Source: a virus
Taxonomy: Duplodnaviria > Caudoviricetes
Virus record (IMG/VR): IMGVR_UViG_3300028601_000026
Coordinates: 25,984-89,983 of that record
DNA length: 64,000 bases
Direction: 5' to 3' (one strand)
This document shows, piece by piece, positions 1 through 64,000 of the stretch. Position numbers and translations under genes: made by a program. A model generated the notes under the pieces. That model was not told the DNA's origin. It saw only the letters and a program-made list of their open reading frames with translations, and searched no databases. Position 1 is the first letter of the stretch. Every line of letters begins with the position of its first letter.

Positions 1-2
1 GG

Positions 3-836
3 GATTATTTCAGCCTCCACTACTTTGGAAAAGCTCCTTTAGTCCTGAATGTGCAGGGAGTGCTCTTAGACACCTCCAGTAATCTGGGTAAGGAGAACTT
101 TCAATCCTGGTACCGCCATGTCCTCCGCCTCTCTCAGGTGGCGCTCACCGGGGTAGCACCTCATCTGTGTTTTCGCGGCTACATGGTACAGGGGGCTATG
201 CTGGGCCTGTCTTTGTCCGAGTCGGCAGAAGGGGAAGGCCAGGTAGCTTTTAGCTTCGAATATCTGGTGTTTACCTTAAAGCTGAACAACCCCACCAACA
301 CGGCTTTGGGTATTACCGGGGTAGAAGTTGAGTATAACCGGGTTTTGACTCCTTCTGCCTATGAAGAGGCCGCGGAAGCTTCCTACTCCGTCAAAGAGAT
401 TAAGGTTTCCTCAGGCGGAGAGCCCGTCTCAGTTACGGATGAAGAAGGGAATCGGGTTTCTCAGGCTTCCGATTATCTGACGTACCCGACGACAGGGCCC
501 TACTATGCCAGCGAATTCAAGTGCCGTTGCAATGGCAAATACTGCACGGATAACAAAATCTCTTCTCGCCTCATTTCTTTGCTGAATGAATCTGCCAAGT
601 CCTTGGGGAAATTCCCGGTAAACAGTGGCTATCGCTGCTATTTGTACAATGCAGCCGTAGGGGGGAAGAGCAGCAGCTACCATACCAGGGGGTTGGCTGC
701 AGATTTGGCTATTCCAAAGTCTATGCAAGCTAAGGCCTGTCAGGTGTTCAAGCAGCTCGGGTTTAAGGGTTTCGGATTTTATAACACGTTTTTGCATGTG
801 GACCTGCGTAGCTACCATGCTACTTGGAAGGGATAA
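3..836 (+). CDS. Tail/baseplate-associated protein with C-terminal peptidase M15 (Zn D-Ala-D-Ala carboxypeptidase-like) domain; 5'-truncated
   Basis: Frame is open from position 3 (DYFSLHYFGKAPLVLNVQGVLLD), upstream of the track start at 51. C-terminus has M15_3 motifs VNSGYRC-YNAAVGG-SSYH-GLAADL and FLHVDLR. Confidence 0.75.
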   Translation, partial: DYFSLHYFGKAPLVLNVQGVLLDTSSNLGKENFQSWYRHVLRLSQVALTGVAPHLCFRGYMVQGAMLGLSLSESAEGEGQVAFSFEYLVFTLKLNNPTNTALGITGVEVEYNRVLTPSAYEEAAEASYSVKEIKVSSGGEPVSVTDEEGNRVSQASDYLTYPTTGPYYASEFKCRCNGKYCTDNKISSRLISLLNESAKSLGKFPVNSGYRCYLYNAAVGGKSSSYHTRGLAADLAIPKSMQAKACQVFKQLGFKGFGFYNTFLHVDLRSYHATWKG

Positions 837-839
837 ATT

Positions 840-2681
840 ATGCCCACCAATGCCTACAGCCTTTCCTACAAAGTTTTTATCGCGGGAGTGGAGGTACCCT
901 GCCATTCCGTACAGGTGATGCAGAGCTTTAACGCGCTGCCTCGGTGCACTCTTGGGTTGGAACCAGATTCTCGGTTGTTTGGTCTGGGGCGCCAGGACCG
1001 TGTGCCTGTACAGGTATTTGTTTCCAACCACTTCCAAGGCAAGGCGGAGGAATATCTGCTGCTTTTCGAAGGAGAAGTAGAAAGCTCCGGGTACACCAAC
1101 ACCGCGACAGGCCGTAATTTTGTCATCAACTGTCAGAGCATCCTGGCTTTTCTGCAGGATATCAAGGTACAGCTGATGCAAAACCTGAATGACGAGGCTT
1201 ACAAGCTGTCTCCAGGAAACACTTATTCCTATATTCACGGGGGGTTCATCCCGGAGCATGGCTTTCCCATGTGCCTGTTCCTGCGCGGGGTAGGAGGCTA
1301 TACCAGCTCTGATGGGGGCTCCGAGGTGTTCAAGTACCCTTCTGAGTTCCTGATCAACGCGCTGCAGCTTGTCTCCTCCACTTCAGGGCAATCTGAAATC
1401 GGCAAGTTTTACGCGGAGTACATGCGCCGCTGGCGGGTGGATCTGCGGTACGCTATTCTGCCCTACTTTGATGACAATCAAGCCTCTTTTAACGGAGACG
1501 GCTTTCCCTTGCTCCGAGGCACCAGCCTGGCTGCCAGAAGTCAGCAGTTATCCAAACTGATCGGGGCGGTGCCGAGCAATGACTCTTTGTTCGGGCTGCT
1601 GACTTATATCGTCAGCCATATGGAGTATGAGTTCGCGTTTTTCTCCACTCCGCGCTACAGCCAGGGGCGTCTTCACAGCATGTGTCTTAAGCCTTTGATG
1701 TACGACGCTCTGCCTCCTCGATGCAACGTGATGTTTCGATCCATGGTGGAAAGCCTCTCCTGTGGAGAAACCGTATACGGAGTACCCACGCGGATTCGGA
1801 CGGCGGACTCCTCCAGTGTCGGGGCCCTACTTACTCAGGGGGACAACACTCCCTTGGCAGAACAAATCACCCTGCAGTATTACCCACGTACCCTGCAAGG
1901 AGAGCGTCCCTCCGCGGGCAGCAGTACCCACCCCATGGTGTCTGAGATTCTTGAAAACGAGAAGTACACCGGACCTTTTCTGTTCGATACCATTGCTCCT
2001 CCCTGGCTGACGTACATCAGTCCCAAATACACAGCGCCTAAGTTGGACAGCGCTGTTCCGGAGAACGAAGGTGGGCAGCAGTTCACTCAGGACCTGGAGT
2101 TTGCCGACAGGGCGCGTCAGAGCATGCTGCTTTTAAAACGGTATGAACCGACCTCTGCTCAGGTGGCTCTGGCGTTTAATCCGTTCATTACCCCGGGTTT
2201 TCCCGGAGTGGTGTACGACAACGTGGACCTTGGCGTAAAAAGCTTCACTATGGTGGGCCAGGTGTTGTCGTTAACCCATACCCTTGGCAAGAACGTGGCC
2301 AGCACTACCGTGGAGATGGGCTTCGTGCGTACCCTGGAAGATGCCTATAAGGACGGTAAGCCTACCCTCAAAAATAGCTATGCCATCATTTCTGAGGAAG
2401 TGACCCATGTACCTGAAAAGATAGGAGGCCTGTATAAGAGTCTGCTGGGCTGTTCTGCCGCTTCGTTTGAAGAGATCGAAAAGCTGGGCACAGGCAATGA
2501 GCAGGAGGAGCCTCGTTTGGCTTATAGGTACAACAATCGAGAGATAGTTACTTTGCAGCAGTACTTCGAGTTTGTTAATGACAAGGAAACCGGAGTGCTC
2601 AGCCAACGACGAAATTCTGGCTTGCGCAGTTTGTTGGAAGAAATTGCACAGGAAGTTACCAGCAATGTTATCTATGATTAG
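840..2681 (+). CDS. Baseplate hub / tail protein (gp27/GpD-like)
   Basis: 613 aa; beta-rich N-terminus (KVFIAGVEVP...LLLFEGEV...FVINCQS), late FNPFITPGFPG motif, position upstream of gp25-like and baseplate J genes. Confidence 0.6.
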   Translation: MPTNAYSLSYKVFIAGVEVPCHSVQVMQSFNALPRCTLGLEPDSRLFGLGRQDRVPVQVFVSNHFQGKAEEYLLLFEGEVESSGYTNTATGRNFVINCQSILAFLQDIKVQLMQNLNDEAYKLSPGNTYSYIHGGFIPEHGFPMCLFLRGVGGYTSSDGGSEVFKYPSEFLINALQLVSSTSGQSEIGKFYAEYMRRWRVDLRYAILPYFDDNQASFNGDGFPLLRGTSLAARSQQLSKLIGAVPSNDSLFGLLTYIVSHMEYEFAFFSTPRYSQGRLHSMCLKPLMYDALPPRCNVMFRSMVESLSCGETVYGVPTRIRTADSSSVGALLTQGDNTPLAEQITLQYYPRTLQGERPSAGSSTHPMVSEILENEKYTGPFLFDTIAPPWLTYISPKYTAPKLDSAVPENEGGQQFTQDLEFADRARQSMLLLKRYEPTSAQVALAFNPFITPGFPGVVYDNVDLGVKSFTMVGQVLSLTHTLGKNVASTTVEMGFVRTLEDAYKDGKPTLKNSYAIISEEVTHVPEKIGGLYKSLLGCSAASFEEIEKLGTGNEQEEPRLAYRYNNREIVTLQQYFEFVNDKETGVLSQRRNSGLRSLLEEIAQEVTSNVIYD

Positions 2682-2695
2682 GTTAGGAGATTTTC

Positions 2696-3451
2696 ATGCC
2701 CACAGCTCTGTCGGCGGCTATAGGTGCTTCAGCTTCCCCCTCTTCCAAGGAGGAAGATCTCCGTTTATGGAAGGTTTACCACACTTCCCGGTCTCCCAAG
2801 GATCGGGAGGCTCTGCTTAAGCGTCTGGATCCGATACTGCAATCCCAAGTCAACAAGTGGGCAGGCCCGGTACCTCGCGGGGTATTGGAGAATGAGGCTA
2901 TGGTTTTGGCAGCGAAGGCCTTGGATACCTACAACCCCAATCTGGGAGCGGCTCTGTCTACGCATATTGTGAACAACCTCGCACCCATCAGTCGCCTGGT
3001 CTACACCTACCAGAATGCTGCGCGGATTCCAGAGAATATCACTTTGAAACTGCGCACCTTCAACGATGCCAAGGAACGGTTGACGGTGACCCACGGTTTT
3101 ACTCCCACTGTGGATCAGCTCCACCAGGAACTGGGGTGGAGTGTAAATGAGCTTAACCGTGTCGAGAACTCGATGCGTAACGATTTGGTGGAGTCCGTAG
3201 GGGGCTTGGATGACCGCTTTTTCAGCTCGGTTGCAGACGACGAGGAGGATATGCTGGAGGCCCTCTATTTTGATCTTCTTCCGGAGGAGAAAAAGCTGTT
3301 TGAATTGGTAACCGGGTTTCATGGGCGCAAGGTGTGCTCTAACCCGGAGATCATGCAGGCTATGGGGTGGTCACAGGCTCAGCTGTCTTATAAAAAAAGG
3401 TTGCTCACCAAGCGTATTGCAGAGCTGAGCCAGAGGTATAAACATGCGTAG
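2696..3451 (+). CDS. Sigma-70 family sigma factor (phage-encoded, SigB/FliA-like size)
   Basis: Region 2-like ALDTYNPNLGAALSTHI, ARIPE motif, region 3 HTH-like TPTVDQLHQELGWSVNEL, region 4-like LLPEEKKLFELVTG...NPEIMQAMGWS; RBS ggag. Confidence 0.75.
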   Translation: MPTALSAAIGASASPSSKEEDLRLWKVYHTSRSPKDREALLKRLDPILQSQVNKWAGPVPRGVLENEAMVLAAKALDTYNPNLGAALSTHIVNNLAPISRLVYTYQNAARIPENITLKLRTFNDAKERLTVTHGFTPTVDQLHQELGWSVNELNRVENSMRNDLVESVGGLDDRFFSSVADDEEDMLEALYFDLLPEEKKLFELVTGFHGRKVCSNPEIMQAMGWSQAQLSYKKRLLTKRIAELSQRYKHA

Positions 3452-3806
3452 TGCATTGGCGCAAGCGGTTACCGTTCTGCAGGGTATGCTGGAGGGACAG
3501 ATGGCTCTTGCAGCAAACTCCGGGGGGGATTCCATTGATCTGCAGGATCTGAAATTATCTCAAGATGTTTTGGACGCTATGGCTGAATTGGCTTTTTCCC
3601 CGAAAGCCGTAGCTGCAACTTCTCAGATCGCTCGACGGGAAACCTACGATTTTTTACGCGCATTGGGCAGACTTACCGATGTTCATCAACTTACACGAGC
3701 CACCTATTATCAGCGCGTGGCCAGTGAGGCGGCAACACAGATAACTCAGCTGCAATATCTGCAAGCCGTCCTTTCTTCCTTTGAGCAGCATGGGGCAGGT
3801 GCTTGA
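3444..3806 (+). CDS. Hypothetical helical protein in baseplate operon
   Basis: 120 aa ORF overlapping neighbours on both sides. Confidence 0.65.
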   Translation: MRSALAQAVTVLQGMLEGQMALAANSGGDSIDLQDLKLSQDVLDAMAELAFSPKAVAATSQIARRETYDFLRALGRLTDVHQLTRATYYQRVASEAATQITQLQYLQAVLSSFEQHGAGA

Positions 3807-4252
3807 TGCAGGACCTACGAATATACCGCAGGACCGGGAATTTTGACGTGATTTATCAAGGGGCTGAGGAGATGGAGGGCAGCCTCCTTTCAGAGGCCCC
3901 GGCAGCTGCTATCGAGGTGCTGGCCAATCGAGTGGTCAAGTTCATGCTGACCTCTCGAGGTACCGACGTATTTGATTCGGATTATGGCTCCTACTTGCCT
4001 ACCTATACACAGGTAGCACAGAGCCTGGTTCCACGGATGCGCTTGGAGGTGATGGATGATCTGAAGCGCTGCCAAGCATATCTTCAGCAAGCAGATCAGG
4101 AGCAAGACAACAGTTACAAGCTGTTTTCCCTGACCTTGCGGGAATTCCGTTATGATCCTACCAAGGACCGTGGACGGATCGATGTGGTGATAGAAGTGCT
4201 ATCCGTAGAGGGGGAAAAAGCCTTGTTGGATCTTCCTTACACCTTCAAATAG
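3803..4252 (+). CDS. Baseplate wedge subunit, gp25/GPW-like
   Basis: NRVVKFMLTSRGTDVFDSDYGSYL matches the gp25 LxTxxGxxxxxPxYG pattern; directly precedes baseplate J. Confidence 0.8.
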   Translation: MMQDLRIYRRTGNFDVIYQGAEEMEGSLLSEAPAAAIEVLANRVVKFMLTSRGTDVFDSDYGSYLPTYTQVAQSLVPRMRLEVMDDLKRCQAYLQQADQEQDNSYKLFSLTLREFRYDPTKDRGRIDVVIEVLSVEGEKALLDLPYTFK

Positions 4253-4306
4253 CTCAGGCTTTTATCCATTATATTGTAACCTTTCCTATGAATAGGTAGC
4301 TACCCT

Positions 4307-5884
4307 ATGGCAAATATCACGTTCTCTTCCTCGGATCTTCAGGAAGCCCGCAACTTTTTGATTCAGTACCTTCGGGATGCCAACTATCTCGGGTCTTTGA
4401 ATGAGGGCACCGCAGCCAATGATATTCTGGTGCGCGGGATGTCCCTGCTGTACCAGCTTTTCAAGTACGACGTACAGCGGGCTTCTGCCTACCTGTCCTT
4501 GGCGCGGGCGCAGGAACTGCAGACCGAGCTGGGCACCGAATATGACACGGTGGTGGATGCTATCCTGAGCAATTGGTTTGTGACGCGCAAGCAGGGGGAT
4601 AAGGCTTTCGGCACTCTCCGGTTGTTCTTTTCCAAACCTGTAGGCTTTTTGGAGATCAATCAGAGCCAGGCGCTGGCATTGATCGGGGGTGAGGTTTTTT
4701 ACCCGGCTGCGGATACGGTACTGACCCCGGCCAGCTTCACCTCTATCGTCAATGCCATCGAACATGTCACAGAGTTCTACGTGGATATCCTGGTGCGAGC
4801 AGCGAATCCATCGGATGTGGAGGTCAAGGCCGGAGCGGAGGCTACCTCCTACCTGACCAACGTCTTTTTTCTACGCAGTGAAGTTCCAGATAACTTCTAC
4901 GTAGGAAGCACCGTGGAGACCTCTGAGGAATTCATTACCCGCACGCGAAAGGTCATCACCACTCGGGAAATGATTACCGATAGGGCTATCAACACCGTCC
5001 TGTTGGATGCCTACCTAGGTATTCAGAACCTGTATATCGCGGGGTATGGAAGTACCGAACAGATGCGGGATGTGGTGCAGTTTGATTTGATTGATGTGCA
5101 TGTCGGCAACAAAGCGGACATCTACGTCAAGCAGGCTCTGGAGAAAAAAGAACAGCTGCTGCAGGTTGTAGACGGCAAGGTCAGCTATCTGGGGATCTCT
5201 GACGGAATCGATAGCACTACGGAACCTGTGGTGACTCAGCTTGCCGGGATAGTCTCTTTGATGACTGCGGAAGACCCTGATGCCGAACCTGACCCCGCTT
5301 TTACTCCCCAACCGGTAGCTTACACTCTGAGCAATACTTCGGAAACCACCTGGGCCTGCTATGGAAAGCTGCCCGACATTACGCCTTCCGGGGTGGCGGA
5401 GGGATCTTTCGTTACACTGACCTATCTCACAGATAGCGTGGTGGATTCAGTACACGCCTTTGTCTATGCTGAGGAAAACCGTGTCGTGTGCTACGATCCG
5501 GTGGTAAAAACTCTGTTTCCGGTATGCTTGTCAGGCACTTTGACGTTGCGGGTTTCCGTGGCATTGGGACAAACTCTGGAGGAGATCGCGGCTTCGGCAC
5601 GGGCGGTCGTCAAGAACCATATCAACACCATCCCTCCTGGCAGCACTCTCATTCTTTCGGATCTTATCAAGGAAATTCATCAGAAAGTCCCCGGGCTGTT
5701 GCATGTGGTGCTGCCTGCTACTCTCAGCTATTCCCTGTTTGACCCCTTGTCTTTGACTGAGGTGACGGGATCCATCTCCGACAAGTTCGCCATTCCGGAG
5801 AGCCTTTCCAAACAAATTTCCTGGAATACCCTACAGTTCTACACGGATTCTGATTTCCTGACTCTGCAGCTGGAGGAATACTGA
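4307..5884 (+). CDS. Baseplate J-like wedge protein (gp6-like)
   Basis: NWFVTRKQGDKAFGTLRLFFS, VETSEEFITRTR, C-terminal HINTIPPGSTLILSDLIKEI; standard gp25-J order. Confidence 0.8.
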   Translation: MANITFSSSDLQEARNFLIQYLRDANYLGSLNEGTAANDILVRGMSLLYQLFKYDVQRASAYLSLARAQELQTELGTEYDTVVDAILSNWFVTRKQGDKAFGTLRLFFSKPVGFLEINQSQALALIGGEVFYPAADTVLTPASFTSIVNAIEHVTEFYVDILVRAANPSDVEVKAGAEATSYLTNVFFLRSEVPDNFYVGSTVETSEEFITRTRKVITTREMITDRAINTVLLDAYLGIQNLYIAGYGSTEQMRDVVQFDLIDVHVGNKADIYVKQALEKKEQLLQVVDGKVSYLGISDGIDSTTEPVVTQLAGIVSLMTAEDPDAEPDPAFTPQPVAYTLSNTSETTWACYGKLPDITPSGVAEGSFVTLTYLTDSVVDSVHAFVYAEENRVVCYDPVVKTLFPVCLSGTLTLRVSVALGQTLEEIAASARAVVKNHINTIPPGSTLILSDLIKEIHQKVPGLLHVVLPATLSYSLFDPLSLTEVTGSISDKFAIPESLSKQISWNTLQFYTDSDFLTLQLEEY

Positions 5885-7338
5885 TGGCTCTCATCTCGTA
5901 TACCCGTGATCCTGAGCTGTACGGATACTCCGACCGGTACATGAAGGAGGCTTTGGAGCGGGGCGCAACTACCCGTAACTTCCTCAGTGCTCTTGGGGAC
6001 TATTGGACGGAGTACTTCAAAGACCGGGAGTCCCTGCAACGGGTACTGTCCGGATCTTTTGAACTGCTGGCAACCCAGTACAACAGCCTCCTGGGCCGGG
6101 TCCTGTGCAGCTCACTGATTACGGCTCCGATTCATCTGCCGATTAAGCACAGGCTATTGGTGTTTGACCGTACCCAGGCCACTTATGTCTCTGATCCGGG
6201 TACTGGAGAGCTTCTGTATCTGGACTACCCTTTGAAAGGGATGGAGGACTTATCCTATCTGGTGAGCTCACTCTTTGAGCCGAATGTAGCTCTGCAGCAG
6301 GGGGTGCATTTCTCTCTGGAAGATGAGACTCTGCGCTTTTACGTGGATATTTTCACGGATCCCGTAATCATCGAGGGGGCGTACTCCGTGGAGATGCCCT
6401 CCTCTCAGTATGTCTTGTTCTGGGCTACCAATGTCTTGCTTATTGAGAGCTACCTGTATGAGCGCTTTGGACACTTCCTGTATCAGCAGGAAGTTAATAG
6501 CCTCGAGTACAAGTTGCTATTGGAGGCATTGCAGTTTTTCTTCGTCAATGCCAAGAGCGTGACAAACATTGAGTCCATCCTTAACATTTTGTACGGGTTC
6601 CCCTATGCCCGGTATGCTGGGGAGGTCGTTCAAGCGATCAATCCCCGAATCACTTTTCTGGAATCCGGAGATATCGACCCCTCTTCTTACTACGAGGTAG
6701 TCACCGACCATAACACTTACCAGGTGTTTTTCTACGGGGAACTCTTGGTGGAGGTGGGCACTCCTCTGCAGAAGTACCAACTGATTGCTCGCTGGAACCG
6801 GGTAAATGACTACATCTCAAACCCGGACTGGTACAACGATGTCATGCTGCCCAAGGATTTGGTGGAGGACTTTAGGCACCCGGATCACCTGTTGGACCCT
6901 AAGCCTTTCTACCTGGCGCGTAATGGAGGCTCTTCCACCGAGCAGTACCTGTATGATTTAATGGATCAGGTGTTGAAATACAACCTGGTTTATATCTCGG
7001 CACAGATCAATGACCACACAGCAACCAATACCAGAAACCGTCTGCTTAATCTTTACGAGATTATTCGGGAGGGCTTTCCTGTCTATTTGTATCCGCTGAT
7101 AGACATGTTTATGCGGATCACCTATGCGGAAGTGGGACCGAAATCTCAGGAAGACAGCACCTTTACACTTGGAATGGCGCCCAGTGGAGACCTTTCCTAC
7201 CGTATAAGTATGGGCAAGTATCACAACGGGCAGCACTATCGTTTCGGAACCATCACTCGGCAACCTGCCAGCGTAGACACAGCTACCATGTCCGTTTTCA
7301 ACACAGATAATGAGGAATTGGAAGCACAGTCTTTTTGA
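5884..7338 (+). CDS. Baseplate wedge protein (gp7/tail protein I-like)
   Basis: 484 aa, coupled to J (tgatg); KLLLEALQFFFVNAKSVTNIESILNILYGFP segment; synteny. Confidence 0.55.
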   Translation: MALISYTRDPELYGYSDRYMKEALERGATTRNFLSALGDYWTEYFKDRESLQRVLSGSFELLATQYNSLLGRVLCSSLITAPIHLPIKHRLLVFDRTQATYVSDPGTGELLYLDYPLKGMEDLSYLVSSLFEPNVALQQGVHFSLEDETLRFYVDIFTDPVIIEGAYSVEMPSSQYVLFWATNVLLIESYLYERFGHFLYQQEVNSLEYKLLLEALQFFFVNAKSVTNIESILNILYGFPYARYAGEVVQAINPRITFLESGDIDPSSYYEVVTDHNTYQVFFYGELLVEVGTPLQKYQLIARWNRVNDYISNPDWYNDVMLPKDLVEDFRHPDHLLDPKPFYLARNGGSSTEQYLYDLMDQVLKYNLVYISAQINDHTATNTRNRLLNLYEIIREGFPVYLYPLIDMFMRITYAEVGPKSQEDSTFTLGMAPSGDLSYRISMGKYHNGQHYRFGTITRQPASVDTATMSVFNTDNEELEAQSF

Positions 7339-7371
7339 CTTTTTTTTTATTAAGAAATACCCCTCCTGTGT

Positions 7372-7384
7372 CCACTATCTAATA
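7372..7384 (+). promoter_or_regulatory. Candidate late promoter motif CCACTATCTAATA
   Basis: 12/13 identical to CCATTATCTAATA at 41474-41486; both lie 30-45 nt upstream of a plus-strand structural gene. Confidence 0.45.
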
Positions 7385-7427
7385 GTTCATCCCTGAAACA
7401 CTCCTTCGTCCTGCCAAAGGAACTTCT

Positions 7428-7931
7428 ATGCAAGAAGCCTATCCCACCCTGGGTAAATGCCGGGGTCATATCCACATTGATGCCTATGATCGACAAGATT
7501 TTCTGGTGCACTCCTGGGATTTTGAGAACCTGATTGTTCAGGGAGCCTGCCGTATTTCTGCACAGACCTTGTCCGGGAATACTGACTATCGTATCAGTCG
7601 GGTAGCTCTCGGGAACGACAGTGCTGCCCCGACCACTAACGACACCAACATCGGGGGAATCTTCACGGAGGCTCTGGTTCTCGGAGCCAATACCGTTGGA
7701 GAAGATATGGTCGCTTGGGTAGCTTCCATCACGGGAGTGCCGGAGTTTCCAGATGCCGCAACAATGCGCGTTTCTTGGAATGTCGGCTACGATGAAGCCA
7801 ATGGCCTGTCCGTCTGTGAGTTGGGGTTGCTGTCTGAGAATAATGTGCTGTTTTCTCGAAAGACGCGTTCCATGGTGGTTAAGGACGCTTCCATCCGTTT
7901 GGCGGGCACCTGGTCGATAACCTTCGTTTAA
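7428..7931 (+). CDS. Tail-collar/fibre attachment protein (DUF3751-like)
   Basis: RVALGNDSAAPTTNDT and CELGLLSENNVLFSRKT patterns typical of phage tail-collar fibre proteins; precedes the fibre gene. Confidence 0.55.
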   Translation: MQEAYPTLGKCRGHIHIDAYDRQDFLVHSWDFENLIVQGACRISAQTLSGNTDYRISRVALGNDSAAPTTNDTNIGGIFTEALVLGANTVGEDMVAWVASITGVPEFPDAATMRVSWNVGYDEANGLSVCELGLLSENNVLFSRKTRSMVVKDASIRLAGTWSITFV

Positions 7932-7946
7932 TAAAGGATACTGCAC

Positions 7947-10913
7947 GTGGCTAAGAGGAATTACAGCTCCGCGGTCATAAAAAATGGTGAGCTCTGGGTT
8001 ACGGGAGCCAATGCCCTGGGTGAACTTGGCCTTGGCGACCTGACAGATCATTGGGAGTTAACCCGTGTAGGTTCGGATAGTGACTGGGCACAGGTGGATA
8101 TCGGGGAAAGCTTTATGCTGGCCCGAAAAACCAGTGGCTCGTTGTGGGCGTCTGGAGATAACACCTATGGACAAGCGGGCCTTGGAGCTCTCACGTCGGT
8201 AGACATACTGACTCAGGTTGGCACGGATACCGATTGGGCGGCCTGTTCCTGTGGGGCACAGCATGGGGCCGCCATTAAGAGCGATGGCACCTTGTGGACG
8301 TGGGGTCAGTACACCTATGGGCGTCTGGGTCTTGGGGACTTAATCGATGCCCCGGTAACGGCTCCGACACAGGTTGGTACAGGCACGGATTGGGTAGCTG
8401 TAGCCGCCGGAGAAACGATAACTCTGGCATTGAAGTCGGATGGATCTCTGTGGGGGTTTGGCTATAACTCTCTAGGAGAGCTAGGCCTGGGTAACACGGC
8501 TACGGTCTATGCCCCTACCTGTTTATGGGAGGGCCAGGCTTTCGAGCATATCGACTGCGCTCAGGATGGCGCGGTGCTGGTACGCTCGGACGGTACTCTG
8601 TGGGCTTCCGGACATAATCTGAACAACCGGTTCACTTCTGACATTTCTCTGACCGTTGAGACCTGGACACAGGTAGGCGTGCGTACTGACTGGGCAAAAG
8701 CCGTACTGGCAACCTCGGAAGGGGCCATGCTGGCGTTGGATACCTCCGGGGCCCTGTGGAGTGTCGGCAGAAACTCCTCTGGCGCGGACGGTCTGCTGGG
8801 TCTCGGGGATACCACGGATCGTTCCGATCTGACCAATGTCACAACCCCTGCAGCTACTTGGAGCAAAATCACCGCCGGTTCCAATACCGCTTTTGCTGAG
8901 ACTTCCACCGGGGACCTTTATTCTTTCGGTTCCAATACTTACGGGGCTGCAGCCCTGGGAGACCCTGGAGTCACGGCTTACGTCACCTCCCCTACCCTGC
9001 TGACTTCTGGAACCTGGAGTCTTATGGGAGAGTGTCTTTTTGTAGAGCTTCCTGAAGAAGAAGACCCCATCATTGAAGACCCGAACTACCCCGGCAATGA
9101 GGACCCTGGTGATCCTACGATCACTTCAGGAGAGTTCCCCGGCCCCTATTTCAACGAGACCCCAGAGTGGCAGTCGGTGCACCGCTGGCTTAACAGTGAG
9201 CCCCTTCTGGCTCAGTTTGCTGACGGAGAGTTGGCTTACGATAACTGGCAGGGGCAGACTCTGACCAATCGGACCAAGCTGCTGCGGGACCGGATGGAGC
9301 TGTTTGGCAACTATCTGGATCTTACTCAATATCAACACCGTGGGCAGAATGTCATTCCGAACGTGGTGTTTGATATTTCTGTGGGAGAGCGAGATGCAGT
9401 TTATTACAACCCCGTTGATCAGACCTTTTACCCTGCCATAGCGAACAATACAGGCAAAGATGCGGTAGTCGGCCTGGCGGACGTTGCCAACAGCCTGGTG
9501 CTGTGCTCCGGGGTGGTTTCCAGACCTGATCTCTCCGGTCTAGGATTGGGACCCGGAGAAAGCCTGTACCTGTCAGCAACCGTACCGGGAGCTCTGACCA
9601 ATGAAGCCAGCTACCGGTTGGTAGGACGCTTTTTTTATGGGGACCTGGTGCAGCTTGGGGGCCCTGGAGGTGGAGGTGCCGGGACGGGGGATATCACTTT
9701 CGAGGACGTGTTTTATCATACCCTGAGAGAGTATTCAGGCTTCAGCAGGGTTGTGTACGACATCCTCAACAGTCCCAACTCAGTGCAGCCTTCGGCAGGT
9801 CTTAAGCACATTATCGGGGAGACCGCTTGGGAAGGTACGACAGGAGATACTTTTCTTACCTCTGAGATTCTGCCTCAGGAGCTGATCGATGAAGAGGTTT
9901 CTCTGAACGATTATTACGTTCATGTGGTGGCAGATGCCGCTGCGGACGTTTCTGTGGAAGCCTCTTATGACGGAGGCACAACCTACCAAAGTATTGATCA
10001 CCTCGCAGTGCAGTCGGTTACTTTGGGATTTACTTCTCTGCAGCTTCGGGTCTCCCTGGGGGGCAGTGGCAAAGTATATTCCTACGGGGTGCTGCTTCAA
10101 GTGGCTGAAACGGTAGCACAGAACTGCTCTCGAGCCGCCATGTATGAGACGCTGACCCTGCCGCAAGACATTCCCGAAGGGGCTGCGATCAGTATCCCAA
10201 ATGGTAATTATTTTAATGCCGACGGGATTTCTCTGCATGTGCACTATGATACGATCCGCTTGTTTGAGGGGTATCACTACCACGAAAATGTAAATGCTCA
10301 GGGGTTTGGTGTATCTATTACACCAATCTATGAGAAATGGCGCCCTGAGGCCGGCCATACTTTGGTATTCGAAGAGTATTACGGTTATGTTGATACTTCA
10401 GAGGAGAATCGACAGGAACTGATCAGGCTGAGCAACCTGGTGGAAACCTTTACGGGAACCCCCGGGCAGATTCTTATGTGGCCGACTACGGTGGCCCCTG
10501 TTGGATGGCTGCTGTACCGTAAGGCAACTCTGAATATTGCCGATTATCCGAGTCTGTTTGCTGTGATTGGCACGACCTTCGGAGGGGATGGCACGACGAC
10601 CTTCTGTTTACAGGATACCGCGGGGCGGAGCCCTCTGGCTGCCGGACAGGGCGATGGGCTGACCAACCGGGTTCTCGGAGATCTCGGAGGGGAGGAGCAG
10701 CATACCCTTTCCATAGAAGAGATGCCGGAACATACTCACACAGTCAACGTGGACAACAAAAACAACGTCGATCCCAACACGAGTGCTCACTCCGTAGGCT
10801 CAGACGGCAATGCCGATTATGGTTTGGATATCACTTCTTCTTCGGCAGGAGGAGGACAGCCCCATAATACTATGCACCCGTTCTTTGTCATTAACTTCAT
10901 CATCAAGTATTAA
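7947..10913 (+). CDS. Tail fibre: N-terminal RCC1 beta-propeller, internal fibre-anchor motif, C-terminal tail collar domain
   Basis: GTG start; about 7 RCC1 repeats (LWxxGxNxxGxLGLG); ETPEW...QTLTNRTKLL at aa ~402-449; collar PGQILMWP...YPSLFAVIGTTFGGDGTTTF...GGEEQHTLSIEEMPEHTH. Confidence 0.85.
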   Translation: MAKRNYSSAVIKNGELWVTGANALGELGLGDLTDHWELTRVGSDSDWAQVDIGESFMLARKTSGSLWASGDNTYGQAGLGALTSVDILTQVGTDTDWAACSCGAQHGAAIKSDGTLWTWGQYTYGRLGLGDLIDAPVTAPTQVGTGTDWVAVAAGETITLALKSDGSLWGFGYNSLGELGLGNTATVYAPTCLWEGQAFEHIDCAQDGAVLVRSDGTLWASGHNLNNRFTSDISLTVETWTQVGVRTDWAKAVLATSEGAMLALDTSGALWSVGRNSSGADGLLGLGDTTDRSDLTNVTTPAATWSKITAGSNTAFAETSTGDLYSFGSNTYGAAALGDPGVTAYVTSPTLLTSGTWSLMGECLFVELPEEEDPIIEDPNYPGNEDPGDPTITSGEFPGPYFNETPEWQSVHRWLNSEPLLAQFADGELAYDNWQGQTLTNRTKLLRDRMELFGNYLDLTQYQHRGQNVIPNVVFDISVGERDAVYYNPVDQTFYPAIANNTGKDAVVGLADVANSLVLCSGVVSRPDLSGLGLGPGESLYLSATVPGALTNEASYRLVGRFFYGDLVQLGGPGGGGAGTGDITFEDVFYHTLREYSGFSRVVYDILNSPNSVQPSAGLKHIIGETAWEGTTGDTFLTSEILPQELIDEEVSLNDYYVHVVADAAADVSVEASYDGGTTYQSIDHLAVQSVTLGFTSLQLRVSLGGSGKVYSYGVLLQVAETVAQNCSRAAMYETLTLPQDIPEGAAISIPNGNYFNADGISLHVHYDTIRLFEGYHYHENVNAQGFGVSITPIYEKWRPEAGHTLVFEEYYGYVDTSEENRQELIRLSNLVETFTGTPGQILMWPTTVAPVGWLLYRKATLNIADYPSLFAVIGTTFGGDGTTTFCLQDTAGRSPLAAGQGDGLTNRVLGDLGGEEQHTLSIEEMPEHTHTVNVDNKNNVDPNTSAHSVGSDGNADYGLDITSSSAGGGQPHNTMHPFFVINFIIKY

Positions 10914-10940
10914 CCTTTGCTCCCTGCTTAGGATCTTAAT

Positions 10941-11417
10941 GTGCCAGCAGTAGTCTATACCCCAAGAGTGGACGGTAAGCGGGAGTTTCAGGCGAAACCC
11001 ACGGCAGCAGATCGTCCAGTGCTAAATCCTATGCTACTCCTGAACGAAATGGAGTCGTTACGGGAGGAGGTGCGCAAGCACTACGAAGTGATGGGCTGCG
11101 TTCCTGGACTGGTTCCGGGGGATGCTACACTGACCCTCTTTGTGTGTGGGTGGGATATGTATCTTCCTCAGGTCGTCGGAGTATCTACGGCACGAGCCTG
11201 TGTTGCCGCCAGTGCGGATTTTGTCTTGAGCCTTTGGCGGAATGAAACACAGATCGGAACTTTGACATTTGCCGCAGGGGAGACTACCGGAGTGTTTTCC
11301 TGGGAAGAAACGTCTCCGGCTTTTCAGGTAGGAGACATTTTTCGGATAGTGTCTCAGGCACAGGAAGACTTAACCCTGGCAGACATTGCATGGCGCATGC
11401 TGTTTTATCGGAGCTAG
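10941..11417 (+). CDS. Tail-associated structural protein; shares N-terminal ~40 aa with 15757..16314
   Basis: MPAVVYTPRVDGKREFQAKPTAADRPVLNPM versus MPAVSYSSRLDGKREFKSTPSAADRPALNPM. Confidence 0.7.
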   Translation: MPAVVYTPRVDGKREFQAKPTAADRPVLNPMLLLNEMESLREEVRKHYEVMGCVPGLVPGDATLTLFVCGWDMYLPQVVGVSTARACVAASADFVLSLWRNETQIGTLTFAAGETTGVFSWEETSPAFQVGDIFRIVSQAQEDLTLADIAWRMLFYRS

Positions 11418-11418
11418 G

Positions 11419-12309
11419 ATGCTGGTCAACCTGCAGACATACCGGGCAACCCTCTGCTATTTTTCGAACTACGACGTAGCTTTTGCCGATACAGACAGTG
11501 GGGAGCGTTGGGAGGCCTACACTAAAAATAGCACGGAGATTTATGTACGACGTCGCTCTGCTTTGGGTGTTTGGGATCCGGAGATTCTGGTATCGATTGG
11601 GATCCACCTAGACATCCTGTACTTGAATGGTCATATCAATCTGGTCTTTGAACATAATGGCAAGATCTACTGGAGGGCTTGGCCTGAGAATACCTCTCCT
11701 GCATTCATCAAGCCGCCAGGCTTGTTGACAGAGAGTGTTTATTTTGAGTTTGAGGATCTAAGCGCTTTTTCTATGACCCGTGTCGATCCCATTGAGCCTC
11801 GGTCTTACGATGAGGTGTCTTTGACCTATGGGGATCTCAGCTTCCTCGCCTATGATGTACAGGAAGCTCCTGGTGTCGTGTCCCGGGAAGACGCCTTTAC
11901 GGTATTTTGGGCTGCTCCCGGATCTTTGCGAGGCAGTCATCTGCTTGGGTACCGCCTTTATCACAAAGACCTTACAGGTGTCGTTACCTGCGTCAACAGT
12001 ACCCTGCTCCCGACCCCCCAGTATATTGGAGACGTCTTTCCAGGCACCTACTTTGCCACGGCTTGCATTTCCCCAGGCCCTGCTGGGGAGTTGTGGGAGG
12101 AGAGCCCTGCGGGAAGCAGTCTTACCGTATTGGAGACAGAAACTTGGCAGCAAGAAACTGTTCCTGTGGTAGGTGCGGATTTTTCCCTGGCAGCTTTGAC
12201 CAACTTTGAATTTTACAGCGAGAACAAAAAAGACGAGGTGGTTTTTCTCTACAGCGACCTCGCCTTTTTTTCGATGACGAGCACTGTGCTGGACTACACG
12301 CCTATTTAA
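11419..12309 (+). CDS. Tail-associated protein, possible FN3/Ig-like C-terminal domain
   Basis: Start MLVNLQ directly after the upstream stop (tag-g-atg); VFWAAPG...LGYRLYHK...YFATAC resembles a fibronectin III pattern. Confidence 0.6.
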   Translation: MLVNLQTYRATLCYFSNYDVAFADTDSGERWEAYTKNSTEIYVRRRSALGVWDPEILVSIGIHLDILYLNGHINLVFEHNGKIYWRAWPENTSPAFIKPPGLLTESVYFEFEDLSAFSMTRVDPIEPRSYDEVSLTYGDLSFLAYDVQEAPGVVSREDAFTVFWAAPGSLRGSHLLGYRLYHKDLTGVVTCVNSTLLPTPQYIGDVFPGTYFATACISPGPAGELWEESPAGSSLTVLETETWQQETVPVVGADFSLAALTNFEFYSENKKDEVVFLYSDLAFFSMTSTVLDYTPI

Positions 12310-12345
12310 GGTGGTTTATTCATTGTTTACTGAGGAGCATCGGGT

Positions 12346-12804
12346 ATGGATGGGTTGTCGTTAAATATCAAGGGGTATGTCGAGGTAGCTCTGCGGGATG
12401 CCAGGACTTTGGAATTGAAGGCGGAGAGTAACCAGCCGAATCTGGTTGTGCCCAATGGGCGCAAGATTCTGCTGACACCTTTCAGTAACCCTTACCTATA
12501 CCTTAGCAGCTTTACCGGTCCGGTAACTCGGTCATTGACCACTGTGCCCAATTCTCTGACCTACTCCAGTGTGGCTTCCGGAGATATTTTAGCCAAGGTC
12601 ACGGGGACTACGTTCAGTAAGCGCTACCGTAACCAGTTCGGAGCCCCCACATCGACACGCACCATCTATTCGGTGGCTTTGGCTTATAGTACGTCTTCTG
12701 GGAACCTGGTGGCTATGACCACTCTCCTGACCCCTATTGAGCAGACTGTGAATGATATTGTGGATGTGTACTACACCATTATTATGAGCCCCTACACGGC
12801 TTGA
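12346..12804 (+). CDS. Tail fibre-associated small structural protein
   Basis: RBS gaggag; N-terminal KGYVEVALRD...NLVVPNG pattern similar to 7428..7931. Confidence 0.6.
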   Translation: MDGLSLNIKGYVEVALRDARTLELKAESNQPNLVVPNGRKILLTPFSNPYLYLSSFTGPVTRSLTTVPNSLTYSSVASGDILAKVTGTTFSKRYRNQFGAPTSTRTIYSVALAYSTSSGNLVAMTTLLTPIEQTVNDIVDVYYTIIMSPYTA

Positions 12805-12819
12805 CTAGGAGCAGGTAGC

Positions 12820-15102
12820 ATGAACGGTTACGCCTTTTTGTCTTTGGTTAACGAAGACGGATCACTTCAGGAACAGCAAGGTCGCAAGAACGCTGTTATG
12901 GCCCTTGGGGTGGATCGATTTTTGTATTACATGTTTACGGGTTCTAACCATTATTCAGACCATCTCACTACCTCTTCTGGGAATTACGGGGAGGGGTACA
13001 TCAGCATTTGCCCTTTTACAGAGTTGAATACAGAGGATTTTCGGCAGGCAGATGGTTTTATGGGGTACACGGAAACCTTGGGACGAGCCTCCAATCTGAG
13101 CACCTCCTACTATAAGAGATATGCTGAGAAAACCTGGGCTACTGGGGATGTAATTGGCAATTTTAAGTCTTTGACTCTCGCTGTGAATGATTATGGCTAT
13201 GCTCGCCCCCTGATGGCGGTGCGGCCTTTCAACTTCAGCAGTGTGGGACGTACTTGGGGGCATGCCCCGGTAGATACCTCTGTAAGAGTTCCTTATCTTC
13301 TCTATGACTCTGGGTACACGGGGGAATCGGAAGGGAAAGCCGTATTTGGAGGAACCCCGTCCTGTACAGAGGCCGACTGCAACAAATTTTTTGCGGTATT
13401 GACTCAGGGTGGGGTTACCGGGCAGAGTGCTTATAAGGTATTGGCTGCTCCCATGTACCCAAAGCAGCTAAGTTTTTATAATTATTACCGAAAAGAGTTG
13501 ACCGCTTTTCCAGGTTTTTATGTCAAGCCATACCAGTCGCGCTTGCGCTACCGCGCTCGGGATGGGGTGGTCTGGGCTTACAATTATTGGAGCTACTCTT
13601 CCAAGGTTACCTATGTCGGAGCGCTGTATGCCTATGATACGAAACGGGGGATAAACAATGGCCTAGCACAAACACACTACCGGCCAGAGGTCACGGCCTC
13701 AGCTCGTTACGACATGAACGGGGTGGCCATTGAAGAGGGGGGGCGCTCTGCCTGGTGTACATTGACTCCGGTGTCTCAGGGAGACGCTTACCAGCCAGTT
13801 GTGCTGCATGCCACCATAAACACAGCTTCCGGGAATCTCCTTCATGAGAGGTACAGTACTCAGGATATCCTGACCAGCAGCGGCCTCACTCAGACCACAC
13901 CGGAATACTACGATTTCAGTTCACCAATGATCTGCCCGTTGACAGGGGATTTGTTTATCTGGACCTCTGATGAAAAAGAGCATACCGGGCTGTACCGGAG
14001 AAATACTACCACCGGACAGTGGGCTCGCCTCCCAAATACGCAGGATAAACGCCCTTGCTTTGCACTGAGCACAATTGATTCTCGGGGATATATTTATTGG
14101 GTGGTTGCAGCTACGGGAGAGCTGATCAAGTACAATACGGTAACCAATCTGATTGAGGCTACCTACAGCACTTCCAGCACCCCGGCTCTGGCCTTTCCAA
14201 TCACAGACAGTTCCTATATGTCAACGCGTGGAGACTTACTGTGCGTGGATTTGCAGGATAATCTCTGGATTGCCCACAACACCGACAATGCTGGGGTATC
14301 TTGCCTGTCGGCAGACGGTACAACCCTCATAAATTACAACACCTCTGCAGCAGCTAACAGCTTTTTTAATCGAGATGCTCCCGGGCTTCCAAGCAATTTG
14401 AAGATTGTGGCTCTGGCGTGTGACCCCTTCGGTCGGATGTTGGCTCTGCCGGCAAACTATGCTTCTATCGGAGTGTTTGAGGCAGGGCAGTGGTTTTCTT
14501 GGCATTATGGGGGAGATAGCGCCATTCTCGACATCACGCCCTTTGAATACGGGATTTTGCTGACTCGGACTACTCATCAGACAGCCTACGCCTACTATTT
14601 TGAGCATGTCCCTTATCCTCTGGTCAGCTACGGCTGGGATGGCTCTCAGTGGGTTATGGGGCATTCGGGATCCAAGCCTACCCATGCCACGGAAGAGGAT
14701 GTCGTGGATGGCCTGACCCTGCGGTTTGAGGCAGATAAGAGCTACATTGAAGGGGAGTGGTTCTCCACCGTAGCTGGAACCGGCATCGTCAAGGACAATC
14801 TGCAGACCTTGACTGTGCGCTACAACTGGTACGCCGCAAATCTGATCTATACAGAAAATGAAACAATGACTGCGGCAGAGGGTTTGTCTCTGGCGTGTGC
14901 CCAGGACCCCGCTTTTCTGATTTGCGAGAGGGATGAATTGGTTTCTTGGAGTGCCACCTTGGATGGCATTCCAATTACCTTGCAGACAACTACACCTTCA
15001 ACCTCTGGGCAGGTCTATGTTTCCACTGGAGGAAGCCTGACCTTCCACGCGGAGGACCTTGGGAAAACTTTTAGTATCAGCTATTACTGGCTCAAGGAGT
15101 AA
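12820..15102 (+). CDS. Large tail fibre/receptor-binding protein with beta-propeller-like segment
   Basis: 760 aa, Tyr/Thr/Ser rich; DSRGYIYW, DLQDNLWI, DPFGRML repeats typical of NHL/ligand-binding propellers. Confidence 0.65.
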   Translation: MNGYAFLSLVNEDGSLQEQQGRKNAVMALGVDRFLYYMFTGSNHYSDHLTTSSGNYGEGYISICPFTELNTEDFRQADGFMGYTETLGRASNLSTSYYKRYAEKTWATGDVIGNFKSLTLAVNDYGYARPLMAVRPFNFSSVGRTWGHAPVDTSVRVPYLLYDSGYTGESEGKAVFGGTPSCTEADCNKFFAVLTQGGVTGQSAYKVLAAPMYPKQLSFYNYYRKELTAFPGFYVKPYQSRLRYRARDGVVWAYNYWSYSSKVTYVGALYAYDTKRGINNGLAQTHYRPEVTASARYDMNGVAIEEGGRSAWCTLTPVSQGDAYQPVVLHATINTASGNLLHERYSTQDILTSSGLTQTTPEYYDFSSPMICPLTGDLFIWTSDEKEHTGLYRRNTTTGQWARLPNTQDKRPCFALSTIDSRGYIYWVVAATGELIKYNTVTNLIEATYSTSSTPALAFPITDSSYMSTRGDLLCVDLQDNLWIAHNTDNAGVSCLSADGTTLINYNTSAAANSFFNRDAPGLPSNLKIVALACDPFGRMLALPANYASIGVFEAGQWFSWHYGGDSAILDITPFEYGILLTRTTHQTAYAYYFEHVPYPLVSYGWDGSQWVMGHSGSKPTHATEEDVVDGLTLRFEADKSYIEGEWFSTVAGTGIVKDNLQTLTVRYNWYAANLIYTENETMTAAEGLSLACAQDPAFLICERDELVSWSATLDGIPITLQTTTPSTSGQVYVSTGGSLTFHAEDLGKTFSISYYWLKE

Positions 15103-15107
15103 GCTGC

Positions 15108-15719
15108 ATGGCCACTCCTGTATCCATCGATCCGGAGCACCTCTATCGTATCACGGGAGACGGGTACGTGGTGCGCCCTTTGCTGCTTCGGCGAGACAGC
15201 ACTCTGTATTTTTTCGGTCTGAAAAAAGTCTCGGAGGATGCCGATTACGGCCAGCTGGTTTACCGGGAACTCACTTTGACAGATGAGGCTATGCTGCCTC
15301 TGATGGAGGAGTTCCCTTACGATTACTACATCTACTACTCCGAGCCTTATATCCTGGTAGGCAGTGAGCGGGTGCTGTCTGAGACTTCCTTGAAGGTGTC
15401 CGAGCCTTTTTACCTGGTGGATGACACGCAGGTGTTTATCGCCAGTACCAGTGACTCTGGCATTCAGGTAGGCAAGTACGATTTCACCTCACAGCATTAT
15501 TATACCCAGCAGATCTCTCCAACTGGTCATACGCCTGCTGTGCTCAAAAATTTATCGGACGGAGGCCACTACCTGTTTTTCTTGGACCTGGACGAAAAAA
15601 ACGAGGAGAGCCTGTTCTTCTCGGTAAACCTGTCGGAGGATGTCTGGTCGCCTCCTGCCAAAGCTACCAAAACTCAGGAGCGGGGCCCCTGGTCCCGCCC
15701 GATACGTTTTATCAAGTAA
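15108..15719 (+). CDS. Hypothetical tail-module protein
   Basis: 203 aa ORF in tight operon. Confidence 0.65.
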   Translation: MATPVSIDPEHLYRITGDGYVVRPLLLRRDSTLYFFGLKKVSEDADYGQLVYRELTLTDEAMLPLMEEFPYDYYIYYSEPYILVGSERVLSETSLKVSEPFYLVDDTQVFIASTSDSGIQVGKYDFTSQHYYTQQISPTGHTPAVLKNLSDGGHYLFFLDLDEKNEESLFFSVNLSEDVWSPPAKATKTQERGPWSRPIRFIK

Positions 15720-15756
15720 CTACCCTTCTCCTTAATTTTGCCTCAGGAGCCTGAGC

Positions 15757-16314
15757 ATGCCAGCTGTATCCTATTCCTCCCGCCTGGACGGAAAAAGGGA
15801 ATTTAAAAGTACCCCCTCTGCGGCGGACCGACCTGCCTTGAACCCCATGCAGATTGTCAACGAGCTGGAAGCCGCTAAAGCTACCGTACTGGAAGCGACC
15901 ATTTGGCAAAGTGTGGATCTGTCTACGCTGCTGACGGATGCCAGTTATATTGGCCAGACCCGTGTGGATGGCACGGTGGCGGAAAATGCCCTGGGAGCAG
16001 GGGCGGCCCTGCGAGTCAATCAATATGGACAGTACGTTCTCGCCAGTGCTGATGCAGAAACCTTGTGCCCATGCGTGGCCTTGGCCTTGGAGGACGGTAC
16101 CGGGGTCAAAAAAGTGCTAACGGATGGATGGTTTCGGAAGTTCAGCTGGAGTTTCACTCCGGGGGCCCTTCTGTTTCTGGATCTCACTTCGGGTCTGATC
16201 AGTTCTACTCGGCCCACCGGGGAGAATAAGATGGTGCAGATCCTCGGATATGCCGAAGCCCCCTCCATTATCCGGTTCAGACCCTCCTTGAATCTTATCA
16301 AACTCGTTGAGTAG
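15757..16314 (+). CDS. Virion structural protein with DUF2190/cement-like beta domain
   Basis: YVLASADAE...VALALE...SFTPGALLFL...VQILGYA pattern; RBS aggag. Confidence 0.55.
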   Translation: MPAVSYSSRLDGKREFKSTPSAADRPALNPMQIVNELEAAKATVLEATIWQSVDLSTLLTDASYIGQTRVDGTVAENALGAGAALRVNQYGQYVLASADAETLCPCVALALEDGTGVKKVLTDGWFRKFSWSFTPGALLFLDLTSGLISSTRPTGENKMVQILGYAEAPSIIRFRPSLNLIKLVE

Positions 16315-16325
16315 GAGATTTATCC

Positions 16326-16835
16326 ATGGCAGCACTTATATTTGTGCTTCGAAACGGAATTCCCATGCATACAGACCTTGTTCGGTCTGGAGACATTCTG
16401 GCACCGGAGCGGCCTTCTGCAGAGCACCTATGGGACAGCACGATAAACGCTTGGGTATTGCACCTCTCAGGATACAAAAGTCAGTGCCTGGAGCAGGTGT
16501 ACGCAGAGTATGAGGACGCCCTGTCTCGGGGAGTGCCTTGTACGGTCGGGGAGGCTACCTATGTCATGGACGCCGGGGAAGAGCATGCAACTCGTTTGGG
16601 CGGAGGCATCCGCTTGGCGGAAATGTTGGGTCAGGTCAGTATCACATTGACAGACTATTACAATAAGGATCACCCGGGCATTCCCTTGGAAGTGGCGCAA
16701 GAGGTACTGAAGCAGCAAGGAGCCCACTATGCTCTGCGCCGGGCTTTGCGGAATTTGAAACGTACTCGGATACAGAGTGCAACCACCCGTGCTGAGGTAG
16801 AGGCTGCTCTGAAGCTGACCTTGGCTGATCTGTAG
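16326..16835 (+). CDS. DUF4376-like tail fibre assembly protein
   Basis: YEDALSRGV...YVMDAGEE...TLTDYYN...LKRTRIQSATTRAEVEA fits the DUF4376 pattern; located among fibre genes. Confidence 0.65.
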   Translation: MAALIFVLRNGIPMHTDLVRSGDILAPERPSAEHLWDSTINAWVLHLSGYKSQCLEQVYAEYEDALSRGVPCTVGEATYVMDAGEEHATRLGGGIRLAEMLGQVSITLTDYYNKDHPGIPLEVAQEVLKQQGAHYALRRALRNLKRTRIQSATTRAEVEAALKLTLADL

Positions 16836-16845
16836 GGGAACAACC

Positions 16846-17022
16846 ATGCGTACCATAACCGAGATCACCAAGGAATGTGACCATCTGTACCTACTGGAGA
16901 TGTTTTCCGTGAGTGTGGATGCCTTGCGCCGCCGACAGGACTGTGTGCAGGTGCCCGAGCTGAAGGACCTTGCCACCACCCTGGTGGATGGCACCACTGA
17001 AATCACCCTTACCGCGGAATAG
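16846..17022 (+). CDS. Small hypothetical protein (58 aa, absent from ORF track)
   Basis: Translated by hand: MRTITEITKECDHLYLLEMFSVSVDALRRRQDCVQVPELKDLATTLVDGTTEITLTAE; purine-rich RBS; fills the gap in the operon. Confidence 0.65.
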   Translation: MRTITEITKECDHLYLLEMFSVSVDALRRRQDCVQVPELKDLATTLVDGTTEITLTAE

Positions 17023-17038
17023 CTGAGAAAGACAGGGC

Positions 17039-18343
17039 ATGAAAAAAATTACGCATCAATTCGTGGAAATGCTGGATACTCCAGTGCATCAGACCGTGCT
17101 GTATGGAAAGCGGTACACAGCCCTGGATGCTCCCTCTGCCGGGTACATAGGTCGGGAAGGCTTTTTGGCCTTAACAGAGGGAAACACTCGGGTAGCTACC
17201 CTGGCTACAGAGGAGGAGCCCCTGATTGTCTCTTTTTCCGGAGGCTTTTCCGCGGACGGTCTTCAGGATGATATCCTCAAAATGACTTCCGGGTTGGAAG
17301 TCAACCTTCCCCCTGTGGGAAGAACACCCTACCAGTATATTTATGTTGAGCTTTCTGAAGACGGGACCCCGAGTCTGGGGGTTACCAACTACGCTCCGGT
17401 ATATCTGAATGCTCTGCGTCCGGTTGTCTTGAATCCCTGGATGCGTAGCAATGAGGAGCTTGGATTTTCTGTAGCCGTCAACAACTTTTCTTCCGGAAAT
17501 TACCCTTACCAGGCTACCCGTTACGGGGGAGGAAACTGGCAGACTACGCACGTAGCCTCAGTAGCTTCTCCGAATTGGTTTGAGATGACCTTTGATCAGC
17601 CGGTTTTTCTGCACTCGGCAGAGCTGATGTGCTGCTGGGAAGGGACCTCGAACGATGTCTACCTGATTGACTTTGAGCTGCAGGTATGGGACGGCGCAGA
17701 TTGGGTGACTGTAGCCTCCAAAACCGGGGGTACTCGGGTCACCAAGCAGATTCATGTCCTGGAAGCTGCCAGTATGATGCGCACAAGCAAAGCGCGTATT
17801 TTGATTACTGACGATTCCGGAGCCTCGGACATCGACTTCATCCAGTTCAAGGGTATTCCCGCTGGGGACGTGTTTGATATTGGCAGAATGCAGATGCTGT
17901 CCGGGGAAGACCTGGTTACTCCCGTGCGACGGGTTTATCTGGGGGAACTGGACCGTTCCGGAGAAACTCCGGCACTTACAATCTACGCGTTACGGGGACA
18001 GGCTCAGCTGGAAACCCAGGTTCTGAGCTACGCGCATATGGTGACGCTGTCTCACAACCTTGGCGTGCCCCCGGAGCATTACAGCTACTCGGCGTACTTC
18101 AGGGAGGGGTACGGAAACTATGTGCCTTTTCACAACCGAACCAATACCGACTCCGATTCCAACGAAAATGCTTTCTGTGGAGCACATCGACAGACACATC
18201 GTACCCAGTTCTCCTTCTGGGACGGTCGTCCGGATTTGCCGAACAATGCCGCGGTGCAATGCCCTACCGTAGAGGAGCCTACCAGCCGGAGTTCTTACCG
18301 AGCTCAGGGGATCTACTACGTGACTTTCCGACGAAACTTTTGA
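17039..18343 (+). CDS. Tail fibre/spike protein with F5/8 type C (discoidin) carbohydrate-binding domain
   Basis: WFEMTFDQPVFLHSAEL...DFELQVWDGADWVTVAS...KARILIT matches the discoidin pattern. Confidence 0.65.
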   Translation: MKKITHQFVEMLDTPVHQTVLYGKRYTALDAPSAGYIGREGFLALTEGNTRVATLATEEEPLIVSFSGGFSADGLQDDILKMTSGLEVNLPPVGRTPYQYIYVELSEDGTPSLGVTNYAPVYLNALRPVVLNPWMRSNEELGFSVAVNNFSSGNYPYQATRYGGGNWQTTHVASVASPNWFEMTFDQPVFLHSAELMCCWEGTSNDVYLIDFELQVWDGADWVTVASKTGGTRVTKQIHVLEAASMMRTSKARILITDDSGASDIDFIQFKGIPAGDVFDIGRMQMLSGEDLVTPVRRVYLGELDRSGETPALTIYALRGQAQLETQVLSYAHMVTLSHNLGVPPEHYSYSAYFREGYGNYVPFHNRTNTDSDSNENAFCGAHRQTHRTQFSFWDGRPDLPNNAAVQCPTVEEPTSRSSYRAQGIYYVTFRRNF

Positions 18344-18363
18344 CATACTCCCCCTAGATAAAT

Positions 18364-18391
18364 CAAGGGGGTTTACGATGCTCTTGCTAAA
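18364..18391. repeat. 28-bp exact direct repeat, copy 1 (caagggggtttacgatgctcttgctaaa)
   Basis: Identical to 50990..51017. Confidence 0.95.
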
Positions 18392-18400
18392 TTAAAATAA

Positions 18401-18430
18401 AAAAAACGGGCCGATAGTGGCCCGTTTTTT
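18401..18430. terminator. Bidirectional intrinsic terminator
   Basis: aaaaaacgggcc-gatagt-ggcccgtttttt between convergent operons. Confidence 0.9.
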
Positions 18431-18450
18431 ATTTCAATGTCAAAGAGATT

Positions 18451-18786
18451 CTATGGGAGAGGACCTTCTTCTTCTTCTTGCGGGCTCCAATACTGTAGAA
18501 ATTTCTTTACCAGGGGGGATTTACTGCTTTGTGGGAAGAAGGTGGCCAGGAGGTAGCTGTCCGGATGAACGTACGTAACTACCTCCTCCAGCTCTTTAGT
18601 GTCCAAAGCCAGAGCATCCAGTCCTCCTACCGGGATGAACATGTTGTTTTCCTGAATAAACACTGCGTGCGTGAGGGCCAGACTCCAATTACTTTCGGAA
18701 ATCGGTGTTTTGCAAAACCCGAGAAGGGAGCCGAACGAGGTGCCTACCAGCACAAGGGGCTTATCCGATGCTTGCCTGTCGGACAT
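18451..18786 (-). CDS. Hypothetical protein
   Basis: 111 aa, overlaps the ruvC 3' end, ends before the terminator. Confidence 0.65.
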   Translation of the reverse strand: MSDRQASDKPLVLVGTSFGSLLGFCKTPISESNWSLALTHAVFIQENNMFIPVGGLDALALDTKELEEVVTYVHPDSYLLATFFPQSSKSPLVKKFLQYWSPQEEEEGPLP

Positions 18787-19381
18787 ATTCTAATCTCTTT
18801 CTCAGCCTGTCACGGCTGGTTTCGTAGGTAATGGCCTGTTTGGGGGCCTTCTGATACCATAAATACTTGGCAAGAAAATAAGCATCCGCAGCATCATCGG
18901 TTAAAGTTGCCAAGGCTGCGGAAAGCAATGAAGGGTCTTCAAACCGCATCTCTGCTTTAGCCTGCTCCAGGACAGCCTGTTTAGAAGCGGCACCCGTACC
19001 AAGGGCAAACTTCTTCAGCACCTTAGGCTCCACCAGATGCAGGGGTACCCCTTTCAACAGAAAATTACTTTTTAAAATACCTCCCAGCTCCCCCAGGGTG
19101 AACGCCCGGTGCACACTGTTGAAGGAGTAATCTTCATACGCTACCTGCAATTGATCCCAGGATACTCCAGGGCTGGCCAGGGTCACTGTTCGGTCAAGGT
19201 ACGCCTGAATGCATAGCATGCGCTGCAAGGCGTCGTGCTCTCTCGGGGTTTTTTGTCTTTTGGCACGCGGAGGCACTTCGTCATGGCTGTTCAGCAGCAG
19301 CCGGATTTCTCCTTTTGGGGAAAGGACAACGAAGGCGGTGTTTGCCAAGGAAGGATCCAACCCAGCGTAGCACTGCCTCAT
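18761..19381 (-). CDS. ruvC: RuvC-like Holliday junction resolvase
   Basis: Catalytic motifs YAGLDPSLANTA, VAYEDY, KVLKKFALGTGAASK, DDAADAYFLA. Confidence 0.9.
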   Translation of the reverse strand: MRQCYAGLDPSLANTAFVVLSPKGEIRLLLNSHDEVPPRAKRQKTPREHDALQRMLCIQAYLDRTVTLASPGVSWDQLQVAYEDYSFNSVHRAFTLGELGGILKSNFLLKGVPLHLVEPKVLKKFALGTGAASKQAVLEQAKAEMRFEDPSLLSAALATLTDDAADAYFLAKYLWYQKAPKQAITYETSRDRLRKRLEYVRQASIG

Positions 19382-19785
19382 GGTTTTCTTTTTCTGGAAG
19401 CCGACCGGGTTTTCTTGGAAGGCTTGTTGTCCCGCAGATAGAGGCGACGGATCTCCTCATTGCGCTTGGCACGAATCGTGGTGCCATCCTCTGAGCGGAC
19501 AAACTCACCTTTTCGACCGGAGGTCATAAGAATGTCTATCTGCTGCTGCAGGACTCCGTGGGTATAGTAGGCGCGGTTCCCGCAGTAAACGCAGGACCAG
19601 GTATAGGGTTCGGGCTGAGAAACCCAATGTTTCCCCCCACACTTATGGCAGGCTCCTGCGGGGCGAAACAGGGGGATATCATCTGTCGGACTGTTGATCT
19701 TTTCCAGCAGATCCTTCCGCAGCTGCTTCTTGCCTCTGCGCAGGCTGGAGGGGTAGTCAAAGGGAGCGGAAGAACGACACATCAC
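19378..19785 (-). CDS. Zn-ribbon protein with basic C-terminus
   Basis: CHKCGG...WSCVYCGNR; coupled to ruvC. Confidence 0.7.
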   Translation of the reverse strand: MMCRSSAPFDYPSSLRRGKKQLRKDLLEKINSPTDDIPLFRPAGACHKCGGKHWVSQPEPYTWSCVYCGNRAYYTHGVLQQQIDILMTSGRKGEFVRSEDGTTIRAKRNEEIRRLYLRDNKPSKKTRSASRKRKP

Positions 19786-19895
19786 AAATTACCTCATTAG
19801 CAGAGCCTTGGTAGGCAAATAACATTGTCTATTCTAATTAACTTAAATTCAAAATATAATGGCTGTTTTTTCTAGATTTTTAAGTGAGCAAAGCT

Positions 19896-19929
19896 AAAAA
19901 AAAGAGCACCTTTTTAGGGGTGCTCTTTT
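19896..19929 (-). terminator. Intrinsic terminator downstream of the RT
   Basis: aaaagagcacc...ggtgctctttt stem with long U tract on the minus strand. Confidence 0.8.
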
Positions 19930-19985
19930 CTGGTAGGAAACAGGACGCTTCATTCCAGGAGTGGACTTTTTTAATTTTTTAATAT

Positions 19986-21278
19986 TTAAAGAACGCTCTC
20001 CCAGTGGCCTGTGTTTTCCTGGGTAAGACTTTCCGAAGAGTTCCGGGTTCTTGAACAGGCAGAAGAGAGCCTCTCCAGAAAAACTTCAACAGATTCAACT
20101 TTTCTGTTGTAGGTTTTGAGAGCCAGAAAAACAGGCTCGGCCAGTCTCTGGGATACCCCTTGGGGATTTTCCCGCAGAAAAACACAGGCTTGAAACAGTT
20201 TTTTCAGGAGACTGCCCTGTTCTTTGCTGACAGAGTCTATGTAAGCCACGTGTCCTCGCATGATAGACAAAAACTGTTCATCCCTGGCGTGTTGTGTGAT
20301 AGCAAAGACCGCCCGGTCTTCCCCCACATTTTCCGTGGGAAACTCTGCCGCTCGAAAAGGATATAAAGAGAAATAGGTGTTCGCTGCCTCTGTGACAGAG
20401 GTACGGCAAGCATTGAACAATGCAGCACGAATCCGCTGAAACCGCTCAAGGTCCACCCGGGCTTTCACATTCAAAACGACTCCGAGAAACCGCTGATTAC
20501 GAAAAGGGTGGTTCTTCGGGGTAACAGACCATTTGTGCGTTTGGAATCCTCTGCGGGACATCACCACATGTACGTATTGGCGATATTCCTTAATAAGCTC
20601 TAGGGGAGCGTCTCCATCGACAAACAGCACCAAGTTGTCACAGTAACGCACGTACTCTAGGGAGGCCCGGGGGTATTCCTTTTGCTTTCGCGCTACCCAA
20701 GCCAAAATATCCCTGTCGTACAGCGCATATCCCACCAGATTGGAAAGCAGGGCACTGCAGGGAGACCCCTGCTGCAGTGTATGTACCCAACGGTCGCTCT
20801 GTCTCCTACGTACAATGCAGTAGCGGGCAATCAGCTTCGCGCCTGCCTCCGACATAGCTCCCAGAGCACACAGTGTCTTGACTATTTTACGCATGGAAAT
20901 GTTGTCAAAGTACCCTTTGATATCACAATGGACCATGTACTTCCTGCCCAGATATTTTTGCAGCTCTTTTTTGTAATTCACCCCTTTGCGGTACGCCAGT
21001 AGATGTTCATGCGGAAAGCTGTCTTGTATTTGATCAAAGGGGATATTCAGCGCGGTCTGGATACGCGCCAGAGTCGTATCTGACTTGTAGGTATCCCGTC
21101 CCTTGACTTTTACCAAGTGTTGCATATGGTTGCGGCGCAGACTCCCATTCTTATCTTTTCCTCCCACCCAGGACAAATACTTGGTCTTGATCTTCAGGAG
21201 AGCCCCCAGTTCATCCCAGCCGTGCACAAGACTCAAAGGAGAGTCAAATACCTCTTCTGTATATTTTTGGCACTTCAT
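19986..21278 (-). CDS. Retron-like reverse transcriptase with non-canonical YCDN motif
   Basis: AYRKG, HCDIKGYFDNI (motif A Asp), LQQGSPCSALLSNL, YVRYCDNLVL (codons tac tgt gac aac), QRFLGVVLN, thumb IRAALFN...GHVAYIDSV. Confidence 0.9.
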   Translation of the reverse strand: MKCQKYTEEVFDSPLSLVHGWDELGALLKIKTKYLSWVGGKDKNGSLRRNHMQHLVKVKGRDTYKSDTTLARIQTALNIPFDQIQDSFPHEHLLAYRKGVNYKKELQKYLGRKYMVHCDIKGYFDNISMRKIVKTLCALGAMSEAGAKLIARYCIVRRRQSDRWVHTLQQGSPCSALLSNLVGYALYDRDILAWVARKQKEYPRASLEYVRYCDNLVLFVDGDAPLELIKEYRQYVHVVMSRRGFQTHKWSVTPKNHPFRNQRFLGVVLNVKARVDLERFQRIRAALFNACRTSVTEAANTYFSLYPFRAAEFPTENVGEDRAVFAITQHARDEQFLSIMRGHVAYIDSVSKEQGSLLKKLFQACVFLRENPQGVSQRLAEPVFLALKTYNRKVESVEVFLERLSSACSRTRNSSESLTQENTGHWESVL

Positions 21279-22030
21279 TACAATCCTCCCGTTATTTCAC
21301 AAATTGAAGTCAGGTAGGTATCCACAGCGGAAGATACTTTCTGGGCTTTACGTAATGGGCTTTCTATAGTAGCAGGAGCGCTTCTCCAACGTATATAATG
21401 AGCCAAAGGTACTGAAATACTTTTTGGAGGCAACCACACCCCGTTATAGCAAAGCCCTACCAAAGATTGGGCCCTTCCCTCCAGGCGGAGCCCCGGAAGC
21501 TTGTACCTGTAAACTCGGGAAGACGCCCCCCTCAATCCCCCCACTATTCTATGATGGCGCGTAGCGGAATTAAGATAAGCCAGTGGGAAGAGGGCATAGT
21601 ACTGAGTGAACAGTTTCTGCATCGTATAGGGGTTAGCAGCGGCAGAGAAGGTTAAATAATCGTATCTGGAAAAAGAAATTATCGCGGCGTTTGGAAATAG
21701 GCTTCTCAGACGGTATCGGTTTTCCTCCTTATTAAACCAATCCTTGTTTACAAAAAACAGGTGCCGGAAGGATTTATACGCCGTTTTTCTCGGCAAGACG
21801 GGAGTGTCTCCTGCAGCGAGATCCACCGACAAGAGGCAGGGAGGAGACTCGTTCCCATGATCCTCGTAGAAAGTCCCTTCTCGGAGATCTTCAAGGCTTA
21901 GAGTTCTTTGCTCAAAAGAGGGGGATAGGAGCTGTTCAATCTCCGCTACAAGCTGTGGAGGCAGGCTTCCAGGGTCTTCAAAGTTCTCCAAAACAAGGTC
22001 ATCTCTTTGCTCATCGCTTTGCGTAGGCAT
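21278..22030 (-). CDS. Uncharacterised RT partner protein (250 aa)
   Basis: RBS aaagga; its TAA overlaps the RT ATG (taatg); acidic N-terminus, basic/aromatic C-terminal half. Confidence 0.8.
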   Translation of the reverse strand: MPTQSDEQRDDLVLENFEDPGSLPPQLVAEIEQLLSPSFEQRTLSLEDLREGTFYEDHGNESPPCLLSVDLAAGDTPVLPRKTAYKSFRHLFFVNKDWFNKEENRYRLRSLFPNAAIISFSRYDYLTFSAAANPYTMQKLFTQYYALFPLAYLNSATRHHRIVGGLRGASSRVYRYKLPGLRLEGRAQSLVGLCYNGVWLPPKSISVPLAHYIRWRSAPATIESPLRKAQKVSSAVDTYLTSICEITGGL

Positions 22031-22077
22031 GCTTTTTCCTTTCTCTGTAAGGTTGCTAAGCTGTTACTAGGGACATG

Positions 22078-22108
22078 TTCTTATAACAAATAAGTCTTCA
22101 ATTTTATG
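22078..22108 (-). promoter_or_regulatory. Phage promoter-like motif CAnAAA-N13-TTGTTATAAGAA, copy 1
   Basis: Exact 12-mer shared with 41408 and 53420; about 48 nt upstream of the RT operon. Confidence 0.7.
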
Positions 22109-22216
22109 GGGGTCTTCACCATTTATTTAATAGACACCGTTCAGCTTATTACAGGAGCAGCTAAGATCTTTATCCTGCCGACGGAATAGCTCCTACCCTC
22201 CCGCTGCTTATTTTCT

Positions 22217-23260
22217 ATGAGTGGCAGAAAGAGACCACATCCCATGATCACCCTTGTTGACCAACAGAACGACCAGGATTTTTCTGTATTTCATAAAATA
22301 CTCGGAGGCCTTCAAGATGAAGTGCTATTAGGGGCTCTCAACGACATCGAGCTCGATTCAGAGATTTATGCCAAACTGCCCATGGAACAGTTTGCTCTTC
22401 CGGAATTACGGAAATTCCCCGTGAACTCCGCAGAGGATGCCCTGCTCAGTAAACTGTACTTCGAGCAACAGCGCCCTCTACTGTCGGAGGCCCTGGAGGA
22501 TAAAGTCGCTGAGCGCATCAGTACGTTCCTGAACCTGTACAATCTTCCCGAGGAAGTATTTGCCCAGGCTGGCAGTGTCAAAGAAGCTGCCGAGGAGAAA
22601 ACGCCTATCTATCTCCTGCCAGAACAACGCTTATGCCGAGTTGCTGGCACGGAGGATCTTGTCAAAGCGGCTCAGCTGTTTGAACGTGAAAAAACCAAGC
22701 TGCCCATCCCTCAGCGTGTCGAGTTTTCTCAGAATTTTGTTAAGTCTGCGTCCACTTTCGGACTGTTGGAAATCCCCTGTGATATTGCCAAGTATGCCAG
22801 CTGCCTGGATACAGACCTGGGTACTACCCGTTATCTGTTGGACATCCGAGCAGCGGCTGTGCGGCGCAAAGGGGGAGATCCCAGTGTTTATGTAAAGCTG
22901 GCAAGCCTCCTGGGGCATATTGAGGTCACTCCAGACAAGGAGGAGCTTTCCAAACTGGCGAGTCTTATCTACACCCTGGATAAGCAACATGGCCTCGATG
23001 CGCCGGCTTATGATAGGAAGCTGCCCTGTGCCTATACCACCGTGTTCAACCAGGCCGACTCTGCTGTGGAAAAGCAGGCAGCCCAGGAAGAGGTCCCCTT
23101 CCGAGAACTTACCAAAGCGGAGCTGGTTGCCCGCTATGGGGAAGACCTCGTTGCAGAGGTTGAAGGGCACGATGGCGAAGTTGACTACGATAAGTTGCAG
23201 GACATCCTGCACCGTTCCGGGGTGGGTGTACCGGGAAGCACCTCGGAGGGGGCAGACTGA
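22217..23260 (+). CDS. Head-assembly-associated hypothetical protein
   Basis: 347 aa (start may be 22244); FALPELRKFPVNSAED resembles the DUF6582 motif; first gene of the terminase block. Confidence 0.6.
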   Translation: MSGRKRPHPMITLVDQQNDQDFSVFHKILGGLQDEVLLGALNDIELDSEIYAKLPMEQFALPELRKFPVNSAEDALLSKLYFEQQRPLLSEALEDKVAERISTFLNLYNLPEEVFAQAGSVKEAAEEKTPIYLLPEQRLCRVAGTEDLVKAAQLFEREKTKLPIPQRVEFSQNFVKSASTFGLLEIPCDIAKYASCLDTDLGTTRYLLDIRAAAVRRKGGDPSVYVKLASLLGHIEVTPDKEELSKLASLIYTLDKQHGLDAPAYDRKLPCAYTTVFNQADSAVEKQAAQEEVPFRELTKAELVARYGEDLVAEVEGHDGEVDYDKLQDILHRSGVGVPGSTSEGAD

Positions 23261-23940
23261 TGGACTCCTTGCAGGTATTAGCCGGCCACCCCATCGATCT
23301 TTATCGGAAGCTGGAGGCCACTTTTCCTGACTCGGAAGCTCCCTGGTTGGGGTGGGAACCGGAAACGGTGCTTGCTTCTCTCCCGGAGGTTACCGATGAC
23401 CTTGCCAAAGACAAGATTCTGGCTATCCAGGCTCTGGCTTCCAACAGTTCCTTAGGCTGTTCCGTAGCAATCGCCTTTGAAAAAGTGGTGCATGGTTTTT
23501 GTAACAACCCCTGCATAATGGATGCTGCGCAACCCCCTGGAGTAGAGGAGATCTACTATGCCGTAACTCAAATCCGAGCTCTGGTACAGGAAGTCCATGG
23601 CAAACCGGCTGTTTTCTCTGGGCAGGTTCCTGGCTATGTCGCAGCTGCAGGCCATTATCATGGGTGGTTCTTGTTCCCGGAAGAACTCTCTTTTGCCTCC
23701 GAGTTTCTTGAGCATCTCTCCGGAGTGGTACCAGGTTCCCGTAGGTACACAGACTATGCGGATCTGTTTACACAGGGGAAAGACTTGCTGAAAGCACTTG
23801 AGAACACCTCTCTGAGTCTGGGGGATCTGAAGGCTATGGATAATCTGCCGGAGGATTCTCCGGCAGCTAACCTACTACGCAGGGTGCTGCGCTGTCTGTT
23901 GTACGATCCGACACTGCCCTACCAGGAGGGGATTTCCTAG
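23260..23940 (+). CDS. Hypothetical protein upstream of terminase
   Basis: 226 aa, coupled upstream (tgatg), ends one base before the terminase start. Confidence 0.7.
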   Translation: MDSLQVLAGHPIDLYRKLEATFPDSEAPWLGWEPETVLASLPEVTDDLAKDKILAIQALASNSSLGCSVAIAFEKVVHGFCNNPCIMDAAQPPGVEEIYYAVTQIRALVQEVHGKPAVFSGQVPGYVAAAGHYHGWFLFPEELSFASEFLEHLSGVVPGSRRYTDYADLFTQGKDLLKALENTSLSLGDLKAMDNLPEDSPAANLLRRVLRCLLYDPTLPYQEGIS

Positions 23941-23941
23941 T

Positions 23942-25522
23942 ATGGCGGTGGTTGAAGTAGCTCTAGATTTGACAAAGGCCGATGCTGCTCAGGCGTTGCT
24001 GCACCTGGAGGGTCGGCCTTATTCATTGCGCAACTACCCAATGTTTGTGGATATCTTTAACTCTCCCTGGCCTCGAGTCCTCATGAAATCCGGGCGACAG
24101 GTATCCAAAACCATCACTATGGCCGCGTTGATGGTGACCGATGCCTCCATGGTACCTCACAAACCTTCCCTGTACGCCAATGCCTCTGGAAATCAGACCA
24201 GTTCTTTTTCCACGTCGAAACTCGATCCCTTTCTCCTGCACAGCCCCGCGATTTATCACAACCTAATGCAGGCCAAGAACGTCTTGAATAACGTGCTGTA
24301 TAAGCGCTTTGCCAACTGGTCAGAATTGCGCCTTACCTACTTTTCTGAATCGGCGGACCGAGTACGCGGTATTTCCGGACACCACTTTTACCTGGATGAG
24401 ATACAGGACATTCTCTACGACGCCATCATTGACGCAGAGGAGTGCCTGTCCGCAGCCAGTGATCCTCGATTTACCTATGCGGGGACCTCTAAAACCCTGA
24501 CTTCGACCCTGGAGTTTTTCTGGACGTTGTCCACACAGAAATCCTGGGTAATCAAGTGTGAAGCTTGCGGTAAGTGGAATCTGCCTTCCATTGAAAATAT
24601 TCAGCGCAAGGGCCTGTGCTGTAAAAAGTGCGGACACTTGCTGAACACTTTTAAGGGTATTTGGCGCTCCATGCGGGAGTTTGATGGAAAAGAGCCCCTT
24701 TTCGATGGCTACCATATTCCTCAAATTATCCTGCCTTTGCACTGCAACAGCCCGGAAAAGTGGGCCAAACTCATTGAAAAAATGGAGACCTACCCCTCCT
24801 ATAAATTCAATAACGAAGTTCTGGGGCTTCCCGAAGGGGAAGGTGATTCTCCCATAACCGAGGATATGCTGCGGAAGGCTTGTATACCTGAGCTTCGCAT
24901 GGAAACCCGGCTGACGGAACACAACGCCGCGGGAGCTACCTATTTCGTGGCAGGTATTGACTGGGGGGGAAATGGCATTGAAGGAACCAGTCGGACTACC
25001 TTATCCGTGTACGCGGTGTATCCCGAGCGAGTACAGAGCACAAAAATCTACGGCCAAATCTTCGGGCCGGGCGATCCCACCAAGCATGTAGAAGAAATCT
25101 CCTCCGCCTTGAAGCGCTTCGGAGTGCATATGGCTTTTGGTGACCATGGCGGGGGAAACTTCGCCATGGCCATGCTGCAGAATATCACCCCTACTGTACG
25201 CATCGTGCCTGTGATGTATACGGATCAGGCAGCCCCCTATCGTTGGGATGAGGATGCCCATCGCTATACAGTGAATCGTACCCGACTGATCGATGCCTTT
25301 TTCATGGCCATGCGCACCGGAGAGGTTCATACCATGCGCTGGGAAGATTTCCAGAGGTTTTCTCCAGATATTCTCGCTGTCTATCAGGAAATCATCGGAG
25401 ATAATCAGGGGAAAGGCCGACGTGTTTGGCGCCGCTATCCCTCGAAGCCGGATGACATCCTGCATAGCATGGTGTTTGGCTGGTTCGCCGCCCGTGTCAT
25501 GAGTGGCAATATGGAGTTCTGA
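23942..25522 (+). CDS. terL: Terminase large subunit (GpA-like)
   Basis: Walker A MKSGRQVSKT, Walker B YLDEIQD, CxxC/CxxC Zn module, nuclease AGIDWGG, FGDHGGG, PDDILHS. Confidence 0.9.
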   Translation: MAVVEVALDLTKADAAQALLHLEGRPYSLRNYPMFVDIFNSPWPRVLMKSGRQVSKTITMAALMVTDASMVPHKPSLYANASGNQTSSFSTSKLDPFLLHSPAIYHNLMQAKNVLNNVLYKRFANWSELRLTYFSESADRVRGISGHHFYLDEIQDILYDAIIDAEECLSAASDPRFTYAGTSKTLTSTLEFFWTLSTQKSWVIKCEACGKWNLPSIENIQRKGLCCKKCGHLLNTFKGIWRSMREFDGKEPLFDGYHIPQIILPLHCNSPEKWAKLIEKMETYPSYKFNNEVLGLPEGEGDSPITEDMLRKACIPELRMETRLTEHNAAGATYFVAGIDWGGNGIEGTSRTTLSVYAVYPERVQSTKIYGQIFGPGDPTKHVEEISSALKRFGVHMAFGDHGGGNFAMAMLQNITPTVRIVPVMYTDQAAPYRWDEDAHRYTVNRTRLIDAFFMAMRTGEVHTMRWEDFQRFSPDILAVYQEIIGDNQGKGRRVWRRYPSKPDDILHSMVFGWFAARVMSGNMEF

Positions 25523-25525
25523 TCT

Positions 25526-25560
25526 AAAAAAAATCCCGAGTGCTTTTGCCTCGGGATTTT
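25526..25560. terminator. Bidirectional intrinsic terminator
   Basis: aaaaaaaatcccgag-tgcttttgc-ctcgggatttt. Confidence 0.9.
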
Positions 25561-26187
25561 CATTCTTTCACTCACTAAGCGGGGGAGAAGGCTAGCCTTT
25601 TGGGTAGCCTTCTGCTTGGTTTGGCAGACTATGTCTGCCTGTCAGAGATGGAAAATGACCCATCTGAGTGAAACTCTTGTCTTCTGTCTTGGGCCCGTCT
25701 GGGGCGGGTTGAGGTTACTATGAGATCTATTCCATGCTCCAGCCGATGGTCGGTTGAAAAAGTCTTCAGAGTGCCTGTAGGAGCACCGCTCCGGAAGGCT
25801 ACCTGAAGCTTTTTCATAAGACCTCGAGCTGGAAAAAGTAAGTGCCGGACTTTGTCCGGCTTATTCTTTTTCCAAAGAATAATCTAACCTCTAAGTGTTT
25901 CCAGTACAAACCTGTTCTTTCTAGGAAGGTATGCTCCGAAAACACCCATCTTTCTGTCCTGCTTACTCCTCTCTACTATGGCTAGACCGGGTGGGATCCG
26001 ATCCGCCGGCGCCGCAGGATGACTGGGTGGGGGTGACCGCGTCCGCGTGCCATCTCGGTCTCCAAGGGAAGCCTCAACCTCCGGTTGAGAGTGCCGAAGG
26101 CACGTGCTTCCTAGAGGAGACCCCTCGTAGAAGACAGACTTTGTCTGCCGATGGAGAGGTTCTTCTCCATTCAACTAGAAGGAGTTT
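25561..26187 (-). ncRNA. Candidate large structured non-coding RNA (~630 nt), no recognised family
   Basis: No credible ORF; many nested helices, three GAC-AWA-GUC hairpins, a C(UUCG)G tetraloop on the minus strand; bounded by the Sm-like gene stop and a terminator. Confidence 0.65.
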
Positions 26188-26415
26188 TTACTTCCGGGCA
26201 ATGCTGGCTACATGGTCGAGGTTAATGAGGGCTTCCCGTACGCTGAGCTCCCCATTAGCCAGCGTGACTTCAGATCGAAGCGTAAAGAATTTACCCTTAG
26301 TGGACACGACCGTACCGGTCAGGGCCGCTCCGCCGTAGATAAATACTCTTGCCTCTTTCCCCAGCCAGGCTTGTATCGCTTCGTAGCCCATTGGTGAAAA
26401 TGTCGTGTCAGTCAT
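26188..26415 (-). CDS. Sm/Hfq-like fold protein (75 aa)
   Basis: WLGKEARVFIYGGAALTGTVVS (Sm1-like) and ALINLDHVASI (Sm2-like). Confidence 0.6.
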   Translation of the reverse strand: MTDTTFSPMGYEAIQAWLGKEARVFIYGGAALTGTVVSTKGKFFTLRSEVTLANGELSVREALINLDHVASIARK

Positions 26416-26509
26416 GACATCACCTGCCTAAACCCGGTCTTGCATGTTCTTTTAACAAAACATGGTCCTTTTTTTGAAAAATTGAAGCAGGCAAAATATT
26501 ATTATCTCC

Positions 26510-29413
26510 TTAGGCAACGGCTTTCTTGGCCTCCCCATAGCTGGGACCATACCCAACGTCATATTTCCAGGGTACCGGAAGCCAGGGAGCTTTTTCACGG
26601 ATATTCTCCATAATGATTTTGTCCAACAGCTGCTTCATACCGGTCTGTCCTTTAGGGGCCTTGAAGCCGATGGAGTCATGCACGGTAAGAATGATTCGAC
26701 CTTCCCTGGAACGGAGAGCCTCCCGCAAATCGATCATGTTGGTCTGCACCAAATCATTGCTGGTGGTCTGAATACGAGCATTCACAGCCTGCCGACTGAT
26801 ACCGTTAAGCAGACTGCTGTTGTACGACGCTGCGGCATACCGGCGCTTGCGCCCCGTGAAGGTGTAGGAAAATTTATGCCTTAGTGCAAAGTTGATGGTA
26901 TTTCGGATATAACGGGCCACTCCAGGATAGGTTTTGAAAAACTTATCGAGATACTCCTGAGCTTCCTGCTCAGAAACCCTAATACGCATATCCGACCACA
27001 GCTGGGCAGCCAGCCCTTTGGCACTCATCATATATATAGTGCCAAAGTTAACTTTCTTAGCAATCTGCCGCAATACATAGTAGGGAGTTGACTTATCCTC
27101 TTTGTAGAGGCAGAGGTCTTCGTAGCTGTACTCCCCCAAGCCCGCAGCAGTCAGGCAATGCAAATCCTTGTCTTCCAAAAATGCCTGGGTTAAGGCAAGG
27201 TCCCGACTGTACGCTGTCAGAACACGCATCTCCGCATTGGCAATGTCCAGGTCATAGAAATCCTCCTCTTCCGGGTTATCCGGAAGGAACAAGGCCTTCA
27301 GATTGAGAAAAAGTTCTAAGTTACTGATTTTTAACAGGAAGGGGACGTTCTGAAGGTTGGGGTCACTGCTACTCAACCGGCTTGTAGCCGTCCCATTCTG
27401 ATGGTACTTCCCATGCAAGAACCCATCGAGGGCGGATTTCTGCAGCCAGGGATTCAGGTACGTCCCCTTGATCTTCTCCATCCTCCGCCAATCCAGAAAA
27501 TAGTTGAGGAACACATCATCCGGAAAGTCATCTGAGAGGAACTTGATTGTCTCGGCGTCAGTGCAGGGAGCTCCGGCATCCGTTTTCTTGATGATCGGCA
27601 GCTTCTTGTCTTCATAGAGGTATTTGGCAATAGCATTGCCATTGCTCAACGGAAAAGTGTACCCTATATCCGTGAAGATCTTATCCTCCACTTCTGCCAT
27701 TTTCTCTTCCAGGATTTTGATGTATTCCTTGGTGCGCTCCCGGTCCAATCGCACCCCGTAGAACTCCATCTCGGAAATCAGATCCGCCATAGGATTAACG
27801 ATATTCCGCACCGTCCACATCAACGGCTGCATCTGCAGAGGCTTTTTGATCTTTTTCTCAATCTTCAGAACCCTTAGGGCTTCCTCTTTCAGCCTCCCCA
27901 ACTGCTTAAGCATGATCTTACGCGTCATTACCCCGTCTACTGCGGCATAGAGCAGCAGTTTCGGAACAGCTAGATCCTCATAGGTAACCTCGGGCGTAAT
28001 CTCCGGAGGTTCGAACTCCAGCGGTATCAACAGTTCTTCCCGAGGTACCTTGCTCAGTAGCTTGAAGATCACCCCAGCCGACTTCTTGGTAAGAACAAGC
28101 TCCCCTTTGGATTTTTTATACTTGGGCTCTGTCAACCCCTTGGATTCCGTCATGCTCAAAAATTTCCGGGAGATCCATCGGGAGTTAAGGCTGCGCCGTT
28201 CTGTATCCGTCAGGCTCAGCCAGTAGCTGACATAAGCCTCCACCAGTTTTTCCCGGTACGCTTTTACCGCCTCTTTGAGGGTTTCTTTTCGCGCCTTTTG
28301 CAAAGAAAGCTTCTCCCGCTCCAAATCCTCCTCGTAGCGGGTATCCGTAGGGAAATAGTCTGTAGCCAACACCTTCAGAGAATACTCGCCTTTCTTTCCC
28401 TCATCCAACTGGTGCTCTATCAACATGGTATCCCAAGTCACCTCGGGGGTTTTCAGGCCTTCATGATAGCGCAGCCACTGCTGGTCAAACTTTGAGTTGT
28501 GCATAACGAGAGAAAAAGCCGGGTGATGCATGACCTGCAGTAATTTATCCCGAATTCTCTGGAAGTGTTCTTTCGAGAAAGGCAAAGCCCGATGCTCCCA
28601 GGGGAACGCCAGGCCTTGATTGTCTTCCCAAGACATAGACACCATGATACAGCGCTGTTTTGGGTCGTGGGGTAACAAGGAGGTAGTCTCCGTATCCACA
28701 GCTACCGGACGTTTTTTATTTTCTGCATGGGACTTGTCCAGTGCTGCCAGGCACTCATCCAGCTGTGCCACTATGCCTTCGCAGTCGGTCGGAGTACGGA
28801 TATCCAGTTCATCACAATTGATGCCTGAAGACAGGTACCCAAAAGCTTTTTCAATATCGCGCTTGAGGACCGTGATATATCCTGTCTCCTTCAACACTTG
28901 TACAGGTGAGATTGTTGGTAAAACTGTATACTTGACCCCTCCATAGTGGATGGTCTGAAATACTCCTCGAATCTCCCCATGCTTTTGCCGAAATCCCAAA
29001 GCCTTAGCGGCATCCGCGCCTAAGGGGATCAGAAGTTTCGGTTTGGACAGATCGAGTCGAGCTTGTAGTTGGTGACTGCACTTCTCTAAGTCTTGCTGCT
29101 TTATTTTGTAATTAAGTTCCTTGGGGACACAGCGTACAGCATAGATATACTCTGCACTAAACTGCTCAGCCCTAGGAAGCTTGCTCTTAATCTCGCTGAC
29201 AAGATTACGCAACAGCCACCCACCTTTACTGCAATACGCTCCTTTCTCTGCGTCAATATCCATGGGAAATCCTGCAATAAAAGTAATGTCCTGGTGCTGA
29301 GCCAGAGCATATTTACAGAACTCCTCTGTGTAGAGCCGACACCCAGTACAGGGCGTAGGCTTTAGACAAATAGCTTCTTCCTCTGCCAACAATTTTTTAG
29401 CTGTGTCTACCAT
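26510..29413 (-). CDS. polA: Family A DNA polymerase with N-terminal uracil-DNA glycosylase-like domain and 3'-5' exonuclease
   Basis: UDG-like CTGCRLY, AVRCVP, LLIPLGADA; Exo AVDTET, HNSKFD, YAAVDG; Pol DLDIANAEMRV, RQIAKKVNFGTIY, TVHDSI. Confidence 0.95.
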   Translation of the reverse strand: MVDTAKKLLAEEEAICLKPTPCTGCRLYTEEFCKYALAQHQDITFIAGFPMDIDAEKGAYCSKGGWLLRNLVSEIKSKLPRAEQFSAEYIYAVRCVPKELNYKIKQQDLEKCSHQLQARLDLSKPKLLIPLGADAAKALGFRQKHGEIRGVFQTIHYGGVKYTVLPTISPVQVLKETGYITVLKRDIEKAFGYLSSGINCDELDIRTPTDCEGIVAQLDECLAALDKSHAENKKRPVAVDTETTSLLPHDPKQRCIMVSMSWEDNQGLAFPWEHRALPFSKEHFQRIRDKLLQVMHHPAFSLVMHNSKFDQQWLRYHEGLKTPEVTWDTMLIEHQLDEGKKGEYSLKVLATDYFPTDTRYEEDLEREKLSLQKARKETLKEAVKAYREKLVEAYVSYWLSLTDTERRSLNSRWISRKFLSMTESKGLTEPKYKKSKGELVLTKKSAGVIFKLLSKVPREELLIPLEFEPPEITPEVTYEDLAVPKLLLYAAVDGVMTRKIMLKQLGRLKEEALRVLKIEKKIKKPLQMQPLMWTVRNIVNPMADLISEMEFYGVRLDRERTKEYIKILEEKMAEVEDKIFTDIGYTFPLSNGNAIAKYLYEDKKLPIIKKTDAGAPCTDAETIKFLSDDFPDDVFLNYFLDWRRMEKIKGTYLNPWLQKSALDGFLHGKYHQNGTATSRLSSSDPNLQNVPFLLKISNLELFLNLKALFLPDNPEEEDFYDLDIANAEMRVLTAYSRDLALTQAFLEDKDLHCLTAAGLGEYSYEDLCLYKEDKSTPYYVLRQIAKKVNFGTIYMMSAKGLAAQLWSDMRIRVSEQEAQEYLDKFFKTYPGVARYIRNTINFALRHKFSYTFTGRKRRYAAASYNSSLLNGISRQAVNARIQTTSNDLVQTNMIDLREALRSREGRIILTVHDSIGFKAPKGQTGMKQLLDKIIMENIREKAPWLPVPWKYDVGYGPSYGEAKKAVA

Positions 29414-29458
29414 GAGCTTCCTTCTTTTTTGCCGGCACCCCTTTAATTAGGGCCTACC

Positions 29459-29490
29459 AGAAAGCCGGAACTGAAAAATTCCGGCTTTCT
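29459..29490. terminator. Intergenic stem-loop between primase-helicase and polA
   Basis: agaaagccggaa-N8-ttccggctttct, perfect 12-bp stem. Confidence 0.6.
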
Positions 29491-29499
29491 GCACATGTT

Positions 29500-32400
29500 T
29501 TAAATATCAAAATCCTCCACGTAAGAGAGGTCTGTGGCTGCAGCGCTCTCCTCAATCACCCCAGAGGGCTCTGCTATTTGCTTGGGGGGTATCGGTTTCA
29601 TCCCGATACTGGGGAGCCCGAGATAGGCTATATCCACCACGGTGTAGTCCATGGGGGTTTGCACATCATGCAAGCCCAACGACTGCACAATAAGTTGGTG
29701 CTGTTCAGGTGTCACAGAGTCCCAGCTATGACAACAGCGAGCGGCCATATCCCGTAAAGCAACCACGGGTTTACGGATGTACTCGTAGTTGCCCTGCATC
29801 AACGAGCTGTGGACCAGATACCGCCAGACCAGGACAATGACCTGAAGCTCTGAGACAAAGTAAACGCCAGTACGGAGGTTGTTGAGGATGTGAATTTCCC
29901 CCTCCTCCAAAAGCGTTTTAGCGGAGACCTTGCTGATCGCTCCGTCTTCTCCGTGGACAAACAGCTTATCCGGTACCAGGCAGGCATCTATGACGGGTAT
30001 TGTGTTGTTGGACATGCTGATCGCAGCAAGACGATCCTTGTACTTCGTCAGAAAATCTATATACATAGCGTCCGCGTCGTAGCCCAGCATCTCGTATACG
30101 GCCAATGGAGTCAGGACACTCTCCATGAAACGGGTAGACCGATGCAGGTCCCCTGCAATCTCCGGGAGACGCTTTCGCAGAATGTTACGCCTGCGGTAAA
30201 TCTCTGGAATCCGCGGTAGGAGGCAGATAGTGTTGTTCTGCTGCAGACGTAGATACTCCTCCTCGGTAAAGTGCTCAAAGATGTGCTGATCTGGAGGCTT
30301 ACGCCCCTGATCCTTGACCGTGCTGATGATCAGGATACGGCTCAGAAAAACACTATCCGACGGGGTGTTGATCGCTGCCAGGATAACCGGCATCTGAATT
30401 TTGTACTGCCGGACTGACGTTCCGTCGGCGCCTCCTCGAGTTACTGTACTGCCACCTTGTGGAACCCGATACAACAAGGTCATGATCTCCCGGTTACGCT
30501 CCTCCGCCTTGGAAGCCCGGATGGCTCCGGTTTCTTCAGCTTCATCCAGTACATAGGCCAGCGTAGATTTCTGCATGGTCTGATACAAAGAAGCCGCGGT
30601 GGCATCGTTAGCGGTTACAGCACTTTCCAGCAAGCTAGGAGGCAGGGTTTTACCTGGCTTGACTTCCTGGTTGGGGCCCCCGAGAATGCCGTGGATCAAA
30701 GAGGATTTCCCGGATTCCGCCTGACCTGTGATGAAGGTAATGGAGCTTTCCCCCACCGAGGCCATGATCGGCAGAGACATGATATAGGCCGCCAGGAAAG
30801 GGTTAATCATATCGTTGTGTTCAAGCTTCCACCCATCCAACACCGTGCGTATGGCTCTATAGTGGAATTGAAGATCCACGGTATTGGCCCGTTCCAGGTC
30901 TGTGGTCTCCTGAACAAAGGACCAACGGTGGATGGGACTGAGATTCTCAAACAGGACTTTGCCATCAATATTGCTTTTTAACTCCTCCCAAGTGAGCTGA
31001 TCATCCTGAGAAAAGCGGCCACGGAAGACTTTCTTTCCATTTACGAAGTAGACCGTGTCACCTTTCCTCCGGTACTCTGCCGGGATATTGGAATAATGGA
31101 TACCCTGCGTCAGGGTTGCCAGCTCTTCAACATTGATGGCGTCAGTGAGCATGGACTCTGCCACCTCTTTTAGCAGTTCCCAGGCATTCCGCTTTTTGAT
31201 GGAAAGCATTCTCCCAGGCTCGGTTTCCTCGTCTATCCCTTCCAGGTAGATGTGGTTATTTCCGAGGATCTGATCAAAGAACTCCATCCCGGTACGTCCG
31301 GTACTGGCAGCTACCAGGTTGAACAGGGCATTTTCGTTCTTGGGTTCAAACTCCCAAAGTTCACTCTTATGTACTGCCCAGCATTTATACTGCGTCCGAC
31401 CACCTTTCCTTTCGTAGTAAGAAACTCGCAGATAATTGCTCAGCTGTTTCTTGATAAGCGCCAAACAACTGGCTAGGGTGGTTGAGGAAGCCAGGGCCTC
31501 GTTTACTGAGGAGACCTGAGAGAGGTCCACGTTGAACCGACTGGCTACTGCAGCGATGTAGGCTTGGCACTCCGAGGGATCGCTCAGAAGCCCAAACCAC
31601 TTTTTGGCTTCGTCGTACGATTTCTTGTCTCGCTCCGCCACCAGGTTTTTCAAGCGGTTTTCATAGCCCTCCACTGTAGTGTCCAGGAGGTGCAAAGCCT
31701 GATTGTATTGCTCCTGGAGATCCTCTATGGCAGAGCAAGCCTTCTCGGTAACCCAGCTGGCTGCGTTCAGAAAATAAGCATTGCGCTGATGAAACAGGTA
31801 ATTGAGCATTACCTCGTGCCCGCAGAACTGCACGGCATCATCGAGGTCCCCGCCCAGCAGCTCATGAGGCCAGGTAAAAATCCGAAGGCTTAGCGGCTGG
31901 CAATCCAAAGTCTGTGTAAAATTGGCTTTGGAATTCAGCACCCGACAGGCATACTCGTCTCCCCGCTTCTCCCCGGGCCGATCAGGCACCAGCCAAATAT
32001 GCCGGACTCCGTACTCCCGTAGAAAAGCCAGGTCCACGGTGCCCGACCCACCCGAACTGACGATGATAAAATCCATGGTACCGGTCAGGTCCTGAGCCAC
32101 CATGGCAGCGAAGGCATCAAACTCCCCTTCGGTAACATAAACACTGGTTTCGTTGTGCCCCAGGAGGCGTTGGTACCGGTGCAGCCCTGTCACCCCGTTC
32201 GGAGACGTTTTATCTTCTCCGATGTTGACGATGCCACTTTTACGGAAAGCCTCCCGCAAAATGTGCGGAGGAAGTTCTTCCAGAGGAACTCCGGCATTCC
32301 TCTCTATAAAGGTGGGATCTATCGGACGTACTTTGAAGCGGGCAATGGTGCCAGGGGAGTCGTTACTGTGGGTTACTACGCTCCCCCATTTGCTGCCGGA

Positions 32401-33054
32401 TTTGTTCTCGGTACTAAAGTACTCGTCGTAGAGGGAGTGCAAATCCGGATCCTCAATATACTTCTTGGCATGTTCCGGCTTGGCAAAGACCCCCACAGGG
32501 AGGTTAGGCAGGGAGGTTACCGGGATGCTTCGTGCTTTGGTCAGATACAGAAACGCCAAATGCACATACTCCAGATGCTTGGGACGATCCCGTACCCACT
32601 CTTCCAGCACCTTTGAGAACGCTATGGCTGCAGCTTTTTTCATTTCCTGCAGCTGGTTATAATTGTTGAGTTCGTCCAGATTGGACAGAGAGGAGGAGAG
32701 GTTGAAACGGTTATGCAGAAGCAGCAATGCCTCCTGCATGGACATGTTCCCTACTTTGGCAATCAAGGACACCGGATTGGTGACAAACTTTTCACAGGTG
32801 CCAAAACATTTCCCTAAACCCCGAGTTAGGGAGATGCGAAACGAAGGTGTCTTTTCATCATGATATGGGCAGCACCCGGAGATGGAAGCTTGACCTTTCT
32901 GCTCCCACTTATTGCCCGGAGACAGTTCCCGCAGTAAAGAGAGCCACTCGGAGGCAGATATAACTGTCCAAAGTCTCCGCAGTTCTTCTTCGGGGCGTCC
33001 TGCCTTTCTGCTTGCTGTTTTCTTTGTTCCCCGAGATCTCTTGGGAGAGGCCAT
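29500..33054 (-). CDS. DNA primase-helicase fusion (CHC2 zinc finger + TOPRIM + P-loop)
   Basis: CCPYHDEKTPSF...CFGTC; VYVTEGEFDA, WLVPDRPG, GGDLDD; ITGQAESGKSS, YVLDEAE. Confidence 0.85.
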   Translation of the reverse strand: MASPKRSRGTKKTASRKAGRPEEELRRLWTVISASEWLSLLRELSPGNKWEQKGQASISGCCPYHDEKTPSFRISLTRGLGKCFGTCEKFVTNPVSLIAKVGNMSMQEALLLLHNRFNLSSSLSNLDELNNYNQLQEMKKAAAIAFSKVLEEWVRDRPKHLEYVHLAFLYLTKARSIPVTSLPNLPVGVFAKPEHAKKYIEDPDLHSLYDEYFSTENKSGSKWGSVVTHSNDSPGTIARFKVRPIDPTFIERNAGVPLEELPPHILREAFRKSGIVNIGEDKTSPNGVTGLHRYQRLLGHNETSVYVTEGEFDAFAAMVAQDLTGTMDFIIVSSGGSGTVDLAFLREYGVRHIWLVPDRPGEKRGDEYACRVLNSKANFTQTLDCQPLSLRIFTWPHELLGGDLDDAVQFCGHEVMLNYLFHQRNAYFLNAASWVTEKACSAIEDLQEQYNQALHLLDTTVEGYENRLKNLVAERDKKSYDEAKKWFGLLSDPSECQAYIAAVASRFNVDLSQVSSVNEALASSTTLASCLALIKKQLSNYLRVSYYERKGGRTQYKCWAVHKSELWEFEPKNENALFNLVAASTGRTGMEFFDQILGNNHIYLEGIDEETEPGRMLSIKKRNAWELLKEVAESMLTDAINVEELATLTQGIHYSNIPAEYRRKGDTVYFVNGKKVFRGRFSQDDQLTWEELKSNIDGKVLFENLSPIHRWSFVQETTDLERANTVDLQFHYRAIRTVLDGWKLEHNDMINPFLAAYIMSLPIMASVGESSITFITGQAESGKSSLIHGILGGPNQEVKPGKTLPPSLLESAVTANDATAASLYQTMQKSTLAYVLDEAEETGAIRASKAEERNREIMTLLYRVPQGGSTVTRGGADGTSVRQYKIQMPVILAAINTPSDSVFLSRILIISTVKDQGRKPPDQHIFEHFTEEEYLRLQQNNTICLLPRIPEIYRRRNILRKRLPEIAGDLHRSTRFMESVLTPLAVYEMLGYDADAMYIDFLTKYKDRLAAISMSNNTIPVIDACLVPDKLFVHGEDGAISKVSAKTLLEEGEIHILNNLRTGVYFVSELQVIVLVWRYLVHSSLMQGNYEYIRKPVVALRDMAARCCHSWDSVTPEQHQLIVQSLGLHDVQTPMDYTVVDIAYLGLPSIGMKPIPPKQIAEPSGVIEESAAATDLSYVEDFDI

Positions 33055-33086
33055 AACAATTTCCTTTCTAGAAGCACAGACAGCAA

Positions 33087-33132
33087 GAGGGGCCGAAGCC
33101 CCTCACTAAATCCCCTGTAAATCCACTGTAAA
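33087..33132 (-). promoter_or_regulatory. C(UUCG)G hairpin plus short tandem repeat upstream of primase
   Basis: gaggggc-ttcg-gcccctc on the minus strand (33087-33104); taaatcccctg-taaatccactg-taaa at 33107-33132. Confidence 0.45.
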
Positions 33133-33137
33133 AACGC

Positions 33138-34022
33138 CTACTTTGTTCGAGAGCGTTTTTTCTTTTTGCTGAGGTAGTTCTGCCCCTCTGGGCAGCCCTC
33201 AGTAAAATTGCACCACTCACAAGCCTTACCTGGACACGCCTCAAATACTTCCCCCTCCTTAGGGTGTTTCTCTATAAAATCCTCAAGAAAACCAAGGACG
33301 GAGGAGGCCAGTTCTCCCAGTCGATCCCGCGTATAGGTGGTGAGGATAATCTCCTCTGCCGGAATAAAAGCCCCACCGGCCTGCACCTTCTGGACCTGTG
33401 GATGCTGCAGAAAAGTAGCCAGAGCATAAATCTGGGTCTGCACATCCGCAGCACTTTGATTCTCTTCTGTCGGAGCGTGGGACTTATAGTCCACGATCAC
33501 CGCCTGTGTCCGTGGAGCATTCAGTGCCTTCAGGTCTTGATAGCCATACAGCAACCGATCTTTCCAGCCACAGGCAGGCATTCCCTTGCCATTGCGAGCA
33601 AGCACAAACATTTGCTCAGGGTATAGTTGCAATTGGTACCGAGAGGCCATGGCCAGCACCCGTTTCAGGGTACGCTCCGTGGGGCCCCGTAAGGGCTCGA
33701 GCAGGTCCTTCTCCTCCAGGGTCAGTGAGTAGCCGTGGTACAGGTCTCCCCACACCTTATCGAAGTCCGCTGCTTCCTCCGAAATACCAAAAATCATGGT
33801 GCGTTTAACGCAAGCCTCCAGTACCCCATGTACAAATTTCCCGACAATGGCAGGCGAGGGATCAAACGGCGTGCCCTTGGTACCTTTGTCCAGATAGGTT
33901 TTGCAGTACCGGCGGCCACACCCAAGAAGAGCTTTTGCTTTGGAATAACTCAAAGGAAGTGCTTTTGGCAGGAGAGTGAGGCGCTGGGCTATTTCTGCAA
34001 AAAGCTGTTGTGTAGTCTGCAT
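33138..34022 (-). CDS. PD-(D/E)XK nuclease, Cas4/RecB-like (copy 1)
   Basis: LSYSK...GCGRRY, GKFVHGVLE, YGYQDL, IVDYKS, CPGKACEWCNFTEGC; start taken at MQTTQQ. Confidence 0.85.
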   Translation of the reverse strand: MQTTQQLFAEIAQRLTLLPKALPLSYSKAKALLGCGRRYCKTYLDKGTKGTPFDPSPAIVGKFVHGVLEACVKRTMIFGISEEAADFDKVWGDLYHGYSLTLEEKDLLEPLRGPTERTLKRVLAMASRYQLQLYPEQMFVLARNGKGMPACGWKDRLLYGYQDLKALNAPRTQAVIVDYKSHAPTEENQSAADVQTQIYALATFLQHPQVQKVQAGGAFIPAEEIILTTYTRDRLGELASSVLGFLEDFIEKHPKEGEVFEACPGKACEWCNFTEGCPEGQNYLSKKKKRSRTK

Positions 34023-34046
34023 ATAGGGTCCTATACGAAGGAGCAT

Positions 34047-34080
34047 CAGGGCCTAGCCAAAGACGCTTAGCTAGGCCCTG
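34047..34080. terminator. Intergenic stem-loop after HU gene
   Basis: cagggcctagc-N12-gctaggccctg. Confidence 0.55.
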
Positions 34081-34090
34081 AAAGGTGGTC

Positions 34091-34339
34091 TTACACGGCG
34101 AATTTATACCGGATGGTCACTTTTTCCGGCTTCTGCTGAATCTCGTTGGCCTGGATATTGTAAAACGCTCCAGCCGGCGAAACCTTTTTGTAAAACCGAT
34201 GCTTGCCGAAGCGCACTTCTCCATCCTCCGAAGCCGCTTTGATGAAGGTAGTAAAAATCCTGTCCAACATTTCCCGGGCCTTGGCTTTGGAAAGGCCTTC
34301 CTGCTCTGCAACAGCTGCGACAACTTGATCCGTGGTCAT
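34091..34339 (-). CDS. HU/IHF family DNA-binding protein
   Basis: MTTDQVVAAVAEQEGLSKAKAREMLDRIF...GEVRFG...YNIQANE...IRYK; RBS aggag. Confidence 0.85.
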   Translation of the reverse strand: MTTDQVVAAVAEQEGLSKAKAREMLDRIFTTFIKAASEDGEVRFGKHRFYKKVSPAGAFYNIQANEIQQKPEKVTIRYKFAV

Positions 34340-34425
34340 GCTATTTTTCTCTCCTGTGGTTGATTGTGGAGGGGAGAAGTCTCCCCTCCAAGAATTAAGA
34401 AACAAAAGCCGAAAGAAGACTTTAC

Positions 34426-35385
34426 TTACACGTCAAAATCTTCTCCGACAGCATTGGCAATCTGAGCATCCAGATCAGCCGATCCGTCCAAAGTGGCTCC
34501 TTCCAGATCAGCCGAACCATCCTCGCCGGAATAATCCTGGTCCTCAGGCCGCGAACGATTTTTCAAAGCATTGCAGTAGAACTGTGCCAAGGGCAGATAC
34601 AGCGTGCCATCGATCTTTTCATCTTTGGCAAAATCCAAAGTCATCTCGTAGTACGGGCCTTTCTTGGAACGAACAGCACGAGCCTTGATAACGTAGGAAA
34701 AGATGCTTTCTCCCAGGATTTCAGCGGCATTGCTGTATGTCTGATAGGACCGCACAAACTTTTTCCACACCGAGATGGACTTCCCATGAAAGTTATACTT
34801 CACAGGGAAAGCCCGATCCCCAAGAATTGCCAGGAAAGCCACTTCCGCGTATTCCCGACAACGGGGAGCCCCACCCTCCGGAGGAAATTTAGCTTCGTCA
34901 CAAAGGACACCGTACTTTTTCTTACCGTCCTTGGCATCGGTATACCAGCCAGTACAGGCAGCACTGTACGGAGCTTCGACTTTGGCATTCGGGCAGACCC
35001 CGTCGGTGGAGTAACAATCCGGCTTGTTTTCCCCTTCGCCATCAAATTTGGGGAAACGTGAGCGCCCCTCCCGCAGAATGCAGATAGGCAGCAAGACCAG
35101 CTCCTCCAGAAAACCCAGAGTGACGATAGGAGTCTTGTTGCTGATCATGCCCACAAAGTAACTGCCCTCTTTTTTCTCCCACTGCGGACGGTTGGTGACA
35201 TGCGCAGGCTGAATCAGCACTGCCTCAAACAGAGCCTCCCAGGGGCTGGCTTCATTGAATCCCATGATGGTCATGGGCTTATCCCCGATCATAATTTCTT
35301 TTTTACCGTCCGGTCGGATGGTCACCAGCTCCGTATCTGCGGTTGCTGCTACGAAAGTGGTAAGCCCTTTGTCCTCTTCTGCCAT
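34426..35385 (-). CDS. Putative ssDNA-binding/annealing protein
   Basis: Start MAEEDK with aaggag RBS; CYSTDGVCP...C motif; acidic tail ending EDFDV; sits in the replication module. Confidence 0.55.
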   Translation of the reverse strand: MAEEDKGLTTFVAATADTELVTIRPDGKKEIMIGDKPMTIMGFNEASPWEALFEAVLIQPAHVTNRPQWEKKEGSYFVGMISNKTPIVTLGFLEELVLLPICILREGRSRFPKFDGEGENKPDCYSTDGVCPNAKVEAPYSAACTGWYTDAKDGKKKYGVLCDEAKFPPEGGAPRCREYAEVAFLAILGDRAFPVKYNFHGKSISVWKKFVRSYQTYSNAAEILGESIFSYVIKARAVRSKKGPYYEMTLDFAKDEKIDGTLYLPLAQFYCNALKNRSRPEDQDYSGEDGSADLEGATLDGSADLDAQIANAVGEDFDV

Positions 35386-35481
35386 GATGCACTCCTTCTT
35401 GGTTAATTTGTTCCGACGGCTAAATCGTGAACAATATTGGTAAGGGCAGCCGTAATTTTTAAGCAACTGCCAGAAAAAAAG

Positions 35482-35515
35482 TAAGGCCACCAAGGACTTA
35501 TCCCTGGTGGCCTTA
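35482..35515. terminator. Intergenic stem-loop after second sigma gene
   Basis: taaggccacca-N12-tggtggcctta. Confidence 0.5.
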
Positions 35516-35567
35516 AATGTTTGCGCCAAAATAGACGCAAACGGCTTGATTTTATTTTTTTTCTAAA

Positions 35568-36542
35568 CTAAATAAATGGAGATTCCACCCCTGCACGTTG
35601 GAAAAATACACGGACCTTTTCCAAAGCCTTTCTCTGCAGCTGGAAAATCCACTCCGTAGTACCCTTCCAACCAAAAGAACGGAACAGGTCGGAAACCTGA
35701 GACAACGTCAGCTTCGGCGTTCCGAATACTCCAAACCGATAAGTAATGACGACTTTCTCCTTTTCGCTGAGCACGGAACATCCGGGATTGAGAAGAAATT
35801 CCAACATCTGAATAACCCGACGTTGGTCTACAATCTCTTCCAGAGCAGGGGAATCCTCAGACAACAGGTACTCCCATTCCAAGGTGTCCGCTTCGTTGGC
35901 ATTCATCGCCCACGACAAGGTTCTCCCTGCCGGATAAGTGTCCTGAGAGAACTGCTGTGAGGTATCTACTCCTGGTTCCGTCCCCTCCTCGCCTTTAGAT
36001 TCCTCGGGAGCACCCGCCTCCTCTTTAAAATCGTCCTCTGTCAAAGGTTGAGCAAGAGCTTCCGCCAACTCCCTTCGGGCATGCCGCGGAATCTTGACCA
36101 CCCCATCGTTCATTCGGGACGTCTCTATCGCCTCTTTGAGGTACCAGGCGATATAGCTCGTGAATTTACTGCCTCGAGTAACATCGAACTTTTCTATGGC
36201 GGTGAGTACAGACACCACCATATTTTGCAAAGCATCTTCAAACAGGCTGGCACGCAGGGCATAATGCCGGCGCAGTAGGTAGGGCAACAGAAAATAGACA
36301 TTTAACAGAATGCAGTCTCGACAGCGAAATTTCCTGGGGGGTGAGGTTTCCGGAGCGTGGTACTCTAAGAGCCAGGCCTGAATCGCCTGATCCCTCTCCT
36401 TTCCGTAATAGACCGGAATGTCTGAAAAGGATAAATACCGTGAAATAAACTTTACGGTATCCGTCTCTCTAGGAGAAAATGCTTCGGAAACTCTGTTGCT
36501 GACATATGCACCACCCTGACTCTGAGTCTCTGCCTGTTGCAT
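35568..36542 (-). CDS. Sigma-70 family sigma factor (RpoD/RpoH-like)
   Basis: AIEKFDVTRGSKFTSYIAWYL, VKIPRH, LSEKEKVVITYRFG...LTLSQV. Confidence 0.9.
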   Translation of the reverse strand: MQQAETQSQGGAYVSNRVSEAFSPRETDTVKFISRYLSFSDIPVYYGKERDQAIQAWLLEYHAPETSPPRKFRCRDCILLNVYFLLPYLLRRHYALRASLFEDALQNMVVSVLTAIEKFDVTRGSKFTSYIAWYLKEAIETSRMNDGVVKIPRHARRELAEALAQPLTEDDFKEEAGAPEESKGEEGTEPGVDTSQQFSQDTYPAGRTLSWAMNANEADTLEWEYLLSEDSPALEEIVDQRRVIQMLEFLLNPGCSVLSEKEKVVITYRFGVFGTPKLTLSQVSDLFRSFGWKGTTEWIFQLQRKALEKVRVFFQRAGVESPFI

Positions 36543-36614
36543 CGTACTGCCTCCTGCACAATCGTCTGTTAACTGAATAAGAACATCCCCTACTTATGTG
36601 CTGCCACCACAAAA

Positions 36615-36652
36615 AAAATTCTAAATTAATACATTGATTAATTTAGAATTTT
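36615..36652. repeat. Perfect 16-bp AT-rich inverted repeat
   Basis: aaaattctaaattaat-acattg-attaatttagaatttt. Confidence 0.85.
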
Positions 36653-36954
36653 ATATTATTTTTCGCTACTTTGCAATATCTGGTACTGAAAGTTATCCAA
36701 AAAAAAATATGACAGGCCGGGCAAACCAGTACCAAAGTTTCCTGTGCCAGGGCTTTTTGCTTAGGGGACGCTCCCGGGCGTGTCAGCAGCAGAGAAACCT
36801 CATGCTCAGTGCCCTCCATGAGTGTGCCGCAGTTCGGGCACGTCACCACTTTTTCTGCTTCCCTCATCAGACAATCGAAGCATAAAAACCCGTTGTGCGT
36901 TTTCATAGCTTTATCCCCAAGTGTCAATACTCGGTTACATTTACAGCATTTCAC
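36643..36954 (-). CDS. Small multi-CxxC Zn-finger protein
   Basis: CCKC, CFDC, CPNC, CPAC; GTG start. Confidence 0.7.
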   Translation of the reverse strand: MKCCKCNRVLTLGDKAMKTHNGFLCFDCLMREAEKVVTCPNCGTLMEGTEHEVSLLLTRPGASPKQKALAQETLVLVCPACHIFFWITFSTRYCKVAKNNIKF

Positions 36955-37003
36955 CGGGCCTCACTTTGCCTCTTACCAAGGCGCCCCTTTGGGGTCTTCA
37001 TAA

Positions 37004-38104
37004 TTAGCGTTTTCCACGGCACAAGTCCCAATAGCCGCACCATTGCGGATTACAGCACCAGGCCTCCGGGTCACAGCGAGGAAAAATCCCTGCGGAGATC
37101 TGCTTCGCCGCGTCCTCGACAATGTTCTCCACATGAGTAAATTCCCCCGGATCGAATCGATGCCGGAGTATACGTACGTTGCTCCCTACATCCTGTACCG
37201 GAGCCAGCAGATCAGGCAGAGCCTCCTGCCCCTCCTCAAGCTCCACTACCTTTTTCCGAGCTGCTCTGGGTTTTCTGGGTTTTTCCGAAGAGGAATCCTT
37301 TTTCGCAGAGCCCTTTACCAGGTTGTGGATCTCCACATTCAAAATCCCGGAACCCATGGAGTACAGATAAAACTGAAGGGAATTCTGCAGTTTCGTGGAG
37401 GCCCACTTCTTACCGGTAAATTTGTGGTCTCCCATGTGAAGCCCACCGTAGTCCAGAACATGCTCAGCCGTCATTTCTATGGCATAGGGTTTTCTGAGCA
37501 AGTCAATAAAGCCTAACACAGGAACCCCACATTTGGAAAGAAAATTCAACCGAACCTCTACTTCTTTTGGTTCGATAAACTGAGCAACTCCGGGTATATA
37601 GGAAGTTAGCAATTTATCGAGAGTTTGTGCTGTTTCGTCTCGCTCACTGACACTTACGGGTACATCCAGTTCCAAAATTTTCTCGTCATGGATGACCATC
37701 GCCAGATCTAATAGCTGCTTCTCATTAAGCAAGGGGGCTTTGCGAATCTTGTCCCCATAATACTGCTCGAAAGCTGCATGTCCCGAAATGCCGATAACAG
37801 CTGCGTACCCGGGAGGCCGCCGAATTCCGAGAATGTACCGAAGGTAGTACTGATAGGCGCAGCGCTGCAGCATCCCTATCTGGGAAGGTGACAAGTACCC
37901 TTGAGGCAGGGTGTAAGGACTTTTGTTTTCCAGAAGTCCGTCCTTGTCCCTCTCTCCCGAAGCCCCTAGAGCCTCGGGAGAAGGCGTCTCCGTACTCAGT
38001 TCTTCCAAGGGAGCTTTTTTCGATCTTTCCTGCTGTTCCTGAGCCTGCGCCGCTACCGCGATTTTCAATTCTTCAACAAGGTCCTCTTCCAATTCTACAC
38101 TCAT
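37004..38104 (-). CDS. PD-(D/E)XK nuclease, Cas4/RecB-like (copy 2)
   Basis: LSPSQIGMLQRCAYQY, GISGHAAFE, VLGFIDL, GDHKFT, C-terminal CDPEAWCCNPQWCGYWDLC. Confidence 0.85.
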   Translation of the reverse strand: MSVELEEDLVEELKIAVAAQAQEQQERSKKAPLEELSTETPSPEALGASGERDKDGLLENKSPYTLPQGYLSPSQIGMLQRCAYQYYLRYILGIRRPPGYAAVIGISGHAAFEQYYGDKIRKAPLLNEKQLLDLAMVIHDEKILELDVPVSVSERDETAQTLDKLLTSYIPGVAQFIEPKEVEVRLNFLSKCGVPVLGFIDLLRKPYAIEMTAEHVLDYGGLHMGDHKFTGKKWASTKLQNSLQFYLYSMGSGILNVEIHNLVKGSAKKDSSSEKPRKPRAARKKVVELEEGQEALPDLLAPVQDVGSNVRILRHRFDPGEFTHVENIVEDAAKQISAGIFPRCDPEAWCCNPQWCGYWDLCRGKR

Positions 38105-38107
38105 GGC

Positions 38108-38860
38108 TTACCCTTCCTGCGCTAAATTGTCAACCTGAGAGAGCAGCCGTTCCTGTCCCAGGTTATAGGAAAACAAAATGTAATCACCCAGTGCCTGACG
38201 AAAATTTTTAGGGTGGTTGTTGCTGGTACCGCCGAGGTAGCACCTCAGAGCATCTTCTGCAGGAGACTTGGATCCCGCTTGAAGAGCTCTGTCCATGTAA
38301 TGGCGCAGAATGTAGGCAGATGCCCGAAGGCTGCCCTCAGCCGTAAAAAGCTCTCCAATATGCTGAATTACTTTTTGGGTAACCAGGTTATCCGTGTGCT
38401 GCTTATGCACCCAGACAAAGGGGTTGACTTGCATCAATCCCAGGGACCCTTTATGAGAGACGGCATCCAGGCGGTAATCCGACTCCACATCGGCCAGAAA
38501 AAACAACAAGCCTTCGGGAAGATTGAATTCCCGTGCGGCCCTCTGTAGATGGTGAAAAATAGCCTGCGCGTCCTGTTCTGTCAGAGCGGGATTACGATGC
38601 TGCATGAAAGCCACAGCATTGCGATAATCAATCACGGCACCCGGACTTCCGGAGATCTTCTCCAGGTCCCGGAGAGAGTTCATGGAAGCCAGAGAAAAAT
38701 CCCCGGCATGCACTGGAGCTATGGGATTCTTTGCCGCCACCACCGAGAAGAGGCATACGATAAAGACAACCCCCAAGGTAGTGCTGCGTACGCAGAGGCC
38801 AGCATCCCGAAGCCCCGCCTGATACTGATACAAAAGCCACTGCAAAGGGTTTGTTTTCAT
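38108..38860 (-). CDS. Lytic transglycosylase (SLT) with N-terminal hydrophobic anchor
   Basis: ADVESDYRLDAVSHKGSLGLMQV, ALRCYLGG; hydrophobic segment TTLGVVFIVCLFSVVAA. Confidence 0.9.
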   Translation of the reverse strand: MKTNPLQWLLYQYQAGLRDAGLCVRSTTLGVVFIVCLFSVVAAKNPIAPVHAGDFSLASMNSLRDLEKISGSPGAVIDYRNAVAFMQHRNPALTEQDAQAIFHHLQRAAREFNLPEGLLFFLADVESDYRLDAVSHKGSLGLMQVNPFVWVHKQHTDNLVTQKVIQHIGELFTAEGSLRASAYILRHYMDRALQAGSKSPAEDALRCYLGGTSNNHPKNFRQALGDYILFSYNLGQERLLSQVDNLAQEG

Positions 38861-39056
38861 AGACGACCTTTCTGGTCTTCGAAAGCAAGAGAAGTGTTAA
38901 GGGGCCGTTTCGGACCCCCTAGAAAACCTGATGAATAAAATGGTTATTCGATAACCGGGGGAAGTTCCGAATCAGGGCCCCCGGTGGCCTTGCCGGTAAA
39001 CCGAGATACCAGCTTTTTACCTTCTGTGGTTGCTGCCATAGCCGCAAGCATTCCGG

Positions 39057-41279
39057 TCAGGTTGGTACTCCTACCCACCCCCCCTCATGCAACGGCATCT
39101 TCCTCAATCGAATAATGCTACGCTTCTCCGCCTCCTCTCTGCGGGCATGCCAAACACATTTCTCACTGTAGATGCGTATGGCCCGCTCCTGGCAATAAGC
39201 CTGTTTTTCACAATCTCCGCACACCAGCAGCTCGTGAAAAAACTCTTTGATATCCTTCTTCTCATCGAGCATTTTCAGTACGGTGAATTCCAGAGACACT
39301 GGACAGACCAGATCGTAGACCACGACTTTCTCTTCCTGCCCGATACGATAGTTACGATCCAAAGACTGCAGACGATCCTCAAGCTTCAGAGAGCGGGAGT
39401 AATAAACCATGTACTTGGCAGCATTCAGGGTAATAGCAATGCCTTGGCTGCTTTGCCCAAGAAAGACTTGCTTGGACGGATCTGTATTGAAAACCAAATC
39501 GCAGTCCGGAGTCCCCGCCAGGACGTAACCCATACCCCGTTTAAGCAGTAAAGCTTGGATGTCTTCCAGCTCCTTTTGGTAGTAAGCCCAGATAATGACT
39601 TTTTCTGTTCCTATCTCCTCGAGGATCTCTTCCAAAGCCTCCAGCTTAGGGTTGCTGGAAAAGGTGTAATACTCCCGTTTCGGTTTCTGAATGCCTTTTA
39701 CCTGATCGGTGCCAAACCATGCACATTTCTTCTGCCAAGGATAAATATCTTCATCCAGGCACTTCTCTAGAAATTCACAGTCATTGCAAGCTGTGTCATC
39801 CCGCTGTATTGGGAAAATGAAAAACCCGCTCATGACCTGAAGCAATTTATTGATACGCAAGACTGACATCTCCAGGGGGATACTCCGCCCCTGCAGCTCC
39901 ACAACTCCTTCTTCTACAATGTTGTTATAGATCCGTGTTTGTTCACAGGAAGGCCAATAGTAGCGACGAATAAACGTCCTATCCGGTAAATCCAAACAAT
40001 CATCCCGCTTAAATACCGCAATGTAGGGATCAATGTGCCGTTTGAGGTCATCCAGATTTTTAAAGCCTACGACCGCGTGTTTGTTGTACTCGCTGGTCAC
40101 ACAGTAGCGGGACTTAAATCTCCAGAAATTGGTATTGAGAATCGTCGGGTGCAGAACTGTAAAAGGCATGTAGAGGTCCAGCGGGCTGCCCAGGGTAATC
40201 GTGCCACTCAAAATGTAGCGATGAGCCGCCCTCTGTCCGATATTGTTTACTGCGGTGCTGCGTTTGGAATCATGCCCTTTGACGCGGTGGCCTTCATCCA
40301 TAATCAGAACGTCGTACTCCAGCTGGTTTGTGAAAAAATCGTAGTCTTCCAGGTAACTCAAATCATTGGCCAGGTAGCGACGCGCTTTAAGGATTTTAGG
40401 GCTTGGAATGCGATACTCGGTGCTGTCCATGCCTCGCACTGTAAATATCCTGCGCGTACGAGCCCCTTCTACTCCTTGCACGAAGTACCATTCACCTTCC
40501 TTCTCCAGTTGCACCTGATCGTCTTTTTGAATTTCTGATTTCCGCAGCACCTGGAATTGCCGGGCGCGTGACTCTACTGGAGTGACCGCTTCGTAGTTGG
40601 TGATCAGAACATCCCAAGGGTGCTTCCCAAGAATGTCTTCCCGAAGGGCCTTTCTTTTATCCGGACTACCCTCATACCGAAGGGGCACTTGTTTAGTGTG
40701 GAGGAGTGTTTCCGCCTCCCAGTTACGCAGGGCGATTTTGGGAGCGAGCACCAGCATCTTAAGGCGCTTCCCAAAAACTCTCTCGTAAGCCTCCAAAAAA
40801 TTCAAAGCAATGTAGGTTTTTCCTAGCCCGGGATCGGCCAGAATGGCCAGATAAGGCATATGCAGCATGGCCTCTATAGCTCTGAGCTGATGCGTTTTTG
40901 GAGGAAAGGTTTTCCAGAAAGGGGAAGTTATCTGCTCCAGATAATGCAGATCCCTTATTTGATCAGGTACCCCCTTAAGAATAGCCAGCGCCTGAACCGC
41001 TTGGGGGGAGGCTTTGGCCTTTGGGAAAAGGGCTTTAAAATCTTTTAATGCAAATAAGTTGGCGGGGTAGAATCTTGGAATGACATAGACAAGCTTCCCA
41101 CCTACCCGCTGAGTAGCTACCCCATGTATTTTCCTCGCGTTCGGATTGAGGGATGCGAAAAAGAAAGTGGCTGCACTTTCGCTATACAAGAGGATTGGAT
41201 CTTCCTCCAGGGAAAGTCTCTCCGAAGAAGGGGCAGGGTCCCTTGTCGGTACAGGTAGTTTTGGTATCGGAAATCCCAT
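39057..41279 (-). CDS. SNF2-family SF2 helicase
   Basis: LADPGLGKT, IMDEGHR, ILSGT, GIAITLNAA, QSLDRNYRIGQ; RBS aaggag. Confidence 0.9.
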   Translation of the reverse strand: MGFPIPKLPVPTRDPAPSSERLSLEEDPILLYSESAATFFFASLNPNARKIHGVATQRVGGKLVYVIPRFYPANLFALKDFKALFPKAKASPQAVQALAILKGVPDQIRDLHYLEQITSPFWKTFPPKTHQLRAIEAMLHMPYLAILADPGLGKTYIALNFLEAYERVFGKRLKMLVLAPKIALRNWEAETLLHTKQVPLRYEGSPDKRKALREDILGKHPWDVLITNYEAVTPVESRARQFQVLRKSEIQKDDQVQLEKEGEWYFVQGVEGARTRRIFTVRGMDSTEYRIPSPKILKARRYLANDLSYLEDYDFFTNQLEYDVLIMDEGHRVKGHDSKRSTAVNNIGQRAAHRYILSGTITLGSPLDLYMPFTVLHPTILNTNFWRFKSRYCVTSEYNKHAVVGFKNLDDLKRHIDPYIAVFKRDDCLDLPDRTFIRRYYWPSCEQTRIYNNIVEEGVVELQGRSIPLEMSVLRINKLLQVMSGFFIFPIQRDDTACNDCEFLEKCLDEDIYPWQKKCAWFGTDQVKGIQKPKREYYTFSSNPKLEALEEILEEIGTEKVIIWAYYQKELEDIQALLLKRGMGYVLAGTPDCDLVFNTDPSKQVFLGQSSQGIAITLNAAKYMVYYSRSLKLEDRLQSLDRNYRIGQEEKVVVYDLVCPVSLEFTVLKMLDEKKDIKEFFHELLVCGDCEKQAYCQERAIRIYSEKCVWHARREEAEKRSIIRLRKMPLHEGGWVGVPT

Positions 41280-41407
41280 TAACCGTCTCCTTGGCCGTTA
41301 AAAAGTATGGCGATCCCTCTGTGAAATTGAAGTCATGGACACAAAAAAAAACCCCGGAGAAAACTCCCTCCAAGGCTAAAAGCTTGCCCAGCTTTCACCG
41401 AGACAAC

Positions 41408-41438
41408 TTCTTATAACAAATTAATCCTAATTTTTGTG
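41408..41438 (-). promoter_or_regulatory. Promoter-like motif CAnAAA-N13-TTGTTATAAGAA, copy 2
   Basis: Heads the minus-strand replication operon. Confidence 0.7.
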
Positions 41439-41473
41439 GAGCAGACAACACTTAATAAAAAGGTAGGTCCTGG

Positions 41474-41486
41474 CCATTATCTAATA
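41474..41486 (+). promoter_or_regulatory. Candidate late promoter motif CCATTATCTAATA
   Basis: 33 nt upstream of the portal ATG; near-identical to 7372-7384. Confidence 0.45.
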
Positions 41487-41519
41487 AGCAAATACTCACT
41501 CTACTAGCCAGGGATACGT

Positions 41520-43244
41520 ATGTCAGACCTCCTGATGACCACGCCTACCGGGGTTTTCGGTTCCAAAACCGATACCCGATATACCCGTCTTTACAGCAAT
41601 CAATTTTTTGACTATCTCAGTGAGCAGTTGCCTCGAAACGTCAAAGAGATGTTTCGATGGTGTGAGCTGGTGTATTCAAACTCCCCCCTACTGGTCAATG
41701 GCATCAAAAAGTTGATCAACTATCCGATCACTGACTTTACCTTCAAAACCGAGGCAGAAGGCATCAAACAAGCCACTAAGGAGTTGCTGGATGCCCTGAA
41801 AATCGAGACGCATCTCATTCAGAACGGTTTGGAGTATTACATCTATGGGAATTCCTTCCGCAGTATGTATATTCCATTCACACGCTTCCTGATCTGTAAG
41901 TCCTGTGGTCATGCGGTCAATGTCCGGCAAGCTTCCTTCAAAATCAAAAAATTTGAGTTTGTCCTGAAATGTCCGAACTGCTCCAGAACGGGGATTGCAG
42001 AAATTCGGGATGACAAAATTTTCGATCTGACAAAAATCCGGATCATCTCTTGGAACCCCAAATCCATAGAACTCTCCACCAATCCGGTCACCGGGGATAA
42101 AACCATCTATTACACCCTGAGCCCTGGACTCCTGGCCTCCATTATGCGAGGGGACGTAGAAACTGTCGCCACAGTTCCCAAGGTGTATTTCGAAGCCGCT
42201 CGTAAGAGCCGAGCCATCGACATTACCAAGAATACTTTCCACTTTTCCGCCCCTTCCCTGGCCGGCATGCAAAGTGGTTGGGGGATCTCTCCCTTGGTAC
42301 CCTGCCTGAAACTGTATCTGTATATCTCTATCCTTCGCAAAGCCGTAGAAGCCATTGGCTTGGAACACATCACCCCCCAGCGTATCCTGTTCCCGGAACG
42401 AGCCACTACGGACCCTTCAGTCATGTCTCAGATGTCAGCCTGGAAGGAACAGATGTACCGGGCCCTGCAGATGTGGCGAGTAGATCCCAACTACGTCATG
42501 CTGGCCCCTATCCCGACAGGTGTGGTCAACGTCGGCAGTCAGGGACGAGCCCTGATGCCCACCAACGAAATCAAAGCCGCCGAGGAAGAGATGCTGCGAG
42601 CTCTGGATATTCCCCCAGAGTTCATCATGGGAACCACCAATCTGAACAACTCGGGAGTAAGCCTGCGCTTGATGGAGAATCAGCTGCGACCGTATATTAA
42701 GCAGCTTGAAGATTTTCTAGATTGGGTGGTCACCATGATAAATGCCCACTATGGCAAAAACTACTGTCAGGCCCGCTTTACCCCCTTCACTTTGTCGGAT
42801 GATGTCATGCAACGACAGCTGCTGCTTTCCGCAACCCAAACCGGTATGGCCAGTCGGGAATCCGTACAGGAAGCTCTACGCCTGGACCCGGATACCGAGC
42901 GGGAGCGTATGAAGAAAGAACAGCTGGACAATGCCCGTCTCAGTCGAGAAGTGCAGGAAGAAATCCACAAGATGGAAAATGATCCGGCAGCCATGGCTGC
43001 CGATGCTATGGCGGCCCAGAGTACCGGGACCATCGGGCAGTACGATCAGCAGCAGATCATTAACCATGCTCAGCAATTGGCTCAGCAGCTGGCCACTATT
43101 CCTTACGAAGAAAGGAAAAGCCAGCTCGCTCAGATGCAGGAGGAGGATTTCATTCTATGGGCGCTGGTTACCAAATTCCTGGAACGTGTCCACGAGCAGA
43201 ATCGAGCCGAGCGTAAAGCTGAAGGCTCTCAACCTATAGGATAA
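41520..43244 (+). CDS. Putative portal protein with Zn-ribbon insertion and Gln-rich tail
   Basis: 574 aa; WCELVYSNSPLLVNGIKKL, GWGISPL, EMLRALDIPPEFIMG patterns; CKSC...CPNC insert. Confidence 0.65.
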   Translation: MSDLLMTTPTGVFGSKTDTRYTRLYSNQFFDYLSEQLPRNVKEMFRWCELVYSNSPLLVNGIKKLINYPITDFTFKTEAEGIKQATKELLDALKIETHLIQNGLEYYIYGNSFRSMYIPFTRFLICKSCGHAVNVRQASFKIKKFEFVLKCPNCSRTGIAEIRDDKIFDLTKIRIISWNPKSIELSTNPVTGDKTIYYTLSPGLLASIMRGDVETVATVPKVYFEAARKSRAIDITKNTFHFSAPSLAGMQSGWGISPLVPCLKLYLYISILRKAVEAIGLEHITPQRILFPERATTDPSVMSQMSAWKEQMYRALQMWRVDPNYVMLAPIPTGVVNVGSQGRALMPTNEIKAAEEEMLRALDIPPEFIMGTTNLNNSGVSLRLMENQLRPYIKQLEDFLDWVVTMINAHYGKNYCQARFTPFTLSDDVMQRQLLLSATQTGMASRESVQEALRLDPDTERERMKKEQLDNARLSREVQEEIHKMENDPAAMAADAMAAQSTGTIGQYDQQQIINHAQQLAQQLATIPYEERKSQLAQMQEEDFILWALVTKFLERVHEQNRAERKAEGSQPIG

Positions 43245-43252
43245 CGATTGCC

Positions 43253-43732
43253 ATGTCTTTTAAGGAGTTCTCCGAATCTGCAGTAAGTAGTGGCTTTTCC
43301 GAAGCCCCTTCCCTGGGCAAATTGATGAGTGGAGCGGGCTCCGGCCCCTCCAGTAATCCCCTTCAGGAGGCCCTGAAGAAAAAAGGGTTGACCTTGAAGG
43401 TGCGATACCTGACAGGAGCTGTCTCTGATGATGGCTTTCGTATGCTCTTGGAAGACATCATGACGCGGAGCCTGCACCGGGGAGAAGTCCTCCAAGCCTC
43501 TGGAGATGTCGCGGTGCTGCGGGAAGACCACACCTTCGATAAGTCCGGAGAATATATTGTGGCTCTGAAATATATGGAGGTGCTTTCTTTGGACGGGCAT
43601 CTGGGCGAACTCCATGAAGAACTTAAAGAACAAGGTCTGCCTGAACCCGCCCCTACCGATATGGAGGAAGTTCTGAAAAATACCTTCCTGACCCCTGGAA
43701 CCCCCTCACCCATTGCCTTTGATATGGAGTAA
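43253..43732 (+). CDS. Hypothetical protein between portal and RNAP
   Basis: 159 aa ORF in tight operon. Confidence 0.7.
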   Translation: MSFKEFSESAVSSGFSEAPSLGKLMSGAGSGPSSNPLQEALKKKGLTLKVRYLTGAVSDDGFRMLLEDIMTRSLHRGEVLQASGDVAVLREDHTFDKSGEYIVALKYMEVLSLDGHLGELHEELKEQGLPEPAPTDMEEVLKNTFLTPGTPSPIAFDME

Positions 43733-43736
43733 GTGC

Positions 43737-46700
43737 ATGCCTGCACCTTCGCTTCGCCGCATAGTAGACAATCCGGATAACATCCGGCGAGCCATCTTTG
43801 ACAGCGCCATACGAGCCTTGCAGGGAAAATTCCCCATACAGGCCAAGCACGTCACCATCCAGGCCAAGAACTTCCGGGTGGAGCACGTACCCTTGTCCCA
43901 TAATCAGCAAAAAACCATCCTGATGGCTCGGGGCAACGCTTCGGATCCCGTCTATGCGGATCTGGTGATTACCAGCAACCAAACCGGAAAAACCCTGCTG
44001 GAAGTGCCCAAGCATCGCATTATGAGCCTGCCTTACTACACCAATCGGTATACCTTCCTGGTGGATGGGAATGAATACAATGTAGTGAATCAGCTGCGTA
44101 CCAAGTCTGGTGTCTATACCCGGCGGCGAGGCAACGACACCCTGGAAAGCGCGTTCAACCTGGCTAAAGGGGCCAACTTTAAGCTACTCATGGACCCTGA
44201 GACCGGAGTATTCAAAGTAGACATCCTGCATTCCACGCTGCCTTTGATCGGGGTCCTACGGGTACTGAGCACTCCTGAGACAGAGATCCGGCAAGAACTC
44301 GGGCCTGATCTGTATACGGCCAACTTGATTTCTGAAAATCAGTTCAACAGGACTTTGAACACCCTGTATGAAAAACTGGTGCGCTACAAATCTCCTCTGG
44401 GGGACCGTGCCTCCAAAGAAGAAAAGATGCGGGCTATTCGTCAGTATTTTGAAGGTACAGAAATCAATCCGGAAACCACCAAGTTGACCCTCGGGACAGC
44501 TTTTTCCTCCGTGTCTTCAAAAACCATCCTACAAGCCGCTAAAAAAATACTGCGGGTCTACAACGAAGAAGACGATCTGGACGAGAGGGATAATCTCGAG
44601 TTCCAGAAAGTCTTTTCCGTAGAGGACTTTGTGCGTGAAGTTCTGGAGAAAAACACGGCAGACCTGCGTAAAATCAAACAGCGCCTGGACTCCTTCTCTC
44701 CCAGTGGTAAACAAGCGGAAGACCGCCTTTCCATAAAAGCTGCCTTAAGCCCTGCCTACTTTTCCAAGCCGCTCAAAAACTTTATTGTCACCAGTTCTAT
44801 AAGCCGTCTTCCCGGGCAGATTAACCCCATGGAGATGGTATCCAGTTCCGGAATTGTCACCCGGCTGGGAGAGGGGGCCATCTCTTCTGACCGAGCGGTA
44901 CCGGATGAGACCCGCGCTGTAAACTACTCTTACATGGGAGTCATTGATCCGGTAGAAACCCCGGAAAGCGGGAAAATAGGTATCGATAACCGCTTTACCC
45001 TCACCGCCCTGAAAGGTACAGACAATGAGTTGTACCAGGAGGTTGTGAACTGCCATACCGGTCAGCGAGAAAAGAAACGTCTCATAGAACTGCGAGACAA
45101 AATTCTTGGCTTCCCGGATGAAAATCCGGAGGCTGCGAAAAAACCTTCAGATATCGTGCCTGCCACCCAACATGGGAAACTGGTGAAAGTTCCCCGTCGA
45201 TCCCTTGATTACCAGATCCCTTCTATCAGCCACCTGGGATCTGTAGCCGTCAATTCCCTGCCGTTTGTCAATGCCAATCAGGCAAATCGTATCGTTATGG
45301 GTTCCAAGCACATACAGCAGGCTCTCCCTCTCAAGTATCGGGATAAGCGTCTGGTGGAGGCTGATCTCGGGAACGGTAAATCCACTTACGACGAGGTAGG
45401 CAGTTTCATGCTGCCCAAAGCCCCTGTAGATGGCAAAGTGATCCGTATTGATGACGACTTCATCTACATTCGTGGAGTAGACGGAGTTACCCATCAGGTG
45501 GACTATGAGAAAAATATGCCTCTGGCGACCAAGACCATGCTGGACAATACCCTCACGGTCAAGGTAGGGGACAGCGTGAAAAAGGGAGAACCCCTGGCAG
45601 ACTCCAATTTTACCAAAGATAAAAAGCTGGCTTTGGGGAAAAACCTGCGAGTCACTTATCTGCCCTACTTCGGGATGAATCATGAGGACGGCATTGTCAT
45701 TTCTGAGGGCGCCGCCAAGAAATTAACCTCTGTACATTCTGAAAAAGTGGTGATCGGGCGTGAGGGCTCTCGCTCTTTTGATAAGCGGAAGTTTGCCAAC
45801 TACTTCCCTACAAAATTCACTCAGGAACAGCTCACTAAACTGGATGAAGAAGGGATTGTAAAAAAAGGCCAACTTCTTCAAAAGGGGGACCCGATAGCCC
45901 TGGTACTGGAAGATAATTCGGAGTCTCGATCCAATCAAATCCTGGGACTGCTCCACAAAAGTTTGCGTGACCCTTACCGCGATGCCAGCGAAGTCTACGA
46001 GGAGAATTACCCCGCGGAAGTTCTCGAAGTTCACAAAACCGGTCGGGTGGTGACCGTACTGCTAAAGATGGAAAAGCCCATGACGGTGGGGGATAAGCTC
46101 TGTTATGACCAATACACCGAGGTCTTGACCGATAGAGGATGGGTCAGAATATCAGAGGTGACCTGGGAAGACAGGATTTGCACCCTGAACCCCTCTGGAG
46201 AGATTGAGTACCAAGGCTTTACGGAAACCCATAGGTACCCACAAGGGGGTCGCATGTACAGCCTGGTGTCCCAACAGCTGGACATGCTGGTCACTGATAA
46301 GCACCGTAACTACGTTAAGCTTAGAGGTGCAGAAGATTTTTCCCTGGTATCCGCTGATGAGATGTTCGGTAACCGGGTCCGCTTCAAGAAATCTGGTAAC
46401 TGGGTTGGGAGCTCCCCTGAAGTGATCACCCTCCCTTCTCTCGAAGTGAAGGCTGGGCAGTCTGGAAACGGTTCCCGTTGGATGCCTGAGGTTCAGATTC
46501 CGGTCAAAACCTACATGATGTTGTTGGGGGCCTACCTCTCCGAGGGGAACTTGGTCTTTCATGAGGATAGTGGTTCTTTTGGCATCGATATCTGTTGCTA
46601 CGCCGAACATAAAAGAGACGCTCTGCTTCCTGCCTTGGATGAAGCTGGTCTAAAATATACACGCACACTGGACAAAGGGCAGGTACGCAGCATTAGGATC

Positions 46701-49220
46701 TTCGGAAAACAGCTGCACGCCGAATTTTCTAAGTATGGAGCCTACGCCCACCTCAAACGTGTACCCTCCGATGTCTTTTCCTTTGCCAAGGAAGATCTGC
46801 AGATCCTGTTCGATTGGATGATGTGGGGAGACGGTCACAAGCATCGTAACTCTGGGCTCCCGGTTAGCTACACAACTGTCTCCAAAGGTCTGGCCGACGA
46901 CGTTCAAAAGCTGTGTCTGCATATCGGGATCGCGGCCAACGTCTCTCAGCTCAATACCGCTCGGGTTGACACCATTGTTGGAGTTCAACACAAATGCCGT
47001 CCTACCTGGCAGGTGCAGATTGTATCCACGAAGTTGGAGCCTCAGATCAACCACGGACATGTTAGGAAACAAAAAATACAGATTGAAAAGTGGGTGATGG
47101 ATTTCAGAGAACCAGTCTACTGTCTTACTGTCCCCAACCATGTTATGTATGTCCGTCGTAACGGGAAGGCGTACTGGTCTGGTAACTCCGGGACCTATGG
47201 CAACAAGGGTGTCTGCACCGCCATCATCCCGGACCACCAGATGGTACAGGATGAGAGCGGCAAACCCCTAGATGTAGTCTTCACCAGTGCCGGAGTTATC
47301 GGACGTATCAACCCGGCGCAGATCCTGGAATCGACTCTTGGAAAGGTTGCTGACAAGACGGGGCAGCCCTATCTGATTAAAAACTTTTCCAAGGATGATT
47401 ATGTCAAATTCGTCCGAGATGAGATGGTCAAACATAACGTATCGGACAAAGAAACCCTAACGGATCCTGTCACAGGCAAAAAGATCCCGGGAGTCTTTGT
47501 TGGAGTGCAACACATCCATAAGCTCTTCAAGACTACGGACTCCAACTATGCCGCACGGGGCATTGAAGGTCCTCACGATATGGACGAGGTACCTACAGGC
47601 TCGGGAAAGACGGGGCCCAAAGCACTCGGCAATATGGAAATCAATGCCCTTATTTCCCATAATGCCCGAAGCCTGCTGCGTGAAGGGTCTATGTTGCGCA
47701 GTTCCAAAAACAGCGACTTCTGGAGACAGTTTCAGGCAGGCGGGATAACCCACTTCCCTACAGAAAAAAAGAGCTTTGGCAAGTTCTCTGCCATCCTTAA
47801 TCAGGCAGGCATTAAACTGGAGAACACTGGAGACTCTTTGAAAATGGGGCCCTTGACCGACAAAGATGTTCTGGCTCTGAGCTCCGGAGAAATCCTGGAA
47901 GGAAAGCGCCTGGACAACAAATTGCGGCCAGAAGCCGGAGGCCTTTTTGATGAGGCTATCACCGGGGGCTTATCCGGAACCAAGTGGGGGCATATCAAGC
48001 TGACCGAGCCTGTGGTCAACCCGATCTTTATTGATTGTGCCAAAGCTCTGCTGCGCCTCTCCACAAAAGAGTTTGACGCTTTGATGTTGAGTCACGGAGG
48101 TGCTGAAATTAAGAAGCGCCTCGATGCGTTGAATATCGAAACCGAACTTCTTGCCGCAGAGAAGGCTCTGCAGAATCCAAAACTGAAGGGCAACAAACTG
48201 GATCAGGAAATCAAACGCCTTAAATTTTTGAGGGCTTTGAAAGATCGCGGACTGAAAGCGGGAGAAGCCTATGTACTGACTGTGGTACCCGTTACTCCTC
48301 CGGTACTGCGCCCCATCACCGTTGGCAAGACAGGCGACCTGATGGAAAATGACAGCAACAACCTGTACAAAGACCTGATTCTCCAGAACAATTCCTTTCA
48401 GAAAATCAAAGAAGCTGACCTTGGTGAAGAGGTCCTCCAGAAAAATCGTAAGGATCTGGTCGATAGAGTAAAAGAGCTGACCGGAGTCGTATCCCCTTCC
48501 AGCGCCCACCTGGCGGGGAGAAATGTTAAAGGAGCCCTCCAATACCTTGCAGGGGATCAGCCGAAGCATGGCTACTTCCAGCGCAAAGTCATCTACTCGA
48601 AGATGAACCTCTCTGGACGTGCCACCATTACTCCAGACAACACCCTCGGTATGGACGAAGTGGGGATGCCGGAGGACATGGCTTGGGAGATGTACAAACC
48701 GTTTATCATTCGAAGGCTGACCCAGCAGGGCTACGGTATGGTGCAAGCCAAAGAAGCCGTCACCGAGCGCAGTGATTCTGCCAGGCAATGTCTTCTGGAA
48801 GAGATGGGAAAAAGACCGGTATTGGTCAACAGGGCTCCGACACTCTGGAAATATTCCATCATGGCAGCGCGGCCTCGATTACGCGCAGGCAAATCTCTGG
48901 GTGTAAATTCCTTGTGGGAATCCGCCTGGAATGCTGACTACGATGGGGATGCTATCAACATCCACCTCCCCGTCCAGGATGAGGCCATCGAGGATGCTAA
49001 AAAAATGCTGCCCAGCCAGCTTGTGTTCAGTGAACGCAAGCGTGGCGACCTGCTCTATGCCCCCACACAAGAACCCATCGTTGGCCTGTACAAAGTCACC
49101 CAAAATCTGGGGCAGGCTCAGCTTGGAGCCAAGGCCAAGAAATTTCGGAACGTGGAGGAGGCTTGGAAGGCCTACTATGACGGATCGTTGAAGGCGACAG
49201 ATTTAGTGGAGATAGGCTGA
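43737..49220 (+). CDS. Multisubunit-type RNA polymerase, beta fused to N-terminal half of beta', intein-containing
   Basis: Beta: EDGIVIS, GDKL[intein]SGTYGNKG, SRxN-like GRINPAQILE, GNMEINALISH. Beta': PVTPPVLRP, LSGRATI, VNRAPTL, NADYDGD (48930-48950). Start taken at MPAPSL. Confidence 0.95.
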   Translation: MPAPSLRRIVDNPDNIRRAIFDSAIRALQGKFPIQAKHVTIQAKNFRVEHVPLSHNQQKTILMARGNASDPVYADLVITSNQTGKTLLEVPKHRIMSLPYYTNRYTFLVDGNEYNVVNQLRTKSGVYTRRRGNDTLESAFNLAKGANFKLLMDPETGVFKVDILHSTLPLIGVLRVLSTPETEIRQELGPDLYTANLISENQFNRTLNTLYEKLVRYKSPLGDRASKEEKMRAIRQYFEGTEINPETTKLTLGTAFSSVSSKTILQAAKKILRVYNEEDDLDERDNLEFQKVFSVEDFVREVLEKNTADLRKIKQRLDSFSPSGKQAEDRLSIKAALSPAYFSKPLKNFIVTSSISRLPGQINPMEMVSSSGIVTRLGEGAISSDRAVPDETRAVNYSYMGVIDPVETPESGKIGIDNRFTLTALKGTDNELYQEVVNCHTGQREKKRLIELRDKILGFPDENPEAAKKPSDIVPATQHGKLVKVPRRSLDYQIPSISHLGSVAVNSLPFVNANQANRIVMGSKHIQQALPLKYRDKRLVEADLGNGKSTYDEVGSFMLPKAPVDGKVIRIDDDFIYIRGVDGVTHQVDYEKNMPLATKTMLDNTLTVKVGDSVKKGEPLADSNFTKDKKLALGKNLRVTYLPYFGMNHEDGIVISEGAAKKLTSVHSEKVVIGREGSRSFDKRKFANYFPTKFTQEQLTKLDEEGIVKKGQLLQKGDPIALVLEDNSESRSNQILGLLHKSLRDPYRDASEVYEENYPAEVLEVHKTGRVVTVLLKMEKPMTVGDKLCYDQYTEVLTDRGWVRISEVTWEDRICTLNPSGEIEYQGFTETHRYPQGGRMYSLVSQQLDMLVTDKHRNYVKLRGAEDFSLVSADEMFGNRVRFKKSGNWVGSSPEVITLPSLEVKAGQSGNGSRWMPEVQIPVKTYMMLLGAYLSEGNLVFHEDSGSFGIDICCYAEHKRDALLPALDEAGLKYTRTLDKGQVRSIRIFGKQLHAEFSKYGAYAHLKRVPSDVFSFAKEDLQILFDWMMWGDGHKHRNSGLPVSYTTVSKGLADDVQKLCLHIGIAANVSQLNTARVDTIVGVQHKCRPTWQVQIVSTKLEPQINHGHVRKQKIQIEKWVMDFREPVYCLTVPNHVMYVRRNGKAYWSGNSGTYGNKGVCTAIIPDHQMVQDESGKPLDVVFTSAGVIGRINPAQILESTLGKVADKTGQPYLIKNFSKDDYVKFVRDEMVKHNVSDKETLTDPVTGKKIPGVFVGVQHIHKLFKTTDSNYAARGIEGPHDMDEVPTGSGKTGPKALGNMEINALISHNARSLLREGSMLRSSKNSDFWRQFQAGGITHFPTEKKSFGKFSAILNQAGIKLENTGDSLKMGPLTDKDVLALSSGEILEGKRLDNKLRPEAGGLFDEAITGGLSGTKWGHIKLTEPVVNPIFIDCAKALLRLSTKEFDALMLSHGGAEIKKRLDALNIETELLAAEKALQNPKLKGNKLDQEIKRLKFLRALKDRGLKAGEAYVLTVVPVTPPVLRPITVGKTGDLMENDSNNLYKDLILQNNSFQKIKEADLGEEVLQKNRKDLVDRVKELTGVVSPSSAHLAGRNVKGALQYLAGDQPKHGYFQRKVIYSKMNLSGRATITPDNTLGMDEVGMPEDMAWEMYKPFIIRRLTQQGYGMVQAKEAVTERSDSARQCLLEEMGKRPVLVNRAPTLWKYSIMAARPRLRAGKSLGVNSLWESAWNADYDGDAINIHLPVQDEAIEDAKKMLPSQLVFSERKRGDLLYAPTQEPIVGLYKVTQNLGQAQLGAKAKKFRNVEEAWKAYYDGSLKATDLVEIG
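46101..47186 (+). mobile_element. Intein with LAGLIDADG endonuclease (362 aa) in RNAP beta GDK...GNKG motif
   Basis: Starts CYDQYTEVLTDRGW, ends RRNGKAYWSGN/S; LAGLIDADG-like LGAYLSEGN and WMMWGDG. Confidence 0.92.
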
Positions 49221-49221
49221 T

Positions 49222-50973
49222 ATGATCACCAAGATCGGTAAACAAATATACGACCCTCCTTACCCTCTCAGTAAGATACCTGGGCATCTTCACTGTGATC
49301 CAATCCACCGGTGGAGAGCCGAGACAGGGATTGAGCTCATCCATGAGGAGCCTACCTATGGTGAGTTTGAACGTATATTAAAAAATTGGAGGTTGATGTC
49401 GCCAGAACAAAAGAAGGAGAGCGACAGAAAATCTAAGGAAATGTTTGGTGTAGGGAACCTGGAGCATGCCCGTCTTTTGAGAGGACGGATGTCCCTCAAG
49501 AAACTTGGTTCACAGCTGCCTAGTATAGTTAACCTGCAGCCACACCAGCGTCGGGTCATTGAGCGGCTTCGTAACAGCACGGACGGTCTGATCGCCTACC
49601 ATTCGATGGGTTCTGGAAAGACTCTTACCTCACTGGCGGCGGCGGAAGACTCCTTGAGCAAGGACCCGGACAGCCGGGCGCTGTTTGTCGTCCCGGCCTC
49701 TCTGGTTGACAACGTCTATAAGGAGATCGACAAACATAAGCTGTCGGTGCCCAAAGACCGCCTCGACGTTCTCAGCTATGAGAAGGCAGTGCGCAGCGTA
49801 GATGACCTCCTGGCCAACCGATACAGCCTGGCCGTCATGGATGAGGCGCACAAGCTGCGGAACAAAGGAACCAAGAGGTACTCCGCTTTGTCGGAATTGG
49901 TGCGAGGAGCGGACAAACGGCTATTCCTTACGGGAACAGCCTCCTACAACAAGGCCTCGGACATCGCCCCACTGATCAACCTCGCCGCCAAGGACAAAGT
50001 TATTCCGGATGATCCGTCCGAGTTCGATAAAAAGTTCATCAAGACCAGGAAAATCCAGCCGAGTTGGTATGCCAGGACTTTTCATAACGCCAAACCTTCT
50101 GAGGTTGAAGAGGTCATTGAACACCCGGAGCTGATCGATTCTTTCGGGAAGTATGTTGACTTCCATGACGCCAGTGAATCGTCTCGGCAGCATTTCCCGA
50201 CGGAGAACGAAAAAGTCTTCCAAGCGCAGATGGACAAAGACCAGGTCCGGCACTACGGCTACCTGACCCAGAATATACCGGTCCACATCCGCTACAAAAT
50301 CAGGAAAGGGCTCCCCCTTAGCAAGCAGGAGTCCAAGGACCTCAACGCCTTTGCTTCCGGGGTACGTCAAGTCAGTGATTCGATCAATCCCTACTTGACT
50401 TCCCAGGAAAAAGTCTTTTCCCCAAAAATCGATCTGGCGGTGCGAAACCTTGAGGATAGTTTGAAGGCTAACCCAGATTTTCGTGGAGTTGTCTATTCTA
50501 ATTTCTTGGATGCTGGCCTTACCCCCTACGCCAGGAAATTGGAGCAGAAAGGCATCGCCCATCGAATGTTTACAGGTAGCCTCTCTGCCAAAGATAAAAA
50601 GCAGATTGTCGAGGAGTTCAATCAGGGAGGGGCCTCTGCTCCGAAGGTATTACTACTCAGCAGCAGCGGTGGTGAGGGGCTGGACCTGAAGGGGGTGCGC
50701 AAGGTACAGATACTTGAGCCCCATTTCAACAAGGCTAAACTGGATCAAGTACGGGCTCGAGCGGCCCGCTATCAGAGCCACTCCCACCTGCCCGAAGATC
50801 AGCGCAATGTTGATGTCGAATACTACCAGAGTGTGTTCCCTGATACCTACAAGCAGAAGTGGTTCAATATGAAGAAGGATCAAGCTATCGACCAGTATCT
50901 GCACCAGAATTCGGATCAGAAACAGAAGGTCATCGATACCTTGAAAAATCTGGCTAAAAAGAACAGAAAATAA
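49222..50973 (+). CDS. SF2 helicase resembling the NPH-I/early transcription factor-type group, with N-terminal extension
   Basis: YHSMGSGKT, MDEAH, LTGT, SGGEGLDLKGVRKVQILEPHFN...QVRARAARYQSH. Confidence 0.85.
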   Translation: MITKIGKQIYDPPYPLSKIPGHLHCDPIHRWRAETGIELIHEEPTYGEFERILKNWRLMSPEQKKESDRKSKEMFGVGNLEHARLLRGRMSLKKLGSQLPSIVNLQPHQRRVIERLRNSTDGLIAYHSMGSGKTLTSLAAAEDSLSKDPDSRALFVVPASLVDNVYKEIDKHKLSVPKDRLDVLSYEKAVRSVDDLLANRYSLAVMDEAHKLRNKGTKRYSALSELVRGADKRLFLTGTASYNKASDIAPLINLAAKDKVIPDDPSEFDKKFIKTRKIQPSWYARTFHNAKPSEVEEVIEHPELIDSFGKYVDFHDASESSRQHFPTENEKVFQAQMDKDQVRHYGYLTQNIPVHIRYKIRKGLPLSKQESKDLNAFASGVRQVSDSINPYLTSQEKVFSPKIDLAVRNLEDSLKANPDFRGVVYSNFLDAGLTPYARKLEQKGIAHRMFTGSLSAKDKKQIVEEFNQGGASAPKVLLLSSSGGEGLDLKGVRKVQILEPHFNKAKLDQVRARAARYQSHSHLPEDQRNVDVEYYQSVFPDTYKQKWFNMKKDQAIDQYLHQNSDQKQKVIDTLKNLAKKNRK

Positions 50974-50989
50974 AAGGTCCCGGAAAGTA

Positions 50990-51017
50990 CAAGGGGGTTT
51001 ACGATGCTCTTGCTAAA
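50990..51017. repeat. 28-bp exact direct repeat, copy 2
   Basis: Identical to 18364..18391. Confidence 0.95.
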
Positions 51018-51050
51018 AAAAAGTGCGCGGGGGTTAGCCGCGCACTTTTT
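51015..51050. terminator. Bidirectional intrinsic terminator
   Basis: aaaaaaaagtgcgcgg-N7-ccgcgcacttttt. Confidence 0.9.
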
Positions 51051-51217
51051 CCAGGCTGTCTCTGCGCCTGGCCCAGCCGGTTCTTAAGTTTTCCTTAAGA
51101 AAATATCTCAGCCCCTACAAGGCCTTGCGGGCTGAAAATGCACAAGCGAGTGCATTCTTTATCTTGTGCCAAGATCTGCTGTGCAGCCATAGGGAGTCTG
51201 GTTGATCCCAAAGAAAT

Positions 51218-52321
51218 TCATGGTTTGGATCTCCTCTGCATGGCCTTAATTCGATAATACTTTTCTCCGGCGACCTTCTCCCGAGACACCGCCCCGATAA
51301 GCGCTGGGCTGACCCAAGTACGTTTCCCGGAGGAAAGCCTACGAATGTGGCCTCTGCGCCAATGGGTTTCCGGGGATTTTCGAGCAGGATAGTCGCCCTC
51401 GGCATAGGAGGGACTGGCCGCAGTCTTTGTCTGACCCGGGTTGATAATAATTTCCATAGGAGGCTTTACTGGAGATTTTCCAGCCTTGCTCCGCTTTTTA
51501 TTAAGTCCGGACAGCCCTTTGAGATTGAACCCTTTTGCCGGAGCCAAAGAAACATTGTGTGCCGACAGAAGGACCAGGGTTCGGATAGTCACTAAAACCT
51601 CTGCCTCCAGATCCGAAAGCAGCCCAAGAAAAGCATCTGTTGGGTTGGTTATCTTCTTCTGCATACGGATGTATACATCCAAAGTAGCGTCTCCCGCAGG
51701 GAGGGCATACAGCTGAGTGTCTTCCCGGACCCAGGGAAAAAGGCTATAACGAGCCCTCTCCCCGACCTGCCTGTCATGAGACAGCTTAGCCACGTCCTCC
51801 AGAAAGACTTCCGGATCTTCCAGGTACCCGATCAGCGCCGTCCCCAGAATGGGCACCCAGGATTTGAGATCATCCAGGTAGCACAGAGGAATGATGCCAA
51901 GAAAACCCTCTGTCTGATGAGGGGCTACGGCTTCCCGGAGACTGATGTTCAGAGAGGCCATATATTGATTTATGAAGAAGTCCTTGTAGGTGTCTTCCGA
52001 TCTAATCTCAAAAGCCAAAGCAATCCGCTTTGACGATCGGACCCGACCTTCCTTGCCATCGAATAAGGCCATAGGAAACTCAAATGCCGTGACTTTAAAA
52101 GGAAGCCTCCGTACATCCGTCGTAAAATTCTCCAAGGCAGAATCATCATCCAACACATCGCCATCTTCAGGGAGTTCTACACGTACAGCTTCTTCCAGGA
52201 GGGTCTGCACTGCCAAAAAGAAAGCCCGTGTCTTAGGATCCAGCCCTTTCAAAGGGAAGTGCTTCAGGCTGTCTATTGCCTGGGAAGTATAATTTAACAT
52301 TTCGATTCCTTTCTGAGCCAT
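51218..52321 (-). CDS. Phage hypothetical protein with C-terminal HWRRGH motif
   Basis: SPETHWRRGHIRRLSSGKRTWV, a motif recurrent in phage proteins of unknown function. Confidence 0.75.
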   Translation of the reverse strand: MAQKGIEMLNYTSQAIDSLKHFPLKGLDPKTRAFFLAVQTLLEEAVRVELPEDGDVLDDDSALENFTTDVRRLPFKVTAFEFPMALFDGKEGRVRSSKRIALAFEIRSEDTYKDFFINQYMASLNISLREAVAPHQTEGFLGIIPLCYLDDLKSWVPILGTALIGYLEDPEVFLEDVAKLSHDRQVGERARYSLFPWVREDTQLYALPAGDATLDVYIRMQKKITNPTDAFLGLLSDLEAEVLVTIRTLVLLSAHNVSLAPAKGFNLKGLSGLNKKRSKAGKSPVKPPMEIIINPGQTKTAASPSYAEGDYPARKSPETHWRRGHIRRLSSGKRTWVSPALIGAVSREKVAGEKYYRIKAMQRRSKP

Positions 52322-52344
52322 ACGTTATAGAATAATTAGTTAAA

Positions 52345-52385
52345 AAAGAAAAGCCCGGTCCTGGTAAGGATCCGGGCTTTTCTTT
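52345..52385 (-). terminator. Intrinsic terminator
   Basis: aaagaaaagcccgg...ccgggcttttcttt. Confidence 0.8.
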
Positions 52386-53064
52386 AGGGGTTGTCCGGGC
52401 AGCTTGACCCAGAATTCAATTTTGGAATTCTTGGCCACGCCATCTCGCCCGAGGTCAAAACAGCCTGTAGCTTTTCCGCTTGAGCAGCTCTGACAGCGGC
52501 TCTGGCAACGTCACCGGCAACGTCACTGGCAGCGGCTTTGGCAGCGGCTCTGACAACGGCCCAGGCAACGTCACCGGCAACGTCACTGGCAGAGGCGCTG
52601 GCAGCGGCACTGGCAGCGGCACTGGCAGCTTCCCAGGCAGCGGCACTGGCAGCTTCCCAGGCAGCGGCACTGGCAGCGTCACTGGCAGCGGCACTGGCAG
52701 CGTCACTGGCAGCGGCCCAGGCAGCGGCACTGGCAGCGTCACAGGCAGCGGATAACTCATCATCCGTGGCTTTGCCCTCTGTATGGGCCCAGGCCACCGC
52801 CAGAGCGTTTTTGCTCCTGTTATCGTCCATAAGATGCTCAACCTGCCAAGCGCACCAGACGGCGTATTTCCGCCAAAGATTGTTATGCTCGGGCACAGTA
52901 TGTAGCGCCCAAAGGCAGTCATCGAGGCCATTGCTTTCGAGGATCGTCAGCAATAGTAGCGGTTCGTCGTCGGCCTTGGTTTTGCCGAGAGCGTCCAGCA
53001 ACTTCTTCCATCCGTCAGTGCATGGTTGATGCTCGCGGATTTTGCTTAACGTTGTAGATATCAT
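52384..53064 (-). CDS. Phage protein with Imm5-like domain and Ala-rich AAxAA repeats
   Basis: [10 protein letters not shown]...[14 protein letters not shown]...[18 protein letters not shown] followed by (A/S/W)(D/E/A)AA pentapeptide repeats. Confidence 0.75.
52490..52745 (-). repeat. Degenerate 12/15-bp coding tandem repeats (Ala-rich)
   Basis: Repeated ggcagcggcact / ggcagcgtcact units on the plus strand. Confidence 0.85.
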
Positions 53065-53419
53065 AGGGCCTCCTTGCCCTTCCAGGGCATTTGGCGGGGT
53101 GACGGTTCCCCTGAAAAAAATTGAAACCCTCCGGATACGTCACCTCCAGAGGGTTGATTGCTTCAACTAGATACCGAATATGTCAGGCCAGAACTCCATG
53201 GCATTCCTCCCTCTTACGAGAGGAGGCCACCAATGCCTGTGCCTGTTTTCGGGCCTCACTTTCTGCCGGGAACCGAGTGACAGCTCCTAAAATGGTTACT
53301 TGCCCGTTTTCTACATAGAACAGACGTACTTTTTGCATAGCTTCCTCCCGAAAGAATCCCTACCTAGCTTCTGTTCCCTGGCCCATCCAGAGAATGAGAA
53401 GCTAGATTCCTTCACCATA

Positions 53420-53450
53420 TTCTTATAACAATTTCAGGTACTTGTTTTTG
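53420..53450 (-). promoter_or_regulatory. Promoter-like motif CAnAAA-N13-TTGTTATAAGAA, copy 3
   Basis: Same 12-mer and upstream CAAAAA as copies 1 and 2. Confidence 0.7.
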
Positions 53451-53495
53451 AATAAGGACGAGAAGGTAGGGACTACCGAGGAAGCAGGCTGCCCG

Positions 53496-54446
53496 TTATT
53501 CGGGCAGGGGCACTATTTTTCCTGCAGGGTCAAGACCGCGAAAATTAAATGCATTTAGCACGGGTGCCCACAGCTTACGTGGTTTGCCATAAGCGCTTTC
53601 TTTTTCCAGGAAGTGGTAAAGGTCCGGGCTTTTTTCTAGCAGGGCTGCTTTAGCTTTGGGGGTCTTTTCTCGCCAAGTCGTCAGCAACGTCTGAAAAGCC
53701 TCACACCGGCGGTGTGTAGCCCTGCCATGCACCCTGTCTACCAAGACGCAGCCTAGCAAGAGAGCAGAGGCAAGTTCAGAAAAAGAACACCGCGCTAATA
53801 CATAGATGGGTATTCTCAGCTCACGGAAATATGTGCAAGCCACAGGTTTAAGGTCCTTCATCAATAAAGAGCTATTCCCCCTGTGATATAGACGAGCCCT
53901 CTCTCTACTGCATAGTCTACGTTCTTCCCGCTGCCTGTACGCTGCGAGCTCCTTCTCTGTAGCCAGATAGTATTCAAGAGAGGAGTGGGGGCTTTGCAGC
54001 ATCCCATGATCCAGCATAGTAGAAGCCAGGTCTGAACTATTCTGGCAAAAGTAGCCATACTGGCAGTCACTGAACACGGTACTGTAATTGCTTGGGAACT
54101 GCTTGGCGGCTGCAGAGAAAACCTCCGAAAGTTCCTGAGCAGAATGAAACCTGCTCCTCCTTAGAGGCTCCCCCTCCTCTCCCTTCCAAAAAGATTTGTC
54201 TTTAACGATCCTCCCCCGTAACCCTCCTCCTCTAAGGGACTCCTTTTCTACTGCAACGTGAGTGAATCCCGGTACCGGGTGGGGAGCCAGCCTTTCCAGG
54301 GCTTCTCGTAATTCTTCTACGGTTGTAGCATAGAGAAAATTTTCTGCATCCGTAAGCTCCTCTAAACTGATCGGATTCCTACACCATTGCGCCCCCTCTG
54401 TAGAGGTTGCTTCCTGTAAAATATAAAAATCTTTTAATCTTTCCAT
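53496..54446 (-). CDS. Hypothetical protein, paralog of 54450..55337
   Basis: Shared PHPxPxFxHV, VHGxxTxR and PRKL motifs. Confidence 0.75.
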   Translation of the reverse strand: MERLKDFYILQEATSTEGAQWCRNPISLEELTDAENFLYATTVEELREALERLAPHPVPGFTHVAVEKESLRGGGLRGRIVKDKSFWKGEEGEPLRRSRFHSAQELSEVFSAAAKQFPSNYSTVFSDCQYGYFCQNSSDLASTMLDHGMLQSPHSSLEYYLATEKELAAYRQREERRLCSRERARLYHRGNSSLLMKDLKPVACTYFRELRIPIYVLARCSFSELASALLLGCVLVDRVHGRATHRRCEAFQTLLTTWREKTPKAKAALLEKSPDLYHFLEKESAYGKPRKLWAPVLNAFNFRGLDPAGKIVPLPE

Positions 54447-54449
54447 AAA

Positions 54450-55337
54450 TCACTCCCCCCTCTGCACCTCTTGGATAAGCTTCCGAGGAGCCTTGATAGC
54501 TGCTTCCTCCTGCAAAAAAGCATAAAACTTCGGATACAACTGTTTTGTTTTTTCCTTGGAAGTGTCATTTCGCTCACGCCAATCCTGCAAAAACTTCTGA
54601 AAAACGGCGTGCTTTCGATAGGTATACTTTCCGTGTACTTTGCTGAACAGGGAAAGCACTCCAAGGAGGGTGTCTACTCGGAGGGCGTAGTCATACTCAA
54701 AGCATATCCCGGGCAGCCCCAAGCAGGTGACCAGGTACTGCAGGCATTCCAATACTCGGGATCTCGGAAAAACGGCATCCAAACGAGCCTGCTCCCTTTG
54801 CTTCTCCTTTTCCTTAGCTTTCTTCTGCTTCCGTTTAATCGCCGCAAGCTGTCTCTGTGTAGCCAGAGAAAGGGTTTTGTCTTTCTTGCTAAACACCACC
54901 CCCTGAGCTGCCAGTTGCTCAGAGAACAGAGAAATACTGCTATAGCCACAGAAACAATGGCCGCTATGGAATAGATGAGTAGTTTCCCCTGTTAAAGCGT
55001 ACTTACTGGGATATGTCTGCAGAGCTTTGACTACCTCATCTATAAACTCCTGGGTAGTAAGCAGTGGAGCATCCCTCGGAAATTCGGGGAAGGATGTCCC
55101 TGGATCAAGACGCACAATATACCTTCCCTGATATCTTTTTTGAAATGTCACATGGGAAAAATTAGGTATGGGGTGGGGACATTTCTTTGAAAACGCCGCG
55201 TGTAAAGACGGAAGATCTTCTGCATATACATATTCAGAAGCGTGAATAAGATCTTCTGCTGAGTCTACGGGCTCCCAGCATTCAATGCCTCTTGCATCGG
55301 AGCACACTTTTACATAAAAAAACCCTAAATCCTGCAT
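54450..55337 (-). CDS. Hypothetical protein, paralog of 53496..54446
   Basis: Start taken at MQDLGFFY; aligns end to end with its neighbour. Confidence 0.75.
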   Translation of the reverse strand: MQDLGFFYVKVCSDARGIECWEPVDSAEDLIHASEYVYAEDLPSLHAAFSKKCPHPIPNFSHVTFQKRYQGRYIVRLDPGTSFPEFPRDAPLLTTQEFIDEVVKALQTYPSKYALTGETTHLFHSGHCFCGYSSISLFSEQLAAQGVVFSKKDKTLSLATQRQLAAIKRKQKKAKEKEKQREQARLDAVFPRSRVLECLQYLVTCLGLPGICFEYDYALRVDTLLGVLSLFSKVHGKYTYRKHAVFQKFLQDWRERNDTSKEKTKQLYPKFYAFLQEEAAIKAPRKLIQEVQRGE

Positions 55338-55401
55338 AGCTGTCGCCCCTTTAGCAAAGCCCGGTGTCACCACCGGGCTTTTATGAGAAAAAGGTTTGTA
55401 C

Positions 55402-56163
55402 TTACAGAGCCGCGATGCGCTCTTCGAGATCAAGAGTCAAGGCCCCAAGGATCTCTCGGCCAGCCTCCGACGAACTAAGAGCCTGCTCTACCAGTTTGGC
55501 ACGGTATTGGCGTTCCAACATAGGGAGCTGTGCCAGCTTCTTTTTCCACTCCAGAACCTGCTCCGACAGCAGGACTCCTCGCTCTACCTGCTCCTTGTAC
55601 GCCTCAGCGTCCAGGATAAGCTCTTTGCCAAGAGCAAAATTGGGAAGATGCAGTTCTTCTACATACTCTGGGGTCACAGTCCTTCCTTGCATGGCTGGCA
55701 AAGGCATGATGCGGACCCGAACCTGCAGGCTCTGTTGGGCTGCCAGCCTCTGGGTTTCCGGATCCATTTTATCAATGTTCCCCAAACAGGTCAGCCAGCT
55801 CTCAGAAGCTGTCCACGGCAGGAAATCCGGAGTATCCATGGAGGCAACCTTATCTTTACCCTCCACTGCCGGAAGGCCCATAAGGGCCTGCAGGGCCTTC
55901 TGTAGAGCTTGCAACTCTTCCGAGGCCCCAAACACCTGCTCCTTCACAAGAACCGTTACCTTTTTCTTGATTTCCCGAACAAGCCGCTCTTTTTCCTGCT
56001 TCGTCTCTTTAAAACCTTTCTCCACCTCGGACAGGGTCTCCTTGATTTTGCCTTCTGCGCGGGACACAGCCACCACCAGAATGTCATTAACATTCAAATG
56101 AGCTTCCGCAGTAACCAAGGCATTATTGTTCACATTGTGGGTGGGGATAAGATCGTTACTCAT
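55402..56163 (-). CDS. Hypothetical coiled-coil protein
   Basis: 253 aa, RBS aaggag. Confidence 0.75.
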   Translation of the reverse strand: MSNDLIPTHNVNNNALVTAEAHLNVNDILVVAVSRAEGKIKETLSEVEKGFKETKQEKERLVREIKKKVTVLVKEQVFGASEELQALQKALQALMGLPAVEGKDKVASMDTPDFLPWTASESWLTCLGNIDKMDPETQRLAAQQSLQVRVRIMPLPAMQGRTVTPEYVEELHLPNFALGKELILDAEAYKEQVERGVLLSEQVLEWKKKLAQLPMLERQYRAKLVEQALSSSEAGREILGALTLDLEERIAAL

Positions 56164-56225
56164 TTCTTGCTCCTTTTGGGTGATTGTTAAACTTGCTTTG
56201 AGTTTTCCTTCGAAATAAGGCTACC

Positions 56226-56738
56226 CTAACTAACCTTTTTCCTTGACTTAGGGCGCTTCGAAGTCGAAGAGGCTCCGGGTTCCTGTTCCTGAGAAGATTT
56301 TTCTACCACAATCTTCTGTCGAGCTTCCTTGGGTTTGGGGCGCAGAACTACGACCGGTTCCAGCACCTTGGACACTTGGTATACCTCACGTATATCCCTC
56401 AACAGCTCCGGGTCAGGATTGTTGGGATCCAGCTCTTCCAGGACCCGCATCGTGCCATCCCTAAATAGTCCGATATACATATGAGCTCTCCTCCTTTGTA
56501 AAGGTTTTGTAAAATCATAAATTCTCTCCACCAGCTCGGAATCGTACAAAACCTGGTAGTCTTCCAAAGTCAGCTGAGCACAGGGAAAAAATTCACACTG
56601 AGTGCATCCGAGAAAAGCGGAAAACTGCTGGTGAGTGTTACACCATAAAATCACATTCTCTGGAAAAGGGCCTTCTTGATAAGGCACTGTAGAAGGCCCG
56701 CGCTCCTTTTTCTTTCGCTGCTTTTTTGGCTTCGCCAT
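56226..56738 (-). CDS. Hypothetical protein with Cys cluster and basic termini
   Basis: Start taken at MAKPKK immediately after the nrdG stop; CNTH...CTQCEFFPC. Confidence 0.7.
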   Translation of the reverse strand: MAKPKKQRKKKERGPSTVPYQEGPFPENVILWCNTHQQFSAFLGCTQCEFFPCAQLTLEDYQVLYDSELVERIYDFTKPLQRRRAHMYIGLFRDGTMRVLEELDPNNPDPELLRDIREVYQVSKVLEPVVVLRPKPKEARQKIVVEKSSQEQEPGASSTSKRPKSRKKVS

Positions 56739-56739
56739 A

Positions 56740-57456
56740 TCAGACCCCCCGCAGCTGAACTTTCGGAACATATTGCCGTGCTGTACTAGCCAATAATTGG
56801 AGTTCCTCGAGGGAGTAAGGCACTTTTTCTCGGTAGGCAGGATCCATGCAAAACCGCGGGACAAATTGCTGAAGTACCCAAGTGTCCCCTGCCTCAGCCA
56901 CCAGAGGTCCTAGGACATGGATATCTTCTAGGCTTACCAAACCAGGAACACAGGTTGTGCGTACTTCCACTGTTGTTACCCTGGTTCGCTTTCTTAGGGA
57001 CGTCAACGTACTTTGAAAAGCTTCCTCAGAAACTGAGGCACCTGCCAACTCTGTTGAATACCTATGCGGAGACGTCTTAGCATCGAGAGCTAGGTAATCA
57101 ATAAGGCCGGCAGAGGACAGCTCGTCTATAATGAAAGGTGCCAGCCCGTTAGTATCCAGCTTGACCAGCTTACCCAACCCACGGAGTCTTTCTGCAAAGG
57201 AGATTAAAGAGGTACCTGCCAGAGTGGGCTCCCCCCCGGAGAGAACTACAGCAGATGTCAGTTTGGAGGCAGCTACCACCTGAGAGAGCGCCTCTTCCAC
57301 AGACAGTCTGGGCAGGGATGCCAACCTATCAGGTAAAACCAAGTCCTCATTATGACAAAAGGGACAACGAAGATTGCAGCCCCCGAAATAGATCACGCTG
57401 GCAACCTGCCCGGGATAATCCACGGTAGATAGTTGCCGGACACTGAAGATGTTCAT
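56740..57456 (-). CDS. nrdG: Anaerobic RNR activating enzyme (radical SAM)
   Basis: STVDYPGQVAS...GGCNLRCPFCHN, LSGGEPT, KLDTNG, VEVRTT; start taken at MNIFS. Confidence 0.92.
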   Translation of the reverse strand: MNIFSVRQLSTVDYPGQVASVIYFGGCNLRCPFCHNEDLVLPDRLASLPRLSVEEALSQVVAASKLTSAVVLSGGEPTLAGTSLISFAERLRGLGKLVKLDTNGLAPFIIDELSSAGLIDYLALDAKTSPHRYSTELAGASVSEEAFQSTLTSLRKRTRVTTVEVRTTCVPGLVSLEDIHVLGPLVAEAGDTWVLQQFVPRFCMDPAYREKVPYSLEELQLLASTARQYVPKVQLRGV

Positions 57457-57534
57457 AGAGCTACTACTTCCTTTCAAAAAGTAACCCCCCTCAGGTAGAG
57501 GGGGGTTCATCATTGCACAGGATTATCCGGTGTA

Positions 57535-57678
57535 TTAAGCCGGAACCTGATACTCGGAACGCTCTTTGAACTCCCGCTGCTTCCCAGCGTTCCATCCCTG
57601 AACCGGACGGAAGAAGCCGGAGACCCGGCTCCAACACTCCACTTTGCCGTCACATTTTTTCTGTTCTTTCTCGGGCAT
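57535..57678 (-). CDS. Stand-alone NrdD glycyl-radical peptide (47 aa, absent from ORF track)
   Basis: Translated by hand: MPEKEQKKCDGKVECWSRVSGFFRPVQGWNAGKQREFKERSEYQVPA; RBS aaaggagg. Confidence 0.9.
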   Translation of the reverse strand: MPEKEQKKCDGKVECWSRVSGFFRPVQGWNAGKQREFKERSEYQVPA

Positions 57679-57755
57679 AAGCCCTCCTTTCTGAGGTTAC
57701 AAAAGTCTGGCACAGTGCCAGTACCCAGACATTTAACAAGCAAGAGAAAATAATT

Positions 57756-57785
57756 TGACACAAAAATAGCTATGTTTTTGTGTCA
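57756..57785. promoter_or_regulatory. 11-bp inverted repeat between the two nrdD parts (terminator or operator)
   Basis: tgacacaaaaa-tagctatg-tttttgtgtca. Confidence 0.55.
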
Positions 57786-57795
57786 GGCTATTTGT

Positions 57796-60700
57796 CTATT
57801 TGTCATTGTCAGGGTGCGGATAAGGACACTCTGTATGCTCTCCCGGCAAATACCCGTGTATCGGGCAGATGCTGAAGGTTGGCGTCAGAGTGAAGTAGGG
57901 TAGACGGTAATTCTCCGCAATCTTTCTCACCAGCTGACGCGCCACCCGCCAGTCCTCAATACGCTCTCCAAGGAAGCCGTGCAGGACGGTTCCTCCGGTA
58001 TAGAGGGTCTGGATATCATCCTGGTGTTCCAAAGCAAAGAAAATGTCCGTGGTGATGTTGACCGGTAAGTGGGTGGAATTGGTATAGTAAGGAGCCTCCT
58101 CCACCCCCGCAGTAATAATTCCAGAAAGCTCCTTACGGTCTTTACTAGCCAACCGATATGTGGTGCCCTCACCGGGAGTCGCTTCCAAATTGTACAGATT
58201 GCCTGAGGCTTCCTGGAAGGTCAGCAACCCTTCCCGAATGTATTCCAGAGTGCGAATAGTCAGAGCTTTGCCTTCAGGGGAGTCGATCCCCTTCCCGAGA
58301 AGATTCAGACAAGCCTCGTGCATGCCAATAATGCCAATGGTAGAAAAGTGATTGGTCCAATAGGAGCCTGTCCGCTGCTTGATCCCAGACAAATAATGCT
58401 TACTGTAAGGGTACAGACCAATCTCCGTGAAGCGCTCCAACTGCTTGCGCTTAATCTCCAGAGATTCGTAGGCGATGACCATAAGTTCCGCAATTTTTTG
58501 GAAAAAAGCTTCTTCCGTGGTAGAGGTGTAAGCTGCTCTGGGCAGATTCAAAGTCACTACCCCAATGGAGCCGGTAAGCGGCGCCGCAGCAAAGAGTCCA
58601 CCTGCACGCTTGCGGAGTTCGGTGTTGTCGAGACGTAGCCTACAGTTGTGAGTAACCAGGCCGTTGGCGAGTTGGAACAGGTGATCGTCGGAGTCCACTA
58701 CGAAGCAATACACCTTGCCGGAGTAGGGCACTTTTTCGATGCCGTTAATACGGCTCAGGATATTCATGCCCCTTGAGACTACCGGTACATAGTCCCCCAC
58801 CTTCAAAGACCCGGCAGGGACAACCACCTGCTCATCAGGGTCCCAACCACCGTCCCCGGCCTTACGCCACATAGGCTGCTCATGGCAAGCATCCATGAGC
58901 ACCTCAAGCTTGCTGGAGATGCTAATCTTCAAAAGCTCAGAGCAATCCTGCTCCACCATCGTGGCCTGATACCACTGCCTGTTGTGCAGGACCTCCAGCT
59001 TTGCACCCTTCTGGTACTCAAGGAAGCATGCTCCGAAGGTGAGGCCTCTTATATCCCCATCTATGCGGACGTTAACCTCTGTGTCCGGATGCAGAGGGCA
59101 CATCGAGCGGGCATCCTCCGGACTCAGATCCGAGTTAATGAAATTGGAAAAGTACGGAATTCCATACTTAGCCGTCATGGCCCACAAAGGCTCCAACTTC
59201 TCGGACTCCCAGTCCATCTCTTTGGTCAGGTTGTAGGTCGGGATGGGGAAGGAGAACAGGCGTCCGGCCTTGTCCCCGGCCATCATGATCTCGCAGAAGG
59301 CCCGGTTGATCAGGTCCATTTCGGCCTGGTAGTCGCCGTAGGTTTCAGCCTGGTACTCCCCGCCGAGGATGACCGCTTCGTCCGCCAGGGTGGAGGGCGG
59401 AGTGACGTCCATAGTGATGTTGGTGAAGGGGGTATTCCCGGTGATGAATATCTTCCCGTTGCGGCGAGCCACCACGGTTTCGTTTTTGGTGTTCGGGCAC
59501 CAGATAATGCCGGAGTAGTCCACTTCTTGGAAATCCCCAACATAGGTATCCTGGTGCATAATCAATCTGATGACGTAGACTCGCTTTTTGTTCAGCGGGT
59601 ATTTTTCCGAATCGAGATCTAATCTCCTCTCCAGCACAGTTGCGCCATACCCAGCGATAGCCGCCGCCTCAAACAAATCGTCCTTTATACGAGCAGACGT
59701 CGTTAAGATTCGACGGTATTTTGCATCTCCGTCAGCCTTCATGTAAGTGTTCAGGTACAGTCGGCAGGCTTCTTTACCTAGAGCGATGACGCTCCTGGGG
59801 ATTCTCTTAATATCTTCAGAGGATGCAGGCTTCGCAGCCCCTTCGTACCCAAAGAATTCCAGAAGTCTCTTTGCCATAAAGGAGTTGATCCTGTAAACAG
59901 TACAGGGATCTCCTAGACCTTCCTGCTGCACTGTGGAGTAAGTCCCAGCAGGAAGAAGTGACTCGATCTCTGCACACATTGCAGGGCTTTTTGTAGGGGA
60001 TTGAACGATGCAGAATCTCCCTGTTCCTTTCCCTCCGTTGGCATCGTAGTATCCATCTGCGGTTATCCAGGCTGAAAGTTGAATCAGAGCAGAGGTCTCT
60101 GCGTCAAAACCCAAAGAAGCCTTACCCCTACTTCCAACAGGGATTTTTACTCTTGACTTGTAGGAGACGACCTTCTCGATCTCCTCCAGCTGGTATTTTC
60201 CCTCTTCTCCAAAAGCACGCCGAACAGCTCGATGCTTTGGGGAAATCAGCTGATCGGTTATCCTGTTCTTTACACGGTGCATCTTCCCTTCATACTGCCG
60301 AGCAAACATCTTCTGGACAGGGAGGTACTCAATCTCCTCGGTTCCAAGGTTGAAGGTGGCGATAATGTCCCCCTCCTTCACCTCCGAGTGCCCCTTCCAG
60401 CCGTTCTGAGTGAGGATTTCGGTGTCCTCGCTCATGCACTGAAAACCGACCCTTGTCGGCACATTCAGGTTGAAGATAAACTCCTGCATGGCCTGTTTCA
60501 CCTCGGAGTAACCAAGCCCGTCCTTGCGAACGAACGGCGCCAGCAGGGTATCAAAATTGGAAAAGGCCTGGGCCCCTGCTGCCTCCCCCTGCAGAGTGTA
60601 GAAGAAGTTGGTGATCTGACCCAAAGCGGTGCGGAAATGCTTGGGAGGACCGGATTCAATCTTGCCATAAGCCCCCCCAAAGCCCTGCCGCAGCAAATCC

Positions 60701-61245
60701 TGCAAATCCCAGCCACAGCAATACACAGACAAAGCACCGAGGTCATGCAGGTGCAGCTGCCCACTGCTATGCGCTGTGGTGATATGCTCCGGATACACCT
60801 TATTCAGCCAATAGCTGCTGGACAGCTTGGCAGCGATGTTGTTGTTGAGACCCTGCAGAGAATAGCCCATGTTGGCATTCTCATTGACCCGCCAATCGTT
60901 AAGGTTCAAGTAATCATCGATTGACTCGATGGCTTCTTCCAGGAAGGTCTTGGAGTCCCGCAGATCCTGCCGCTGTTTGCGGTACAGAATATAAGCTTTA
61001 GCCGTAGCCGGAAGCTGATGACGAATCAAAACAGCCTCCACAATGTCTTGAATGTTCTCCACAGTGGGCACCTTGTGCGGAAACGCCAAGGCCACTGTAT
61101 TGGACACCTCCTCAACAAGGTCCTCTACAGCCTGCAGGGCCACACCCTCCCTAACCGAAGTAGCCGCCTTCTCAATAGCTATGCGGATTTTTTGGGTATC
61201 ATAGGAAACAAGACTCCCATCCCGCTTACGTATAAACTGAGACAT
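57796..61245 (-). CDS. nrdD: Class III anaerobic ribonucleotide reductase with ATP cone and two inteins, lacking the glycyl-radical C-terminus
   Basis: ATP cone KRDG...KI; HLHDL, GAQAFSNFDTLLAP, RVGFQ/TPFTN, RSMC/CRLRLD, TGSIGVVT, YNLEATPGE, LYTGGT; ends CPIHGY...CPYP. Confidence 0.95.
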   Translation of the reverse strand: MSQFIRKRDGSLVSYDTQKIRIAIEKAATSVREGVALQAVEDLVEEVSNTVALAFPHKVPTVENIQDIVEAVLIRHQLPATAKAYILYRKQRQDLRDSKTFLEEAIESIDDYLNLNDWRVNENANMGYSLQGLNNNIAAKLSSSYWLNKVYPEHITTAHSSGQLHLHDLGALSVYCCGWDLQDLLRQGFGGAYGKIESGPPKHFRTALGQITNFFYTLQGEAAGAQAFSNFDTLLAPFVRKDGLGYSEVKQAMQEFIFNLNVPTRVGFQCMSEDTEILTQNGWKGHSEVKEGDIIATFNLGTEEIEYLPVQKMFARQYEGKMHRVKNRITDQLISPKHRAVRRAFGEEGKYQLEEIEKVVSYKSRVKIPVGSRGKASLGFDAETSALIQLSAWITADGYYDANGGKGTGRFCIVQSPTKSPAMCAEIESLLPAGTYSTVQQEGLGDPCTVYRINSFMAKRLLEFFGYEGAAKPASSEDIKRIPRSVIALGKEACRLYLNTYMKADGDAKYRRILTTSARIKDDLFEAAAIAGYGATVLERRLDLDSEKYPLNKKRVYVIRLIMHQDTYVGDFQEVDYSGIIWCPNTKNETVVARRNGKIFITGNTPFTNITMDVTPPSTLADEAVILGGEYQAETYGDYQAEMDLINRAFCEIMMAGDKAGRLFSFPIPTYNLTKEMDWESEKLEPLWAMTAKYGIPYFSNFINSDLSPEDARSMCPLHPDTEVNVRIDGDIRGLTFGACFLEYQKGAKLEVLHNRQWYQATMVEQDCSELLKISISSKLEVLMDACHEQPMWRKAGDGGWDPDEQVVVPAGSLKVGDYVPVVSRGMNILSRINGIEKVPYSGKVYCFVVDSDDHLFQLANGLVTHNCRLRLDNTELRKRAGGLFAAAPLTGSIGVVTLNLPRAAYTSTTEEAFFQKIAELMVIAYESLEIKRKQLERFTEIGLYPYSKHYLSGIKQRTGSYWTNHFSTIGIIGMHEACLNLLGKGIDSPEGKALTIRTLEYIREGLLTFQEASGNLYNLEATPGEGTTYRLASKDRKELSGIITAGVEEAPYYTNSTHLPVNITTDIFFALEHQDDIQTLYTGGTVLHGFLGERIEDWRVARQLVRKIAENYRLPYFTLTPTFSICPIHGYLPGEHTECPYPHPDNDK
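58645..59097 (-). mobile_element. Mini-intein (151 aa, no endonuclease), apparently Pro1, inserted before the active-site Cys
   Basis: RSMC/PLHPDTEV...DACH...VYCFVV...NGLVTHN/CRLRLD. Confidence 0.85.
59434..60438 (-). mobile_element. Intein with LAGLIDADG endonuclease (335 aa) in nrdD
   Basis: CMSEDTEILTQNGW...RRNGKIFITGN/T; AWITADG and YMKADGD. Confidence 0.92.
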
Positions 61246-61333
61246 ATAAAGCCTTTCTTTACTTAACTACTAAGGATTCAGGGCTGATACGAGTACTGTA
61301 GTACTTCCGTTTACATTCTTTGTTGGCTTGGTG

Positions 61334-61798
61334 TCAGCCAGGGAGTCCTGATCGAACCATTTTCAAAAGTTTCAAATCAGGAATATCGCCCCGCTGAAAA
61401 CACTGCCTCTCTATCTCAGCAATTTCGTCCCGAGACAGTTTTCTCACTCCCACCCCCTTGGCAGGGGAAGATGCGTTCTTGCCGGCAAGATGCACGGTCA
61501 CTCGGGTTTGCACTTCAGGGCACGCCAGGCTTCCGGTAGTATCTCCCACCAAGCCATCCCAATCGAAGTAGCACTGTTTGGTACGACAGACGGCACATAG
61601 CTTCCGAATACCGCGGCTTTTCAGCTCCCCATTCGCCAAAACATCTTCGGGGCTCACTAAGATGGGCAAAGGCTGACCACAGTGCATACAGGCTATGATC
61701 ACTTTTACCAGCCCCTTATTGTAAAGTAGGCAGTTTTCCTCACGGGCAGCCCTATCCTCGTCCCCCGCCTCTGTAAAATCGTCTCTGTTAACTTTCAA
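61334..61798 (-). CDS. Hypothetical Zn-binding protein
   Basis: CMHC...CAVC motifs. Confidence 0.7.
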   Translation of the reverse strand: MKVNRDDFTEAGDEDRAAREENCLLYNKGLVKVIIACMHCGQPLPILVSPEDVLANGELKSRGIRKLCAVCRTKQCYFDWDGLVGDTTGSLACPEVQTRVTVHLAGKNASSPAKGVGVRKLSRDEIAEIERQCFQRGDIPDLKLLKMVRSGLPG

Positions 61799-61807
61799 GG
61801 CAGCCCC

Positions 61808-62257
61808 CTAATGCTTTGCCAGAGGGGAAGAAGCCTCTTCCAACAAAATCTCTGTAGCCAGCCCCAAAAAGTAGCGATCCGGCATACGCTTTCCGTCTGC
61901 GAACATCCGCAAAGAACCATAAGCCACAGCAGCTCCACGGTCTCCATCGAGTGCGCGTTGGTAAAACAGGTCCCGGTACATAATCAAATCTCCAATCCGC
62001 ATGGATTGCAGAAAATGTCTAGCCTTGAGAACCGCGGGGTGCGCCTCGTGCATCCCCAGACTGCTCATCTCCCGGACAAAAGCATGCTCAGAACGCCTCT
62101 GGATAGCTTGTTCCTGAACTACATCGCTCCCGTACTTCTCGATGCCTTCATCCGAATTCACTTCTTCAAAGGGCACTTCCTTGAGCAAAAGGGGTTCCTT
62201 CGAGGCAGGGGGAACTTGCTCTTCCTTTTCTTTCTTTTTGAACAGATTCATTCTCAT
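61808..62257 (-). CDS. Hypothetical protein
   Basis: 149 aa, RBS aaaggga. Confidence 0.7.
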   Translation of the reverse strand: MRMNLFKKKEKEEQVPPASKEPLLLKEVPFEEVNSDEGIEKYGSDVVQEQAIQRRSEHAFVREMSSLGMHEAHPAVLKARHFLQSMRIGDLIMYRDLFYQRALDGDRGAAVAYGSLRMFADGKRMPDRYFLGLATEILLEEASSPLAKH

Positions 62258-62993
62258 TCCCTTTCGTATTTAAATATTGTTGAGTATTTTCTTCAGATTT
62301 AACTGAAGAAACCTGGGGCATTCCCTGGTAAAGCCCGCAGGATCGAGAGCCTTCCGGGCACGTACCGAACTCCCTGCAAAAAGCTCCTGCATAGGTGAAA
62401 AGTGCCGGAGCCTCTGCCTGGCAAATCTGAAGCATAGCGTTCGCTAAGCTGCGGATCTCCCACTGTGCCCGTGTACAGCAGCGCAGATTGAAAAAGTGCC
62501 GCAATTCCCGAGCATTCATGGTCATGACCAATTTGGTCTGTGCCGCATTGGGCAGTAGATATCGGGCATCTTCTTGGGGTACACCCAGACTACACAGAAC
62601 GTCGTACCCCTGCTGTATGGCGTCCATGCACTCCAAGAAGACCTGAAGCGCCTCTTTTTTACCGGCGACCGAAGGAGGTACTCTGAATTCCTTATTACCA
62701 AAACAGGTATACCGCTGGCTGCACTGCCCAAAGGAAGCATGACGATGCCTCACCAGCTGGTGGCTGAGGGCTCGGCTCACCCCCTCGATGCCAAAGGTGA
62801 AGCTGGCGTGCTCCAAAATGCTCATATGCCGACTGGCCAAAACTCTTTGAATCAGAGCATCTCGAGACGCTGTATCCGAGGCTTGCAATGAAGCAATGGG
62901 CAGGCTGCTCGTGCAATTCAGGGCGGCTTTATATACCGCCAATTCTGGATTTTCAGTCTTAGTGATTAAACTGACCGTAGGTCCCTTCACCAT
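62166..62993 (-). CDS. thyX: FAD-dependent thymidylate synthase
   Basis: HMSILEH, SHQLVRHRHASFGQCSQRY, EDARYLLP, MNAREL, AQWEIR; start taken at MVKGP; tail overlaps the next gene by 92 nt. Confidence 0.95.
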   Translation of the reverse strand: MVKGPTVSLITKTENPELAVYKAALNCTSSLPIASLQASDTASRDALIQRVLASRHMSILEHASFTFGIEGVSRALSHQLVRHRHASFGQCSQRYTCFGNKEFRVPPSVAGKKEALQVFLECMDAIQQGYDVLCSLGVPQEDARYLLPNAAQTKLVMTMNARELRHFFNLRCCTRAQWEIRSLANAMLQICQAEAPALFTYAGAFCREFGTCPEGSRSCGLYQGMPQVSSVKSEENTQQYLNTKGNENESVQKERKGRASSPCLEGTPFAQGSAL

Positions 62994-63075
62994 TAAAATT
63001 CCTTTCTTGCAGGGGTTTTGTTTCTGAGGCCTTAAACTATGGGAAGCGCATCCCAAGTTTTGAAGTAAACAGGTG

Positions 63076-63112
63076 AAAAAAATCCCCCCTGAGAAATTTT
63101 CTCAGGGGGGAT
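63076..63112 (-). terminator. Intrinsic terminator
   Basis: atcccccctgag-N7-ctcaggggggat with U tract on the minus strand. Confidence 0.85.
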
Positions 63113-63157
63113 CGAAGCTTTTTCGGTCGGTCTTTGTCTAAGCTCGACTCACTGTCA

Positions 63158-63640
63158 TTAGTCTGAGTTAAGATCGGCAGCGTCCCGAAGCTTTTCCAAG
63201 ATCTTTACCTGATCAGGCCAGGGCAGGATCTCTCGCCTGCTCAGTTCCTTAGCGATGAAGGCATCAACGCTTTCCAACCCCCCTTCCCGAGCTTTGAGCA
63301 GGCTCTGGAGAGAGATATGAGTTTCTTCATTGCCACAAAATTCCTTGGTTACGCCTTGACCATCTTCGAGGATTCGAAAATATTCAGTGCCTGACTCGTA
63401 GTCGCCTCCCTGCTCCCAAAATTTATCATAAGGAATCTTAGCTTCCTGCAGAGTGGTTTCAATGCCGATGTTGGCATAGTTGCATTCATCGAATACAACC
63501 TCGATCATCTTAAGAGTCTGTCCTTCAGACGGGTAGTCATAGGGAGTTTCATAATTTCCCTGGAGGTCAATGCCCTTCTCGAAGGTTCTGTCGTATTCCG
63601 ACTTAGGCAGGTGCAGAGTTACAGCTACACGATCTCCCAT
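63158..63640 (-). CDS. Hypothetical acidic protein
   Basis: 160 aa, RBS aaggag. Confidence 0.75.
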   Translation of the reverse strand: MGDRVAVTLHLPKSEYDRTFEKGIDLQGNYETPYDYPSEGQTLKMIEVVFDECNYANIGIETTLQEAKIPYDKFWEQGGDYESGTEYFRILEDGQGVTKEFCGNEETHISLQSLLKAREGGLESVDAFIAKELSRREILPWPDQVKILEKLRDAADLNSD

Positions 63641-63641
63641 G

Positions 63642-63839
63642 TTATTCTCCTTTCTGCGTATACAATTTAAGTGAGTTTTTCCTTAAAAAAGCAACGTCCT
63701 GCTTTCGGCGCAAGGTGGAAATGAAGGCGTTGACTTCTTCTTTTGAAACTCGGTCTTCATCGTAAAACACGCCAACACGCATTCCGTCTCTGCACAGATC
63801 GTAGCTGTAAAAGAGATATTCGTTAGGGTTGCTAGTCAT
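63642..63839 (-). CDS. Small hypothetical protein (65 aa)
   Basis: Start MTSNPN overlaps the upstream stop (tatgactag). Confidence 0.65.
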   Translation of the reverse strand: MTSNPNEYLFYSYDLCRDGMRVGVFYDEDRVSKEEVNAFISTLRRKQDVAFLRKNSLKLYTQKGE

Positions 63840-64000
63840 AGCCATCGCCGTAGCCAGAGCCATCGCCAGAGCCATCGCCATAGCCATCGCCATCGCCAGA
63901 GCCATCGCCAGAGCCATCGCCAGAGCCATAGCCGTAGCCAGAGCCATAGCCGTAGCCAGAGCCGTAGCCAGAGCCAGAGCCGTAGCCAGAGCCAGAGCCG
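63832..64000 (-). CDS. 3' end of a phage protein with Gly-rich G(S/Y/D) repeat tail; truncated by the window edge
   Basis: Reads ...GSGSGYGSG...GDGSGDGSGYGDGYD* in a frame different from the track's Ala/Met/Leu ORF. Confidence 0.75.
   Translation of the reverse strand, partial: GSGSGYGSGSGYGSGYGYGSGYGYGSGDGSGDGSGDGDGYGDGSGDGSGYGDGYD

What the first reader, a model, noticed from the sequence alone, without database searches (positions are those of the whole stretch)
25561..26187. ~630-nt densely structured non-coding RNA candidate directly after an Sm/Hfq-like gene
This is the largest gap in an otherwise tightly packed genome, and it is full of helices. Seen by hand: a nested domain tccagc-cga-ggtc / gacc-tcg-gctgga (25738-25833) enclosing gaaaaagcttcag / ctgaag-a-ctttttc and ggagc-ggt-gctcc; a C(UUCG)G hairpin (26091-26103) inside a gaag/cttc junction, which points to the minus strand; tcctgc/gcagga and caccca/tgggtg nested pairings; an agaaggcta/tagccttct stem (25586-25613); and alternative long-range pairings (tctgtctt with aagacaga, ggttgagg with cctcaacc). 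It starts at the stop of the Sm-like ORF and ends at a terminator. I do not recognise tmRNA, RNase P, group I/II intron or riboswitch cores in it. Inference: a new phage large ncRNA, possibly forming an RNP with the adjacent Sm-like protein.
Basis: partly seen in the sequence, partly recalled or inferred. Interest (0 to 1): 0.82.

Follow-up and report, generated by a model that had tools for sequence, protein, structure and literature searches.

The report
Phage hairpin-unit RNA array beside Sm-like gene
The 665-base gap is really packed with helices, but it is a chain of three or four self-folding units rather than one big RNA, each built around the same small 7-bp/3-base-loop hairpin; such arrays follow a phage-specific Sm-like protein gene throughout a whole clade of about 100-kb phages and match no known RNA family.

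Summary
Observation confirmed. Window 25523-26187 folds far better than shuffles (z -8 minus strand, -10 plus strand), has no conserved ORF and no Rfam match.

It is modular, not one large RNA. Three copies of a 17-nt hairpin ("Y": 7-bp stem, AAA/AUA loop) lie on the minus strand and occur nowhere else in the 64 kb. Each sits beside a small hairpin and long variable hairpins. Two units are closed by 7-8-bp stems into multi-way junctions.

In 26 related phage loci (TerL 51-85% identical) the same site holds arrays of 2-8 such units:
- 105 Y hairpins lie in 54 kb of gaps, against 3 AAA-loop ones in 204 kb outside.
- All are on the polA-sense strand.
- G-U outnumber A-C mismatches 23:4.
- Sequence is not conserved.

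The upstream 75-aa protein models as an Sm-like barrel. Its small family (60 clusters in 1.8 billion) precedes an array wherever one was checked. A promoter-like motif and a U8 terminator bracket the gene plus array.

Best reading (about 0.45): a transcribed modular RNA that partners the Sm-like protein. Expression, binding and function are untested. Rivals are a passive terminator/stability array, a DNA-level element, or a template for the clade's retron-like RT.

The parts
26443..26459 (-). Promoter-like 17-mer TTTGTTAAAAGAACATG, 28 nt upstream of the Sm-like start codon
   Evidence: Four copies in the window, all on the minus strand, at least three of them upstream of minus-strand genes or operons; 0.21 expected by chance. 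The 12-nt core recurs just upstream of the Sm-like gene in L006, L007, L023 and L077-L080, and also lies upstream of it in L083. It also recurs on the RT strand, close to the start of the RT match, in L006, L008, L023, L014, L015 and L051. Promoter function is inferred.
26188..26415 (-). 75-aa Sm-like protein gene
   Evidence: AF2 model with pLDDT 83: a helix followed by 5 strands. Foldseek best matches are RimP, Gemin6/7, Hfq and Sm/LSm proteins, TM about 0.65. Atlas structural matches are the RimP C-terminal domain and DUF6897. There is no Pfam hit. An HMM finds a homologue in 23 related loci, directly upstream of the array in those where the spacing was worked out.
26152..26169 (-). Hairpin X1 (UGGAGA-AGAACC-UCUCCA), first helix after the stop codon
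   Evidence: MFE. The closest relative L079 has GGAGAGC-AGU-CUCUCC at the same place.
26133..26149 (-). Y1: GGCAGAC-AAA-GUCUGUC, 7-bp stem with AAA triloop and one G-U pair
   Evidence: Pattern scan. It starts 39 nt after the stop codon. By my arithmetic, the first Y lies about 25-42 nt after the stop in most relatives. The global MFE uses an alternative pairing here.
25892..26122 (-). Variable domain Z1: a three-way junction (26057-26122: GGUCUCC/GGAGACC and GGAAGC/GCUUCC enclosing GUGCC-UUC-GGCAC and CUCAACC-GGA-GGUUGAG), a hairpin at 26034-26052, a domain at 25957-26019, and a 13-bp hairpin at 25892-25948
   Evidence: MFE. L079 has a three-way junction of the same shape but unrelated sequence at the same place.
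25711..25891 (-). Unit 2, closed by P1 GAGGUUA (25885-25891) / UAACCUC (25711-25717). It contains X2 (25861-25882, 9 bp), Y2 (25844-25860, GCCGGAC-AAA-GUCCGGC, followed by ACUUACUUUUU), Z2 (25737-25834, nested long hairpin) and a small hairpin at 25720-25735
   Evidence: MFE. X2 and Y2 form the only stretch with nucleotide similarity to L079, which has two matching places, and to L080. Y2 also scores as a bidirectional terminator-like site.
25566..25673 (-). Unit 3, closed by P1 UUUCACUC (25666-25673) / GAGUGAAA (25566-25573). It contains X3 (25646-25665), Y3 (25623-25639, GGCAGAC-AUA-GUCUGCC) and Z3 (25577-25617, including the 9-bp AGAAGGCUA/UAGCCUUCU stem)
   Evidence: MFE and pattern scan.
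25529..25561 (-). Terminal intrinsic terminator: a 12-bp stem followed by U8 on the minus strand, with a weaker U-tract on the plus strand, shared with TerL
   Evidence: Sequence and MFE. The arrays of L012, L056 and L014 likewise end in a strong hairpin followed by a U-run on this strand, just before the TerL stop.
23942..25522 (+). TerL (gpA-type large terminase), the convergent neighbour that bounds the array
   Evidence: PF05876, E 1.9e-11; phrog_675, E 1.7e-47.

Best explanation
The gap is the non-coding two-thirds of a minus-strand transcription unit of about 0.9 kb: promoter-like motif (26443-26459), 75-aa Sm-like ORF, array, U8 terminator (25529-25561).

The array is a chain of independently folding RNA units. 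Each unit has:
- a small variable hairpin (X);
- an invariant-shape hairpin (Y: G-N6-[A/U/G]AA-N6-C, then usually A and an A/U-rich, G-poor linker);
- one or more long hairpins of free sequence (Z).
A unit is often closed by a 6-18-bp stem into a 3- or 4-way junction.

I propose that Y plus its linker is the repeated docking site for the co-encoded Sm-like protein. The transcript would then become a multivalent RNP, and the fast-evolving Z arms would be the variable, exposed part.

Shown:
- the structure, its modularity and its clade-wide conservation of shape without sequence;
- the strand bias;
- the linkage to the Sm-like gene, and the Sm-like fold;
- the promoter-like and terminator-like boundaries.

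Inferred:
- transcription;
- protein binding;
- whether units are cut apart;
- the biological role (sponge or decoy, chaperoned regulator, or scaffold).
For: 1. Structure. z = -8.1 and -10.4. Local z is -6.6 and -6.5, against mostly +1.3 to -2 in the coding flanks. Equivalent gaps in L048, L049, L017, L055 and L051 have z of -3.8 to -20.7.
2. Y hairpin.
- Three copies lie in the gap, and they are the only AAA/AUA-loop hairpins of this kind in the 64-kb window. Two of the 93 AAA/GAA-loop ones in the 3-Mb MAG lie here.
- In 26 relatives there are 66 AAA, 29 TAA and 10 GAA loops on the polA-sense strand within 54 kb of gaps, against 3 AAA in 204 kb outside. Spacing is about 105-260 nt.
- Five loci fetched through the Sm-like family alone again carry hairpins of this shape in the gap downstream: AAA/AUA loops in four, and only one AAG-loop hairpin in L083.
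3. Strand.
- Y copies with a single non-Watson-Crick pair: G-U 23, A-C 4, other 2.
- 1x1 mismatches in all helices of a no-GU fold: G-U 31, A-C 16, although the strand is slightly C- and A-rich.
- The terminal hairpin carries its U-run (U8 in the window) on this strand, also in L012, L056 and L014.
4. Not coding.
- There is no blastn or tblastx conservation with relatives.
- The short ORFs have no Pfam family at significance; the best is E 0.24, below cutoff.
5. Units.
- P1 closures are predicted for 2 of 3 window units and for many units in 14 other arrays.
- P1 outer halves differ completely but stay paired between L011 and L012.
- L080 has one whole extra unit relative to L079.
6. Partner.
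- The fold is Sm-like.
- Homologues occur in 23 loci, directly upstream of the array where the spacing was worked out.
- The family has only 60 clusters in 1.8 billion representatives, some with 2-3 tandem domains.
- The first Y lies about 25-42 nt after the stop codon in most genomes.
7. A promoter-like motif lies upstream of the Sm-like gene here and in diverged relatives.
Against:
- No binding or oligomer test was possible.
- The Sm fold also occurs in proteins that do not bind RNA, and no Pfam LSM/Hfq model matches.
- Whole-region MFE is lower on the plus strand in 5 of 6 genomes. Shuffles shift the same way, so this looks compositional.
- Many stems are perfect palindromes, so DNA-level hairpins or cruciforms are not excluded. 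G-T pairs also form in ssDNA.
- The Y alignment was selected for pairing, so its covariation count is circular. Only the enrichment, the strand, the spacing and the G-U/A-C bias are independent.
- In L054 two Y hairpins lie upstream of the Sm-like gene.
- The linker after Y is not U-rich in every genome, for example L012 and L007.
Confidence: 0.45

Rival explanations
1. Passive insulator. The array is a stack of hairpins and terminators at a convergent junction (the TerL operon against the replication genes). It stops read-through and antisense transcription, and it protects the 3' end of the Sm/polA messages from exonucleases. No dedicated protein partner is needed.
For: - The junction is convergent.
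- Y2 and the terminal hairpin score as terminators on both strands.
- In L079 most Y copies are followed by U-rich runs.
- Unit number is free to vary.
Against: - In many genomes Y is not followed by a U-tract on either strand (L012, L003, L007, L048).
- An insulator does not explain why a hairpin of exactly 7 bp with an NAA loop, G1, C17 and a following A is kept across phages whose TerL is only 51-85% identical to the window's.
- It does not explain 0.6-2 kb of extra structure.
- It does not explain the strict coupling to one small protein family.
Confidence: 0.2
2. DNA-level element. The hairpins act in DNA, extruded or single-stranded. They could be promoters for a phage polymerase (as in N4), priming signals, terminase or initiator binding sites, or the physical genome end.
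For: - The Y shape (7-bp stem, 3-nt purine-rich loop, several copies) resembles N4 virion-RNAP promoter hairpins, which have a 5-7-bp stem and a 3-nt loop (PMC4496689).
- The phage encodes its own RNAP beta-like protein.
- The array abuts TerL.
- Many metagenomic contigs of relatives end inside or just after the array: L004, L005, L008, L018, L075, L077, L078.
- Within a genome the apical base pairs and the loop are nearly constant, like a protein-binding site.
Against: - A G-U over A-C bias of 23:4 is not expected for duplex binding sites.
- The junction is convergent and sits at a cumulative GC-skew maximum, which is not origin-like.
- No T7/N4-type single-subunit RNAP was found in the genome. 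That search's controls also found nothing, so this is weak evidence.
- Contig breaks are expected at internal repeats.
- The long Z hairpins and P1 closures have no role in this model.
Confidence: 0.15
3. RT-linked RNA. The units are templates, primers or cofactors (retron msr-msd-like) for the clade-conserved retron-like reverse transcriptase at 19986-21278. The Sm-like protein would act as chaperone.
For: - Unit topology resembles a retron ncRNA: a closing stem, small hairpins and a long variable hairpin.
- The RT's best matches are retron RTs (St85 family, E 6e-24, below cutoff).
- The RT, the Sm-like gene and the array co-occur in every relative with enough flank.
- The RT cassette and the Sm-like gene carry the same promoter-like motif, also in diverged relatives.
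Against: - The array is 3.7 kb from the RT cassette (5.4 kb from the RT ORF), with an opposite-strand three-gene block in between. Retron ncRNAs abut their RT.
- No consistent G follows the 5' arm of P1, by inspection of the sequences.
- Tandem multi-unit retron RNAs are not known.
- Motif C of the RT is Y[CS]DN in the whole clade, not YxDD, so its activity is unclear.
- The motif also precedes other operons.
- Co-occurrence cannot be separated from shared ancestry.
Confidence: 0.1
4. A single large ncRNA with one global fold, comparable to ROOL or GOLLD.
For: - The MFE contains long-range pairs, such as GUCUUCU 26129-26135 with AGAAGAC 25679-25685.
- The size is similar to large phage ncRNAs.
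Against: - Relatives carry 2-8 units over 0.5-2 kb.
- A whole unit is gained or lost between L079 and L080.
- There is no Rfam hit in the window or in 16 related loci, other than group I introns in polA.
- The long-range pairs were not looked for in relatives, whose unit number differs.
Confidence: 0.05

Closest known systems
CsrB/RsmZ-type protein-sponge sRNAs (own knowledge)
   Same: Many hairpins with one conserved loop motif and free stems, on one transcript. They are thought of as multivalent binding sites for a small RNA-binding protein.
   Different: - Those hairpins are 15-20 nt apart and carry GGA loops bound by CsrA/RsmA.
- Here the hairpins are 105-260 nt apart, carry NAA triloops, and are embedded in multi-helix units.
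- The candidate partner has an Sm-like fold.
- The RNA is phage-encoded and fused to the protein's own message.
Sm sites of snRNAs and the Hfq-binding module of bacterial sRNAs (own knowledge; PMC4152361 and PMC3710371 listed, not read)
   Same: A hairpin followed by a short A/U-rich single strand and then another hairpin, next to an Sm-fold protein gene.
   Different: - No LSM or Hfq Pfam model matches the protein.
- The linker is not U-rich in all genomes.
- The sites come in tandem arrays.
- Ring formation is untested.
Retron msr-msd ncRNA
   Same: A closing stem, small hairpins and a long variable hairpin in 100-250 nt. A retron-like RT is encoded in the same genome.
   Different: - The array is not adjacent to the RT.
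- It is a multi-unit array.
- No conserved priming G was seen.
- Motif C of the RT is Y[CS]DN.
Coliphage N4 virion-RNAP early promoter hairpins (PMC4496689)
   Same: A 5-7-bp stem with a 3-nt loop, several copies in a non-coding stretch. Conserved bases lie near the loop, and the other stem bases are free as long as they pair.
   Different: - N4 hairpins act in template-strand DNA for a T7-like RNAP, which this genome lacks.
- N4 has three promoters that drive ORFs.
- Here up to 8 copies alternate with long hairpins and no ORFs, and the G-U bias points to the gene-sense strand.
ROOL, GOLLD and other large ornate phage/prophage ncRNAs (Rfam)
   Same: Several hundred nt of dense structure in phage genomes, with function unknown or only recently approached.
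   Different: - Those are single conserved folds with sequence conservation.
- None matches here.
- This element is modular and its sequence turns over completely.
PeSL promoter-stem-loop cassettes of T4-type phages (own knowledge)
   Same: Repeated small stem-loop modules flank hypervariable inserts, with gain and loss of cassettes between close phages.
   Different: PeSL cassettes carry small ORFs. Here the inserts are non-coding hairpins, and the module is tied to one locus and one protein gene.

Membership tests
Any Rfam 15 family (tmRNA, RNase P, group I/II intron, riboswitches, GOLLD, ROOL, HEARO, OLE, 6S and others) | Covariance-model score at or above the family's gathering threshold | tested here: not met
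   - No hits in the window at gathering thresholds.
- In 25400-26500 at E <= 10, only terminator-type chance hits, all far below threshold.
- In 16 related loci, only group I introns inside polA.
tRNA / tmRNA | ARAGORN detection | tested here: not met
   0 genes in the window.
Retron ncRNA (msr-msd) | ncRNA gene directly adjacent to, and on the same strand as, its RT | tested here: not met
   The array ends at 25561. The RT operon starts at 22030 and the RT ORF spans 19986-21278. A plus-strand block (22217-25522) lies between them, in all relatives as well.
Retron ncRNA (msr-msd) | Terminal inverted repeats (a1/a2) closing small hairpins plus one long hairpin | tested here: inconclusive
   Predicted for 2 of 3 window units and for many units elsewhere. 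These are MFE predictions only.
Retron ncRNA (msr-msd) | Conserved priming guanosine after a1, and msDNA production | not testable with these tools
   No consistent G is seen after the 5' arm of P1 by eye. msDNA needs an experiment.
Intrinsic (Rho-independent) terminator | GC-rich hairpin immediately followed by a U-tract | tested here: inconclusive
   Met by the terminal hairpin (U8) and by Y2. Not met by Y1 or Y3, nor by most Y copies in L012, L003, L007 and L048.
N4-type hairpin promoter | 5-7-bp stem with a 3-nt loop, recognised by a T7-like virion RNAP | tested here: not met
   The shape is met. PF00940 was not found in the genome, but the control genomes were also silent, so absence is weakly shown. 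The phage RNAP is of the multisubunit beta-like type.
CRISPR array / solitary repeat units | Direct repeats of 24-48 nt separated by non-palindromic spacers of 25-50 nt | tested here: not met
   The conserved element is 17 nt, spacing is 105-260 nt, and the spacers are self-complementary. Z segments have no convincing match elsewhere in the MAG.
Sm/LSm/Hfq superfamily (the 75-aa protein) | N-terminal helix followed by a bent five-stranded barrel | tested here: met
   AF2 model: helix 11-15 and five strands, pLDDT 83. Best PDB matches are RimP, Gemin6/7, Hfq, SmAP and LSm, TM 0.60-0.67, E 1.6e-3 to 2e-2.
Sm/LSm/Hfq superfamily (the 75-aa protein) | Match to the LSM or Hfq sequence profiles | tested here: not met
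   No Pfam or PHROG family. Only a weak sub-threshold NCBIfam MM0924 hit, E 0.0025.
Sm/LSm/Hfq superfamily (the 75-aa protein) | Ring-shaped homo-oligomer that binds RNA | not testable with these tools
Natural fusions of 2 or 3 tandem domains (P0126, P0132, P0123, P0169) are compatible with rings but do not prove them.

The most novel reading that the evidence does not exclude
A clade of about 100-kb phages makes a previously undescribed ribonucleoprotein. A phage-specific Sm-like ring would be loaded onto a tandem array of cloverleaf-like RNA units, each with an invariant 7-bp/NAA hairpin and a hypervariable long arm. The array may work together with the clade's unusual retron-like RT (motif C Y[CS]DN), for example as a multi-template or primer array or as a decoy set against host defences. 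The hypervariable arms would then be the evolving specificity elements.
Probability: 0.15. Interest if true: 0.9.

Novelty: categorically new. Interest (0 to 1): 0.78.

Why it matters
- If transcribed and bound as proposed, this would be a new class of phage RNA. Tandem arrays of self-folding units keep their shape while the sequence turns over completely, and they are paired with a phage-only Sm-like protein family.
- It would add Sm-type RNPs to phage biology.
- It would give a natural example of a modular RNA scaffold with hypervariable arms.
- It would supply a candidate RNA partner for an orphan, clade-conserved retron-like RT.
- In practice, sequence-based RNA discovery (Rfam, blast) is blind to elements of this kind. 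The descriptor found here finds them readily: G-N6-NAA-N6-C-A, repeated every 100-260 nt downstream of a small beta-barrel gene.

Tried and rejected
Searches that found nothing useful:
- blastn of the gap against 50,697 phage records: no match.
- Single-protein scans of IMG/VR with TerL and polA: no confirmed locus. The TerL alignment then worked.
- blastn and tblastx of the gap against all fetched loci: nothing beyond the X2-Y2 module and 13-15-aa fragments. Conserved small ORFs are therefore rejected.
- Pfam on the 96-, 62-, 135- and 43-aa ORFs: nothing significant.
- The Z arms as spacers or antisense to the host or phage genome: no convincing match in the 3-Mb MAG. The best is a 19-nt identity overlapping Y2 and its flank.
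- Three literature searches found no precedent for such arrays or for phage Sm-like proteins.

Ideas rejected:
- DGR: no template/variable repeat pair in 1-30000.
- T7/N4-type RNAP: not found.
- Using MFE to choose the strand: the plus strand folds lower, but so do its shuffles.

Caveats and failures:
- The covariation count on the Y alignment is not used as evidence, because the copies were selected for pairing.
- The first z-score script hung.
No statement about binding or oligomerisation rests on it.
Full report
**Setting**

The window is part of a phage-like contig (G000:C101) binned in a 3.0-Mb MAG. The gene order around the finding is:
- a minus-strand cassette with a 250-aa ORF and a retron-like RT (19986-22030);
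- a plus-strand block of orf347, orf226 and a gpA-type large terminase (22217-25522);
- the gap (25523-26187);
- on the minus strand, a 75-aa ORF (26188-26415), a family-A DNA polymerase with UDG-like and exonuclease domains (26510-29413), and a primase-like 1184-aa protein.

The gap is therefore a convergent junction. The phage also encodes an RNAP beta-like 1835-aa protein and helicases.

Yes.
- The region folds at -277.7 kcal/mol (z -8.1) on the minus strand and -292.3 kcal/mol (z -10.4) on the plus strand. No shuffle reaches these values.
- A 200-nt sliding scan gives z of -6.6, -6.5 and -4.4 inside the gap. Most windows of the flanking genes score between +1.3 and -2.
- The region does not look coding. 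The ORFs of 43-135 aa translate to low-complexity R/S/P-rich peptides and have no significant Pfam family. They are not conserved by tblastx, even in the closest relative.
- Rfam gives nothing at gathering thresholds and only terminator-like noise at E <= 10. ARAGORN finds nothing.

**What it is: an array, not one RNA**

A scan for 7-bp stems with 3-nt loops finds three on the minus strand:
- GGCAGAC-AAA-GUCUGUC (26133-26149);
- GCCGGAC-AAA-GUCCGGC (25844-25860);
- GGCAGAC-AUA-GUCUGCC (25623-25639).

They are the only AAA/AUA-loop hairpins of this kind in the 64 kb. In the 3-Mb MAG there are 93 with AAA or GAA loops on both strands together, about 0.02 expected per 665 nt. I call this hairpin Y.

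- Each Y is preceded by a small hairpin (X) and followed by long hairpins (Z).
- Units 2 and 3 are closed by stems: GAGGUUA/UAACCUC (25885-25891 with 25711-25717) and UUUCACUC/GAGUGAAA (25666-25673 with 25566-25573). This gives 3- or 4-way junctions.
- The array ends in a 12-bp hairpin followed by U8 on the minus strand (25529-25561).

**Relatives**

TerL has hundreds of metagenomic relatives: 85 of those listed are at 45-85% identity. An alignment-based scan fetched 73 loci.
- Synteny is kept: RT, orf347, orf226, TerL, gap, small ORF, polA.
- The gap has no nucleotide similarity to the window.
- Where tested it is just as over-structured, with z of -3.8 to -20.7.

It holds the same hairpin.
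- In the first 2300 nt after TerL of 26 loci (54 kb) there are 66 AAA-, 29 TAA- and 10 GAA-loop 7-bp hairpins on the polA-sense strand.
- In the remaining 204 kb there are 3 AAA-loop hairpins.
- Copies are spaced about 105-260 nt apart, with 2-8 per array.
- The consensus over 77 copies from 18 genomes is G1 (91%), G6 (82%), loop N-A-A, C12 (81%), C17 (87%), then A (74%) or G (22%). An A/U-rich, G-poor stretch follows.
- Within one genome the two or three apical pairs and the loop are nearly constant, while the outer stem varies. Examples are GG-AAA-CC, GC-UAA-GC, GU-GAA-GC, GC-AAA-GC, and AC-AAA-GU here. Between genomes the apical motif changes.
- The formal pair count on this alignment is circular, because copies were picked for pairing. 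I do not use it.

**Closest relative**

L079 and L080 have TerL at 85% and the small protein at 70% identity.
- They lose nucleotide similarity 35 nt after the small ORF's stop and regain it at the terminator. Only the X2-Y2 module matches, at two places in L079.
- The L079 gap is 1163 nt, with five X-Y modules plus a first Y right after the stop codon.
- L080 encodes the identical small protein and carries one additional complete unit.
- The first domain after Y has the same shape in L079 and in the window: a stem enclosing two hairpins. The sequences are unrelated.
- Between L011 and L012, homologous units share X, Y and the inner P1. Their outer P1 halves differ completely but remain paired: UUUCGGAU.../...GUCCGAAA against AGCUAUGAC.../...GUCAUAGCU. 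This is real but anecdotal covariation.

**Which strand, RNA or DNA?**

- Among Y copies with exactly one non-Watson-Crick pair, 23 are G-U on the polA-sense strand. Four are A-C, which would be G-U on the other strand, and 2 are other.
- In no-GU folds of 16 arrays, 1x1 mismatches are G-U 31 against A-C 16. This is despite a slight excess of C and A on that strand.
- The terminal hairpin has its long U-run on this strand here and in L012, L056 and L014.
- A 17-mer, TTTGTTAWAAGAACATG, lies 28 nt upstream of the small ORF's start codon. It has four minus-strand copies in the window, at least three of them ahead of minus-strand genes or operons (0.21 expected).
- Its core recurs just upstream of the small ORF in L006, L007, L023 and L077-L080, and upstream of it in L083. 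It also lies close to the start of the RT match in six relatives.
- Together these point to a minus-strand transcript of about 0.9 kb: the small ORF plus the array.
- Whole-region MFE is lower on the plus strand, but so are its shuffles, so it does not discriminate.
- ssDNA folding of the same strand cannot be excluded.

**The neighbour**

- The 75-aa protein has no Pfam or PHROG family.
- AF2 with a 7-sequence alignment gives pLDDT 83 and a helix-plus-five-strand barrel.
- Foldseek's top matches are RimP, Gemin6/7, Hfq and archaeal or spliceosomal Sm/LSm proteins, with TM about 0.6-0.67 and E of 1.6e-3 to 2e-2.
- The Atlas agrees, with the RimP C-terminal domain and DUF6897.
- An HMM of the family finds a homologue in 23 related loci. 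It lies directly upstream of the first Y in those where I worked out the spacing. By my arithmetic, that Y sits about 25-42 nt after the stop codon in most.
- Against 1.8 billion representatives the family has only 60 clusters, some with two or three tandem domains.
- Four distant members gave five loci. Where the flanks are long enough the context is again polA, the small gene, then 0.9-1.2 kb without a convincing gene, then a convergent gene. That gene is called TerL only in L081. AAA- or AUA-loop Y hairpins follow the small gene in four loci. L083 has a single AAG-loop hairpin.
- The protein family and the array are therefore one conserved module.

**Mechanism**

I commit to the following at confidence 0.45. 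The array is RNA, and each unit offers the Y hairpin plus its A/U-rich linker as a docking site for the Sm-like protein. This would give a multivalent RNP whose Z arms evolve freely.

- The nearest functional analogies are CsrB/RsmZ sponges and the hairpin, A/U stretch, hairpin layout of Sm or Hfq sites.
- Transcription, binding, processing and biological role are all inferred.

Rivals:
- A passive terminator or stability stack (0.2). It fails to explain the invariant hairpin shape without U-tracts in many genomes.
- A DNA-level element such as N4-like promoter hairpins, priming or packaging sites, or the genome end (0.15). The G-U bias and the convergent, non-origin-like position argue against it. 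The N4 resemblance (PMC4496689) and contig breaks inside the arrays keep it alive.
- An RNA for the clade's retron-like RT (0.1). The topology is alike, the promoter-like motif is shared and the genes co-occur. But the array is 3.7 kb from the RT cassette, and motif C of the RT is Y[CS]DN throughout the clade.
- A single global fold (0.05).

**Known or new?**

No Rfam family, tRNA/tmRNA, CRISPR or retron definition is met; see the membership table. Three literature searches found no description of such arrays or of phage Sm-like proteins. I rate it categorically new as a sequence feature. Its molecular nature (RNA) is inferred, and its function is unknown.

**Not available**

No expression or complex evidence could be obtained.

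Noticed in passing
window 19986-21278 (-), and homologues in about 28 loci: A retron-like RT (best NCBIfam match: retron St85 RT, E 6e-24, below cutoff) is a core gene of this phage clade. Motif C reads Y[CS/G]DN instead of YxDD in all 15 aligned members, so the Asn is conserved rather than a recent defect. No DGR template/variable repeat pair was found nearby.
   Followed up: partly
window 22074-22090, 26443-26459, 41404-41420, 53416-53432 (all minus): A promoter-like 17-mer, TTTGTTAWAAGAACATG, has four copies (0.21 expected). At least three are upstream of minus-strand units: the RT cassette, the Sm-like gene and the helicase operon. The core is conserved upstream of the Sm-like gene, and close to the start of the RT match, in relatives whose TerL is only 57-59% identical to the window's.
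   Followed up: partly
window 43713-49220 (+): An 1835-aa protein matches phage RNA polymerase beta-subunit PHROGs at several places. An internal stretch (about residues 776-1016) matches PHROGs labelled thymidylate synthase and ribonucleotide reductase instead. An inserted element such as an intein is my guess; it was not checked.
   Followed up: no
window 57796-61245 (-): An NrdD-like anaerobic ribonucleotide reductase of 1149 aa matches NrdD PHROGs at residues 3-245 and 839-1127. The stretch between them (about 248-404) matches other PHROGs, which may be an insertion.
   Followed up: no
L049:8593-8804, L003:10337-10536, L013:8096-8311 (all minus): Group I introns (RF00028, 52-83 bits) lie at the polA gene of three relatives, next to or between the polA match pieces. 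The window's polA reads through without one.
   Followed up: no
P0123 (237 aa; L081:4001-4714), P0169, P0126, P0132: Some members of the Sm-like family are fusions of two or three tandem Sm-like domains. L081 still has five Y hairpins (GGU-AAA-ACC type) downstream.
   Followed up: partly
L014, units at about +705 and +1015 after TerL: Two duplicated units differ by an inverted hairpin loop (GGCC-GAAG-GCC against GGCC-TTCG-GCC). This suggests palindrome-mediated loop inversion at the DNA level during array evolution.
   Followed up: no
window 8135-8491 (+): Three diverged 51-nt direct repeats spaced about 150 nt apart lie inside the 988-aa tail-fibre-like protein, which matches RCC1-type ('regulator of chromosome condensation') PHROGs over its N-terminal part.
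   Followed up: no
L004, L005, L008, L018, L075, L077, L078 (contig ends): Many metagenomic contigs of relatives stop inside or just after the array. This could be an assembly break at repeats or a real genome end. It was not resolved.
   Followed up: no
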